DNA of 64,000 nucleotides from the NCBI RefSeq assembly GCF_964213995.1, contig NC_135823.1, forward strand, positions 868,001-932,000, written 5' to 3'. Each line of letters begins with the position of its first letter. The stretch's first letter is position 1. The notes under the pieces are model-generated. The model was not told where the DNA came from. It worked only from the letters and a program-made list of their open reading frames with translations, and did not search any database. The position numbers and the translations under genes are program-made. Shown piece after piece: positions 1 through 64,000 of this stretch. The stretch is from Mustelus asterias (lineage: Eukaryota).

Positions 1-1080
1 GGTACCACTATGCAGGGTATCAGCAACAGTGATGTTGTTTCAAGGCTAGGGGGCGGAGGGTGCACTTTATCGTCCTTTCAGAAGAATTACCAGCCCAGCT
101 ACGACAGATCAGATTCCCCACCCTACTTTGTTGTGAAAAATAAACAGAGGGGATCTATCTGCTTGATAAGAAATGGAACCATACCTGTTGGCCGTAGCTA
201 CTGTATACAACAGATTGATATCACTGATGAGGCTGAGGCCATGATACAGGTCACAATCCAGTGGCCCATAGCCACCGTCCCGGTTAGCCTCTCCTCCGCT
301 TATGCAAGCGAGATGACTGCATATAATGGTACCTATTTTGTCTGTGGAAACAATGCCTATCCGTGGCTTCCCTGGAATTGGACAGGATCGTGTTATTTGG
401 CATATGTGGTGCCTTATATTCACAATTACACGGACTTACGGGACCACCCCGAGATACACCTGCTTAGGGCTAAGCGAGCCATTAGTGAGACAGAACGATT
501 CTTCATGATAGCCTACCCATTTTTTGGGACGGCAAAGGCAGCACAGGCTATTATACGGATGGCCTCAACCCTAGAGAAAGTTGCAAATGAGACTAAAAAT
601 GGTTTCAAGGAGGTGATCACGGCCATCTCTGAAATGTCAGCAGAGGTCGTAGCTATTCGAACTATGGCGTTACAGAACTGATTGGAACTCGAATATGTGC
701 TAGCCTCCCAAGGTGGAACATGTACCATAGTTGGCTCGAAATGCTGTACGTATATTCGCGAAGCTTCAGAGAATATAACTCGCTTAGCAGATTATATTAA
801 ACAAGTAGCAAAAGCAATACAGGAATAAGGGAACCAATATCATGATTATAACCCTGCGGGCTGGCTGGGGCAATGATTCGGGTCGTGGGGTTCATACCTG
901 ATGCATGGATTGATTGTATTAATTGTAATTGTAATTACTTGCTGTGTTTGTATGGCATTATTGAACGCCTGTTGCAAAACAGTAACAGCGCGAATTATGA
1001 CAGTCGCAAGTGTACAGGCGGAGGGGGCGGACCTCCCGACTAATGAGCTAGACCCATTCCCCGATAACATGTGGTTCTGA
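1..1080 (+). pseudogene. env: Endogenous retrovirus env (gamma-type Env, class I ERV), 3' part, three in-frame stops
   Basis: One frame from 1 to 1080 holds the furin site RAKR, a hydrophobic fusion peptide (FFMIAYPFFG), the ISD LQN*LELEYVLASQGGTC, CX6CC (CTIVGSKCC) and a TM (LIVLIVIVITCCVCMALL). Stops at 679-681, 826-828 and 874-876; natural stop at 1078-1080. Confidence 0.93.
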
Positions 1081-1131
1081 GTTGGTCATAGGTGCCATGT
1101 TTGGACCTGGCATCCGACCAGAAGGGGGGAG

Positions 1132-1807
1132 TGAAGTCGGGAATGGGTTAATGAACTTTGTCACACTTAAGCATTAAGACCCGAACTCTGTGATTTTGTT
1201 GAGAACACTGCAGAGTTCATGTTTTCGTCAGAGTTCGGTGTTTTTCATGTCTGTACCAGATAAGAGGACCAGCTATTTTTTGCTGTCTCCACTGTTATTC
1301 AGAAATGCGATTAACCCAGCTTGAAATAAGCTAAACAGTCTCCATTTTCATGTACCTTTGTTAACACGATGGAGTTGACATGTATGCCTTCTGTCTTTGT
1401 ATAACTATAGATTCATATATATATATTCATCATACGTTATTCATCTTATCCTGATATAAAGTATTATAGAAACTTGTATGTATATTAGTTAACTTGTTTG
1501 TGCAAAACCTGTGATGTTGTTTCAAGGATATAAATGACGAACAATCGTGGCCTTGGAGATTGAACAAACTACGCAGAGGAAGATACTGCTAATACAACAA
1601 GAATCTCACCATGAATAATGACAGACATCTTAGAGAATTGCAATGTAATGAGGGCGGGGCCCGGGACATATATAAACTCTGTTCTTACTTGTGTTCGATG
1701 AGAAGCCCTGGGTCCACTGTTAGGAACCTCACTTCTCCCACATATGTGAAAATAAACCTGCATTTTGATCTACTAATAGTGTCAGAGGTTTTTTTTTACC
1801 TACAACA
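1132..1807 (+). mobile_element. ERV 3' LTR
   Basis: Follows the polypurine tract gaagggggga (1121-1130). Begins TGAAG, has TATATAAA ~1669 and AATAAA ~1751, ends CCTACAACA, the same termini as the solo LTR at 9848. Confidence 0.8.
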
Positions 1808-1829
1808 GAATTAATTACTGATCTTCCAT

Positions 1830-3730
1830 TAAGAGATTCTCTAGGGAAGAGTGAAAATTGCAAAAAACAACGGCATATCATTCTGAAAAGGTCAGTAGCT
1901 GGCTGGAGGATTGAGAAACTTTTAAAGATCAAAAAGGTGTTCCCCAAAAAAGTAATAAAAAATATCAAGGGCAAGTAATGAAAGAGATCTACCACAAATA
2001 TAAAAATGGGCAGGAGGAATTTATCCCAGTATGTTAAAAGAAAGAGATTAGCTAAATTCAAAGTTGGTCCGTCAGACAGAGAGAGAGACAGGTGGAGTAA
2101 ATGTTGCAGAGCACCACGATTGCAGGGACTTTACTCAGTCAACATTGTGCTTAGGTTTTCGTCATGGGCAACACAGTAGCAATCTCAATAATAACAGGAA
2201 ATGCGGCTGTTGTTGAAATTGAGGAACTTAAAACAATCGCCATCACGAAGGGAAAAGGACTGCACAAACCATTTGGATTCCAGAGAGAAGAGTGGTGCCC
2301 AGAGCATGGTACCGTACCTCCTAAGGTCTTGAAGGAAGTGGAAACAGGGAAAATGGAGATATTTGAAAAGGTCCGTTGACCTCAGGTGGGATTTTTGTGC
2401 AGTTTCAGGTCGAGCGAGACCGTAAAATAAAGTCCACTGGTTACAATATTCCAAAATTCTCTGGATTCTGGAAAGATGGCAGTGAATTGGAAAAAGATCA
2501 GGTTACACCCTTGTTCAAAGCACGAGAAAGGCAGAAAGGAGAAAAGTATGGATAGTTCAACGACTGTGGTTGGGAAATTGTTTGAATGCATTATTGAGGA
2601 AGTAGTGACATGGAAAGGCAAAACGCAATCATCGGCTTAGCATGTTTTCATAAAGCGTAAACCGGTTTGACTATTTTTTTAGAGTACTTCTTAATGTAGC
2701 ATGCAAAGGGGATAATGTATTACTGTAGATGTAGTGACTGGACTTCGAGAAGGTAAGGTGTCACAGAAAAGGGTAATGCACAAAATAAGATCCAACGGGG
2801 TGGGGGTACTATTTTAGTTTGGTAGAGTATTGGCTCGCCAAAAGAAAGCAGGGAGTGGGAATTAATGGTTATATAATGGTTGACGTGGTGTATCTAATGG
2901 GGTGGCACCAGCATTAGCCCTGGGGCCCCAACTATTACAATCGATATCCATCAGTTGGAAGCTGGGATAGAATACACCACAACCAAATTTGCGCATGACA
3001 CTGATCTAAGTGGGAAGCAATTTGGAAATAGAAATAAGATATTTACAGATGGATCTGGAAAGGTTAGGAGAATAGGCAAAAAATGCACAGATGGGATTCC
3101 GCGTGGATAAGTGTGAAATTATACATTTTGGACAGCGAGGTAAAAAGGCAATGTATCACCTAGTTGGCGCCTTTGTTTATGAATCCCAGGAAGGTAATAT
3201 GCAGGTGCAAAATGTAGTAAAGAAGACAAATGGAATGTTGACATTTCTTCCCAATCGAATAGAGTATCAAAGTCTGGAATGCTGGTGCAACTGTATAGGG
3301 CATCGTTGAGATTGCATCTGGAATACTGCACGCAGTTGTGGTCCCGTTACTTGGGGAAGGAAGCAAATACATTAAGAGTGAACCGTTTAGGCATACTCTT
3401 GCTAGAGATTAGAAGAATAATACAAGTTCAAATTGAGTTAAAGGAAATTGTACTGAGTGTTAAGAGGCTGGACGTAGAGTCATTGTTTCCCTTTGTTGGA
3501 CATTCTATAACTGGAGTCCATAGCTTTAGATTAAGGGCTGGCAGAACTGAAACAGAAACGGGTTGGAACTATTTCACTCAAATGGTGGTAAATCTGTGGA
3601 ATTCTCCACCTCTATGTGCAATGAGAGCGAGAGCAATCAAAAATAGGAGCTCCATAGGTAGTGTCATGGAGAGTTATTTGGAAAGTCCAGAAAGATGAAT
3701 ATTGCCTTCTGCTTGTTCTTATGTTCTGAT
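1830..3730 (+). mobile_element. Degraded CR1-type LINE (RT region and 3' end)
   Basis: ORF fragments DKCEIIHFG, LYRASLRLHLEYCTQLWS and FTQMVVNLWNS; ends in a tgttcttatgttct tail. Confidence 0.8.
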
Positions 3731-3989
3731 GTGCGATTTGTAAGTGGGGTTAATAAGAGATCGGACAGCCCAGAGACAGGCTCGAGATTTTGGCAGCATC
3801 AGTATGAATCCCATTGATTGTGGATGGTGACGCATCACTGCTGAGGCCTGCGAGTGAACACTTTTACATATACTCCTGGAAGAACATTATCTCCTACCAA
3901 TCTGTCTTTTGGTGAAATGGTTCAGGAGATTGTATCAACTCCAATCGCCGTATGGACGCCACTTGCATCCGGAAAGACACCATTAACAT

Positions 3990-4990
3990 GGAAATATAGA
4001 AAAATAGAAGATCGGAGCAGGAGGAGGCCATTTGGCCCTTCAAATCTGCTCTGCCATTTATCATGGTCATGGCTGATTGTCCAACTCAACAGCGTAATCC
4101 TCCTTTCTCCCCATAAACACTGATCGCATTCATTCCGAGACCTATATCTAGCCGTCTCTTAAATACATTCAATATTTCGGCAGCACCTACTTCCTGAGTT
4201 ATTGAATTCCACAGGCTCACCACTCTTTGGGTGAAGAAATGTCTCCTCATCTCCGTCCTAAATGGTCTACCCCGAATCCCCAGACTGTCACTCCTGTTTC
4301 TGGATGCACCCACCATCGGGAACATCCTCCCTGAATCTATCCTGTGTGGTCCTCTCTGTATGATTACCCCCCCCCCCCCCTCATTCTTAACCTAGTCAAT
4401 CTCTGCTCATAAATCAGTCCCGCTATCCCCGGAATCAGCCTGTTAAACGTTCAGTACACTCCTTCAAGAGCAAGATAAAAACGTTTCCTCAGAAAAGGAG
4501 ACAAAAATGCACACAATATTCTTTTTGGTGTGACCTCAACAAGGTCCTTTATATTTGCAACGACGCATCCTTGCTGCTGTACTCAAAACCTCTCGCAATG
4601 AAGGCCAACATACCATCTGCCTTCTTTACCTACTGCTGCACCTGCATGCTGACCTTCAGCGTCTCGTGCACAAGGACAGCGAGGTCCAGCTGCACATTCC
4701 CCTTTCCCAATTTAGAGCCATTCAGGTAGTAATCTCTCTTCTTGTTTTTGCTGCCCAGGTAAATTGCCTCGCATTTATCCAAATTATACTGTATCTGTCA
4801 TTGATTTGCCCACTCACCCAACCTGTCCAGATCGTGCTGACGGATTTCTGCATCCACCCCACAGTTCACCCTGCCACCCAACTTGGTATAATCTGCTAAC
4901 TCTGAGATGTTACATTTTGTTTCCTCATTCAAATTATTAATATATATGGTGAATTGCTGCGGTCCCAGCACTGATCCCTGTGGCATCCCA
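3990..4990 (-). mobile_element. CR1-type LINE 3' fragment
   Basis: Minus-strand GMPQGSVLGPQQFTIYIN and RRHFFTQRVVSLWNS. Confidence 0.85.
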
Positions 4991-5117
4991 CACAGGGGCC
5001 ATTCGGCCCACGCAAGTTCCAGCTCTTTGAATATGTACTGTAATTCAATATTCCAACTGTTTCTACAAGAATCATTTTGCGTGTTGCAAATAGTCCAATA
5101 ATTGGTATTACCTATAC

Positions 5118-5942
5118 TGTGCAAAGACCCAAGCCGGAAATTCCAAGGTGCTTTATGAAGGTAGCCTCGATCCTATGTTCTTACATTGGAATTTGACACA
5201 GTTGTGCATAAGGTGTTTCACTCCGGGTATGATTCAATAGCCAAAGAGGAAGCTTTTATCAAACAAAGGTTATTTAAGAAGACAGTTCAATTTAAATCAA
5301 AATAATTAGCATAACTTTTACCAATTATAAGATTCGAACATGATACAGTCTAGACTTTACCAGAAAGCTATCTATGATGTTCCAATCCAAACAACATCTC
5401 CCAAACATGCACTCCTTCCTAGGATTAGTGCAGCTTTTTAACACATGTCGAGAATTGGTCTTTGGACTGTTGGATTAAATCGCTGAGGCTCCCCAGTTCT
5501 GGAACTTTCCAAAAAGCCTCTGGATAGAGAAATGGACAGGGACATGCCTGCCTCCATCAGCGTCTAACAGCAACTCACAGACAGCAGAACTTCGAACTTC
5601 AGAGAGAGGGGAAAGGCACTGTTGCTACTCCACCTCAGGCTACTGCTGAATAGCAAAACTATAAACTTGGAATTTTCCGAGAAAACAAATCTGCCCCCAG
5701 GCACCAGCTGACCTGTCGATCATGCTCCACCCGGTAATTCCAAAAGGATCATATTACCCGAGGATACTGCATTAGTCCAGATTAAAAAGGAACCAGATGG
5801 CCATTATATTGCTTCACTAACAATTAGAGGACACTTATCTCCAAAACCAACGCGGTGCCAACACAATGCTAGTAGTTTGTTGAAAACCCTATCAAGTAAC
5901 ATGATGATAAACACATTTTTTTAAAGGCGGAATATCATCACA
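5118..5942 (-). mobile_element. Putative solo LTR, same family as 41937-42840
   Basis: TG...CA termini. Both ends resemble the reverse complement of the ends of 41937-42840 (tgtgat..gcctttaa..aaatgt; ttgg..ttt.cggcttgg..). TSD unclear. Confidence 0.55.
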
Positions 5943-6369
5943 ACTACTTACAGGTGACATTGGCTGTGTCTGGAAACATTTTACACTTGAATGCAATAGT
6001 TTGTAAACACAATCGGCTCCTCAAATGAGCACGGCAATCACATGTGAAATGTTCCCTTCTTACTGACATAATGTAACATACTTCCAAGCCACATTTAGTT
6101 TCATAAACATTAAAAACCTGAACTGGAAATCATTGGTCTGATCATTATTGGATCAATAAATTTTGATATCATGTATAACCTCTATCAATTCAGCTTCCTA
6201 ACCAATATAATTGGTCTCAAATTAAAAACTATTTATTTTGCTGTAAAATGCATACCTCACAGATATTGCAAATTGACTCTGCAGACACTTGTTATACGTT
6301 AAAGATGGATAAGTTAATCCTCCTGAACTCAAGTCGTTCATCTAGAAATTTACTTCAACCATTGGTAGA

Positions 6370-7250
6370 ATTTGATTTGATCTGATCTGATTTATTATTG
6401 TCACATGTATTGGGATACAGTGAAAAACATTGTTTCTTGCGTGGTACACAGACAAAACATATCGTTCATTAAGTACATTGATTTGATGTATCATTGTCAC
6501 ATGTATTGAGACACAGTGAAAAATATTGCTTCCTCCGTACTATCCAGATAAAACATACGGTTCATAGAGTACTTAGATTTGATGTATTTTGATGTCTTCT
6601 TGTCACATATGTTAGTATGCTTTGCAAAGTATTGTTTCTTGTGCGCTATACAGACAAAACATAGCGTCCATAGAGCACATAGTGGAAAAGTAAACATGTG
6701 GTGCAAAATGTAGTGTTAGAGTGTAGTGCTTGAGTGTACAGAAAGATCAACTTAATATTAGGTAGGTCCATTCAAAAGTCTGACAGCAGCAGGGAAGCAA
6801 CTGTTCTTGACTCAGTCGGCACGTGATCTCAGGCTTTTGTAATTTTTTCCCGATGAAAGAAGGCGGAACAGAGTATGTCCGGGGTGCGTGGGGACTTTGA
6901 TTATGCTGGCTGCATTTCCCGAGGCAACAGGAAGTGTCCACAGAAACAATAGATGTGGGGCTAATTTGCGTGATGGACTGGGCGTCATTGGCAATACTTT
7001 GTAGTTTCCTGCCGTCCTGGTCAGAGCAGGAGCCCTACCAAGCTTTGAAACATCCCGAAAGGCTGCTTTCTATGCTGCATCTGCAAAAATTGGTGGGAGC
7101 CGTTGCAGACATGCCGAATTTGCTGAGCCTCCTGAGAATTTAGAAGGTTAGTGGGCTTTCTTAACTATAGCGTCGGCGCGGAACGTCCAGGACAGGTTGT
7201 TGATGATCTAGACATCTAGAAACTTACAGCTCTCGATCATTTCCTATTCA
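6370..7250 (-). mobile_element. Rex1/Babar-like LINE 3' fragment
   Basis: Minus-strand IIKVPTHPGHTLFRLLSSGKNYKSLRSR resembles the Rex1-type RT C-terminus; locally repeated 3' tail at 6370-6700. Confidence 0.65.
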
Positions 7251-8849
7251 ACAGTATGTCGTCCACGAAACGTTCTGAATTCGATGGCAGTCAGCCATTG
7301 GTCACGGCAAATTAATTAACCCTGAGGTCGGAAAGTTAACCAAACTCTGAATAAATAAGATACTAATGTTGAAATTGTTGAAAGATCAGTACCATGGGAA
7401 TGTTTTTGGGAAAGAACTGGCTTTGATATGCTGTTAAAAACAATGAGAGTCAATTGGCTGTGCAAAAGGTTTCACTTCCGCACTTAGTCACTGTTCGGTC
7501 TGTTCACTCGATTATCTGAAGCAAGAAACTGCAATTAGTATTTTAAAGTGATGGCGATGGATTGTGGGCGGCATGGTGGCACAATGGGTTATCACTGCTT
7601 TCTCACAGCGCCACGAACCCGAGTTCGAGTCCGGCCTTGGGTGACTGTATATGTGGAGTCTGCATGCTCTCCCTTTGTCTACCTGGGTTTCCTACTGGTG
7701 CTCCGCTTTCCGCCCACAGTCCGAACAACGTACTGGCTAGGTTCATTCGCCATGCTAAATTCTCCCACAGTGTACCTGAACAGGCGGTGCAGTGTGCAGG
7801 ATGGTTAGGAATTAAAGCTTCTAGACAACAGCGAGTTACTTATGCATTATTTATTAATGTCACAAGTAGGTTTGCATTGAAAGTGCAATGAAATTTATGT
7901 GAACATTTCCTCGTCTTCTCACTCTGGCGCCTGTTCTGGTACAATGAGGGAGAATCTAGCATGGTCAGTGCACCTCACCAGCAGATCTATCGGGCTGTGG
8001 GAGGAAACCGGAGCACCCAGAGGAACCCCACGCAGACACGGGGAGAACATGCAAATTCCACAACGACAGGGATCCAAGCCGGACCCCGGGTCCATGATAC
8101 TGTTAGGCAGCAGTGCAAACAACTACCATAGTCGGTGTGGGGTGTGGCCGGGAAGGTAATTGGAGGTTGTTGTATTATCATGCCCCCTCTGCTCCTCCCA
8201 CCTGTTTCTAGCAGGTAGCAATCTTCCTGAATTGTTACCATGCATATGTGTAGATATTACACAGTACGATCCCAGCGAACCACTGGTGAGAGGATTACTG
8301 GGGAAGCGCTGGGGAGGTCCACAACATTAATGAGCCACATTAATCTGAATCTGATAAGCCTGGTGGAAGGGATTACTGAGAAAGTGGGTTCTGAAATGAG
8401 CCGAGAGTGTTGAGCCTTACTGAGTGTCTGAACTACTTTGCAGAAATGCTTGATCTTGAACAGTGAAGAAGGGGGTGAGTAGAGGCAGCAGCAGAGAGCG
8501 GGGCTCGGCAGCAAAGAGGCACATTGCCTGTGACCGCGGCTATTATTTCTCTGAGCGTCAAAATACTCTTACTCAGAGCCCACTCGGGTCTGTGCAAAAC
8601 GCACTGTCGTGCGGAGATGGCTGGTCAAGATTCTGACCACTTCACCACCTCATGCTTGAGACGGAAAATGATGTTTGAGCTGTCAGTGGCTTTCCTGCTT
8701 TTAAGAGTTGTGGCGTTTCACGGACAGAACTGCCTGCAGTAGTCAAACGCTGGAACTCAGTGTTACATTGCAGATTGATGAGTGTTTCCCGCCTGGAGAT
8801 GGATTGGGGTGAACAGGAAACAGGTTACTGTACGATTAGGGAGATATAT

Positions 8850-9700
8850 GTAGCACGGAAACAGGCCCTTCGGTCCAACCCATCCTTGCTTACCAGGTTT
8901 CCTAAACTGAACTAATCCTATTTTTCTACGTTTGGCCCAGATCCCGCTAAACTTTTTCCATCCATATACCTGTTCAAATGTCTTTTAAATGTTGTAATTG
9001 CACCTGGCACAACCACTCAGTCTGGCAGCTCATTCCATATACATACCAGGCTCTGTGTGAAGCAGTTACCCCTCACAACCCTTTATACATTCCCCTCTCA
9101 ACTTCAACCTATGCTCTTCCATTTTCGACTCTCCTATCCTGGGGAATCTACCTTGGCTTTTCGCCTTACCTGTGCCCCTCGTGATTTTCTAAACCCGTGT
9201 GAGGTTAGAGCCATAGAGACATAGAGGTTTACAGCATGAAAGCGGGCCCTTCGGCCCAACTTGTCCATGCCATGTTTTCTTTTTTAAACCCCTAAACGAA
9301 TCCCAATTGCCCGCATTTGGCCCATATCCCTCTGGACCCATCTATTCCAGGTAACTACCTAAATGCCTGTTAAAAGACAACATTGAACCCGCCTCTACCA
9401 CTACCTCGGGCAGCTTGCTTCAGACACTCACCACCCTCTGTGCGAAAAGATTGCCCCTCTGGACACTTTTGTATCTCTTCCCCCTCACCTTAAACCTATA
9501 GTTTTGGACTCCCCTACTTTTGGTAATATGTCTTGACTATCTAGCTGCTCTCTGCCCCTCATTATTTTATAGACCTCCATAAGGTCACCCCTCAGCCTCC
9601 TACGCTCCAGCCTCTCCTTATAACCTAAACCATCAAGTCCCAGTAGTTAAAATCATTTCTATATTAGGGTGACCAGAACTGCACACAGTATTTATTTCCC
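8850..9700 (-). mobile_element. Two CR1-type LINE 3'-end fragments
   Basis: Typical LINE 3' UTR (acaggcccttcggccc..., accaccctctgtg..aaa). Confidence 0.7.
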
Positions 9701-9847
9701 CAAGTTCCCTAACATCCATGCTTTCCTCAACAGTTAAACTAACTTTACCGTTTACAAATCGATCTGATGACACGTGACCATTTAGATTTTTTAAAAAATG
9801 TTATTGTGACAAGTAGACTTACAATAACACTGCAATAAAGTTACAGT

Positions 9848-10593
9848 TGAAGGAGGAAATTTTCCAGAAAACCATATTTGCATCATCAAACATATTTACA
9901 TATTGGACTAATTGGCACCACTCATAACGGGCCAACAATGCAGAGGGGCACCCCCGGATGGATATTCGATCGGGTCCCCCCCTGCACAGCTGAGAGACTC
10001 ACGAATTTCAGAAACTACGGAAGATCCCTAATCTGCCTAGCAACAGCGCGTAGCTGCATTTTAAACTGGCCAAGGCAGACATAAAAATCTGATAAACTAA
10101 GAGATAAGGATAAAAGGTTAAGAATGAAATACCCCAGACACCCAACAGGACAGGATGACATTAACACTCAATCTCACAAGCAGGAAACACAGACACGGAA
10201 CAATAGGATCAATTTAAATAAGAGGACACATAGAGATGGTAATGGGAAACGCATTTAGACACCGGGGCAGGACCAAGTAATCCCATTAACACGAACACAC
10301 ACCATACAAATGCTAATCCATGAAACTTCCTAGGGACTTTTGAAACTGACAGACCACTTTATACATTGTGTAAAAAAAGGCATAATCAAATGTTCCCGCG
10401 CGAATTTTGGATCCCTATAAAGATCCAGAGCTGATGTGATTTAATTGAGATCAACGTGGCCAAGCCACTGTTTCTGAGCTGGCTACGGGGGTCTCCCTGG
10501 GATCCCAGTAATTGTACAATAAAGACACGCTTTGAACCTTGATTTGCGACTCAACTTCTATTCTGCACTGGTAAGGGATATTTCCCTACAACA
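9848..10593 (+). mobile_element. ERV solo LTR with 4-bp TSD, inserted in a SINE
   Basis: TGAAG...CCTACAACA flanked by the direct repeat CAGT (9844-9847, 10594-10597); TATAAA ~10416, AATAAA 10518-10523; removing it restores the SINE motif aagttacagtgaaaatcccc. Confidence 0.88.
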
Positions 10594-11499
10594 CAGTGAA
10601 AATCCCCGACTCTCCACACTCCGCCAGCTGTTCGGGTAGACTGAGGGAGAATTTAGCTTGGCCAATGCATCTAATCAGCTCGTCTTTGGACTCGGGTGGA
10701 AACCGGAGCACCCAGAAGAAATCCACGCCGACACGGGGGAGAACGTGCAAACTCCTCACAGACAGAGACCCGGCACGGTGGCACAGTGGTGAGCACTTCT
10801 GCCTCAGCGCCAGGGACCCGGATTCCATTCCCGGGTTGGTTGACTCTCTGTGTGGACTTTGCACATTCTCTCCGTGTCTGCGTGAGTTTCCTTCGGGTTC
10901 TCCAGTTTCTCCCTAGTCCAAAGATGTGCAGGTTAAGTGAATTAGCCAAACTAAATTGCCCCTGGTCAGGGGGTTTAGTGGGGTGAATATGTGGGGTTAT
11001 TGGGATACGGCCTGGGTGGGATTGTTGTCCGTGCAGGCTCGATGAGCCGACTGGCGTCCTTCTCTACTGTCAGGATCAAAAAAAGTTCTAAAAAGCCACG
11101 AATTTAACCCAGGTCACTGGAGCTGTGAGGCAGCAGTGCTAACTACTGTGATGCCAAATCTAGCCTGTCCAGTCCCGTCGGGATTTTATATATTTCTGTG
11201 AGATCACCTCTCATTTTTCTAAATTCCCGTGAGTACAAATCCAGACGACCCAGTCTCCCTTCATACTTCAGTTCTGCCATTCCGGGAATCAGTCTGCTGA
11301 ACCTTCGCTGCACTCGCTAAATGGCAAGACTGTCCTTCCTCAGTCAAGACCAAATCTGTGGCCCCACCAATGGCCTGTTAAACTGAAGCAAGACATCCTT
11401 ACTCTGATGCTCAAATCCACTTCTAAAGGCAAGCATGCCATTAGCTTCCCTCACCACCTGCTGTACCTGCATTCCAACGTTCAGCGACTGTCCGGTCAC

Positions 11500-11937
11500 C
11501 TTACCTGCACATCTTTGGACACGAAGGCGCAATTTAGAAAGGCCAATCCACCGAACCTACACATCGTTGGACACAAAGAGGCAATTTTGCATGGCCAATC
11601 CACCTACTCTGCACATTTTTGGGCACTAAGAGACAATCTAGCATGGCCAATCCAACTAACCTACACATTTTTGGACACTAAGGGGCAACTTAGCATGGCC
11701 AATCCCCGTAACCCACACATCTCTGGACACGAAGGAGCAATTTAGCATGGCCAATCCACCTCACCCGCACCTCTTTGGACACGAACGGGTAATTTAGCAT
11801 GGCCAATCCACTTAAAATTACCATCTTTGGGCACCAGGGGACAATGTGGTATGGTCAATCCCCGAACCTACACATCTTTGGCCACTAAGGGGAAATTTAG
11901 AATGGCCAATCCACCTAACCTCCACATATTGGGACAC
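11500..11937. repeat. Minisatellite, ~52-nt unit x ~8, derived from a SINE-internal repeat
   Basis: Repeating ggacactaaggggcaatttagcatggccaatccacctaacctacacatcttt. Confidence 0.9.
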
Positions 11938-13708
11938 ATTTTTTCTGAATCATAGAATCATAGAAGCCCTACAGTGCAGAAGCAGGTAATTTGATCCACG
12001 GAGTCTGCACCGACAACAACCCTACCTCGGCCTTATCCCCGTAACCCCACATATTTACTCTGCGAATACCACTCACTATGCATCCTGGGACACTTAGAGA
12101 CAATTTATCATGGCCAATGCACCTATCCCACACAGCTTTGGACTGTGAGAGGAAACTGGAGAAAACCCATGCAGATGCGGGGAGAACGTGCAAACTCCAT
12201 ACAGACAGTGAACCAAGCCACGAAGTGAACTCAGGTCACTGGCTCTGTGAGGCAGCAGTGCTAATCATTGTGCCACTGTCCCACCCTGATAGTGTATTCG
12301 ACCCAATCATTTTGCTTCAGGGCACTTTTTGATGAAGTTGCTTGTGAAATTCACTGGGAAAATGCAAACCCAACTGCAGGGGCATGTATCTGCAACATCG
12401 ATGAGTTTTTTTTTGGACAGAACACCTTATTTCAAATTTAGAATAACTGTCCACATTTGCGCCCCTCCATAGTACAGAGAGGAAATTCAGACAATAGATT
12501 CAGCGCAACCAGTTTCGAAGATGAAAGGCAGGACTGAGATGTCATAAATAACAGGAGAGGAAAAATAGTCTGGGACTATTTTTACTCAAGAATACAAGGC
12601 CGAGGGGTGGCAGAATAGATGCCTTAAAATTAGTTCAGCAATACATTCTAAATGACGATTTTCGGTTTATGGGGAGGCGATGGCCCAGTGATATTATCGC
12701 TTGACTATGAATCCAGAAACACAGCTAATGCTCTGGAGACACGAATTAGAATTCTGCCACGGCAGCTGATTGGAATTTGAATTTAGTGACAAATATCTCG
12801 AATTCAGAATACTGCTGACAATGAAACAACTATTGATTGTCGGGAAAGAACCCATCGTTTACTCGTGTCCTTTCGGGAAGGAAATCAAGATTCTCTCAAG
12901 GTTGACGTGCATAAGGATGGGGAGGGATCTTATTGAAACTTACAGGATATTGAGAGGCCGGGATAGAGTGGACGTGGAGAGGATGTTTCCACAAGCCGGA
13001 AAAACTAAAGGGACGATCCTTTAATACAGAGATGAGGGGGAATTTATTCAGCCAGAGAGTGGTGAATCGTTGCCGCAGAAGGCTGTTGGAGGCCAGGTCA
13101 CTGAGTGTCTTTATGAAAGAGATAGATAGGTTCTTGGTTAATAAGGAAATCAGGGGTTGTGTTGAAAAGGCAGGAGAATGGAGATGAGAAAAATATCAAC
13201 CATGATTGAATAGCGGAGCAGACTCGATGGGCCGAGTGGCATAATTCTGCTCTGATGTCTCATGGTCATATGGTCTTATGGAAATCTGTTGTCATTACCC
13301 AGTCTGGCTTGCATGCCACTTTAGAACCACAGCAATGTTCTTGATTCTGAAATGCCCTCCAGTGGGCAGTAAATGTGGGCCAACCAGGGACACCCACGTC
13401 CCACGAATGATTAGAAATGTAGATATTTAAACTTTAAAAAAAGTTACCCAGAGCATTCAGCATGCATCCATCCAATATAACTCTGACCTACAATCGAGAA
13501 AAGTTATTGATTGTACTCTATCATTTGGATGCTGTGGCCCACAAACGGTGGGTTATGTCAAACGAATGTTGCATTCACCTCAATACTTCCCCACAATTTT
13601 GGCATAATTTCCACAGCAGTGCCCGTCATATTTTCCAGTGAATCTGAAAAGGCCCACCTAACTGGGACGCAGACCACGTCAGTGTGTACGCTTTGTCTGC
13701 AGAAGCTA

Positions 13709-13800
13709 TGATGTGGAGATGCCGGCGTTGGACTGGGGTAAACACAGTAAGAGTTTTTAAGTCCTGTTGGACTTTAACCTGGTGCTGTTAAAACTCTTAC
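13709..13800. mobile_element. Miniature Penelope-like insertion with a 12-13 bp TSD
   Basis: tctgcagaagcta duplicated at 13696-13708 and 13801-13813; absent from the paralogous promoters; contains an internal inversion (agtaagagtttt / aaaactcttact). Confidence 0.75.
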
Positions 13801-13849
13801 TCTGCAGAAGCTACACAGTGAGACATAATACGAGGAAATTTCGGTCAAG

Positions 13850-13893
13850 GTGGCCGAAGAGTCTTTAGCTATGAGACTCTTTTTGCAAGTACT
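13850..13893 (+). pseudogene. Relic leader exon of a fourth, deleted VJ-C1 receptor copy (D)
   Basis: GTG-AEESLAMRLFLQVL aligns ungapped to copy C leader MAKVSLSLILIFEVL and is preceded by the same promoter block; truncated at gtact. Confidence 0.75.
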
Positions 13894-14180
13894 TGTATCG
13901 CAAACTGGCTTACCTGAACATTGTAATGAAGTTACTGTGAAAATCCCGTAGTCGCTACACTCCGGCGCCTGTTTCGGTACACTGAGGTAGAACTGAGCAC
14001 GGCCAATCCTCCTAAACTGCACGTCTTTCAGACTGTGGGAAAGAACCGGAGCACCCGGAGGAAACCCACGCAGACACAGGTAAAACGTGCAGATTCCGCA
14101 TAGACAGTGAACCAAGCCAATAATTGAACTCAATTCCCTTGCGCTGTGAGGCAGCAGTGCTAATCATTGTGCCACTACGC
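13890..14180 (-). mobile_element. HE1-like shark SINE (representative of dozens of copies)
   Basis: tRNA-derived head (ggcacagtggttagcactgctgcctcacagcgccaggg consensus) and body tgtgtggagtttgcacgttctccccgtgtctgcgtgggtttcctccgggtgctccgg. Confidence 0.85.
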
Positions 14181-15596
14181 CAGCCTGTTGGTGTATTTGC
14201 TGTGAACAGTTTTGACGCACGACTCTTTTTGATGAAGTTGCTTCTTAAACTCACTGGGAAAATGCAAGTCCACCTGCAGGGGAACATAATCGGAACGCCA
14301 ATAATATGTTTATTGTTCAGAAGACCTGGTTTCGAAATTGGGCTAACAGTGCAGTTCTTCCCCCCTCTCCGCCTCCCCCCCCCCCCCCCCCCCACCTCCC
14401 CACACACACACACTCCATAGTACAATGAGAACATTGCGATACTGGAATTGGCGCAAGCAGGATTTCTAAGAAGGGAGGAAGGACTGAAGTGTCATAAATA
14501 ACAGGAACGGCTAAACAGACTGGGACTCTTTTTGACACATGAGCACAGGGCTGAGAGGTGACGGAATAGGTATGTTAAAATGGGATCCGCCACATCATCT
14601 CAATTACGATTTTGGATCTCTGGGGAGGCGATGGCCTGGTGGGATTGTCGCTAGATTATTAATGATTAAATGATTAAAAAATAGCGAGTTAAAATTCAAT
14701 TTTATCCAGAACATTCATCACATATCCATCCACTAGAACTGTGACCGAATATCCAGAAATGATTTTGATATGTATTCTAGCACTTGGGCGCTGTGGCGTA
14801 TGTGAGGTATGTCAAATGAAAGTTGCAGTCACCAGAACACTGCCCCAGAACGGTGTCATACTTACCACAGTGGAGTTCGTCAGGGCTTCCACTGAAAAGA
14901 CTCAACTCAAAGGGACTCACACCACATCAGTGTGCGGTCACTGTGTCTGCAAAAGCTACGCAGTGAGACAGAATACAAGGAAAACTGTATTAAGATGGCC
15001 AAATAATTTTTATCTCTGATACTCAATTTCCAAGTCCTGCGGGCTCACAGGAAGAGGCGGGTGCGGATTTTAAGCCAGAGTGACAGTTTTCTAAGCTCAA
15101 AACGTGAGCCAGTGTTCAATTGAAGGCATTTGACCTGATCATATCAGTTCATTTACTGGTTCCAACCACAAAGCGAGGAAAATAAATTCATCCAACATGA
15201 TTACAAAGAAAAATGAGATTGTTCAGTGGTTAGCACTGCTGCCTCACGGCGCCAGGGACCTGGGTTCGATACCCGGTTTGGGTCACTGCCTGTGTGGAGT
15301 CGACATGTTCTCCCCCCGTCTGCGTGGGTTTCCTGCGGGTCCTCCGGTTTGCTCCCACAGTCCGAAAGACGTGTTGTTTGATGCATTGGCGGTGCTAACA
15401 ATTCTCCCTCCGTGTGTCCGAACAGGCACCGGAGTGTGGAAACCAGGGGAATTTTCATTGTAACTTCATTGCAGTGTTAACGTAATCCTACTTGTGACAA
15501 TAAAAAAAATAAACATGAAATACAGGAGAGGTATTTTTTATGGTCCGGTTTCAGATATTTCAGTAATCCTTGGTAATGTAACGATACTCTCTCTGG

Positions 15597-15929
15597 TTAC
15601 AGAATCCGAGTCTTTTCTGTCTCCGATCTCCTTCACAATGGCAGCCGAAGTGGGCCAGACGGTGGAATTATCCTGTCATGATGCATATAAAGTGGATTTG
15701 GTGTCAAACTATGTTTGGTGCAAGCAGCGCCTGGGCGAAGCCGCGATGCTAATAAACACTACATCCTGTACTGGGGCCGACTGCAAATTTATTTCTGGAA
15801 AGGGCAATCGGGGAAAGGAATTAATTCTGAAAATTCGCAGTGGCCAGACGAAGGACTCGGGTTCCTACTATTGCATCTGTATCGCTGGGTTTTCACTGCT
15901 CCGGAATGGACCCACACTCCTGGTTGGAG
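15597..15929 (+). pseudogene. Copy A Ig V(J) exon (frame still open)
   Basis: VGQTVELSC...WCKQ...LKIRSGQTKDSGSYYC...RNGPTLLVG followed by a phase-1 gtaagt donor. Confidence 0.92.
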
Positions 15930-16017
15930 GTAAGTTGCAAGGAAAACTCATTCAGATTTTGCACCACATTACCATTGTGTGTAAAGTAATCGTTTACTCG
16001 TCCCAATCGCCGTCCAG

Positions 16018-16346
16018 ACTGTTCCACCAACAGGAAGGCCATTCAGGTATTTGTCCCGCTGGTGAGTTGGGTTTGAATGATACCGTGCCCTGAGCGTGTT
16101 TTGGCAGTGGTGTTTGTTCCAACCAGATTGCTATTTCCTGGAATATTTCCGGCTCGGAGACGAAGGGATCAAGTGTTCCCGGGACAATGGAGGAGGACGG
16201 GACCGACAGCATCAGAAACCATATCATGGTATCGGGGGAAGTCTGGAGACGCGACGGTATCTGTACTTGTATTATTCAACTGGGGACTTCAGGCAGATAT
16301 TGGACAAAGAGTGTGTCCTTCTCCAAAGCAGCAGAAACTGGGACAG
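16018..16346 (+). pseudogene. Copy A C1-set exon (frameshift and stop)
   Basis: 329 nt versus 330 nt in B and C; TGA at 16091-16093. Confidence 0.9.
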
Positions 16347-17289
16347 GTGTAGTTGTTAATCTCCGCAGTAATTTCTTGAATTCAACTCGTAGTCATTTGG
16401 GTACTGGACCAAATATTGAGAAACTGCCGTCTGTTGGTTAAATGGGAAAAATCTCCAATTTTACCTGCATTACTTTTGAGTGTTACAACTATGCTTACGT
16501 TAACGTTGCAATGAAATTGCTGTGAAAATCCTGTATTCGCCACAGTCCTGCGCCTATTTGGGTGCACCGAAGGAGAATTTACCATGCCCAATTCAGCCAA
16601 CCACCATTTTTTCCGACAGAGCGAGGAAACCGGAACACCTGGAGGAGATCAACATAGAGACGGGGAGAACGCGCCGACTCCGTAAAGGCAGTGATCCAAG
16701 CCGGGAATTGAACCAGGGTCTCTGAAACTGTGAGGCAGCAGTGGCAACCAGGGTGCCACCGCGCCTCCCGGAGTCCGGTCACATTTCCCCTTCAAGTCAG
16801 AATCTGTTTTGCCTTTTGAAACTTTTTATTGAGTATCCGTCCACCGCCCTTTTCAGACAGTGGGTTTTCAAATTCATTTGAGGTCAGACCTGTACTGGAT
16901 GCACTTTGCAAACAGGAAACGAATTATTGAAATCATTTTCTAAATCTGCCTTTTTTTAGGCATTAGTTCAACTTCCCAGAATCTCAATCCAGAATCTCCA
17001 GTTTCCGTTTGACATCTGTTTCATCATAATTTCCTAATACCTGCGATCCAATCGCTTTAAACCCAGGATCTAAAGTTGTATTTTTTGATTATTTTACACT
17101 ATTTGATCTTGTGATCAAGAGCACCTCTGAAAGGTCAATGTAATCATATATAATAATACATTTCGCTACTGGAGTAGCATTTGGGTTCGATGGTGAGAAA
17201 TGTGCAAAGCCGTGAGGGGAAAATTTGGTAGATCTTCCCCAAAGATGCGGCGCAGTTTAGGTGCTCTGCGTTGGCCCACAATGAGGTTA

Positions 17290-17850
17290 GGGATGAAATT
17301 CTCCGATTTTGACTCAGCAACTGCGACGGAACGGCGATATGTTTCCGAGTCCGAATATTGAGTGGTTTGGAGGGGAACTTGCAGGTGCTGGTGTTCCCAT
17401 ATATCTGCTGTCCTTGTCCTTCTAGATGGAATTGGTCGTGGTTTTGAAAGATGCTTTCTAAGGATCTTTGGTGAATTACTGCACTGCACATTGTAGATGG
17501 TACACACTGCTGCTTCTGAGTGCCAGATTGTGGAGGGAGTGAATGTGATGCCAATTAAGCGGGCTGCTTTGTCCTGGATGCTCTAAAGCTTCTTGAGTGT
17601 TGTTAGAGTTGCACCCGACCAGGCAAGTGGGGAATAATCCGTCACGCTCCTGACTTGTGCTTCATAGGTGGTGGAAAGCCTTTGGCGAGTCAGGAGGTGA
17701 GTTAATCTCTGCAGGATTCCTAGCCTCTGACTTGCTTTTGGCGCCACTGTGTTTAATTGGGGATTCCATTTGCGTTTCTGGTCAATGATAACCTGAATAA
17801 TTTTGCAGTGGGGATTCAGTTATGATTACAACATAGACTGTCAAGAGCCA
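17290..17850 (-). mobile_element. Old LINE RT fragment in the C1-TM intron, shared by all three copies (also 35460-36170 minus, 58095-58790 plus)
   Basis: YKAQVRxxMEY..LxW.GAAPT..KKLD.IQDKAA.LI at the orthologous intron position, so it predates the duplications. Confidence 0.8.
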
Positions 17851-18914
17851 GTGATGAGAATGTCTGTGTTCAGTTTGCCGCCCTAGCAACGCGGAAAGAA
17901 CTATTTGAGCTCGCAGAAATTTCTAATAGTTTTCTGTCTATAGGATTGTGCAATCTCGAACATTCCGTTGTCATAACTATGCTGGTGATCCCGATTCTGC
18001 TCTTGGTCCTTCTTTCCATTTGGATTTGGAAAAGCGGCAGATCAGATGAGGAATAATGTTCAAAAGGGATATTATTATTATTGTTCATCCAATGTGATGC
18101 CCCGATAGTTTTAAATTGCTCATCACAGTGTCTTGTTTCAGGAGAGCGTACTGAGAGAGCCCGCAATGAAAGGTGAGTGACTGAGCCATTTTCATCACGA
18201 AAACTCTCTCTGTATTTAATACCGTGTTAAACACTGTTCATTACCACCACTGATTCCAATGGTACATGATGAAATGTTTCATATTTTAAAAATTAGTATC
18301 CTTTCTTTCAACTACTTCTAGGCCAGGTTTTGCCGGATATAACACCTGTTTAATTATTGCATTTCCTTATTCAGTTTTAGCTTGAGAGAGACACTACATC
18401 GAGGGCAGTGGAAAGAGCGACAAATGGGTAACTTGCATTCAAATGTTGGCAAAGTTCAATGTCACTGAACAGATAAATCATAAAGTCCTTGCAGTGCAGA
18501 ATAAGGCCAGTCGGCTCATCGATCCTGCACCGACAACAATCCCACCCAGACTCTATCCCCGTAACCCCACGCATTTACACTGCTAACGCCCCTGAAGGTA
18601 AGCACAAATCAGCAAGGCTCATCCTCCTAACCTCCACATATTTGGACACTAAGGGACAGTTCAGCATGACGAATCCACCTAACCTACACATCTTTAGACC
18701 ATGGGAGGAAGCTGGAGTATTCGGAGGAAAACCACGCAGATATGGGGAGGACGTGCAAGCTCCACACGGACAGTCACCCAAGCCTGTAATTGAACCCAGG
18801 TCTCTTGCGTTTCGTGGAAGCAGTGCTAAGCAGTGCCAAAATGGAAGAAATTAAGAGATTGATACGTGGACCTCAAGCAGTCAAATTGTTCTTCAATTAA
18901 TCTGCTATCTGTTC

Positions 18915-19730
18915 GTAACATAAGAACATAAGAAATAGGAGCAGGAGTAGCCCATCTGGCCCTTCGAGCCTGCCCCACCATTCAACAAGATCATGGCTGA
19001 TCTGAAGCGAATCAGTTCCACTTACCCGCCTGCTCCCCATATCCCCTAATTCCCTTATCGATCAGAAAACTATCTACCCGTGATTTAAACATATTCAACG
19101 AGGAAGCCTCAACCACTTCAATGGGCAGAGAATTTCAGAGATTCACTACCCTCTGAGAGAATAAGTTCCCCCTCAACTCTGTTCTGAACCGGCCCCCACT
19201 TATTTTGAGGCTGTGCCCTTCTAGTTCTGGTTTGCCTTCGAAGTGGATAGAATCTCTCCACCTCTACCCTATCATGCCCCTTCGTTATCTTATATGTCTC
19301 TATAAGATCACCCCTCATCCTTCTAAACTCCAACGAGTACAGACCCAATCTGTTTAATCTCTCCTCATAAGCTACACCCCTCATCTCCGGTATCAACCTG
19401 GTGAACCTTCTCTGCACTCCCTCCAAGGCCAATATATCCTTTCGCAAATAAGGGGACCAAAACTGCACACAGTACTCCAGTTGCGGCCTCACCAGTGCCT
19501 TGTACAGTTGCAGCAAGACCTCCCTGCTTTTATATTCTATCCCCCTCGCGATAAAGGCCAACATTCCATTCGCCTTCTTGATCGCCTGCTGCACCTGCAG
19601 ACTGAGTTTTTGCGATTGGTGCACAAGGACCCCCAGGTCCCTCTGCACAGTCGCACGATGTAATTTTTCTCCATTTAAATAATATTCCAACTTACTATTA
19701 TTTCTTCCAAAGTGGATAACCTCACATTTG
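18915..19730 (-). mobile_element. Young 5'-truncated CR1-type LINE
   Basis: ~200-aa near-intact ORF2 C-terminus (KCEVIHFG..LYKALVRPQLEYCVQFWSPYLRKD); (taagaaca)n tail; present only in copy A. Confidence 0.92.
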
Positions 19731-20384
19731 CATAAGGCATAACTGTTCATAGAAATCATAGACGCCCTACAGTACAGAGAAAGGCCATTCGGCCCATCGT
19801 GTCTGCAGCGACCACAAACCCACCCAGGCCCGACCCCCATATTTTACCCAAAAATCCCTCTAACCTACACATCTCAGGACACAAAGGGGCAATTTAATCA
19901 TAGCCAATCAACCTAACCCGCACATATTTGGAATGTGAGAGCAAACCGGAGCACCTGGAGGAAACCCATGCAGACACGAAGAGAATGTGCAAACTCCGCA
20001 CAGACAGTGACCTAAACCGGGAACTGAACCCAGGTCCCTGGAGCTCTGAAGCAGCAGTGCTAACCACTGTGCTACCGTGCCGTCCAACTGTTGATGATCA
20101 ATTCTGGCAGTGAAATATCAGTTGGGCAATCGAAACCAGGTGGGGTAGATATTCCTTGTTCCTCCATTGGCGATCTGGGATCCATTGAAATATTGTTTGA
20201 AAGTTGATGTATTGAAGGACCGTTTATGAATAAGTAAAACGCTGTTATAAGTGGGGGCCTTCTTTGCATTGGCACCCAGTGGGGCCGATTGAGATATTGG
20301 CCCTTTGGTGCAACAGGGCATCATTGGTGCACTGTGTCTCAAATTATTTACAGTTTAGCCGGAACAGGATTAGATTTAATCTCT

Positions 20385-22090
20385 AGAATCATAGAATCAT
20401 CCAGCGCAGCAGAAGCCCTTCGGCTCATCGAGTCCACACCGACAAATTAGAAGCACGTGAAATCCCTCCTAATCCCATCTGCCAGCACTTGGTCCGAAGA
20501 CCTGAATATTATAATGCGCCAAATGCTCATCCGGATACTGTTTAAATGATGTGAGGCAACCAGCCTCCACCACCCTCCCAGCAGGCGGATTCCAGACCTT
20601 CACCACCCTCTGGGTAACAAAATAATCTTTTCCTCACATCCCCCCTATAATTCCTGCCCGCCACCTTGAACCTATATCCTCTCGTGACTGACCCTTCAAC
20701 TAAGGGTAATAACTGCTTCGTATAAATTCTGTCCATGTACTTCATAATCGTGGACACCTCGATAAGGTGACCACCAACTCTTCTATTTTCCAACTAAAAC
20801 AACCCAACTCTCTCCAACATCACTTCATAATTTATATGTTCCATCCCAGGCAGCATCGTGGTGAATCTCCTCTGCACTCACTCCAGTGCAATCATATTCT
20901 TCCGATAATGTGGCGGCCAACGCTGCACACAGTTATCTAGCTGTGGCCTCTATGCAACCCTAACATGACCTCTCAACTTTGCAAGCAAGGCCTCGATTGA
21001 CAAAGGCAAGTGTCCCATATGCCCTTTTCACCTCCCTACTAATATGCCCTTCTACATTCAGAGATCTTTGGATGAACACGCCAAGGCCTCTTTTTTTCCA
21101 CAGAACTTCTTTGTGTCCGACTATGCAATGAATACTTTCTTGTCAAATTATTCCTTCAAAAGCGTGTCACTTCACACAATTCAGTGCTAACTTCCATCTG
21201 CCACATATTTGCCTATTTGACCATTTCGCCTATATGTCCTTGTAGCCCAAGACACCCCACCTCACTCATAGCCACATGTCGAATCCTTCTGTCCTTTGCA
21301 AACTAACTCATCCTACCCGCCGCATAGACATCAATGCCATTTATATAAATGAAGAATAATAGGGAGCACAACACAGAACCCTGTAGTACGGCACTGGACA
21401 CTGGCTTCTAGTCAATAAAGCAGCATTCTGTCGTCACCCGCTGTCTCCTACAACTGAACGAATTTTGAATCCACTTTATGAAATTACCCTGAATCCTACG
21501 TGAGTTTATCTTCTTTACAAGGATGCTATGTTGGACCGTGTCAAAGGCTTTGCTGAAATGCATATTAACTACATCGACTACACTAACTTCGTCTACACAC
21601 CTGGTCAGCCTCACAAAATGCAAATAAAATTTATTAGGCACGACCTCCCTCTGACAAAGCCATGCTGACTATCCCTGCGTAATGTTTGGCTCTGCAAGTG
21701 CCGATAGATGCTGTCCTTCAGAGGTTTCTCTAATTATTTCACTACTATGGACATGAGACTCACTGGTTTGCAGTTCCCTGGTTCATCTCTACAACTCTTC
21801 CTAGATAGCGGAACCACATTTGCTGCTCTCCAGTTGTCTTGCACCTCCCCCTTGGCCAGAGAAGAACTGAAAAATACGAGCTAGCGCCCATGAACTCTCA
21901 CCTCTTAACTCCCAGAACAGCCGAGGGCACAATTCATCTGGACCGGGATATTTATCCACTTTTAAGGTTGCCAACACCTCCAATAGCTTCCCCTTCCCTA
22001 TGTCAAGTTGTGCAAGAACCACACCGCCCCTCTCCCTTAATTCCTCATTCTCTTGGATGAAGAAGGATGTGAAGTATTCATTCAGCACCT
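20385..22090 (-). mobile_element. CR1-type LINE fragment (orthologue of 53560-55370)
   Basis: RT motifs DVVNMHFSKAFDTV and KYPGPDELCPRL. Confidence 0.85.
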
Positions 22091-22359
22091 GACCACCTGT
22101 TGGATTGCCAGGTTGGGTTGCTGTCTGTGTCCAGTTTGCATATTCTCCTCGTGTCTGCATGGGTTTCCTCTGCGTGCTCCGGTTTCCACCCTCCGTCCAA
22201 AGATGTGCGGGTTAGATGGTTGGCTATGCTAAATTGCCCCTTCGTGTAAGGGGTCTAGCTAGAGTAAATGCATGGGTTCATGGGGATAGGGCCTGGGGGT
22301 GTTGTGGTCGGCACAGACTAGATGGACCGAATGGCCTTCTACTGCACTGTAGGATTCTA

Positions 22360-22739
22360 TGTATGTTTTGGTGTGAGCCTATGTGTATCTCTCTGCATGT
22401 GTCGGTGAGTGACTGTGTGTGTGTGAGATTATGAGATTCTATTTCTGTGTATCTCTCTCGATGTGTCAGTGAGAGATGGTGTGTGCGTTGGTGGGGGTGT
22501 GGGGGTTGGGTGGGTAGGTGGGAAGGATGTATGTGTGTGTGCCTGAGAGAGAGAGAGTGAGATAGAGATTTAGGGACAGAGACTGTGTGTTTGAGGGAAA
22601 CGGTGTTTGAGTGAACGTTTACGTGACTCTGTCTGAGTCTGTGTGTGGGGAGGGAAATGTTTCTGTGTGTGTGTGTCTGTGCCTCTGTGGTTCTATGTCT
22701 ATGTTTGTCTGAGTCTGTGTGGGCAGTGAGGGAGAATGT

Positions 22740-22770
<31 letters not shown>

Positions 22771-22980
22771 AGTGGGTGGGTGGGTATGTCTCCTTTTGTA
22801 TATCTTGCGGTGAAAATTCCAGCGTTGGACTGCGGTGGGCACGAGGTTAAAGTCCAACAGATTTATTTGGAACCATGAGCTTCCGGAGCCTTGCTCCTTT
22901 ATCACGTGAGTCCTGGTACTTGTATGTGTAAGCGTTCCTGAGTCTGTGAGAGTGAGAGCGTTTCTGTGCGTTTGGTTCAG
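22360..22980. repeat. Degenerate TG/AG microsatellite region (paralogues at 37405-38980 and 52405-52975)
   Basis: (TG)n and (AG)n runs. Confidence 0.9.
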
Positions 22981-25413
22981 TGTTCGCTCTTGTGTTCTGG
23001 TGGATCTTCAATCGCTCAACAAACATCTAAAAATATAACAGTTTATCTGGCTCATTATTGAATTGTTCCTTATTGGATCATACTGTTTGCAAAGGCGTTG
23101 CCGAATTTACTACGCTCGATCGGTGAATACAATTCCAACAAGTGGCGGTCAATGATTCGGTGTTGAAGCAGCTCAGGAATGATGCAAAGTCATTGCACAG
23201 TGGCTGGTGTTTGGAATTTACTGTCTGGTTTGATGATAGAAGTTTTTGTTATTTAAAGCGACCTGAATATGTATAGAAACTGTTGTAACCTAAAAGATTG
23301 GTTGCTGGACAGTGGCATTTGAATAGACTGCGAGTTTTCTGGCCAGCACAGATATGATGGGATAATGGCCTCCTCCTCTGAGGTACCTGTGCCGTTGTTC
23401 AATGGTGCCAACATATTGATTGTGTGCGGCTGGTTGTGATTAATTTTAAGGGGTGTGCCGAAGCTCAAAGATCGATGGTGGCACAGTGGCACAGTGTTTA
23501 GCGCTGCTGCTTCACAGTGCCAGGGGCCGAAGTTCGATTCCTTGGGTGGCTGTGTGGAGTTTGCACGTTTTCACCATGTCCGCTTGGGTTTCCTCTTAGT
23601 GCTGCTGTTTCCTCCCACAGTCCAAAGAAGTGCCGGTTAGATGGATTAGCCGTGGAAGATGTATGGGGATGCAGGGATCGGTTGGGGTGAAGGCCTTTGT
23701 CAGATACACTATCAAAGAGTCGGTACAGACTTGATGGGCCGAATGGTAGATAATTCTGAAGGGGCTTGACACAATAGATGCTGAGACGCTGGTCAGGGAA
23801 TCTTGAGCATAACACATGTGGAGACATGATAATCAGATTGTCTGTTTAATAGTAATCAAGTTGATAGATTCATTATATTCTGAATAAATGTCAGCGTTTT
23901 TTGTGTTAGTCGAATTCCAAATCTGCTTCTCTGTCACTACATTATTTCAGTCAATTTCAGCCTATCGTGGCTGTGTTGTTAATATGTTCAAGCCTCAGAT
24001 AGATTCTTAATCAGTAAGGGAATCAAGAGTTATGGGAATAAGGTGGGAAAGTGGTGTTGACAACTGTCATATCAGAAGTCATGAACTCAGTGAATGGTGG
24101 AGCAGACTTGATGGGCTGAACGGCCGACTTCTCCTTCAATCTCTTATGGTCTGGAGATATTACAGTCTAACTCTTCTGTCGACACATTAAACCATGTATT
24201 TTGCAATTGAGATAGAGGCCAATGGAAACGGGTTAAACAAACACTTTCAAAGGGAATTGGGTAACTATTTGTTGGAAGGAACATTGCTGAGCATTATGAA
24301 GAAAGTTAAGGGGAAGACTGGACTAAATGAGATGCGATGGCCGAGTGGTCTTGCCGCTAGGATATTAATCCAGATACTCAGCTAATATTCTGGGGACCCG
24401 TGTTCGAATCCCGCAATGAAAATATATCTGGAATTAAGAATCTTTTCTTGACCATGAAACAATAGTCAAAAAAAGCCATCTGGTTCACTAATGTCCTTTA
24501 GGGAAAGAAATCTGCAATTCGTTCCTTGTCTGGCCTACATGCATCTCCAGAGCCACAGCAATATGGTTGACTCTCAACTGCCCTCTGAACAAGGACAACT
24601 AAGAATGCGCAAAGCCAGTGATGCCCCATGTCCCACGAATTAATCAAAAATGGATGGCTCTTTCAAAGATCCTGCACGGATTCACTGGGCCGAAAGGTCT
24701 CCTAAGCTGTATCATTCTATGGTTTTATGTAACGCCTTTGAGGTTCGGGGCAATCTTAAATATTTATGGGCGGAAGACAAGCTTCTGCACTTTAGGGATT
24801 CTATGATTCTCCATTATGATTCTATGATTTGTGAATGTTTCAGAGTGGACCTATAAACGCCACTCTGAATTTGGCAGCTTTGAAAAAGATTTCGAAAAAG
24901 CAGTCAGGTCGAAAATTCATTATATTCTGAATAAATGTAAGCGTTTTTTGTGTAAGTCGCATTCCAAACCTGCTTCTCTGTCACTACATTATTTCAGGCA
25001 ATTTCAGCCTATCGGCGCTGGGTAGTCAATATGTTCAAGCCTGAATGATGAATTATGGAGGAGGCCGAATTTCCTGAAAATCCCACAACTTCGTGGAAAT
25101 AAACATGGAGCCAATGAGATTGCCTTCAAACAACTGAATTTTCCCCGCGCATGCGCCAAAGATTTGGCTCCAGTGTTCACTGTAAATGATTGGACTTTGA
25201 GTTTGGGATATTCCACTGGAGCCGTGTTCAACCGCGGAAGAAACATTGAGCAATGCTGAGAGACTTTCCTGAGTTTCTCTGAAAATGTCCTGCTGATCGT
25301 CTTGCTCAAGTTCTTCACGGCGACTGTAAAATTTCTCTTTGCAAATGTCAACGCCCGAATATCAATTAATTATTCTATCTTAATAACGATACTTTGTCTT
25401 GATCTTGATCAAA

Positions 25414-25419
25414 AATAAA
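25414..25419 (+). promoter_or_regulatory. Candidate polyA signal of copy A
   Basis: AATAAA, conserved at the orthologous position in copy C (49869-49874, minus). Confidence 0.5.
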
Positions 25420-26759
25420 CTCATAATTCAATGTAATCTTTATGATGCTGCGATTCCTGTTGAGCTGACAATTTCAGTCCAGGATTCAGATGCGTGTCAC
25501 TGCTTGAGGTCTGACAGGTTTGATCATTTCGCGAATTGGAATGCAATCAGAGACGGACCCTGGCAACAATGCATGGAATTTATAATGATTTCATCATAAT
25601 TTTACAAAGTGAGTTTGTGTTTGTATTTAACATGAACGATATATTTCAAAGCAACGGGAGGAGTGTACTGTTACAGAAGAAGTGCGGCATCTGGATTTCC
25701 TTGTCATTCCTTGTCAGCTCTGTCTTGATTTATTGGAATGTAATTATTAAAGGAGTGTATGTCCAAGTGGTATCGTGAGACTATGAAACCAGAAACTCAG
25801 CTAATTTTCTGGGGACCCGGGTTCGAATCTCGCCACGGCAGATGGTGGAATTTGTATTCAACAAAAATATCTGGAATAAAGAATCTATCGATACCGACGA
25901 AACTAATGTTGATTGTCCGGAAAACAGATTCAGTTTGCTAATGTTCTTTAGGGAAGGACAATTGCCATCCGTACCTCCTCTGGCCTACAAGACTATGGGC
26001 CACGTACTTGTAAATTGGATTCGGTGGGAGTTCAGGTGTTTCTCGCGTGTCGCTGCAGAATCGATAGGTGGAGGAGCCTCTTCTGCATTCTATGCTTCCA
26101 TGTGATTTCAGTGTGCTTCACTTTCAACTGCCTTCTGAAATGACCGAGCAAGACTTTCAGTTGAAGTGCAACGAGGGACGGACAGGAAATGATGCCCCTG
26201 TCCCATGATTGAATAAAACGTACAAAGGGAGGATACAACTGCAATGCATTTTGTCCGTTTTTCCGCATATATATTCGCGTTTTCAGAATTCTAGTGCTGC
26301 ACCGCTTTGCAGCAAGATCAATATATTCATTTGGTTTGAGAGGAGAGAGAGAATGTATATCAGTAGCAAATTCTGAGAGGATACTCACTCATGGGTGTTA
26401 GACAACATCCCTATCTTAAACAAATGGACAAAGAAAATATCATAAACATCTTTATCTTTGCAAGAAATCATAAAATTGGCAACAAAGTTATAACAAGGGG
26501 GGATAATGCCACGAATAAGTGGCACGAGAGAGCCAGTCAGGGGACAACCAGGAAATGAGGTCGATTGGATAATATCGCCCTCGAGAAATCAATCGGAAAC
26601 TGATATTTCTAGTCATTGATTAACCTGGGGCACCTCGCTGATGAGAATTACAGCATGAGGTGATAACCAGTTTGAAAGAACACGCAAGGAAAATGTATCA
26701 ATACGCAAATTAAATTTCATAATTTTGCATTGCTCAGTTGATGATTTATAGCCATAGAT

Positions 26760-28130
26760 CATAGAGGCTTACAAGTTTAGAGCACGGAAATAGGCATTTG
26801 ATCCGTAGCCTTGGAGGCTCAGATGTTTCAAGTGTTCAGTTAAATGCTTGATGTCGTGAGGTTCTCCATCTTTACCACGCTTTCAGACATCGAGTTCCAG
26901 ATTCTCACCATCCTCTGAGTGAAAACGTTTTTCCTCCCTTCGCATATAAACCTCCTGCCCCTTAGCTTAAATCAATGTTCGAACGCTGGCTATTGACCCC
27001 TTTTGCCAGAGGAAAGGTTCCTTCTATCCCACCCTATCTATGCCGCTCATGACTTTCTACAACACAATCCCATGCCCCCTGAGCCTTCTCTGCTCCAAGG
27101 TAAACAACCCTAGCCAATCCAATCCTTCTTTATATCTGAAACGGTTCAACTCAGGCAACATCCGGGTGAATCCCCTCTGCATCTTCCCCAATGCAATCAA
27201 ATCCTTCCTATCGTGTGGCGAACACAACTGCACACAGTACTCCAGGTATGCCCTAAGCAATGTTTTATACAACTCCACCATAACCTCCCTGCTATTATAC
27301 TCAACGTCTCAGTTACTAAAGGCAAGTACCCTCCTTATTCCTTTCTGAATGACATAATCTCCCTGTCCTGCTCTCTTCACAGATCTTTGGACATGCACAT
27401 GAATGTCTCTCTGGTCCTTTGTAATTCATCTGGTCCAACTGTTCATTGTGTATTCCCGTGCCTTGTTGGTCCTTCCAAGACGCATCATCTCACACTTATT
27501 ACATTAAATTCAATTTGCCACTGTTCTGACCATCTGACCAGCCCTTCTACATCATCCTGCAATCTCAGCCTTTGCTCCTTACTATTTACATACCAACAAT
27601 GACTGTGTCATTAGCGAACATACTTAACATACCTCCTACATTCACGTCCAGATCATGAGTGTACACTACAAACAAAAAGGGATCCAGCACCTATCCCTTT
27701 GCAACATCACTGGATGGTAGTCATGAGGTGGAGATGCCGGCGTTGGACTGCGTTGTTAAAACTCTTACTAACATCACTGGACACAGACTTCCAGTCACAA
27801 AAACAACTTTCAACCATCACGCACTGTCTCCTGCCACTAAACTAATTTTGGATCCAGTTCGCAAATTTGACTTGATCCCATGAGCTATCTCCTTCTTCAT
27901 CAGCGTCCCATGGGGACCTGATCAACATTCTTTTTGAAGTCTACGTAGTCTACATCAACTGCACTCCTCGAAACATTTCACTTGAATTTGTGTGGCATGA
28001 TTTCCCTTGGACATAACCATGCTGACTATCCTTGATTAATATTTGTCTCCCCAAGTGAAGATTAATCCTGTGCCTCAGATTTTATTTTCCCCCAGTTTCC
28101 CTGCCACTGGATTTAGACTCAGTTGCCTAT
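26760..28130 (-). mobile_element. CR1-type LINE fragment (orthologue of 47190-48520)
   Basis: ELYKTLLRAYLEYCVQLCSP and related RT motifs. Confidence 0.85.
27715..27769. mobile_element. 55-nt Penelope-like mini-insertion with a 12-bp TSD
   Basis: aacatcactgga at 27703-27714 and 27770-27781; shares gtggagatgccggcgttggactg and tgttaaaactcttact with 13709-13800. Confidence 0.75.
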
Positions 28131-31100
28131 AATGTTTTGATTTTTTTCCCCCGACAAGACATCTCCTTTGTCCGTCATTACTGAGGAAAATCGGGATTTA
28201 TGCTGATGTAGTTAAAATCCCCTTTTCCTGTTCAAGGTCAGAGAGCACATTGTATTAACGTCTTACTGAGTGACTTTAAACCACACCAGGAACAAGAAAT
28301 CTTCGTGATGTACTGTTAAATTAAATTAAATTGTCAGGTTAAGATATTTGGGTCCGATTATGTAAGACATTTCCATTTCAAGCACTTCCTGTTCTACAGC
28401 ATGTTCAACCATTTCTAGGACCCTGTGATGTTGAAAGAAACAAAAATCTGTTTGGTGCAAATCCCTGACTCCCCCATCAAGAATCGCTCAGTGCTTCTAA
28501 AATCAGTTTGAAATTATTGATGTTCACACTTTGTGAATGAAAAATACATTACAATGTTCAGACATGGGTTGGCTGTAGGCCATGAGGAGAGAGGACAGTT
28601 GCACAACGTTTGTACAGAGACTTATCAATGTCCACTCTGTGCGAGGAAGTGTAGAGTGGCCGCACAGCAGAGGAATATGGTCAATCAGAGGCACTCAGTT
28701 GGGTGACAAGTGTTAACGATTATTTGAGGATGGACACTTGCAAATAGCACGAGGGCAGATGGGGATATTTAATAGGCTTCTATGTGTTCCCCTCTCACTC
28801 TTGTAAACTCCAATGAATATAATCATAATCCTCATAGTTTTTTCTCGTGTGACAGACGTACCATCCCAGGAATCAACCTGACAAACTTTTTCTGCACTTC
28901 GGCTACAGCAATGACATCCTCCCTCAGATAAGGAAACTAAAATTGCACACAATACTATAGGTGTGGCTCAGTACAACTGCAATAAAACATCCCTATTCCT
29001 CTACTCGACTCCTCTCACTATGAAGGCTTGTGCCTTTCTGGTTAGTCCAGACCACGGCTGTCGTCGTCTCAGGATAAGGACTGAAATCAGGGGAAAGCTC
29101 TTCATTGGAAGATCTGTGAATATTTGGGATGCTCTACCGCAGAGAGGTCTGCATGTTCAATCCTAGAGAGCATTGAAGACGGAGATGCATGTTTGTGAGG
29201 AATTACGACAATCTGGATCCAACGTAGAGTCTAATGTGTTGCCTGAAGGAAATTGCGTGAAGTCTTTATTTAAAATTGTTTCGAATAATGACTGTGGTTG
29301 TTGCAAATTCTCGTCCAGACATACGGTGCAGCTCTAACTCTACCCATGCAATGCTCTATCATCCAGCCCCCCGGGAGCGATACTGCTCCCTTTTCCTTTC
29401 CGATTTTCCCTTTCTTCGCCAAACGCTGGCCACGGCCCCGTGCTGGGAGGAGTGCCCGTCATTGATTCATGACGACAAATCATTTATTTAAATAAAATAA
29501 CTAAAGTAAGACATCTTCAGAATGGAGAGGGAAGGGAATTTGTTTTCGGCGAGAATTTTGCGTGGACTCTGCCCCAGATGAAGGCCTTTGCCAGATGCAG
29601 GACATTGTGGGAAAATATGCCGCCATTGCTCCATCCAACTGTGAAAATGACGAGCTGATTTTCGAAATAGGGTAGGCACCAGTTATGTATTTTGTATAGG
29701 AGAGCACATATATTTTTTGCCATGAATACTTTATCCCCTTCACTTACTTTCAGAAGTTGTTCTCTCCCTGAACAAATATACGAAAGGGAAACTCTTTCAT
29801 AGAGCCCCCAGGGGCGCGATTGGTATCATTCTGAAATTCATCAGTCAATCTCCATGTGATTTTCTCAGAATATTACACTTGTTCAGGGTGCGACAAGGTT
29901 CTACATGCATACATACAATCCTGCAGTGCAGAAGCAGGCCATTTGGCCCATCGAATCTTCACCGACTCTCTCATAATGCATCCTAACCAGGTCCTATTCT
30001 GTCACCCCTTGTATTTACGCGGCTGATGCCCCTACAGATATTGGCAAATTAGCGACAAATTAGCATCGCCAATCCACCTAACCTGCACATCTTAGGACTC
30101 TGTGAAGAAATCAGAGCACCCAGAGGAAACTCACGAAGGCACGGGAGGAACGTGCAAATTCCACACAGGCATTGCCCAAGCCGGGATTCGACCACAGTTC
30201 CCTACGGCACAGTTCCCGTAACGAAGCAATGCTACCCACTGTGCCACCGTGCCACCCTCCTCTATGACAAATGAAGAAATGTTCAAATGTAGTCACTGTT
30301 ATACCATGTGCAAAATACTTTTTGTTATAAAGACGATAAATAATAAATATGTGAATTAATTTGCATTGTTGAATCATTCCGTTTTTTTCTTCATTTAAAG
30401 TGGGTGTGGCTCGCCAGGTTTCTATTGGAGTCAAATCAGAATTTGTTTTCTAAATATTCGATACTTTTCCCGCACACCTAATCACAAATGTCTCTGTTCC
30501 ATGAATTACATAATTCTAACTTAATCGTTCTCTCTTACACCTTTTCCCTTTTCCCCTCTCACAAACACAGACAAAGGCAAATTCACAGCAGCACGCATAA
30601 AAAATGCTACAAGTTCATTTTCCCTCACACAAAGTTTTCTATAAATTAAGGAATGCTCTCACACAAACATGCACACACAGACATGCACATGTCAAATTAC
30701 CCTTTCCTTTCCTCTATCTCTTACACACACTGTCATGCATGGTGGCAGCTGAGTTAGCACTGCTACGTCACAGCGCCAGGGACCCGAGCTCGCTTCCTGG
30801 CACGGGTCACTGTGTGAAGTCTGCACGTCCTCCCCTCTGCTTGGGCTTCCTCCTGGTGCTTTGGTTTCCTCCCACAGTCCGAAAGACGTGCTGCCTAGGG
30901 ACACTGGCCACGCTAAATTATCCCTCAATGTACACGAATAGGCGCCAAAGTGTGGCAACTGGGCGATTTTCACAGTAACCTCATTGCTGTGTTTATGCAA
31001 GTCTCCTTGTTCCAGAGAGCGGGGTTCGGCAGCAAAAAGGTGCATCGCCTGTGCCCGCGGTTGTTTGCTGTGTCAAAACACGCTTACACCCAGCCCATTC

Positions 31101-32539
31101 GGCGTTGTGCAAAACACACTGTGGGGCGGAAATGGCTCTCCGGGATTCTGACCACTTCACCACTTCATGCTTAAGATGGAAAATGATGATCGAGCCAGAA
31201 GCAGTCAGTGGCTTTCCTGTTTTAACACTTTCGGCTCTTCATGTACAACGCTGCCTGCACTGGTCAAACACTGGAAATCAGTGTTAAATTGCAGATTGAG
31301 GAATGTTTGTAGCCTGGGGTGGACTGGTGTAAATAGAGAACAGGCTACGATACAATTAGGGAGAGCGGTACAGCACAGGTCCTTCGGACCTACTCGTCGA
31401 TGCCGACCAGGTTTCTGAAGCTCAACTCGTCGCATTTGTCTGCGTTTGTCCCATACCCCTCTGTACATTTCCAAATTGTTGTAGTTACCCCATCTCTACA
31501 ACCTCCTCTCGCAAGTCATTCCACATACCCACCTCCCTCTGTGAAGAAGTTTCCCCTCAGTGCCGTTTAAAATCGTTCCCCTCTCATCTTCAAGCTATGA
31601 CCTCTAGTTTGGACTTTCCTACCCTGAGAAAAAGCCGTTGGCTATTTATCTTATCTATGTCCCTCGTGCATTTATAAACCTCTATAAGGTTAAACTCATG
31701 CACATATTAAAATTCGACATGATAACAAGTAACCATTTAGATTTTTTAAATGTACTTGTATCGCAAATTGGCTGACCTTAACATTGTAACGGAGGTAGTG
31801 TGAAAATCCCCGAGTCGCTTCACTCCGGCGCTTGTTTGGGGACACTGAGGTAGAATTTAGCGCGGCCAATCCACCTAAACTGCACATCTTTCGGACTGTG
31901 GGAGAGAAACGGAACACCGGAGGAAACCCACGCTGACACGGTTAAAACGTGCAGAAGCCGCACAGACAGTGACCCAACCCAAAATTGAACTCAGTTCCCT
32001 TGCGCTGCCAGGCAGCAGTTCTAATCATTGTGCCACTATGCCACCCTGTTGGTGTATTTGCTGTGAATAATTTCGACGCACGCCTCTTTTTGATAAGGTT
32101 GCTTCTTAACCTCACTGGGAAAATGCAAGTCCACCTTCAGCCAATAATTTGTTTATTGTATAGACGACCTGATTTCGAAATTGGGCTAACAGTGCACTTC
32201 TGCCCCCCTCCCCCCGCCGCCCCCACTCCACCCCGCCCCCTCCACCCACTCCATAGTAGAAAGAGAAAATTGCACCACTGGAATTTGCGCAAACAGCATT
32301 TCTAAGAAGGAAAGCAGGACTGAGTTGTCATAAATAACAGGAACGACTGAACAGACTGGGACTCTTTTTTACTCAAGAACACAAGGCTCCGAGGTGACAG
32401 AATAGATGTTAAACTGGGATCAGCCACATCATTTGAATGCCGATTTTGGATCTATGGGGAGACGATGTCCTGGCGCGACTATCGCTAAACTATTAATGAT
32501 TAAATAATTTTAAAAATAGCGAGTTATAATTGAATTCAA

Positions 32540-32839
32540 TTTTATCCAGAGCATTCGTCATTCATCCATCCGATAGAACTGTGACCTACTATCCAGAAGT
32601 GTTGTTGATATGTATTCTACCACTTGGGCGCTGTGGCGCACAAACAGTGAGATATGTCAAATGAAAGTTCCAGTCACCCGAACACTGCCCCATAATTGTG
32701 TCATACTTTCCACAACAGAGTTCGTCATAGCGTCCACTGAAAAGGCGCAACTCAAGTGGACTCAGACCACATCAGTGTGCGGTCACTGTGTCTGCAGAAG
32801 CTACGCAGTGAGGCAGAATACAAGGGAAACTTTATCAAG
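32540..32839 (+). promoter_or_regulatory. Proximal promoter / 5' UTR block of the receptor (paralogues 13440-13849, 14700-14994, 61326-61610 minus)
   Basis: Non-repeat block conserved directly upstream of each leader ATG; RUNX-type ACCACA (32766-71) and TGCGGT (32778-83) in A and B. Confidence 0.5.
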
Positions 32840-32894
32840 ATGGCCAGCGAATTTCTATCTCTGATACTCATTTTCCAAGTCCTGTGGTTTCACT
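32840..32894 (+). CDS. Copy B leader (signal peptide) exon, MASEFLSLILIFQVLWFH
   Basis: Kozak aagATGg, hydrophobic 18-mer, phase-1 donor gtgagt at 32895. Confidence 0.88.
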
Positions 32895-33460
32895 GTGAGT
32901 AGGATGCGCGTGGGAATTTAAAGAGGAAAAATTTTTATAAACTAGACTGAAAGTTTTCAAAGCTGGAAACGTGAGCCAGTGTTCAGGTGAAGGAATCTGA
33001 CTGATCATATCAATTCATTTACTGCTTCCACCCATAACATTGAGGAAAATATGGATTACCAACAATGATTACAAAGAGTGAAGAGATTGTGCAGTGGTTA
33101 ACACTGCTGCCTCACAGCGCCAGGTACCCGGGTTCCATTCCCAGCTCGGGTCACTGTCTACGCGTTCTCCCCACTGTTTGCGTGTGCTTCCTCTGGGTGC
33201 TCCGGTATCCTGGTGCTTTCAGAATCACCGAAAGAGGTGCTGGTTAGGTGCATTGGCCATGCCAAAAATTCTCCCTCTGTGTACCCGAGCAGGCGCCGGA
33301 ATGTGGCGACGAGAGCATTTTCACTGAACCTTTATTGCAATGTTAATTTCAGCCTATTTGTGACATTTATAAATAAACTTTAAATTCAGCCGAGTTTTTG
33401 TTTAAGGGGCGGCTTCATGTATTTCAATAATCGGTGCTTACGTAACAATAATCTGTCTAG

Positions 33461-33793
33461 TTACAGAATCCGAGACGTCCTTGTCGCAGATCTCTTTCAC
33501 AATAAAAGCCGAAGTTGGCCAGACGGTGGAATTGTCCTGCCGTGACACTTATGAAGTGGATATGGCGTATAACTATGCTTGGTGCAAACAGCGTCGAGGT
33601 GAAGCCCCGGTACTACTCAACACTATACCCTGTACTGGGGCCGACTGTAAGTTCATTTCTGAAAAAGGCTATCCGGGAAATGTATTAATTCTGAAAATTC
33701 GCAATGTCCAGACGAATGACTCGGGTTCCTACTACTGTATATATGTCGCTGGGTCTTCACGGCTCCGGAATGGACCCACACTCCTGGTTGGGG
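33461..33793 (+). CDS. Copy B Ig V-set exon with fused J-like G strand
   Basis: Acceptor gtctag (using the next AG would create TAA); canonical C, W, L-x-I and DSGSYYC; RNGPTLLVG then gtaaga; 333 nt, phase 1-1. Confidence 0.93.
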
Positions 33794-33883
33794 GTAAGAG
33801 AGCAAGGGAAATTCATTCAAATTGTGCATCGCATTAACATTGCATGTAATTTAATTTGTAACTGCGTCCCAATCTCTGTCCAG

Positions 33884-34213
33884 ACAGTTCCACCAACAAG
33901 ACAGCCGTGCTGATATTTGTCCCGCCGGGTGAGCTGGTTTTGAATGATGCTGTGCCCTTAGTGTGTTTGGTCAGTGGAGTTTCTTCCAACCAGATTGCTA
34001 TTTTATGGAATATTTCCGGCCTGATCACTGAGGGTTCAAGTGATCCAGGGATAATGGCGGAGGACGGGACCTACAGCATTAGAAGTCATGTCATAGTGTT
34101 GGGACAAGTCTGGAGAAGTGACGGTGTCTGTATTTGTATTGCTCAACTGGGGACTTCAGGAAAATATTGGACGAAGACGGTGTCTTTTCCCAAAACAGAA
34201 GCGACTGGGACAG
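33884..34213 (+). CDS. Copy B Ig C1-set exon
   Basis: VLIFVPP..PLVCLVSG..IAILW..EDGTYSIRSHVIV...WRSDGVCIC; 330 nt between tgtccag and gtgagg. Confidence 0.92.
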
Positions 34214-36247
34214 GTGAGGTGCTGATCTCCACAATGATGCTTTGAATTCAACTCGTGATAAGTTGGGATAATGTACCAGATACTCTGAAACTGAAGACTG
34301 TTATTTAATTAGGCGAAATTTCCATTTGAGCTACTTTACTTATTTATGTATAAGTGTCAAAAGTATGCTGACATTAGTGCTGCCATGATGTTACTGTGAA
34401 AATCCCTTTGTTGCCACACTCCTGTTCCTGCTTGGGTGCACTGAAGGAGAATTTACCTTGGCCAATCTACCTAACCTACACATATTTGGACACGACTGAC
34501 AATTTAGTCCAGCCTTTCCACATAATCAGCACATCCTTTGGTGTGTGGGAGGAAAATGGAGCACTCGAAGGAAACACGGGGAAAATGTATAGACTCCGCA
34601 CAGAGAGTGACCCAAGCCGGGAGTCGAAACAGAGTCCCTGGTGCTGTGAGGCAGCAGTGCTAACCGTAGAGCATCCGTGCCTCCCGTAGCCCCATCACAT
34701 TTCCCCTTCGAGTCAGAACCTGATTTCTCTCTTGAAAGTCATTATTAAATCTGTTTTCCCACCGTTTTCAGACAATGGGTTATTTAATTGATTTGAGTTC
34801 AGTCACACGCAGGATGCGCATTGGAATCTGGAAACAAACAGATGTTGAACTTATTTTCTGAATCTGTCTTTTTTTCCTGAGGCATCAGTTCAATTTCCCA
34901 GCATATCACTTCACACTCTCTGCTTTTCGTTTGGTATCTGTTTTATTTTTTTAAATTCCAAATACTTGCAATCCAATTGAATTCAAGTCAGGATCCAAAG
35001 CAGCTCAGAATTTGGATTCATAGATTATTTTACACTGTTTGATCTTGTGATCTGTAACACGTCTGAAAGGCCAATGGAAGCATATATAACTGTACATTTC
35101 ACAACAGGAATTGCATGTGGACTCGGTAGTGAGAAATGTACGGGGCTGTGAGGGAAAAATAGGTAGAGTAGCACTATTTCAACAGATCTTTCAAAGATGC
35201 AGCGTGGACACTGTGGGTTTGTGTCATTATGGGATTCAGTTTTCAAATAAACGTTGGCGTGATGTTTTTACAATACTACCTGATACACTCTGAATGTGCA
35301 ACTAACCAGACAGGCCTGTCAGATTGTTGATCCATAGTCGCAAACATGATGTAATTCATTCCATCCTGTACACTCAAGCATTGTTCGCAATTCCATGTGT
35401 TGTTTATTTTCATTTCACTCCCGAGTTTGAGGTTATCATGTTTTATCTTTTGTAATATTCATTCATGGGACATGGGGATCGGACATTAGGCCAGCAGCTG
35501 CTGACCATTCCCAAATGCCTTTGAGAAGGTGGTGGTGACCTGCCTTCTTGAAACGGTGCAGTCTACATGCTGTGTGTTGACCAACAATGCCTGCAGGGAG
35601 GAAATTCCAGTATTTTGATCCAGCGACCGTGAAGGAACGGCGAAATATTTCCAAGTCAGGATAGTGAGTGGCTTGGAGGTAAGCTTGCAGGTGGTGGTGT
35701 TCCAATGTACTTGCTGTCCTTCTCCCCCTCGGAGTAATTGGTCGTGTGCTTGGAAGCTACGGCATAAGGACCTTTGGCGATTTGCTGCAGTGCATCCTGT
35801 AGAGAGAACACACTGCTTTTTCTGAGAGTGGGGTGGTGGAGGGAGTGGATGTGGTGCCAATCAATTGGGCTGCTTTGTCCTGGATGGTGTCAAGCTTTTT
35901 CGTTGCTGTTGGAGCTGCACCCAACCAGACAAGTGGGAAATATTCCATTGCACCTCTGACTTGTGCTTTGTACATGGAGGACAGGTTTGAAGAGTCAGGA
36001 CTTGAGTCACTCGCTGCAGAATTCCCACTCTCCCAACTGCTCTTGCAGCCACTCTGTTTAGGTGGCGTGTCCAGATGTGTTTCCCGTCGATGCTAATCAT
36101 CAACGATTTTTCCAGTGGGGGATTCAATGTTGGTTGCACAATTAAATGTCAAGTGGCACTGATTAGAGTGCCTGGGATCAGTTTCCCATTGTAGAAACGC
36201 AGAATGATTTGGCCCAGCAACAGTTTCTAAGTGTTTTCTTTGTGTAG

Positions 36248-36360
36248 GATGGTGCAATCTGGAATATTCCATTGTCAGAATTGTCCTGCTGATTCGGTGT
36301 CTCGTCATGGTCCTTCTTTCCATTTGGATTTGGAAGAGCGGCAGATCAGGTGAGGAATAA
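36248..36360 (+). CDS. Copy B Cys + TM exon with two Arg; short tail (GWCNLEYSIVRIVLLIRCLVMVLLSIWIWKSGRS-GEE*)
   Basis: Acceptor tgtgtag; 102-nt exon ends at 36349; read-through reaches TAA at 36358-36360; AGA at 36277 and CGG at 36295. Confidence 0.85.
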
Positions 36361-36442
36361 TGTTCAGGAGGAATAATACCATTATTGTTCATTCAATGTG
36401 ATTTTCCTCGTGGCTTTTTATTGGTGATCACATGTTTGGGTT

Positions 36443-37831
36443 ACGAGCGAGCTATGGGAGCCCACAATGAAAAGTGAGTAACTGACCCATTTTTGACATT
36501 CATCACGGCAACTCTCTCCGTGTTTACTACTTTACAAAACCCAGATCGAAACCATCACTGATTCCAATGGTATTTGTAGAAATATTCCATTTGTCAAAAA
36601 TTAGCCTTCGTTTCTCAAATGTTTCATGCAACTGGGCCAGGATTTGTTGGAAGTAACACTTCTTTAATACTTTTTATTTCCTCATCCAGTTTTAGCTTGA
36701 GAGAAACGACACATAGAGGGGGGTGGAAATAGAAACAATCGGGTACGTTGCGTTGAAATGTTCGCTCTTCAATATCACTGAGCAGAATTATCATAGAATC
36801 CTTGCAGTGCAGAAGGAGGCCATTCAACCCATCGAAACTGCACCGAAAACAATGCCACCCAAGCCCAATCCCCGTAACCCAACAGACAGCTGGTTCCAAA
36901 TAAATGGAAAGGCGACATAAGATGGTGCAATGCAGTGCTTTGTAAACATTTTAATACTGCACAGAAAATTGGCGCTGTTTGATATAGGTGCGAGATGTCC
37001 AATGCTTGGGACGTCCCAAGGCCGCGGCCGCACCGTCGCACAGTGGTTAACACTGTTACCTCACAGCGCCAGGGAGCCGGGTTTAATTCTTGACTGGGGT
37101 CACTCTTCGTGCGGAATCTGTGCATTCTCCCCGTGTCTGCGTGAGTTTCCGCCAGGTGCTCCGGTTTGTCCCACAGTACAAAGGTTGTGCTGGTTACGTG
37201 CATTAGCCACGCTAAATTTTCTTTCAGTGTATCCGAACAGGCAGAGTGTGATGGCGAGGGGATTCTCACAATAACCTAATTGTAGTGTTAATGTGAGCCG
37301 ACTTTTCACTAATAAACAAAATTTAGAGTTTTGCTGGATAGTTCATGGGGCTACCAGATAGCAGCTCATGGTCTGAAGCATCTAAATATGATTCAAATAA
37401 AGATGTCTATGTATCTCTCTGTATGTGTAGGAGTGAGATTTTGTTTCTATGTGTTTGTATGTGTTTGTGAAAGAGGGAGAGAGAGAGATTCTCTATCTCT
37501 CTGTATGTATCCGTGTCACATGGTATGTGTGTGAGAGAGGGGAATTATATGTCGGTGTACCTGTTTCTGCGCGTCGCTTTGAGATTGTGCATGTGTGCTT
37601 CTGTATCTCTTTGCACGTGTCGATGTGAGATTGTGTAGGTGTCTGTGTGTGTGTGTTTGTGTGTGTGTATTTCTGTTGTCTGTTTATCTCTCTGCTTGTG
37701 TCGGTGTGAAATTATCTGTCTGTGTATCTCTTTGTACGTGCCGATGTGAGATTGTGTGTGTGTGTTTCTGAGAGACATGCTCTTGCTTGTTTATCTCTCT
37801 GCATATGTTGGTGTGAGATTTTGTATGTGTA

Positions 37832-37876
<45 letters not shown>

Positions 37877-40800
37877 CTCACTGTGTATCTCTCTGTTTGT
37901 GTCAGTGTGAGACTGCGTGTGAGTATATGTGCGTGTGATACTCTGTCTGTGTACATCTTTGCCTGTGCCAGTGTGGGATTGCATATGCATGTGCATGTGA
38001 GGGAGAGATTATCTGTCTGTGTATCTCTCTGTACGTGTAGGTATGAGATTGTGTCTCTGAATTTGTGTGTGGTGTGTGTATTTACGAGTTTGTCTGAGAG
38101 GGAGGGAAATACAGAGAGAGAGACTGTGTCTTTAAGGGGGACGGTTTTGTTTCGATGTGTTTGTGAACGTTTGCGTGACTGCATGTGTATCTTTGTTTGA
38201 GACTATGTGTATCTATGCGAGGGGCTGTGTGGTGTGTGTGTGTGTGTGTGTGTGTGAGTGTGTGTGTGTATGTGTGTGTGTGAGTGGGGGGGATGAGGGG
38301 GTTAGCTTATGAGGAGAGATTGAGTAGACTGGGCCTGTACTCATTGGAGTTTAGCAGGTTGAGGAGATCTTATCGAGACATATAAGATAATGAAGGGGCT
38401 AGACAGGGTAGACGCAGCGAGGTTATTTCCACTTACAGTGGAAACAAGAACGAGGGGGCATAGCCTCAGAATACGGGGGAGTCAATTTAGAACAGAGTTG
38501 AGGAGGAACTTTTTCTCCCAGAGGGTAGTGAATCTTTGGAATTCTCTGCCCACTCAAGCAGTAGAGGCTACCTCGTTAAATGTGTTTAAGTCACAGATAG
38601 ATAGATTTTTATTCATTCAGGGAATAAAGAGTTATGGGGAGCGGGCGGGTAAGTGGAACTGAACCCACTATCAGACCAGCCATGACCATATTGAATGGCG
38701 GAGCAAGCTTGAGTGGCAAGATGGTCTACTCCTGCTCCTATTTCTTATGTTCTTATGTTCTTAGGTATGTGTGTGTGTGTGTGTGTGTCTGCGTGTGTGC
38801 CTGTTTTTGTCTGTGTATGTGTGTCTAATTCTGTGTGGTGGAATTGAGAATGATTCTGAATGTGCGTGTGCGTCTGTGTGTGAGTGTTTGTGTCGCTGTG
38901 TTTGTCTCTGTACGTCTGTCTGAATCTGTGTGGTGGGAATGAGAATGATTCTGAATGTGTGTGCGTGTGTGTGTGTGCCTGTGATTCACTGATTCACTGA
39001 TTTCTGCAGTGTTCTGGTCGTTATTTAATCGCTCAACAAACATTTAGACATAGACGAATTTAGCTGGCTCATTACTTAATTGCTCCTTTTGGGGTGATAC
39101 CGTGTGCAGAGGTGCTGCCGGATTTACTATGTTAAATCCAGCAGCATCTTTCAACAATTTCAACAAGTCGCTGTCAACGATTACAGGTTGATGCAGGTTA
39201 TGAAAAAGGCAAAGTAATTGCACAATGGCTGGCGTTTGCAATGCACTGTTTAATTTGATGGTGGAAGTTTTAGTTATTTAAAAGGGACCTCAACATGCAT
39301 TTAAGTGCTATTAACTACGAGGTTACGGATTGCGTGATGGACAGTGGGATTAGAATAGGCAGCGAGCTTTCTGGCCGGCACAGACATGATGGGGGAATGG
39401 CCTCTTTCTATGCCATATCTGTACTCTTCTTCAATGGTGCCAAGACATTTGATTGTGTGTGCTTGGTTGCGATTACTTGTGAGGTATTTGCCACAACACA
39501 AAGATCGACGGTGGTACAGTGTTTAGCACTGCTGTGTCACAACGCCATGAACCTGAGTTCCATTCCTTCGGTGACTACATGTGTGGAGTTTCCACGTTCG
39601 CAACGTGTCTGCCTGGGTGTCCTCCCGGTGCAGCGGTTTGCTCCCACCGCCCAAGGATGTGTAGGTGATATGGTACTCATTCTCCCAATATGTGTAGGTT
39701 AAATAGATTAGCCATTGTATCTGTGTGGTGTTACGGGTGTAGGATGGGGAAGAATGCCTGGATGAGGTACTCTGTTAGAGAGTCGGTGTGGTCTCAATGG
39801 GCCGAATGACCTCATTCTGCACTGTAGGGATTCTATGATACCTGGAGCGGCTTGATAGGATAGATGCTGAGATGCTGGTCAGGGAATGTTGAACATGAAA
39901 TATGGGGAAACATGTTAATCGGATTGACTGTTTAACGGTAATCGAATTTCTGAATACATGTTAGCAACCCCTGTGTTAAGACGTGTTCCAAAGTCTTCTG
40001 TTCTGTGATTACGCTATCTCAGTCAATTTCCGCCTATCGGGACTGTGTCATTTAGGATTTTCAAGGTTGAGATTCTTAATCAGTAAGGGAATCAAGGGTG
40101 ATACAAATAAGGTGGGAAATTGAAGTTGACATTTGTCAAATCAGAACAATCATGAACTCATGGAATGGCGGGCAGACTGGATGGCCAGAATGATCTTCTT
40201 CTGCTCCTATTTCTTATGGTCTTGTGATATTAGGTCTAACTCTTCCATAGATACGTTAAGCCGCTAATTCTCCAAATGCAATTGAGGCCAATGGAAGCAG
40301 ATTGAACAGACACTCCCAAAAGGGAAACAGATAAGTACTTGTTGGAACGAGCATTGCTGAGAATCATGGGGAAATTTAAAGTGAAGCTTGGACGAAATGA
40401 GAAGCGATGGCCCAGTGGTATTGTCGCTCGAGTAACAATCTGATACTCAGCTAATGTTCTGGGGGCCTGGGTTCGAATTCTGCCGCGCCATGTGGTGGAA
40501 TTTGAATTCAATGAATTATATCTGGAATTAAGAATCTACTGGTGACCATGAAACCATTGTCGATTGTCGGAATAAAAAAAAATAATCTCGTTCACGAATA
40601 TCTTTGAAGGAAGAGTATCTGCCATCCACATCTCGTCTGGCCCACTTGTGATTCCAGAGTCACAAAAACGTATTTGACCCTGAACTGCCTTCTGTACAAG
40701 TTCAACTAGGGATGGGCAATAAATGCTGGCAGACAGCGACACCAATGTACCACGAATGAATAAGGAGGATAGCTCTTTCAAAATCCATCATGGTTTCAAT

Positions 40801-41032
40801 GGGCCGAATAGTCTCCTTCTAAACTGTATCATTCTAATATTTTATGTAACACCTGTGAGGTTCGGGATAACTTTAAATAGTTATGGGCCAAAAGCCTTCT
40901 TCTGCATGTAGGGATTTTATGATTTCCTATGATGACTATGATTTGTGAATGTTTCAGAGTGGACCTCTCTAAGCCTCCCTGGATTTGGCTGCTTTGTAAA
41001 AGAGATCGAAAGAGAAGGCGGGTCGGAAATGA
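36443..41032 (+). pseudogene. Decayed cytoplasmic exons of copy B (36443-36473, 36690-36742, ~37331-37386, 40958-41032)
   Basis: cyt1 acceptor lost; TAG at 36730; 5' half of the ITIM exon deleted; Tyr codon changed to TAA (40970) plus TAA at 40997; the ancestral TGA at 41030 aligns with the copy C stop. Confidence 0.8.
38290..38762 (+). mobile_element. Young CR1-type LINE 3' end
   Basis: MKGLDRVDAARLFPL..RRNFFSQRVVNLWNSLP with a tcttatgttcttatgttctt tail. Confidence 0.9.
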
Positions 41033-41936
41033 GAATCTGAATGATGATTTGTGGAGGAGGCAGGATTTCCCGAAAATCCGACAACCTCGTGGAAATAACA
41101 TGGAGCCCAGGATACTCCCTTCAAACGGCTAAACCTTCCCTCGTGCATCCGCCGAAAATTGGCTCCACTGTTCACTCTAAATGATTGCACTTTGTGTTTG
41201 GAATATTCCACTGGAATCGTGGTCATTACCTGTGGAAGAAGCATTGTGCAATTTGAAAGACATTCCTGAGAATCTCTGAAAATGTTCCAATCATTGTACA
41301 GCTCAAATTGTTCACGGGAACTATACTTCTTTGCAAATGTTGACGTGTGAATATCAATTCACGATTCTTTCTTTATAACGATGATTTGTCTTGATCTTAA
41401 TCAATGCTAAACTCATAATTAAATGTCATCTTTATGATTCTGCGATTTCTGTTGAGCTGTCATTATCAGCCCTGCATTCAAATGTGTGCCACTGCTTGAG
41501 GTGTGAGAGGCCTGATCATTTATAGAATTGGAACGCAATAAGAGCTACAGGTCGACAATGATGGATTATTCCTCTTTTACCAGCGCTTAAGGTTCCTATT
41601 CTCCCCCTCCCCCCTCCTGTATATGCGTGCAATAAGAGGCCACTCAGCCCCTCGGTGAGTTTATTTCTGCCCAGCTAGATCAATAACTTAACTCCATCTA
41701 CTCCGCTCGCATGCATACATTTCTATCCGTTTGCCAAGCGACAATCTATCCATTTCTGTGCTGACAGTTTCTATTTAGCCCCGGCCTCAGCAGTTATTTG
41801 AAGTTAAGAGTCACTGATTCCCCCTCTCTTTTGATTGACCAAGTGCGAACAAGTGACGTCTAAATGCACAGACTCCATTATCTCGCAAAACAATCTCCAA
41901 CCACGTCCTCCCGTCCTTGTTCTTGAGTCAGCCCAC

Positions 41937-42840
41937 TGTGATACTATGCCTTTAAGAAATGTATGATAGTCATTTTTCACTGCAGGATGATTCTCGCGGC
42001 ACCTGACATTTTATCAGAGCCGTTTTGTCTACAACAGATATCCTGCATTGTTACTGAAACAGTATAATTGATACCATGTTCGTTTTAATCTGAACTAATG
42101 CAATGTTCCTTTTTTGACTCTTCCCCTGGGATTGAAGGGTAGCGCTTGATCAGTATGACTGACAGGTCAGGTTATATGGCTGTTGACAGCTGGACTTTCA
42201 GAGTGAAATCCAGCTTTCTTGCTATTGTCAGATGCTGTTTGTACTTGAGAGAGAGCAGTGTCGGTTATTTTCTCCCTCTCTGGAATTAGAGATGCAGCTG
42301 TCTGAGTGCTACTGTATTGGAAGCTGCAGAAAAAGACATTGTGTGAGAGAGAGAGACGTATCCTTTTCAGTCTCTGAGATCCGAAGGCTGGAAACTCCCG
42401 TAGACTAGATTCACGTCACTGCTATGCTATGATGAGAATATATACGTCTCTGAAAACGGCTGTCTAAATTTCTGTCCATAGGGTTAAAGTCTAGAGATCG
42501 AGTATCACGTGACAAACTTATTTCAATGCTAACGAATTCTGAAAAAGGGTTTATGTCTATGGGATTTTGCATTCAGTTCGAACAAAGATAGCTGGCTGTT
42601 AAGAATTATACTGTGCCGTTTTTAAACCTTGCAATTGGTAAAAGTCATGCTCATTCTTTTTGTTATTTTCTGAATTTGTTCTTAAATAAACTTTGTTTGA
42701 TAAAAGCTTCCGAGTGGATCACTTGGATCATACGCGGAGTGAAATACGTTATGCACACGCAAATGCCAAAATCAAATATAAAACTTAGGGTCCAGGCTAA
42801 TTTCACAAGCGATTTGGTGTTTCAGGCTTGGTGTTTAACA
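41937..42840 (+). mobile_element. Putative solo LTR
   Basis: TG...CA; flanks ccac/gcac (3 of 4 TSD match); AATAAA ~42685; termini match 5118-5942 in inverted orientation. Confidence 0.6.
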
Positions 42841-44136
42841 GCACTAACAAACAAATAAATAATTACTCCCTGAGGGTCCTAACATATTATGCCGTTATCT
42901 TATTAAAAAAAAGGTCGCCCCTTAATCTCCTAACCCTTGGGAGTGCAAACATATTCCTGCATCTGAATTACCTGTTCCCTTTCTCTCTGGTATTTTTTTG
43001 TTTAGTTCATGCTCCACTGTTTAAAATATGGACATCCACATGATCAACAGTCAGTGGTTTGCTCCCCATTGTCGAACATTCTGGATTCATCAGTTGCATC
43101 TGTACCACTTAACCCACTGTACCGATCCCCTGCAACATTAGCTTGGGTTGGAATGCCTCCAACGTGTTCTGTGGTGCAATTGAATCATCGATCCTAACGG
43201 ATACTCGTTAACAGGAAGCACTTCATTTTCCCTCGAGTGGTACACTTAATCTTGGTCCTTATTGTTATTGAGGGATTCATCGTTTTTAATGGCGGGACGT
43301 TGAGTTCTGTAGACGATTTAAACAATATTATGCAGTTTGTGGTGTATACTACTCCTCAGGAAACAAAACATATAATTAACGTATCAATATTTTGTCGAAA
43401 TATTTATTTCTGAATTATTCGGGTACTGAACCTGATTTAAAGGCAATCCACACGTGTTTAGATACCTGTGTGATCCCGGAGTTCTGGAAACGCGGTTAAA
43501 TAATAACACAACGCACAATGGTTTACTTAGTTCAGAACATGGACGGACCCAGTACGACAGTTATAACAATCAGAACAAGCAGTGAACTGTCCGCGTTCGG
43601 TCCTCCGGGAAAGACAAGGCCAAAGGTGGCAGACGGGCACACTGCAAACTTTAAAGTTATGAAACAATTCGTCAGAGCAGAGGGAAGACAGTTTATTTTT
43701 ATTTGCGTGGAGTCAACAGAAAGAGCTGAGAGGAATATAAAATAGTCACTTTTGAAAATAACAGCGAATTCACGAGGAAAGTATTTACTTAGCGGGTGGG
43801 GATGATATGGAATTAGTTCCCACAGTGAGCCGACCAGAAGAGATGCATTTTATTGGGAAACTGGATACACTCAGGAAGGAGAAGGGCATAAAATGCTGGG
43901 TTATTGCCGGGGGCGGGGGGTGGTGGGGAGTGGCGCAATTATGTAGATGTGGGAGAAAGTTCCGGTGAACTATGATGACCAGCCCGGAGCTGATGGCCCA
44001 CAGCCCAGAGGTGCAATTATGATAGAATTATGAAACAAAGAGAGGGATAATAATATGCCCGGTGACACTGTTATTAATACATTTGCATCATTTTCTATCT
44101 GTCTTCATTCCGTACGTGTACCAGTTTGACACAAGA

Positions 44137-44603
44137 GATGAGGGGTGTTGATTATGAGGAGAGACTGAGCAGATTGGGTTCCTACTCGTTGGAATTTAGA
44201 AGGCTGAGGGGGGGATCTTATGGAGACCTATAAGATAATGAAGGGGCTGGATAGGGTAGAGGTGGAGAGATTTTTTCCACTTAGAAAGGAAGCTAGAACT
44301 AGAGGGCACAGCCTCAAAATAAAGGGGGATCAGTTTAGGACAGAGTTGAGGAGGAACTTCTTCTCTCAGAGGGTGGTGAATCTCTGGAATTCTCTGCCCA
44401 CTGAAGTGGTGGAGGCTACCTCGTTGAATATGTTTAAATCACGGATAGATGGATTCCTGATAGATAAGGGAATTAGGGGTTATGGGGATCAGGCGGGTAA
44501 GTGGAACTGATCCACTGCAGATCAGCCATGATCTTATTGAATGGCGGGGCAGGCTCGAGGGGCTAGATGGCCTACTCCTGCTCTTATTTCTTATGTTCTT
44601 ATG
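44137..44603 (+). mobile_element. Young CR1-type LINE 3' end
   Basis: ETYKIMKGLDRVEVERFFPL..; tcttatgttcttatgt tail. Confidence 0.9.
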
Positions 44604-47189
44604 TTTGCTGAAAATAAAATCTAGTGCGGTGTTTGGAATGAATTCAACGCAATATTCTGGTATCTCCTATACCCATTGGAATTTTACAAATAGTCATATT
44701 GCTAATTGCCTTTCCTCCAGAATTTCGATCAGTCTTAACACGTGTTTAACACGAGCTGGAAGATGCTTCTCGTTGCAGAATGAGCTGTGCGCGGCCTCTT
44801 AATCTATAAACAGGAAACGCTTAGCCACAATTCTCACCGCTCTGAAGTTTCCAGTGCGCCATTTAAATGGCAGCACGTAATCTCTGCAAAACGTGTACTT
44901 TCAGCATGTTTTCCGAACCCCTGAGTTACCGCAGCCCACCAAGGTTGTATCTCCCCCGGGTGTTGTTGCATCTCTTCACAGGTTTGCGTCTTCACTACTT
45001 CTTCAGAATAGGGCATTTGCAGGGTTAGAAACACTGAGATAGTAAGTGGAGTAGAACATAAAGCTAATATCCACTTTCTATCATAGGAAATTCATGGTGA
45101 AAGAATTAATCATTTCCAGCTGATCAGAAGTGATCACGGGAAATTTTCACCAATATATCAGTTGGGACGTTTTGCTCCTTTGGTCACCATTAGAACAACT
45201 TTTGGGTACGGTTAAAATGTCAGATGTTCTTGTTTCTAGTTACGTGCAGCCACAATCAATTTTAGAAATGTCAGCCAGATGCAGGGCGGCAAGTTGGAAG
45301 CACTTCATGTCTTAAATTGAGGCCATGAAGGGAGAGACAAGGTACTCAACCTACGCACAGGGACTCAACAATGTCCACTGCTTGTAAGAAACGGTGTGTT
45401 GCCCCAAACCAGAAGAACACGGTCAATCAGAGGCATTCACTTGTGTGAAAAATGTTAATGATTATTTGAGGATGGACACTTGTAAATAGCAGCACGGCAG
45501 ATGGAAAAATTAAATTAAATTAATTCACGCAATTCGAAATAAAAGCTCGTCTAATCCATGGCGACCATGACAGATATGATCAATCACTGATCCCATTTAT
45601 GACAGCAAATCGACCGTCTATATCTGGACTGGCCTGTATGTGACGCCAGAAATGTACCAGAAAATCACTAATTTGCAGGGTGGCAAAGGAAATCTGGAAA
45701 TGTAATCAATTCAAATGTAATCAGTCCAAAGATGTGCCGGTTAGGTTGATTGGCCATGCTAAAAATTGCCCTTACTGTCCTGGGATGTGTAGGTTAGAGG
45801 GATTAGTGGGTAAATATGTAGGGATATGGGGGTAGGGCCTGGGTGGGATTGTGGTCGGTGCAGACTCGATGGGCCGAATGGCCTCTTTCTGTACTGTAGG
45901 GTTTCTATGATTCTATGATCTATGAATGCAAGGGCACATGAAATTAAACGTTGTGATTCCTGACCACCATAGCCAAATCAGGAAAATAGTTCAGTATTTC
46001 ATCGGTGCCCATGAGGGAATTTCAGAAAGGTCGAGTGTGGTCACAGATATTGCAGAGGAGGGACATATTCAGCACCTTTAACCTGTTTCCTCTTATAGTC
46101 ACAGTGGTTGATCTGTGTTTTTAGTTCAGCTACTTGGTTATGTTCAGCAACTTGTACTCACCTCCCCAACAAAAATCAGTTCACAGATTTTCAATTTCAG
46201 TTACCAATCGGCTTCAACAGAAGGAGTTCCAACTTTGTGAGAAAGAAGTGTGTTACCTTTCCTTTACTATTTTACTAATTATCTAAAAGTATATTTATTA
46301 GTCACAAGTCGGTTTAAATGATCACTGCAGTGAAATTACGAGAAAATCCCCCAGTCACAACACTCTGGCGCCTGTTCGGGTACACAGAGAGAGAATTTAG
46401 CATGGTCAGTTCACCGAACCTGCACATCTTTGGACTGTGGGAGGAAACAGGAGCACTCGGAGGAAACCCACGCCGAAACAAGGAAAACGTGCAAACTCCA
46501 CACAGACAGTGACGCAAGCAGAGAATCGCACCTGGGTTCCTGACACTGTGAGGCAGCAGTGCTAAATCTTGGTCCATGAGCCAAGCGAACTAATGTCAGA
46601 AGGACTTTATTATTAAGTTATAACATCTGGCTGTATATTGAGTAACACCTCAGTCAATGCTATCGAACGTTTCCTTTCCTTGTTTTTCAAGGCGCTGGTG
46701 CCAAGCTTGCACTATGAATTTGCTCACAAGGGGCGCAGTATTCCTTCAGCGCATATCTCTCCATCCAACCCATGTCTGAACATTGTGAAGCATTTTTCGT
46801 TCACAAATGTTCATCATAATTAATTTCAAATTGATATTAGAATCACAGAGCAATACTGAATGGGGGAGTGAGGGATTCACACCAAACTGGTTTTGTGTTT
46901 TCAATATCACAGAGGCCTGGAAATGGCTGAACCTGCTGTCGCTCTTGTAAAGGAAACTGCTGAAGATAATCGAAACCAAAGGTCTGAATATGAAAATGCA
47001 ATTTAACAGTACATTGTGATGCTTCATTGGTCTTGAAGTGGTTTAAAGTCACTCAGTAAGACATTAGTAGACTAGGGTCTCTGATCTGGAACAGGCAAAT
47101 TTAAAAGAGGATTTTAAGAACATCATTTTCCTCAGTGCTAACCGACAGAACAGATGTCATTGTCAGGAGAAAAAATAGAGAACTAAAAG

Positions 47190-48520
47190 CAATTGAGCAT
47201 GACTCCAGTGGAGGGGAACTGGAGGAAATAAAAATCTGAGGGATGGAATTAGCTCCACTTGGGGAGGCAAGGATTCATCAAGGATGGTCAGCATGGTTTT
47301 GTCAAAGGGAAATCATTCCACACAATTTCTCCTGAATTTTTCGAGGAGATGACGAGGTGTGTAGTTGCTGGCAGTGCAGTTGATGTAGTCTACATGGACT
47401 TCAGTAAGAATTTTGAGCAGGTCCCACATGGGAGACCAAAGAGCAAGCTCGGAGGCCATGGGATCCAGTCAATGTTACAATTGGCTTAGTAGCAGGAGGC
47501 ATAGGGTGTTGCGCAAAGGTTGTTTTTGTGACTGGAAGCCTGTGTCCAGTGTTGTTCCGCAGGGATCAGCGTTGGATCCCTTTTTGTTGGCAGTGTACAT
47601 TAATGATCTCGACGTGAGTGTTGTAGGTATGGTAAGTAAGTTCACAGATGACACAAAAATTAGTGGTGCATCAATAATAAGGAGGGGATTACTTGGATTA
47701 CTGGATGAGATGGACGAGTTGGTCAGATGTTCAGAACCGTGGCAAATTGAATTTAACTCTGAAAAGAGTGAGCTGATACATTTTGGGAGCATCAACAAGG
47801 AAAGGTAATACACACTGAACGGTAGGATTCGAGAAAGTGCAGAAGACGAGGGGGGCTTGTGGTCCATGTCCATTGATCTCTGAAGATAGCAGGACAGGGA
47901 GATAAGTTGGTTCAGAAGGCTGATGGGATACTTGCGATTATTAGCCGAGGCATTGAATATAACAGCAGGGAAGTTAAGATATATATATATATATATATAA
48001 AATTGCTGCTCAGGGCATAGCTGGAGAACTGTGTACAGTTCTGGTCGCCACGTTATAGGAAGGGAATTATTGCACTAGGGAAGCTACAGAGGAGATTCAG
48101 CGTTGCAGATTTGAAAAAGAGCGGGATTGGCTCGGGTTGTTTCTTGGAGCAGAGAAGGCGACAGAAGACTTGACTGAGGTGTAGAAAATTATGAGCAGCA
48201 TTTACCCTGAGCAATGGGCTAAATAACCAGAGGGCATAGATTTATACCAAGGGACAGGAAGTTTATAGGAGATGAGAGGAAACCTTTTCTTCAATCACAG
48301 GGTGGTGGGAATCTGGAACCCATTGCCTGAAAGTGTGATCGATATGGGAACACTCACATTTCAGAAGCATTGAGATCAGCACTTGAAAGACCTTAGCATA
48401 CAAGGCTATGGAACAAGGCTGGAAAATGGGATGAGAATAACTTGGTGTTTGATGGCCGACGCGGACGGATGGCCAAAAGGCCTCTTTCCGTGCTGTAAAA
48501 TTCTATGACTCAATGATTCT
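47190..48520 (+). mobile_element. CR1-type LINE fragment
   Basis: QHGFVKGKS, DVVYMDFSK and VPQGSALDP..KFTDDTKI. Confidence 0.88.
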
Positions 48521-49868
48521 TTGGCAGTAAGTCATCGAATGAACAATATCAAATTATGAAATTCGAAATACATTTTGCTTGAGGGTTCTTCCAACCTGGT
48601 TACCACCTGATGCTGCGAGGCTCATCAGTGAGGTAACCCAGGGTATTAATGACTAGAAATACTCCGATTATTTCCAGAGGGCCATAACATCCTGTTGACT
48701 TCATTTCCTGCTGTCCCCTGACTGGCTCTCTGGTGTGAATTATTCGTGCAAACTTCCCCCTTGAGAGAACGTTTTGTTAGTTTTATGATTTCTTGATAAC
48801 ATTTTATTTGTCCATTGTTTAGGATGGAGCGAATATGCTGTCAAACACTCATCGATGAGTGTCCTCTCAGATTTAACTTATGGGTATGCGTTCGTCTCTT
48901 CTCGCTCTCTCTCTCTCTCCCTCCAACTGAACAACTTGTTGCAAAGCTGTGCAACACTAGAATTTGGAAACTGGGAATATATATGCAAAACAAGGACCAC
49001 ATGCATTGTGATTGCATCCTATCGTTGTTCAAATAAGATACTTTTTTTTGTTCAAGGCACAGGGGCATCAGTTATTGTCCATTCCTAGTTGCCCTTTATC
49101 TGAGCGTCTTGGTACGGCACATCAAAAGGCAGTTGAGAATCAACCACACTGGATTCGCATGGAATCATGCAGTACAGAAGAGGCCCCATGGCCCAATGAT
49201 TCTGCAGTGATACGCAAGAGACTTCTCAACTCCCATCTAATTCCATTTACCAGCACTAGGCCCATAGCCATGCAGGCCAGACCACGTATGGACGAAAATT
49301 GTCCTTCCCTAAAGGAAATCAGTTACCTGAATGGGTTTTTCTGACAATGACAATGGTTTCATGGTCATCAGTATATTCTTAATTCCAGATTTTTTAATTG
49401 AATTCAAATTTCACAATCTGCCGTAGCGGAATTCAAAGCCGGGTCCCCCCAAACATAAATTAAGTTTCTGGATTAATAGTCTGGCGTGAAAACCACGAGG
49501 CCATCCTCTCCTCTAATTGTTAAATTCTTATTATTCAGGACAGGACTGGTGAGGAAATGACAAGAGAATCCAAGTGCCGCAGGGAGCAAAAATCGTAACT
49601 CATTTCTTCTTTCGCAACATCGCACTCATCCTGTTGCTTTGAAATGTACTGTTAGTGATAACTACAAACACAAACCCACTGTGTAAAATTAGGATGAAAA
49701 CATTGGAAATTCCATGAATTGCTGTCTGGGTCCATCTCGCATTGCGTTTCAATTCTATAAATGATCAAACCTCTCACAGCTCACGCAGGGTCACACATCA
49801 GAAACCCGGACTGATATTGCCCGCTCAACAGAAATTGTAGAATCACAGAGAGTACATTTGATTATAAG

Positions 49869-49874
49869 TTTATT
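49869..49874 (-). promoter_or_regulatory. Candidate polyA signal of copy C
   Basis: AATAAA ~380 nt after the stop; conserved in A, mutated to GCTAAA in B (41406). Confidence 0.5.
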
Positions 49875-50253
49875 GTTGATGAAGATCAAGACAAATCATC
49901 ATTATTAAGATAGAATAATTAATTGATATTCTCGCGTAAACATTTGTAAAGACATTTTGTATATCTCCTGTGAGTAATGTGAGCTATCCAATCAGCAGAA
50001 TATTTTCAGAGAAACTCAGGAAATTCTCTGAGCATTGTTCAATGTTTCTTCCACAGTTGATGAACACGGTTCCAGTGGAATATTCGAAACTCAAAGTTCA
50101 ATAATTTTCAGTGAACACTGGAGCGAATCTTTGGTGAATGTGGGGGGAATGTTTAGCTGTTTGAAAGGAGTCTCCTTCGCTTGATGTATATTTCCACGAG
50201 GCTGTGGGAGTTTCGGGAATTCCTGCCTCCTCCATAATTCATCATTTGGATGC

Positions 50254-50328
50254 TCATTTTTGAACAGCTTCCTTTAAAAAACTCTTTTCCAAAGCGGCCA
50301 AATCCAGCGAGGCGTAGACAGGTCCACT
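50254..50328 (-). CDS. Copy C terminal exon, SGPVYASLDLAALEKSFLKEAVQK*
   Basis: Acceptor tgtttcag conserved in all three copies; YxxL motif; stop position shared with copy B. Confidence 0.78.
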   Translation of the reverse strand, partial: SGPVYASLDLAALEKSFLKEAVQK

Positions 50329-52289
50329 CTGAAACATTCACAAAACATAGATTCGTCATAGACATTCATAGAATCCTTCTGTAGTGTAGGCCAGACCAGA
50401 TAAGAACAATGCAGAAGGAGGCCATTCAATCCATAAATATTGATAATTGTCCCGAACCCCATATGCGTTACATAAAGTCATAGAATGATACGGCTTAGAT
50501 GGAGGCTCTTCGGCCCATTGAATCAGTGTTGGATATTAAAAAGAGCTATCCATTTTATTATTCATTCGTGGGACATCTGCGTCGCTGGCATTGCCAATTC
50601 TTAGTTGTCCTTGTTCAGAAGTGAGCCGAAAGTCAACCGTTTTATTGTGGCTCTAGAATTACATTTACGCCAGACCAGATAAGAAGAGCAGATTTCCTTC
50701 ACGAAAGGACATTAGAGAATGAGATGTTTTTTTTCTGACAATGCTTTCATGGTCATCAGTAGATTCTTAATTTCAGAAATGTTTTCATTGAATACAAATT
50801 CCACAGTCTACCGTGGCGGGATTCGAACATCTGTCCTTTGAACAATAACTAAGTTTTTGTATTAAAAGTCTGGCGGTAAGACCGCTCGGCCATCACCTCC
50901 TATTTAGTCCAAACTTCACTTTAACTTTCTTCATAATGCTCAGCTATGCTCCTTCCACAAAATACTAATCAAATTCCCTTCTTGAAAGTGCTTGTTGAAT
51001 CCACTTCCATTGGCGTCTATCTCAATTGGAAAATTAATGACTCAATGTGTCTATGGAGGTGTTAGACCGTAACATCCGAAGACCATAAGACACTGAAGCA
51101 GAAATAGGTCATTCAGCCCACTGAGTCTGCTCAATGAATTCATGACTGCTCTGATGTGACAATTGACAAATCCACTTTCTGGCCTTATTCCCATCACCAT
51201 TGATTCCCATACTGACCAAGAATCTGTCTATCTCAGCCTTGAACGTACTTAACAAAATTAATACACATGGCTGACGTTGACTGAAATCACAGCGACAGTG
51301 AAGCAGAATTTGGAATACGCCTGACACAAAAACCACGAACATTCATTCAGAATGCTGGTGTGATGTGTCTATCAATTTGATTACTGTTCAACAACCAATT
51401 CGGTTACCATGATTCCCGATGTGTTCTGTTCAAGAGTCCCTGACCAGCACCTCAGCATCTATCTTCCCGAGCCCCTTCAGAATCATAGAATCCCGACATT
51501 GTGGAATGAGACCATCCGGCCCATCGAGTCTGCACCGACACTCTGACAGTGTATCTTCCAGGTATTCTCCCCCATCCTATCTCCGTAACCCCGCACGGCT
51601 AATCCATCGAATTTACACATCCTTGGACTGTGGGAGGAATCCGGAGCACCAGAGGAAACCCCGCACACACGGTGCAAACTCAATACAGACAGCCACCCAA
51701 GGAATCGAACTCGGGTCCCTGGTGCTCTGAAGCAACAGTGCTCACCACTGTGCCACCATCGATCTTTGCGTTTCGGCAAAACCCTCATCATTAATCACAA
51801 CCAATCACACACGAACATGTGTCTTGGCATCACGGAATCACAAGACAAATACGGCATGGAAACTCAATGATTGCGTATTCTTTTCTGATCCCACTGTCCG
51901 GTAACCAACCCGTAGCCTTGTACATGACGGTACTTTACGTACAGTTTTAGGTCTCTTTTTTAAAAATTAACATTTCCAGCATCAAACCAGACAGTGAATT
52001 CCAAACACCAGCCACAGCGCACTTACTTTGCGTCATTCCTGAGCTACTTCAACCCCTAATCGTTGACAACCAATTGTCCAGATTTTATTCACCGAATCGA
52101 ACGTAGCAAGTTCGGCAGCGCCTTTACAAACAGTATTATTCAATAAAGAACAATTCAATAACGAGCCAATAAATTGTCATATATTTAGACGTTTGTTGGG
52201 GCTTAAATATCGACCAGACGGCGAGAGGGAAAACTGAACCACAAAAATATTCTCACTTCTACCCTCACAGACTCAGGTACGCTTACGCA

Positions 52290-52407
52290 TGCAAACCAGG
52301 ACGCACCTGATGAAGCAGCAGCGCTCCGAAAGTTCGTGACTCCAAATATCCCTGTTGGACTTTAATCTGGTGCCAACCCAATCCAACTCCGACATCTCCA
52401 CCTCATG
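52290..52407 (+). mobile_element. Penelope-like terminal repeat relic with a hammerhead ribozyme-like core
   Basis: CTGATGA (52307-13), stem agcagcagcgctcc, GAAA (52328-31); shares ctgttggactttaa with the mini-insertions; the orthologue at 22810-22910 is more degraded. Confidence 0.55.
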
Positions 52408-52939
52408 ATATACAAACACAGAGACGCACACATACATATAAATATTTTCACTCCCACCAGCACAGACTCTGACACACTTACACAAAGAAACACACCGGCA
52501 CACACACACACACACGCACACACGCGCGCGCGCGCGCACAGGCACACATCCACAAACAGCCTCACGCAAAGATACAGACACAGAGTCAAAAGAAAAAATA
52601 CACATACAGTCACGCAAGTTTTCACGTGTCGACCATCTTCCTCAAGCACACAGCCTCTCTCTCTCCCTCTCTAAATTTCTCTCCCTCTCTCTCTCTCAGG
52701 CACACACGCGTGCACCCACCGTGCGTGCGCGCGCACACACACACATTCTCACACCGACAAATACAAAGAGATACTCAGATATTCTTTTTCACACAGAGGG
52801 ATGCATAGAGAATCTCTCAAATACTCAAACCAACACAAAGACAGACAGAGTGATTCACAGACAGAGAATCTCTCTCACACACACGCACATACACAATCCC
52901 ACACTGGCACATAACGAGCAATAGGCAGAGAATCACACA

Positions 52940-52974
<35 letters not shown>

Positions 52975-53313
52975 CTTCGCTAAATATTTACAACACAAAC
53001 CATCTTTTGAATTCTCAATAAAACTATGATGGCTTTGGACATCGTAATTCCAACAATTAATTCACCTCCAAGTGTTTGCGGATTGCAGAAAACTGGGATC
53101 TGAATGAGGGAGAACTCAATTCTTTGTGGAGATAAATAATTTGAAAACATGCCGAAAGCTGGCAAATTACAATGGAAACAGCTGGAAATCTGCAGAAAGG
53201 ACTGACTGAGATATTCAGACCAGAAAATAACTCAATCACTGTACGATCAGTTGGAAGATCTGCAGAGGTATACGATGTGATTACAGTGTGTGGATGAATG
53301 TGATTTGATTCAC

Positions 53314-53384
53314 ATTTAGATGCTTCAGATAGTGAGCTGCTCTCTGATAGCCGCGTGGAATATCCAGCATGGGATATATTACAC
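53314..53384 (-). CDS. Copy C cytoplasmic ITIM exon, GVIYPMLDIPRGYQRAAHYLKHLN
   Basis: Acceptor ttttggcattag; 71 nt converts phase 1 to phase 0 exactly as the flanking exons require; VxYxxL. The donor gtgaat is weak, so the 3' boundary is uncertain. Confidence 0.62.
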
Positions 53385-53559
53385 CTAATGCCAAAACCCA
53401 GCAATGTCCTGCATGTTATTAACATATTTGCAAAGCATTTACCTGAACTGAACATTCTTGAGTTCTCTTTCCGTAAGTATAGTCGACTCTGGAACAAAGT
53501 GGAAGATATCAATTGAAGAAAGCAGTTAGGGTGCAAATAGTATATATGAGATAGCTCCA

Positions 53560-55370
53560 GCTGGCACAAGTAGGGAAAATCCCAAGGATTCTATCAGTAT
53601 ATCAGTTGAAAGATGATAACCAGGGAACGTTTAGGGCCCATTAGGGACGAAAGGGCCAAACTTTGGGAAGAGCCAGAGGACATTGGTAGAGTGTTGAATG
53701 AATACTTCACATCTCTCTTCACCCAAGACAATTGGGATGATATAAAATTCAGGGAGAGGGACTGTGGAGGTTCTTGAGCAAATTGACATAGGGAAGAAAA
53801 AGGTATTCGAGATGTTGGCAGCCGTAAAAGTGGCTAAATCTCCAGGTCCAGATGAATTGTACCCGAGGCTGCTGTGGGTCGCAAGGGGAGAGATTGCAGG
53901 GGCTCTGGCGCAATTTTTTCATTCCTCTCTGGCGTGTTACCTGGCGACTGCAGAACAGCTAATCTGGTTTAAGAAATATTGTAAAGATAAACGAGTGAAC
54001 TCCTGACCAGTGAGTCCCACGTCAGTGGAACATCAGAAGGAGAGCATCTATCACCACTCGGAGATGCAAGCTTGATCAGGGGTAGTCAGCGTGGCTTCGT
54101 CAGAGGAGGTCATACCGAATAAATTTGACTGAAGTTTTCTAGGAGGTGACCATGTGTAGAGACATAGGTAGTGCAGTCGATGTAGTTTATATGGATTTCA
54201 GCAAAGTCTTTGACAAGGTTCCAACATGGGAAACTTGTAAAGAAGTTAAATTCACATAGGATTCAGGGTAATTTGATAAAGTGGATTCAATATCTGCTCG
54301 GTTGTAGAGGCAGAGAGTAATTTCAGAAGGTTCTTTCGTGACTGGAAGCCAGTGTCCAGCAGGGGAGCACAGAAATCTGTGTTGTGCCCCCTTTTGTTCA
54401 TCATTTATATAAATGACATTGATGTCTATGTGGCGCGTAGGATTAGTAATCTTGCGGATGACATAATGATTGGACGGGTGGTTCACAATGAGATGGAGTG
54501 TCTTGGGCTACAAAAATATATAGAACGAATGACGAGATGAGCAGATAAGTGGCAGATAGAATTTAAAACCTGAAGAGTGTGAGGCGATACACTTTGGGAG
54601 GAGTAACTTGACAAGGAAGGTTTCAATGAATGGTCGGACATTCGGAAGTTCTGTGGACAAAGGGACCTTGGCATGTTCGTTCACATATCTTTGAAAGCAA
54701 AAAGTATGTCAGTAGGGTGGAGAAAAAGGCAGATGGGATAATTACTTTTATCAGTCGAGACACAGATTCCAAAGGCAGGGGAATAATATTGAAGTTTTAT
54801 CGAACTTTGGTGAGGCCACAGCTAGAGTACAGTGTGCAGTTCTGGTCGCCACATTATCGGACGGATCTAAGTTCACTGGCGGGGGTACAGAGGAGATTCA
54901 CCAGGATGCTGCTTGAGATGGAAAAGTTAAGTTATGAAGAGAGTTTGGATAGGTTTGGGTTGTTTTCGTTGGAACAGAGAAGACTGAGGGGCGACCTGAT
55001 CGAGGCGTACAAGATTATGAGAGACATGGACAGAGTGGATAAGGAGCAGTATTCCCTTCTGTTGAATGGCCCGTCACGAGGGGAGAAAGGTTCAAGGTGA
55101 GGGCAAGGAGGTTTCGGGGGGATGTGAGGAAAAGCTATTTTACCCAGGGGGTGGTGACAGTATGGAATATTGTGTTAGGGAGGGTGGAAGAGGCGGCTTA
55201 ACTCACATCCTTTCAATAGTGTCTGGATGACCACTTGCCGCACCATAATATTCAGGGCTATGGGCCAAGTGCCAGCAGATGTGGTGAGATGGGAGTTGAG
55301 GTTTTTTAAACATGTCCCTGCAGACTCGATGGGCCAAATGACCTCGTCTGCATTTTATGATTCTATGATT
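53560..55370 (+). mobile_element. CR1-type LINE fragment
   Basis: KSPGPDELYPRLL, LCPLLFIIYIND..LADD and YRTLVRPQLEYSVQFWSP. Confidence 0.88.
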
Positions 55371-55914
55371 GTATAATTTAACTCTAATCCTGTTCTGGCT
55401 GAGCTATAATTAATTTGAGACACAGTGCACCAATGATGCCATGTTGCACCAACGGCTCCAATACAAGAATTGGTCCCACTCGGTGTCAATCAAAAGAGGG
55501 CTCCCATATATACCAGCGTTTTCCTGATACATAAACGGTTCTTCAATGCATCAACTGTCAAAAAGTACTTCAATGGATGCCAATTCGCCAATGGATGGAC
55601 AGAGAATATCTAACCTGCCTGGCGTTCATGACCCATCTGATATTTCAATGCAGCAATTGATAATCTACAATTATAACTTTATATGGGACGAACAGAAAAC
55701 GGATTATTGAAGAACAATTTGACGGCGGGAAGTACACATATCAATTTGATAATGTCTCCCATTTTGGCACTGGTTAGCACTGCTGCCTCACAGTGGCAGA
55801 AACCCGGTTCAATTCCAGGCTTGGGCGACTGTCTGTGCAGACTTTGTGTATTCTCTGTGTGCTTGCGTTGGTTTCCTCCGAGTGCTCCAGTTTTCTCCCA
55901 TGGTCCAGAGATGT

Positions 55915-56160
55915 GTAGGTTAGGTTGATTGGCGATGCTAAATTGCCCCTTAGTGCCCAAATATTTGCTGATTAGTTGGATTGCCCATGTTAAATTGCCC
56001 GTCAGTGTCAAAAGATGTGCAGATTAGATGGATTGGCCAAGCTACATTGCTCCTTAGTGTCTTAAGATGTGCAGGTTATTTGGATTGGATGCGCTAAATT
56101 ACCACTGAGTATTCAAAGATGTGCAGGTTGGCTGGATTGACCATGTTAATTCCCCCCTTA
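55915..56160. repeat. SINE-internal ~52-nt tandem repeat x ~5
   Basis: Repeating gctaaattgccccttagtgtc..aagatgtgcaggttagttggattgg. Confidence 0.75.
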
Positions 56161-56380
56161 GCGTCAGAGTGATAAGCAGTGCAAAACATCAGATGGGCAA
56201 TAGACGTCAGGCGAGGTGGATATTCCTTGTCCATTAATTGGGTTACGGGGTTAGGGTCTGGTTTGGATTGTTTTTAGTGCAGGTTCGATGGGCCGACTGG
56301 CCTCCTTCTGCACTGTAAGGATTCTATGATATTTCTGTTCAATTATGTTGAATCTGTGCCAACATTTGAATGCAACTTGC

Positions 56381-56433
56381 CCGTTTGTCGCTCTTTCCGC
56401 TCTCCTCTGTGCGTTGTCTCTCTCAAGCTCAAA
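56381..56433 (-). CDS. Copy C cytoplasmic exon 2, (S)LSLRETTHRGERKERQT
   Basis: 53 nt in all three copies; acceptor atccag; donor is GCAAGT here and GT in A and B. Confidence 0.68.
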
Positions 56434-56649
56434 CTGGATATGGAAATAATTAGAATGAAACAAATATTACACCCTGCAAATCCTGACCCAGAAGTCAGAC
56501 GTATTTGAAAGAAAGGATACTCAATTTTTAAACTTGGAACATTTCAAGATATGCCATTAGAATCAGTTGTCGTTCTCAACTGTGTTCAACACAATATTGC
56601 ATGCAGAGAGAGTTTTCGTGATAAATTTGGAAATGGCTCAGTTACTCAC

Positions 56650-56680
56650 CTTTCATTGCGGGCTCCCTTTGCTCGCTCTC
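56650..56680 (-). CDS. Copy C cytoplasmic exon 1, (G)ERAKGARNE
   Basis: 31 nt between ttgtttcag and gtgagt; same boundaries in copy A. Confidence 0.78.
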
Positions 56681-56769
56681 CTGAAACAAGACACTGTAAT
56701 CAGCAATAGAAAACTACAAGGAGCGTCACATTGGATGAACAATAATGACATTGTCCCTCCCTCAACATT

Positions 56770-57890
56770 GTGGGTGTTTTGCACCCATTATTGGTGTATT
56801 GTATGGGATGCACCACCACCTGCAACAAATGGGTCTTTTTCTGGTTGGCGATCAGTGACTAGTTGTGTGCCTCAGGGATCAGTGTTGGGACAGCAATTGT
56901 TTGGGACTGAGATGGATGATTTGGATTTGGGACCAATTGTGGTTTGTCAAAATTCGCAGATGACACGAAGATGAGTGGCAGAACAAAATGTGCAAAGAAA
57001 GTCTGCAAAGGGATAAAGACAGTCTAAGTGAGTGGGCAAGGGTCTGGCAGGTGGAGTTGGTAAATGTTGGTAAATGTGAGGTCATCCATTTTGGTAGGAA
57101 TAACAGCTAAATTGACTATTATTTAAACATTTACAAAAATGCAGCATGCTGCTGTGCAGAAGGAACTGGATAGCCTTTGCATGAGTCACATAAAGTTGGC
57201 TTGCAGGTGCAGCAGGTAATTAAGAAGACAAATTGAATTTTGTCCTTCATTGCTGGAGGGATGAAGTTTCCAAACAGCAAGGTTATGTTGCAGCTATGCA
57301 AAGCGCTGGTGAGGTCACACTGTGTAAAGTTACTGTGTAAAGTTTTGGTCTCTTGAGTTGAGAAAGGATATACTGGCACTGGAGGGGGCACAGAGGAGAT
57401 TCATTCGATTGATTCCGGAGTTGAGAGTGTTGGCTTATTAAGGGAGCCTGAGTAGACTGGGGCTATGCTTATTGGAATTCAGACGAATGAGGGGAGATCT
57501 TATAGAAACATATAAGATTATGATGGGAATAGAGAAGTTCGAAGCAGGGAAGTTGTTTGCTCTGGCAAGTGAAATTAGAAGTAGGTGGCATGGCCTCAGA
57601 ATGAGGGGAGCAGATTTAGCATTGAGTTGAGGAGAAACTTCTTCATCCAAAGGCTTGCGAATCTGTGGAATTCTATGCCCAGGTAAGCAGTTGCGGCTAC
57701 CTCACTGAATGTTTTAAGGCAAGGATAGATACATTTTCGAACAGCAAAGGAATTAAGGGTTACGGTGAGAGGGCGGATAAGTGGAGCTGAGTCCACCAAA
57801 ACGTCAGCCATGATCTTATTGAGTGGCGGAGCGGATTCGAAGGACCAGATGACCTACTCCTGCTCCTATTTCGTATGTTCTTATGTTCTT
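56770..57890 (+). mobile_element. CR1-type LINE inserted antisense in the TM-cyt1 intron of copy C
   Basis: VTSCVPQGSVLG; the tail abuts the donor; this intron is only 96 nt in copy A. Confidence 0.88.
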
Positions 57891-57899
57891 ATTCCTCAC

Positions 57900-58001
57900 C
57901 TGATCGGTCGCTCTTCCAAATCCAAATAGAATGAAGGACCCAGAGGAGAATCGGTATCACCAGGATAGTTATGACAATGGAATGTGCCAGATTACACCAT
58001 C
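57900..58001 (-). CDS. Copy C Cys + TM exon, GWCNLAHSIVITILVIPILLWVLHSIWIWKSDRS
   Basis: 102 nt between ctgtgtag and gtgagg; hydrophobic, no Arg/Lys within the span. Confidence 0.88.
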
Positions 58002-59931
58002 CTACACAGAGAAAAGACTTAGAAACTGCTGCTCGGTTAAGCCATTCTTTCTGAGTTTCTCGGCTGGAGAATTGAACCCAGGCACTATATCAACGCACCT
58101 TGACTTTCAATGGTGTTACCATCACTGAATCCCCACTGGCAAATTGCTTTGGGTTAACATTGTATATAAACTCATCTGGATTCGCCACTTGAACACAATG
58201 GCTAGCAGAGCAGGTCAGAGGCTGGGAAACCTACGGAGAGTAACTCACCTCCTGACTCCGCAAAGCCTGTCCATCATCTGCAAAGCACAAGTCAGAAGTG
58301 TGATGGGATATTCCCACTTGCCTGTTTGGGTGATGCTCCAACAACACTCAAAACGTTTGACACCACCCAGGCCAAAACAGCCCATTTGATTGGCACCACA
58401 TCCACTCCCTCTACCGCCCGACGGTCAGAATCAGCAGCGTTTACCATCAACTGGATGTACTGCAGCAATTCACCAAAGATCCCGAGACAGCATCTTCCAA
58501 AACCATGACACTTCCATCTCGAAGGACAAGGACAACAGATACCGTGATGCACCACCACCTTCAAGTTCCCCTCCAGGCCACTCACTATCCTGACTTGGAA
58601 GCATATCGCCGTTCCTTCGCAGTCGCCGGGTCAAGATTCTGGAATTTGCTCCCTAACTGCACTGTGGGTCAACGCACAGCACGTGGACTGTAGCGCTTTA
58701 AGATGACAGTTCACCACTTCTCAATGGCAACTAGGGACGGGCAATAAATGCTGGCGCAGCCAGCAACCCCCGTGCCCCACGAATGAATTCAGAACACAGT
58801 TATAAAGTGGTAAACTCAAACTCGGGAGTAAAATGAAAATAAACTACACATGGAATGGCGAGCATTTCGCTCGGGGAGCGGGGAGCGATTTTAAACAGTT
58901 GTTTGAAAACTGAATCATATAACTATACAGGCCGAAAGTGTCTCGCTGTGTCTTTGTAAGATCTATTGAAGTCGTGCTGCTCTACCTAATTTTTCCTCAC
59001 AGCCTCGCACATTTCTCACCATAGCGTCCATATGCAATTCCAGTTGCGAAATGCACTGTTATATCTGTTTCCATTGGTCTTTCAGACGTGTTCCAGATCA
59101 AAAGGTCAAACAGCATAAAATAGTCTAAAATCCAATTTGTGTGAAACTTGAGGTCCTGACTTTATTGTGATTCGATTCCAGGTATTATGAATTAAAAATA
59201 GACAGGTACCGCACGGAAGCTAAAGATTGTGAAGTGAGATTCTGGTAAATTGAAAACAAAAATGGGAAAAGCAAGGAATTTTAGAAAATAATTTCGAATC
59301 TTGTTTGTTTCTGATTTCAAAGCACATCCTGCATAGTACTGACCTCAGCTCAGTTTCAAAACACATTGTTTGAACAGGGCGGGGGAAGCAGATTCAATAA
59401 TAACTTCCAGCAGGGAAACCAGGTTCTGACTTGAAGAGAAAATGTGACTGGGCTACTGGCGGCATGGTGGCACAGTGGTCAGCATTGCTGCCAATCAGCG
59501 CAGGGGCCATGGTCCAATTTGTGGCTTCGGGTACTGTCTGTGCGGAGACTGCATGTTCTCCTCGAGTTTGCGTGTGTTTCCTCCAGGTGGTTCGATTTCC
59601 CCCACATTCTGAAAGACGTGCTCGTTAGGTGAATTTGCCATGCTAAATTGCCCCTTAGTGTCCAAAGATGTGTCAGTTACGTGAATTTGCCATGGTAAAT
59701 TTTATTTTAGTGCACACCAATAGGCGCCCCAATGTGGCAACTAGGGGATTTTCCCAGTAACTTCATTTCAACGTCAATGTAAGCATACTTCTGGCACTAA
59801 ATAAATAGAAAAATTAAGTAGATAAAATGGGACATTCCTTCTATTTCATTAACGGACTTCAGTTTATTTTACATTTCCCCAACTAATTACGAGTTGAATT
59901 CAAACCACCATTGCAGAGATGAGCAACTCAC

Positions 59932-60261
59932 CTGTCCCAGTCCATGCTGCTTTGGGGAAGAACACACTCTTCGTCCAATATTTGCGTGAAATGCCCAGTT
60001 GAACGATACAAGTACATACACCGTCGCGTCTCCACACTTCCCCCGGTACCATGACATGGCTTCTGATGCTGTAGGTCCCGTCCTCCTCCATTGTCCCGGG
60101 ATCACTTGATCCCTCAGTCACCAAGCCGGAAATAATCCAGAAAATAGCAATCTGGTTGGAAGAAGCTCCCCTGACATAACACACTAAGGGCACATGATCA
60201 ATTAAATCCAGCTGACCGGGCGGGAAAAGTACCTGCATGGCCGTCTTGTTGGTGGAACTGT
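59932..60261 (-). CDS. Copy C Ig C1-set exon
   Basis: PLVCYVRG..IAIFW..EDGTYSIRSHVMV...WRRDGVCTC; 330 nt; canonical splice sites. Confidence 0.92.
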
Positions 60262-60351
60262 CTGGACAGAGAATGGGACACAGTTAATGATTAATTTACA
60301 CACAATGGTAATGCGATGCACAACCTGAATAAATTTCATTTGCTCTCTTAC

Positions 60352-60684
60352 CCCCAACCAGGAGTGTGGGTCCATTCCTAAGCAGTGAAGACACAGCGAT
60401 AAACATACAGTAGTAGGAACCCGAGTCATTCGTCTGGACATTGCGAATTTTCAGAGTCAATACATTTCCCGGGTTATCTTTTCCAGAAATAAACTTACAG
60501 TCGGCACCAGTACAGGATGTACTGTTTATTAGTACCGGGGCTTCGCCCAGACGCTGTTTGCACCATGCATAGTTAGACACCAAATCCACTTCATGAGTGT
60601 CATGACAGGGTAATTCCACCGTCTGGCCCACTTCAGCTTTCATTATGAAGGAGATCTGAGACAGAGAGGACTCGGGTTCTGTAA
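60352..60684 (-). CDS. Copy C Ig V-set exon with fused J-like strand
   Basis: VGQTVELPC..WCKQ..DSGSYYCMFIAVSSLLRNGPTLLVG; 333 nt between ctctag and gtaaga. Confidence 0.93.
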
Positions 60685-61270
60685 CTAGAGATTATTGGTA
60701 CATTACCACCGATTATTGAAACGTCTGAAGCAGCCCCGTAACAATGAACCTCGCCTGTCTTTAAAAAGTATTTCTTATTTTCACATGTAAACTTACATTA
60801 ACACTGCAATGAAGTTACAGTGAAAATTCCCCAGGCGCGACACTCCAGCACCTCTTCAGGTACACTAAGGGAGAACATTTAGCATGGCTAATGCACCTAA
60901 TCGACATGTCTTTCAGTCTGTAGGGGGAAACTGGAGCACCCGGAGGAAACCGACGCAGACATGGGGAGAACGTACATACTTCTAATAGACATTGACCCAA
61001 GTCGGGAATCAAACCCGTGTCCCTGGTGCTGTGAAGTAGCAGTGCTAACCACTGTGCCACCCAACCTCATTAATCTTTATTATCGTTGTTGGTTAGATTG
61101 ATTCATCAGTTTATATATTCTTCACTTTATGGCTGGAAACAGTAAGTGAACTGCTATTATCAGGTCAAAGTCCTTCCCCTAATCACTGGCTCACATTTTC
61201 AGCTTAGAAAACTGTCACTCTGCTTTATAAAAGTGAATCTTCTTATAATTCCCTCTCGTCCCTTACTCAC

Positions 61271-61325
61271 AGTGAAACTGCAGTACTTCGAAAATAAGTA
61301 TCAGAGATAAGGAGACTTTGGCCAT
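61271..61325 (-). CDS. Copy C leader exon, MAKVSLSLILIFEVLQFH
   Basis: aagATGg; phase-1 donor gtgagt. Confidence 0.88.
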
Positions 61326-64000
61326 CTTGACAGCGTTTTCCTTGTATTCTGTCACTCTGGGTTGCTTGTGCAGACACAGTGGCCTCCCACTGGCCTGGCT
61401 GAGCCCCATTAAGTTTGTCTTTTTCCGATTCGCTGGAAACTATGACGACATGTGCTGTGGAAAGTATGACAACATTGTGGGGCAGTGTTCGGGTCAACGA
61501 AACATTCATTTGACATACCTCACCGTTTGTGCGCCACAGCACACACATGGTCGAATACAAATCAATAACTTTTCTGGATTGTGAAATAGATGTAATCTGA
61601 ATCCTCTGGATAAATTAATGTGACATCGACGTCGCTGGCCAGCATTTATTGTTTATCTTTCGTTGCCTGATGGCAGATGAATGTCGAACATATTGCTGTG
61701 GCTCTGCAGTCACTTGTCGGCCAGACCAGATAACGACGGCAGGTTTCTTTCCCGACAAACGACAATGGTTTCATTGTCATCAGTAGATGCGTACTTCCAG
61801 ATTTTTAAAAATTGAATTCAAATGTCATGAGCTGCTGTGGCTGGATTCGAACCCGTGTCCGCAGAACATTCGCTGAGTTGCTGAACTAATGGTCCAGCGA
61901 TAATACGACTAGGCCATTGCCTCCCCAGAAATCGAAAATCGGCACTGAGATGGTGCTGTTGATATAATTTTTAAGACCTCTATTCTGTCACCCCTCAGCC
62001 TCGTCTTCTTGAGTAAAGAGAGTATTAGCCTGTTTTGCCTTTCCTGTTAGTTATGACATCTCAGTCCAGCTATCCTTCTTAGAATACCGATTCCAGTGTC
62101 GCAGTTTCTTCTTTGTACGATGGGGCGGCACAGATGTGCATAGTTAGTCCCAATACGAAACAAGGTCTTTGATACAAAAAAACTGATTGGCGATACAATT
62201 ATATTACCTCCAGTTGGGTTTGTATTTTCCCAGTGAACAAGCAATTGTATCAAAAAGAGTCGTGAATCAAAATGATTCACAGCGAATGTGCCAACAGGGT
62301 GGCACAGTGGCACAATTTTTAGTACTGTTGCCACACAGCGCCAGTGATCTGAGTTTAATTCCTGTCTTGGATCACAGTGTGTGGAGTCTGCACGTTTCCC
62401 CCATGTCTGCGTGGGTCTCCTTCTGGTGCTCCGGTTTTGTCCCACAGTCCGATAGCCGTGCTGGTTAAGTGCATTGGCCATGCTAAATCTTCCTCACTGT
62501 ACCCGAACAGGCGCCAGACTATGGCACCCATGGGATTTTCACTGTAACGTCATTGTAGTGTTAATGTCAGCCAAATTATGACACGAATCATTTTTGTTTT
62601 CACAGTCGAAACGGTTACGTGTTATCGCATCGATTTGTAAACTGTGGGTGAGTTTAACCTGATGGAACTTGATAAAATAATGAGAGGCAGAGATAAAGTG
62701 ATGAGACAAGTTCTTTTTCTCAGGGAAGGAAAGTACAAAATCAGAGGGCATTGGTTGAATGTGAGAAGGGAGCGATTTTAAAAAGACCTGAGGGGAAACC
62801 TCTTCACACAGAGGGTGGTGCGTATGTGGAATAAGCTGCCAGAGCAGGTTGTAGAAGGCAGGGATAACTACAACAATTTGGACAGGAACATGGATGGAAA
62901 AGCTTTAGAAGGTTATGGGACAGATGCAGGCAAATGGGTTCATCGTAGGAAACATGGGTGGCATCCAAGGGCTGGGCCGAAGGGCCTGTTTCCGTGCCAT
63001 GTATCTCTCTCTCATTGTAAAGCAGCCTGTTCTCTCTTTACTCCAATGCACCCCAGGCTGCAAATACTCCCCAATCTGCAGTTTAACACTTAGTCCCAAT
63101 GTTTGACCACTGCAGGCAATTCTGGACATGAAGCGCCTCAACTGTAAAAAAAGGAAAGGCACTGACGGCTTCTGGTTCGAACATCAGTTTCCATCTCAAG
63201 CATGAAGTGCTGAAGTGGTCAGGATTTTGGACAGCGATCTCCGCCGCTCAGTGCGTTTTGCACAACCCCAAATCGGCTGTGGGTCAGGGTATTTTGACAC
63301 TCACAGCAAACAGCTGCGGTCACAGGTAATGCGCCTCCTTACTGCCGAGCCCCGCTCTCTGCTGTTGCCTCTAATGACTCCCTTCTTCATCGTTCAAGAT
63401 GAAGCATTTCTGCAGAATAGTTCAGACGCTCTGTAAAGCTCAACACTCGCTGCTCATTTAGGAAGCCATTTTGTCAGTAATTCCTTCGAGCAGGCTCTTC
63501 ACATTCTGATTAATGTAACTCAATAATGATGGGGACTCATTCCTTCACAACCGGCTCACTGCCATCACACTCTGTAATATCCTCACGCATGCACGGTAAC
63601 AAATCAACAAGTTTGTCATATGCTGGAAGTGGATAGAGGGAGCGGAGGGAACATGGGAATAAGGCAACCTCCAACTGCCCTCGCGGCCACACCCCACGTT
63701 CACTGTATTCCTGTGGTCAGCACTGCTGCCTCACAGCGAGAGGGACCCGGGTTTGAATAGTCGCTTGGGTGACTGTGTGGAGTTTGCACGTTCTCACCGC
63801 GTCTGTGTGGGTTTCCTCCGGGTGCTTCGGTTTCCTCCTGCACTCCGAAAGACGTGCTGGTTAGGTGCTTTGGCCATGTTAAATTCTCCCACAGTGTACT
63901 CAAACAGGCGCCGGAGTGGGCTGATGAGGGGATTTTCACAGAAATTACATTGCACTGTTACTGTCAGCCGACCTGTGCGACTGACAAATAATACCTAAAT

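Follow-up and report, generated by a model that had tools for sequence, protein, structure and literature searches.

The window analysed here, 64,000 nucleotides of contig NC_135823.1 of Mustelus asterias, contains three copies of a receptor gene with a V-set and a C1-set domain, a transmembrane (TM) segment and a cytoplasmic tail. Copy A (14995..24918, forward strand) is a pseudogene that is damaged throughout, as a first-pass annotation had stated: leader, V acceptor, C1 exon (by a frameshift), TM donor and tail are all broken. Copy C (50254..61325, reverse strand) has an open ectodomain, a TM segment that is uncharged apart from one His, and a tail with the Tyr motif of the family; it has a GC donor after the tail exon cyt2 and an altered cyt3 acceptor (53443-53486). 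Among further copies in the genome, g1198m is fully open and carries the Tyr motif, which is also present in g775m and the g578m clade. The flanks of the cluster consist of repeats and GPCR-like fragments and offer no useful synteny marker.

Copy B lies on the forward strand. Its leader exon (32840..32894, 55 nt beginning with ATG), V exon (33461..33793, a V-set domain with a joined J-like end GPTLLV), second-domain exon (33884..34213, assigned to the C1-set by Pfam) and TM exon (36248..36349, donor intact) are all open. Together they form 820 nt in which start codon and reading frame are intact across ectodomain and TM segment and all seven splice junctions read GT/AG, in agreement with the earlier claim that this part bears no disabling change. 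DNA contigs spanning 35907-36329 and 36333-36567 match the letters of the window; their sample is possibly the assembly's own source, so that the agreement speaks only against assembly error. Four contig sets from one study, of unrecorded contig kind, contain no splice joints. A word-limited search with the V domain for an annotated model identical to copy B returned none, the best match reaching 60%.

The tail exons of copy B

Disabling changes in copy B are confined to the region after the TM exon, as the first-pass annotation had proposed, and six of them are specific to this copy. The inventory itself differs in several places. In the cyt1 remnant (36441..36473) the acceptor has indeed been lost: the alignment points to a B-specific deletion of 4 nt that leaves TT at 36441-42, and cryptic AGs follow at 36450-51 and 36459-60. 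The next exon, cyt2 (36690..36742), retains both splice sites and holds the reported TAG (36730-32) in the ancestral frame; if cyt1 is skipped, a TGA at 36698-36700 is read instead. The true cyt3 remnant (36886..36935, 50 nt) had been missed. Its donor has been lost to a 5-nt deletion, an in-frame TAA stands at 36918-20, an AATAAA lies inside it at 36899, and its polypyrimidine tract is replaced by a SINE tail, the loss of the tract being common to g962p and C3499p.

What had been described as an ITIM exon encoding VIYP is an intron stretch about 60 nt downstream of this third tail exon. Of eight aligned paralogs only copy C has a Tyr codon (TAT) here, the others having GAT or CAT, and an equivalent exon was found in none of the 17 annotated relatives in which it was looked for; we therefore reject it as an ITIM exon. 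Nor have its acceptor and VIYP been deleted from copy B, where the homologous, non-exonic stretch is kept at 36986..37004, AG included. The SINE lies to its right (about 37026..37322), inserted in the intron after cyt3 at the same site as in g962p. In copy C a long open frame crosses the VIYP region; we considered it as an alternative terminal exon and rejected it, since the relatives use cyt3 and then the last exon.

The last exon (40958..41032) encodes the only Tyr motif of the family, GPxYASL. Here the TAC>TAA change at 40970-72 exists as reported, though not at a second Tyr, and the other reported stop results from GAA>TAA at 40997-99. The final lesion on the earlier list, the change of a polyA signal from AATAAA to GCTAAA, is present as a sequence (41406-11), but its standing as a genuine lesion is unsupported: only three of nine aligned copies have AATAAA at this position, and an ATTAAA follows 12 nt downstream at 41418 in copy B, both elements (41406..41423) being candidates rather than demonstrated signals.

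How would such a tail be expressed? Five of five plausible splice models stop before the Tyr motif, and further cryptic acceptors exist. The predicted product has 276-294 residues with a tail of about 8-26. Splicing from TM to cyt2 to the last exon places the stop 42 nt before the last junction, or 10 nt if a cryptic cyt1 acceptor is used; by the 50-55 nt rule both transcripts are predicted to escape NMD. With cyt3 spliced in, the distance becomes 92 nt and the transcript NMD-prone.

Arginines in the transmembrane segment

The TM segment of copy B carries two arginines. Arg1 (36277..36279) is encoded by AGA, where most non-Arg paralogs have ATA, and stands at about TM position 3-4. It is common to copy B, g962p, C3499p and g1145p, has the same register as the Arg of other sharks, and occupies a slot that ray and sturgeon relatives use as well. 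Arg2 (36295..36297) is encoded by CGG, where most non-Arg paralogs have CCG, lies in mid-helix, and is common only to copy B, g962p and C3499p. The second, mid-helix Arg lowers the hydrophobicity of the segment: the best 19-mer of copy B has a KD value of 2.5, versus 3.1-3.5 in g578m and g1198m, with copy C and g775m also at about 2.5. In a TM tree drawn without ray proteins, copy B groups with local uncharged, Tyr-bearing paralogs.

Among 47 TM-bearing proteins of the family the Tyr motif is kept in none of seven with an N-terminal TM Arg versus 33 of 40 without Arg, in a table whose rows are non-independent, two of them manually reclassified, and which omits 13 of 60 family proteins that are partial or have no TM. 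Two sturgeon proteins (P0068, P0069) repeat the pattern of Arg and motif loss. The ectodomain tree requires a separate change for every one of the seven Arg-labelled rows, as in paired receptors; an AU test (p=0.061) does not reject a single origin for the Arg group of copy B and the older Arg lineage of sharks. A search of genome G000 with a catshark Arg-bearing TM gave no match, which is uninformative about absence.

The ITIM consensus is S/I/V/L-x-Y-x-x-I/V/L. In rays, Heptranchias and chondrosteans the motif has the canonical form V/I-x-Y-x-x-L; in galeomorph sharks and in the Mustelus asterias genome it has Pro at -2, so that calling the ancestor inhibitory draws on orthology. Candidate adaptors are encoded in the genome: an FcRγ-like gene (L062) and a CD3ζ-like gene (L061) are each represented by a TM exon that has the acidic residue. 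The arginines, their pairing with motif loss and the adaptor genes are lines of support that the first-pass annotation had not given.

Constraint, history and competing explanations

Over the branch leading to copy B, 3.7-8.6 ectodomain lesions would be expected if the whole gene were neutral, and none is observed; 13 of the 14 damaged paralogs have a lesion in ectodomain or TM, copy B being the only one without. Exon-wise dN/dS, the check proposed for this asymmetry, gives a partial answer. Branch values were derived from pairwise NG86-type distances by triplet decomposition with a fixed ts/tv of 3, not from a maximum-likelihood codon model. Of three triplets, two put the ectodomain at 0.51 (95% CI 0.30-0.88) and 0.56 (0.36-0.94), and the third, which uses the closest sister, puts it at 0.70 (CI 0.38-1.54); the V exon alone gives 0.39-0.50 and the tail 0.84-1.14. 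In round figures the ectodomain lies at 0.5-0.7 and the tail at 0.8-1.1. Dead copies also lie at 0.7-0.8 (A 0.73, g962p 0.81), so that dN/dS alone neither separates copy B from them nor dates the constraint. Copy B and g962p differ at 4 of 102 nt of the TM exon, whereas the introns on either side of it differ at 42 of 309 (Fisher p=0.006).

Copy B matches an adaptor-coupled activating receptor in its TM Arg, in predicted products that lack an ITIM, and in an open ectodomain shared in type with inhibitory-type paralogs. Judged from the sequence, we consider it fairly probable that copy B encodes an activating receptor with a short tail, derived from an inhibitory-type ancestor and predicted to associate with a dimer of FcRγ or CD3ζ; within a paired VJ-C1 receptor family it would be an activating member coupled to FcRγ/CD3ζ. 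The direction of the conversion proposed earlier gains support from the arginines, their pairing with motif loss and the adaptor genes; the tail model and the idea of six conversion steps do not stand. A first step would have been the TM Ile>Arg change common to copy B, g962p, C3499p and g1145p. A second step, common to copy B, g962p and C3499p, may have brought the second Arg, the SINE insertion, a weakened cyt1 acceptor and the deletion that removed the cyt3 polypyrimidine tract, with skipping of cyt3 putting the Tyr exon out of frame. The third would be B-specific decay of the unused tail, under purifying selection on the ectodomain, as the sister copies died. Arginines and cyt3 damage are placed first because the dead sister copies have them too. 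The shared cyt3 damage would by itself put the Tyr exon out of frame, so that the later stops probably reflect neutral decay, and those in the last exon are probably after-effects of earlier changes. The conversion does not require that a new polyA site arose close to the TM exon.

A different history might lead to the same receptor. An existing cassette of Arg-TM and tail could have been recombined onto the ectodomain of another paralog, as the accessible parts of PMC2213150 and PMC3210942 report for KIR and Ly49. Identity between copy B and g962p is 96% in the TM exon and 86-89% in introns 4-5, falling to 79-80% across introns 1-2 and to 78-79% in the final intron; the V exon of copy B is 87% identical to copy C and 84% to g962p, and exon trees disagree. 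However, intron 3 too is nearer to g962p (82-83% versus 73-81% for others), the V tree places copy B with g962p (80%), and the deletion and SINE common to the sisters reach past cyt3. We regard such a swap as possible but rather unlikely. It would alter the history and leave the predicted function in place, and is compatible with our preferred reading.

It is less probable still that copy B was formerly of the activating type but has since fallen silent or died recently, with a tail that decayed earlier and an ectodomain that has simply escaped lesions so far. All three other Arg-bearing copies of the genome (g962p, C3499p, g1145p) are dead and their subclade is mostly pseudogenic, the word-limited V-domain search offered no copy B model, and the accessible part of PMC2213150 portrays the activating forms of KIR and Ly49 as short-lived. 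A dead time of 0.03 substitutions/site would leave the ectodomain without a lesion with a probability of 0.10-0.23. Against this stand the intact start codon, frame and seven junctions, and six tail lesions, whose accumulation points to a long neutral period in which the ectodomain nevertheless remained open.

We find it improbable that copy B is a non-signalling, tail-less decoy, retained or shed, which competes with inhibitory paralogs and whose arginines recruit no adaptor. Two Arg per helix could hinder insertion, and relatives have annotated isoforms that skip the TM (P0005, P0006, P0022); yet Arg1 keeps the register of other sharks and coincides with motif loss in seven of seven cases, and the TM exon has diverged less than the introns beside it. 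Chance clustering of lesions in a gene decaying neutrally as a whole is very improbable, for even with about 14 damaged copies to choose among and an exon-rich tail that makes up 32-38% of the disabling target, the probability that all six lesions fall in the tail is 0.001-0.003 uncorrected and 0.02-0.04 after multiplication by 14 copies, and the coincidence with the TM Arg and the V dN/dS also argue against it.

Relation to known receptor families

Switching from inhibition to activation is well documented in mammalian KIR and Ly49, and human natural-killer-cell receptors are known for it; little has been described of innate paired receptors in cartilaginous fish. In the accessible part of Abi-Rached and Parham 2005 (PMC2213150), activating KIR (2DS/3DS) and Ly49 derive from inhibitory homologues by gain of a basic TM residue and loss of the ITIM, with recurrent origin, spread by recombination and short-lived activating copies, and the charged residue comes first in rat Ly49s3; copy B resembles them in these respects. 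It differs in its unrelated V-C1 ectodomain, in an Arg near the outer end of the TM (the FcRγ/ζ type) instead of a central Lys (DAP12), and in probably having lost its motif to exon or splice damage, not to a stop within the ITIM. The KIR analysis could not order the steps, both changes falling on one branch; in the shark lineage (g1145p, g962p/C3499p, B) dead sister copies allow an order.

FcαRI and the PIR proteins have domains of a type other than V-C1. The parts available of PMC1440944 place the Arg of FcRγ-coupled receptors in the N-terminal TM segment, at position 3 in FcαRI, and with PMC3210942 on PIR-A/PIR-B they describe a short ITIM-less tail and inhibitory partners with similar ectodomains, all as seen or predicted for copy B. 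These are mammalian leukocyte-receptor-complex proteins, and copy B has a second, mid-helix Arg. UrIg and UrIg2, elasmobranch molecules with a non-rearranging VJ exon followed by C1 domains, are similar in layout; UrIg2 has nine C1 domains, and the account in PMC12227049, in its accessible part, includes no paired TM/tail system. UrIg sits in the MHC class III region according to the portion available of PMC10751288.

PRARP combines V, C1 and TM with a juxtamembrane Cys and an ITIM/ITSM-like tail, and is not known to have activating members or large clusters. The shark family likewise has a joined VJ exon, C1, TM and Tyr motif. PRARP and VJ-C1 non-rearranging genes are named in the accessible parts of PMC10751288 and PMC11599192, where PRARP is cited as MHC-linked; the shark cluster lies on C23, whereas the MHC-I matches, 140 of 140, are located on C8. 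A search for MHC-II found no match anywhere in the genome.

SIRP (SIRPα/SIRPβ) and teleost NITRs also have a J-like V domain and paired inhibitory and activating members, with ectodomains of V-C1-C1 and V-I(C2), respectively. Unlike SIRP, the shark family has a single C1 exon before the TM, both in our gene models and in annotated relatives, and one Tyr motif; unlike NITRs, its second domain belongs to the Pfam C1-set, not to I/C2. These comparisons with PRARP, SIRP and NITR cover domain layout and, for PRARP, location. A PDB search listed only antibody chains among its best 60 matches. Our literature search gave no account of the family or of its activating members; its scope excluded the primary papers on PRARP and on the primordial immune complex and most subscription papers and supplements, so the novelty of the family is not established.

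The cluster represents an antigen-receptor-like V-C1 family with members of both signs across sharks, rays and sturgeons. Only tentatively, we would combine these observations into an undescribed, non-rearranging, antigen-receptor-like VJ-C1 paired family whose activating members are FcRγ/ζ-coupled. Arg gain in the same slot and ITIM loss would have recurred in an old galeomorph N-x-x-R lineage, separately in rays, sawshark and sturgeon, and in the B lineage, copy B being the sole survivor of the youngest round, with a truncated mRNA that the loss of cyt3 allowed to escape NMD. The predicted assembly of copy B with shark FcRγ/CD3ζ lends itself to direct testing. As to resemblance by other measures, a comparison by features gives SIRPα clusters a score of 0.95, and automatic annotation has named some of the sturgeon relatives 'SIRP-beta-like'.

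Architecture of the receptor family and its tail

The window holds one gene in three copies, A and B on the forward strand and C on the reverse. Each consists of a leader, a V-set exon with a joined J-like strand at its end, a C1-set exon, a transmembrane (TM) exon and four tail exons. With the V domain of copy B as query, 34 matches were obtained in the 3.68-Gb genome, the majority clustered at 0.15–1.71 Mb of the window's own contig, C23. Searching at the DNA level with the TM region brought in two further loci, and 27 loci were retrieved and inspected. Relatives include 60 proteins from sharks, rays and a paddlefish as well as 21 from sturgeons and paddlefish, all with automatic, uninformative names.

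As defined from annotated relatives, including models that match exons of this genome exactly, the tail comprises cyt1 (31 nt), cyt2 (53 nt), cyt3 (50 nt) and a last exon with one G-P-x-Y-A-S-L motif only. This Tyr motif is ITIM-shaped (V/I-x-Y-x-x-L) and canonical in rays, Heptranchias and chondrosteans, whereas galeomorph sharks have Pro at −2, so that an inhibitory function of motif-bearing members is something we infer. In the clade of g578m, g259m, g147m, g360m, g1304p and g1711m, CAA stands at the usual cyt2 acceptor site; the annotated models P0024 and P0059 seem to use an in-frame AG a few codons downstream of it.

The first-pass annotation had described a deleted ITIM exon acceptor and VIYP motif in copy B, and had taken 40970 for a second Tyr. 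The VIYP position belongs to the intron that follows cyt3, some 60 nt from its start, has TAT in one of eight aligned copies (copy C), and is retained in B at 36986–37004, with a SINE inserted directly after. The deletion was thus misdescribed, and 40970 is the sole Tyr motif of the family.

An open ectodomain and a damaged tail

In copy B, 820 nt of leader, V, C1 and TM are open with canonical junctions, as had been claimed. All six B-specific lesions lie in the tail: deletion of the cyt1 acceptor, TAG at 36730, two changes to the cyt3 remnant (36886–36935), namely TAA at 36918 and deletion of the donor, then TAA at 40970 in the Tyr motif, and TAA at 40997 in the last exon. The earlier list of post-TM lesions needs correcting in its entries: besides the misdescribed deletion, the polyA change is weak, as AATAAA occurs at that site in 3/9 copies and B has ATTAAA at 41418.

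An automatic count over 17 loci found three free of lesions (C, g1198m, g775m); among the 14 damaged loci, 13 carry an ectodomain or TM lesion and B alone has none. Under a model with substitution and indel rates derived from introns, the tail makes up 32–38% of the disabling target, six of six lesions fall there with a probability of 0.001–0.003 (0.02–0.04 after ×14), and 3.7–8.6 ectodomain lesions are expected along B's branch. The asymmetry is real. Exon-wise dN/dS, the check proposed earlier, gave triplet values of 0.51, 0.56 and 0.70 for the ectodomain (the CI of 0.70 includes 1) and 0.84–1.14 for the tail; but the dead copies A and g962p reach 0.73 and 0.81, which makes the dN/dS result supportive without being decisive.

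An AATAAA at 36899–36904 within the cyt3 remnant, which the paralog g962p has and C3499p lacks, may be a novel proximal polyA signal or may have arisen by chance. Copy A has its last exon split by an insertion of ~120 nt (24916–25041) resembling its own upstream intron near 23880–23990. Copy C (56380 and 53443–53490, reverse strand) looks like the intact template, but its tail may be impaired as well: cyt2 is followed by a GC donor, the cyt3 acceptor reads CAGAG with a 6-nt deletion, so that splicing at the first CAG would change the frame, and the TM contains a His. A SINE-related unit forms 52-nt tandem arrays at 11445–11937 and 55903–56165.

Transmembrane arginines and a proposed order of events

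The TM of copy B includes ...Y-S-I-V-R-I-V-L-L-I-R-C-L-V-M..., with AGA (36277–36279, Arg1) and CGG (36295–36297, Arg2) in place of the ATA and CCG seen in most paralogs. Arg1 is common to B, g962p, C3499p and g1145p, and Arg2 to the first three only; all three sisters are pseudogenes, and C3499p, 97% identical to g962p, is a paralog or haplotig. The dead g1145p (L063–L064, ~1.146 Mb) combines Arg1 with a motif Tyr>Cys, no cyt3 was found at its locus, and it possibly represents an earlier stage of B's lineage.

An N-terminal TM Arg occurs in 7/47 TM-bearing proteins, labelled Heterodontus, Scyliorhinus, Hemiscyllium, Chiloscyllium, Pristiophorus, Hypanus and Mobula. The Tyr motif is kept in none of these seven versus 33 of the 40 without Arg (Fisher p=5e-5; 47 of the 60 proteins, two rows reclassified by eye, kin and isoforms among the rows). 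Their tails are truncated, one stopping at I-L-Y-A, and in another the Tyr is replaced by His. The combination of Arg with motif loss recurs in two sturgeon proteins. Together with B's own arginines, this pairing in relatives supports the proposed conversion of B from inhibitory to activating, which is likely, if with a corrected tail. The genome has FcRγ-like and CD3ζ-like TM exons, and an Arg in the N-terminal TM segment is described for receptors assembling with FcRγ (PMC1440944).

Were the arginines inherited or gained anew? The ectodomain tree needs seven changes for the seven Arg-labelled rows, as would be expected from repeated origin or from ectodomain homogenisation. The short tree of TM and tail unites four galeomorph N-x-x-R proteins (81/87) and joins B, g962p and g1145p to local paralogs without a charge (96/82). 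By an AU test on 61 columns, the trait's own included, a common origin is not rejected (p=0.061). B's alignable flanking introns, and a TM 82–86% identical to those of A, C and g1198m, favour, without proving, an independent gain in B's lineage.

Arg1 would have arisen first. Arg2, the SINE insertion, a weakened cyt1 acceptor and a deletion swapping the cyt3 polypyrimidine tract for SINE tail would have followed; these are all common to B and g962p/C3499p, which also lost the cyt3 donor through a different change. Since cyt3 starts in phase 1 and ends in phase 0, a transcript without it has the Tyr exon out of frame: the motif of g962p, still intact in sequence, is probably not usable, and the stops in B's last exon are likely after-effects. 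Five splice models predict products of 276–294 aa with tails of ~8–26 residues; those lacking cyt3 stop 42 or 10 nt upstream of the last junction and are predicted to escape NMD, while that with cyt3 stops 92 nt upstream. B is also a mosaic relative to g962p (96% identity in the TM, 86–89% in introns 4–5, ~79% in introns 1–2 and the last intron); a cassette swap may accordingly have played a part in this history.

Comparison with known systems

Copy B would work like the activating KIR, Ly49 and PIR-A receptors as described (PMC2213150, PMC3210942). It is a member of none of these families. The evolutionary pattern is a known one, and B would be a new instance of it in a V-C1 family for which we could not find a description in the literature searched. 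Its single C1 sets it apart from SIRP, and the C1-set nature of its second domain from NITR. PRARP is alike in architecture, but B's cluster is not MHC-linked in this genome. On contig C8, 140 exon matches make up a very large array of MHC class I at 21–43 Mb, and weak V-domain matches lie nearby at 20.5 and 50.7 Mb.

Within the cluster, the distant V-C1 gene L040 (~509.2–509.5 kb, ~30% identity, canonical F-G-x-G J motif) is a better candidate than B's family for PRARP or for an antigen-receptor precursor. Among the relatives, P0028 and P0032, both labelled Hemiscyllium, have near-identical ectodomains and opposite TM/tail types, a textbook homogenised receptor pair.
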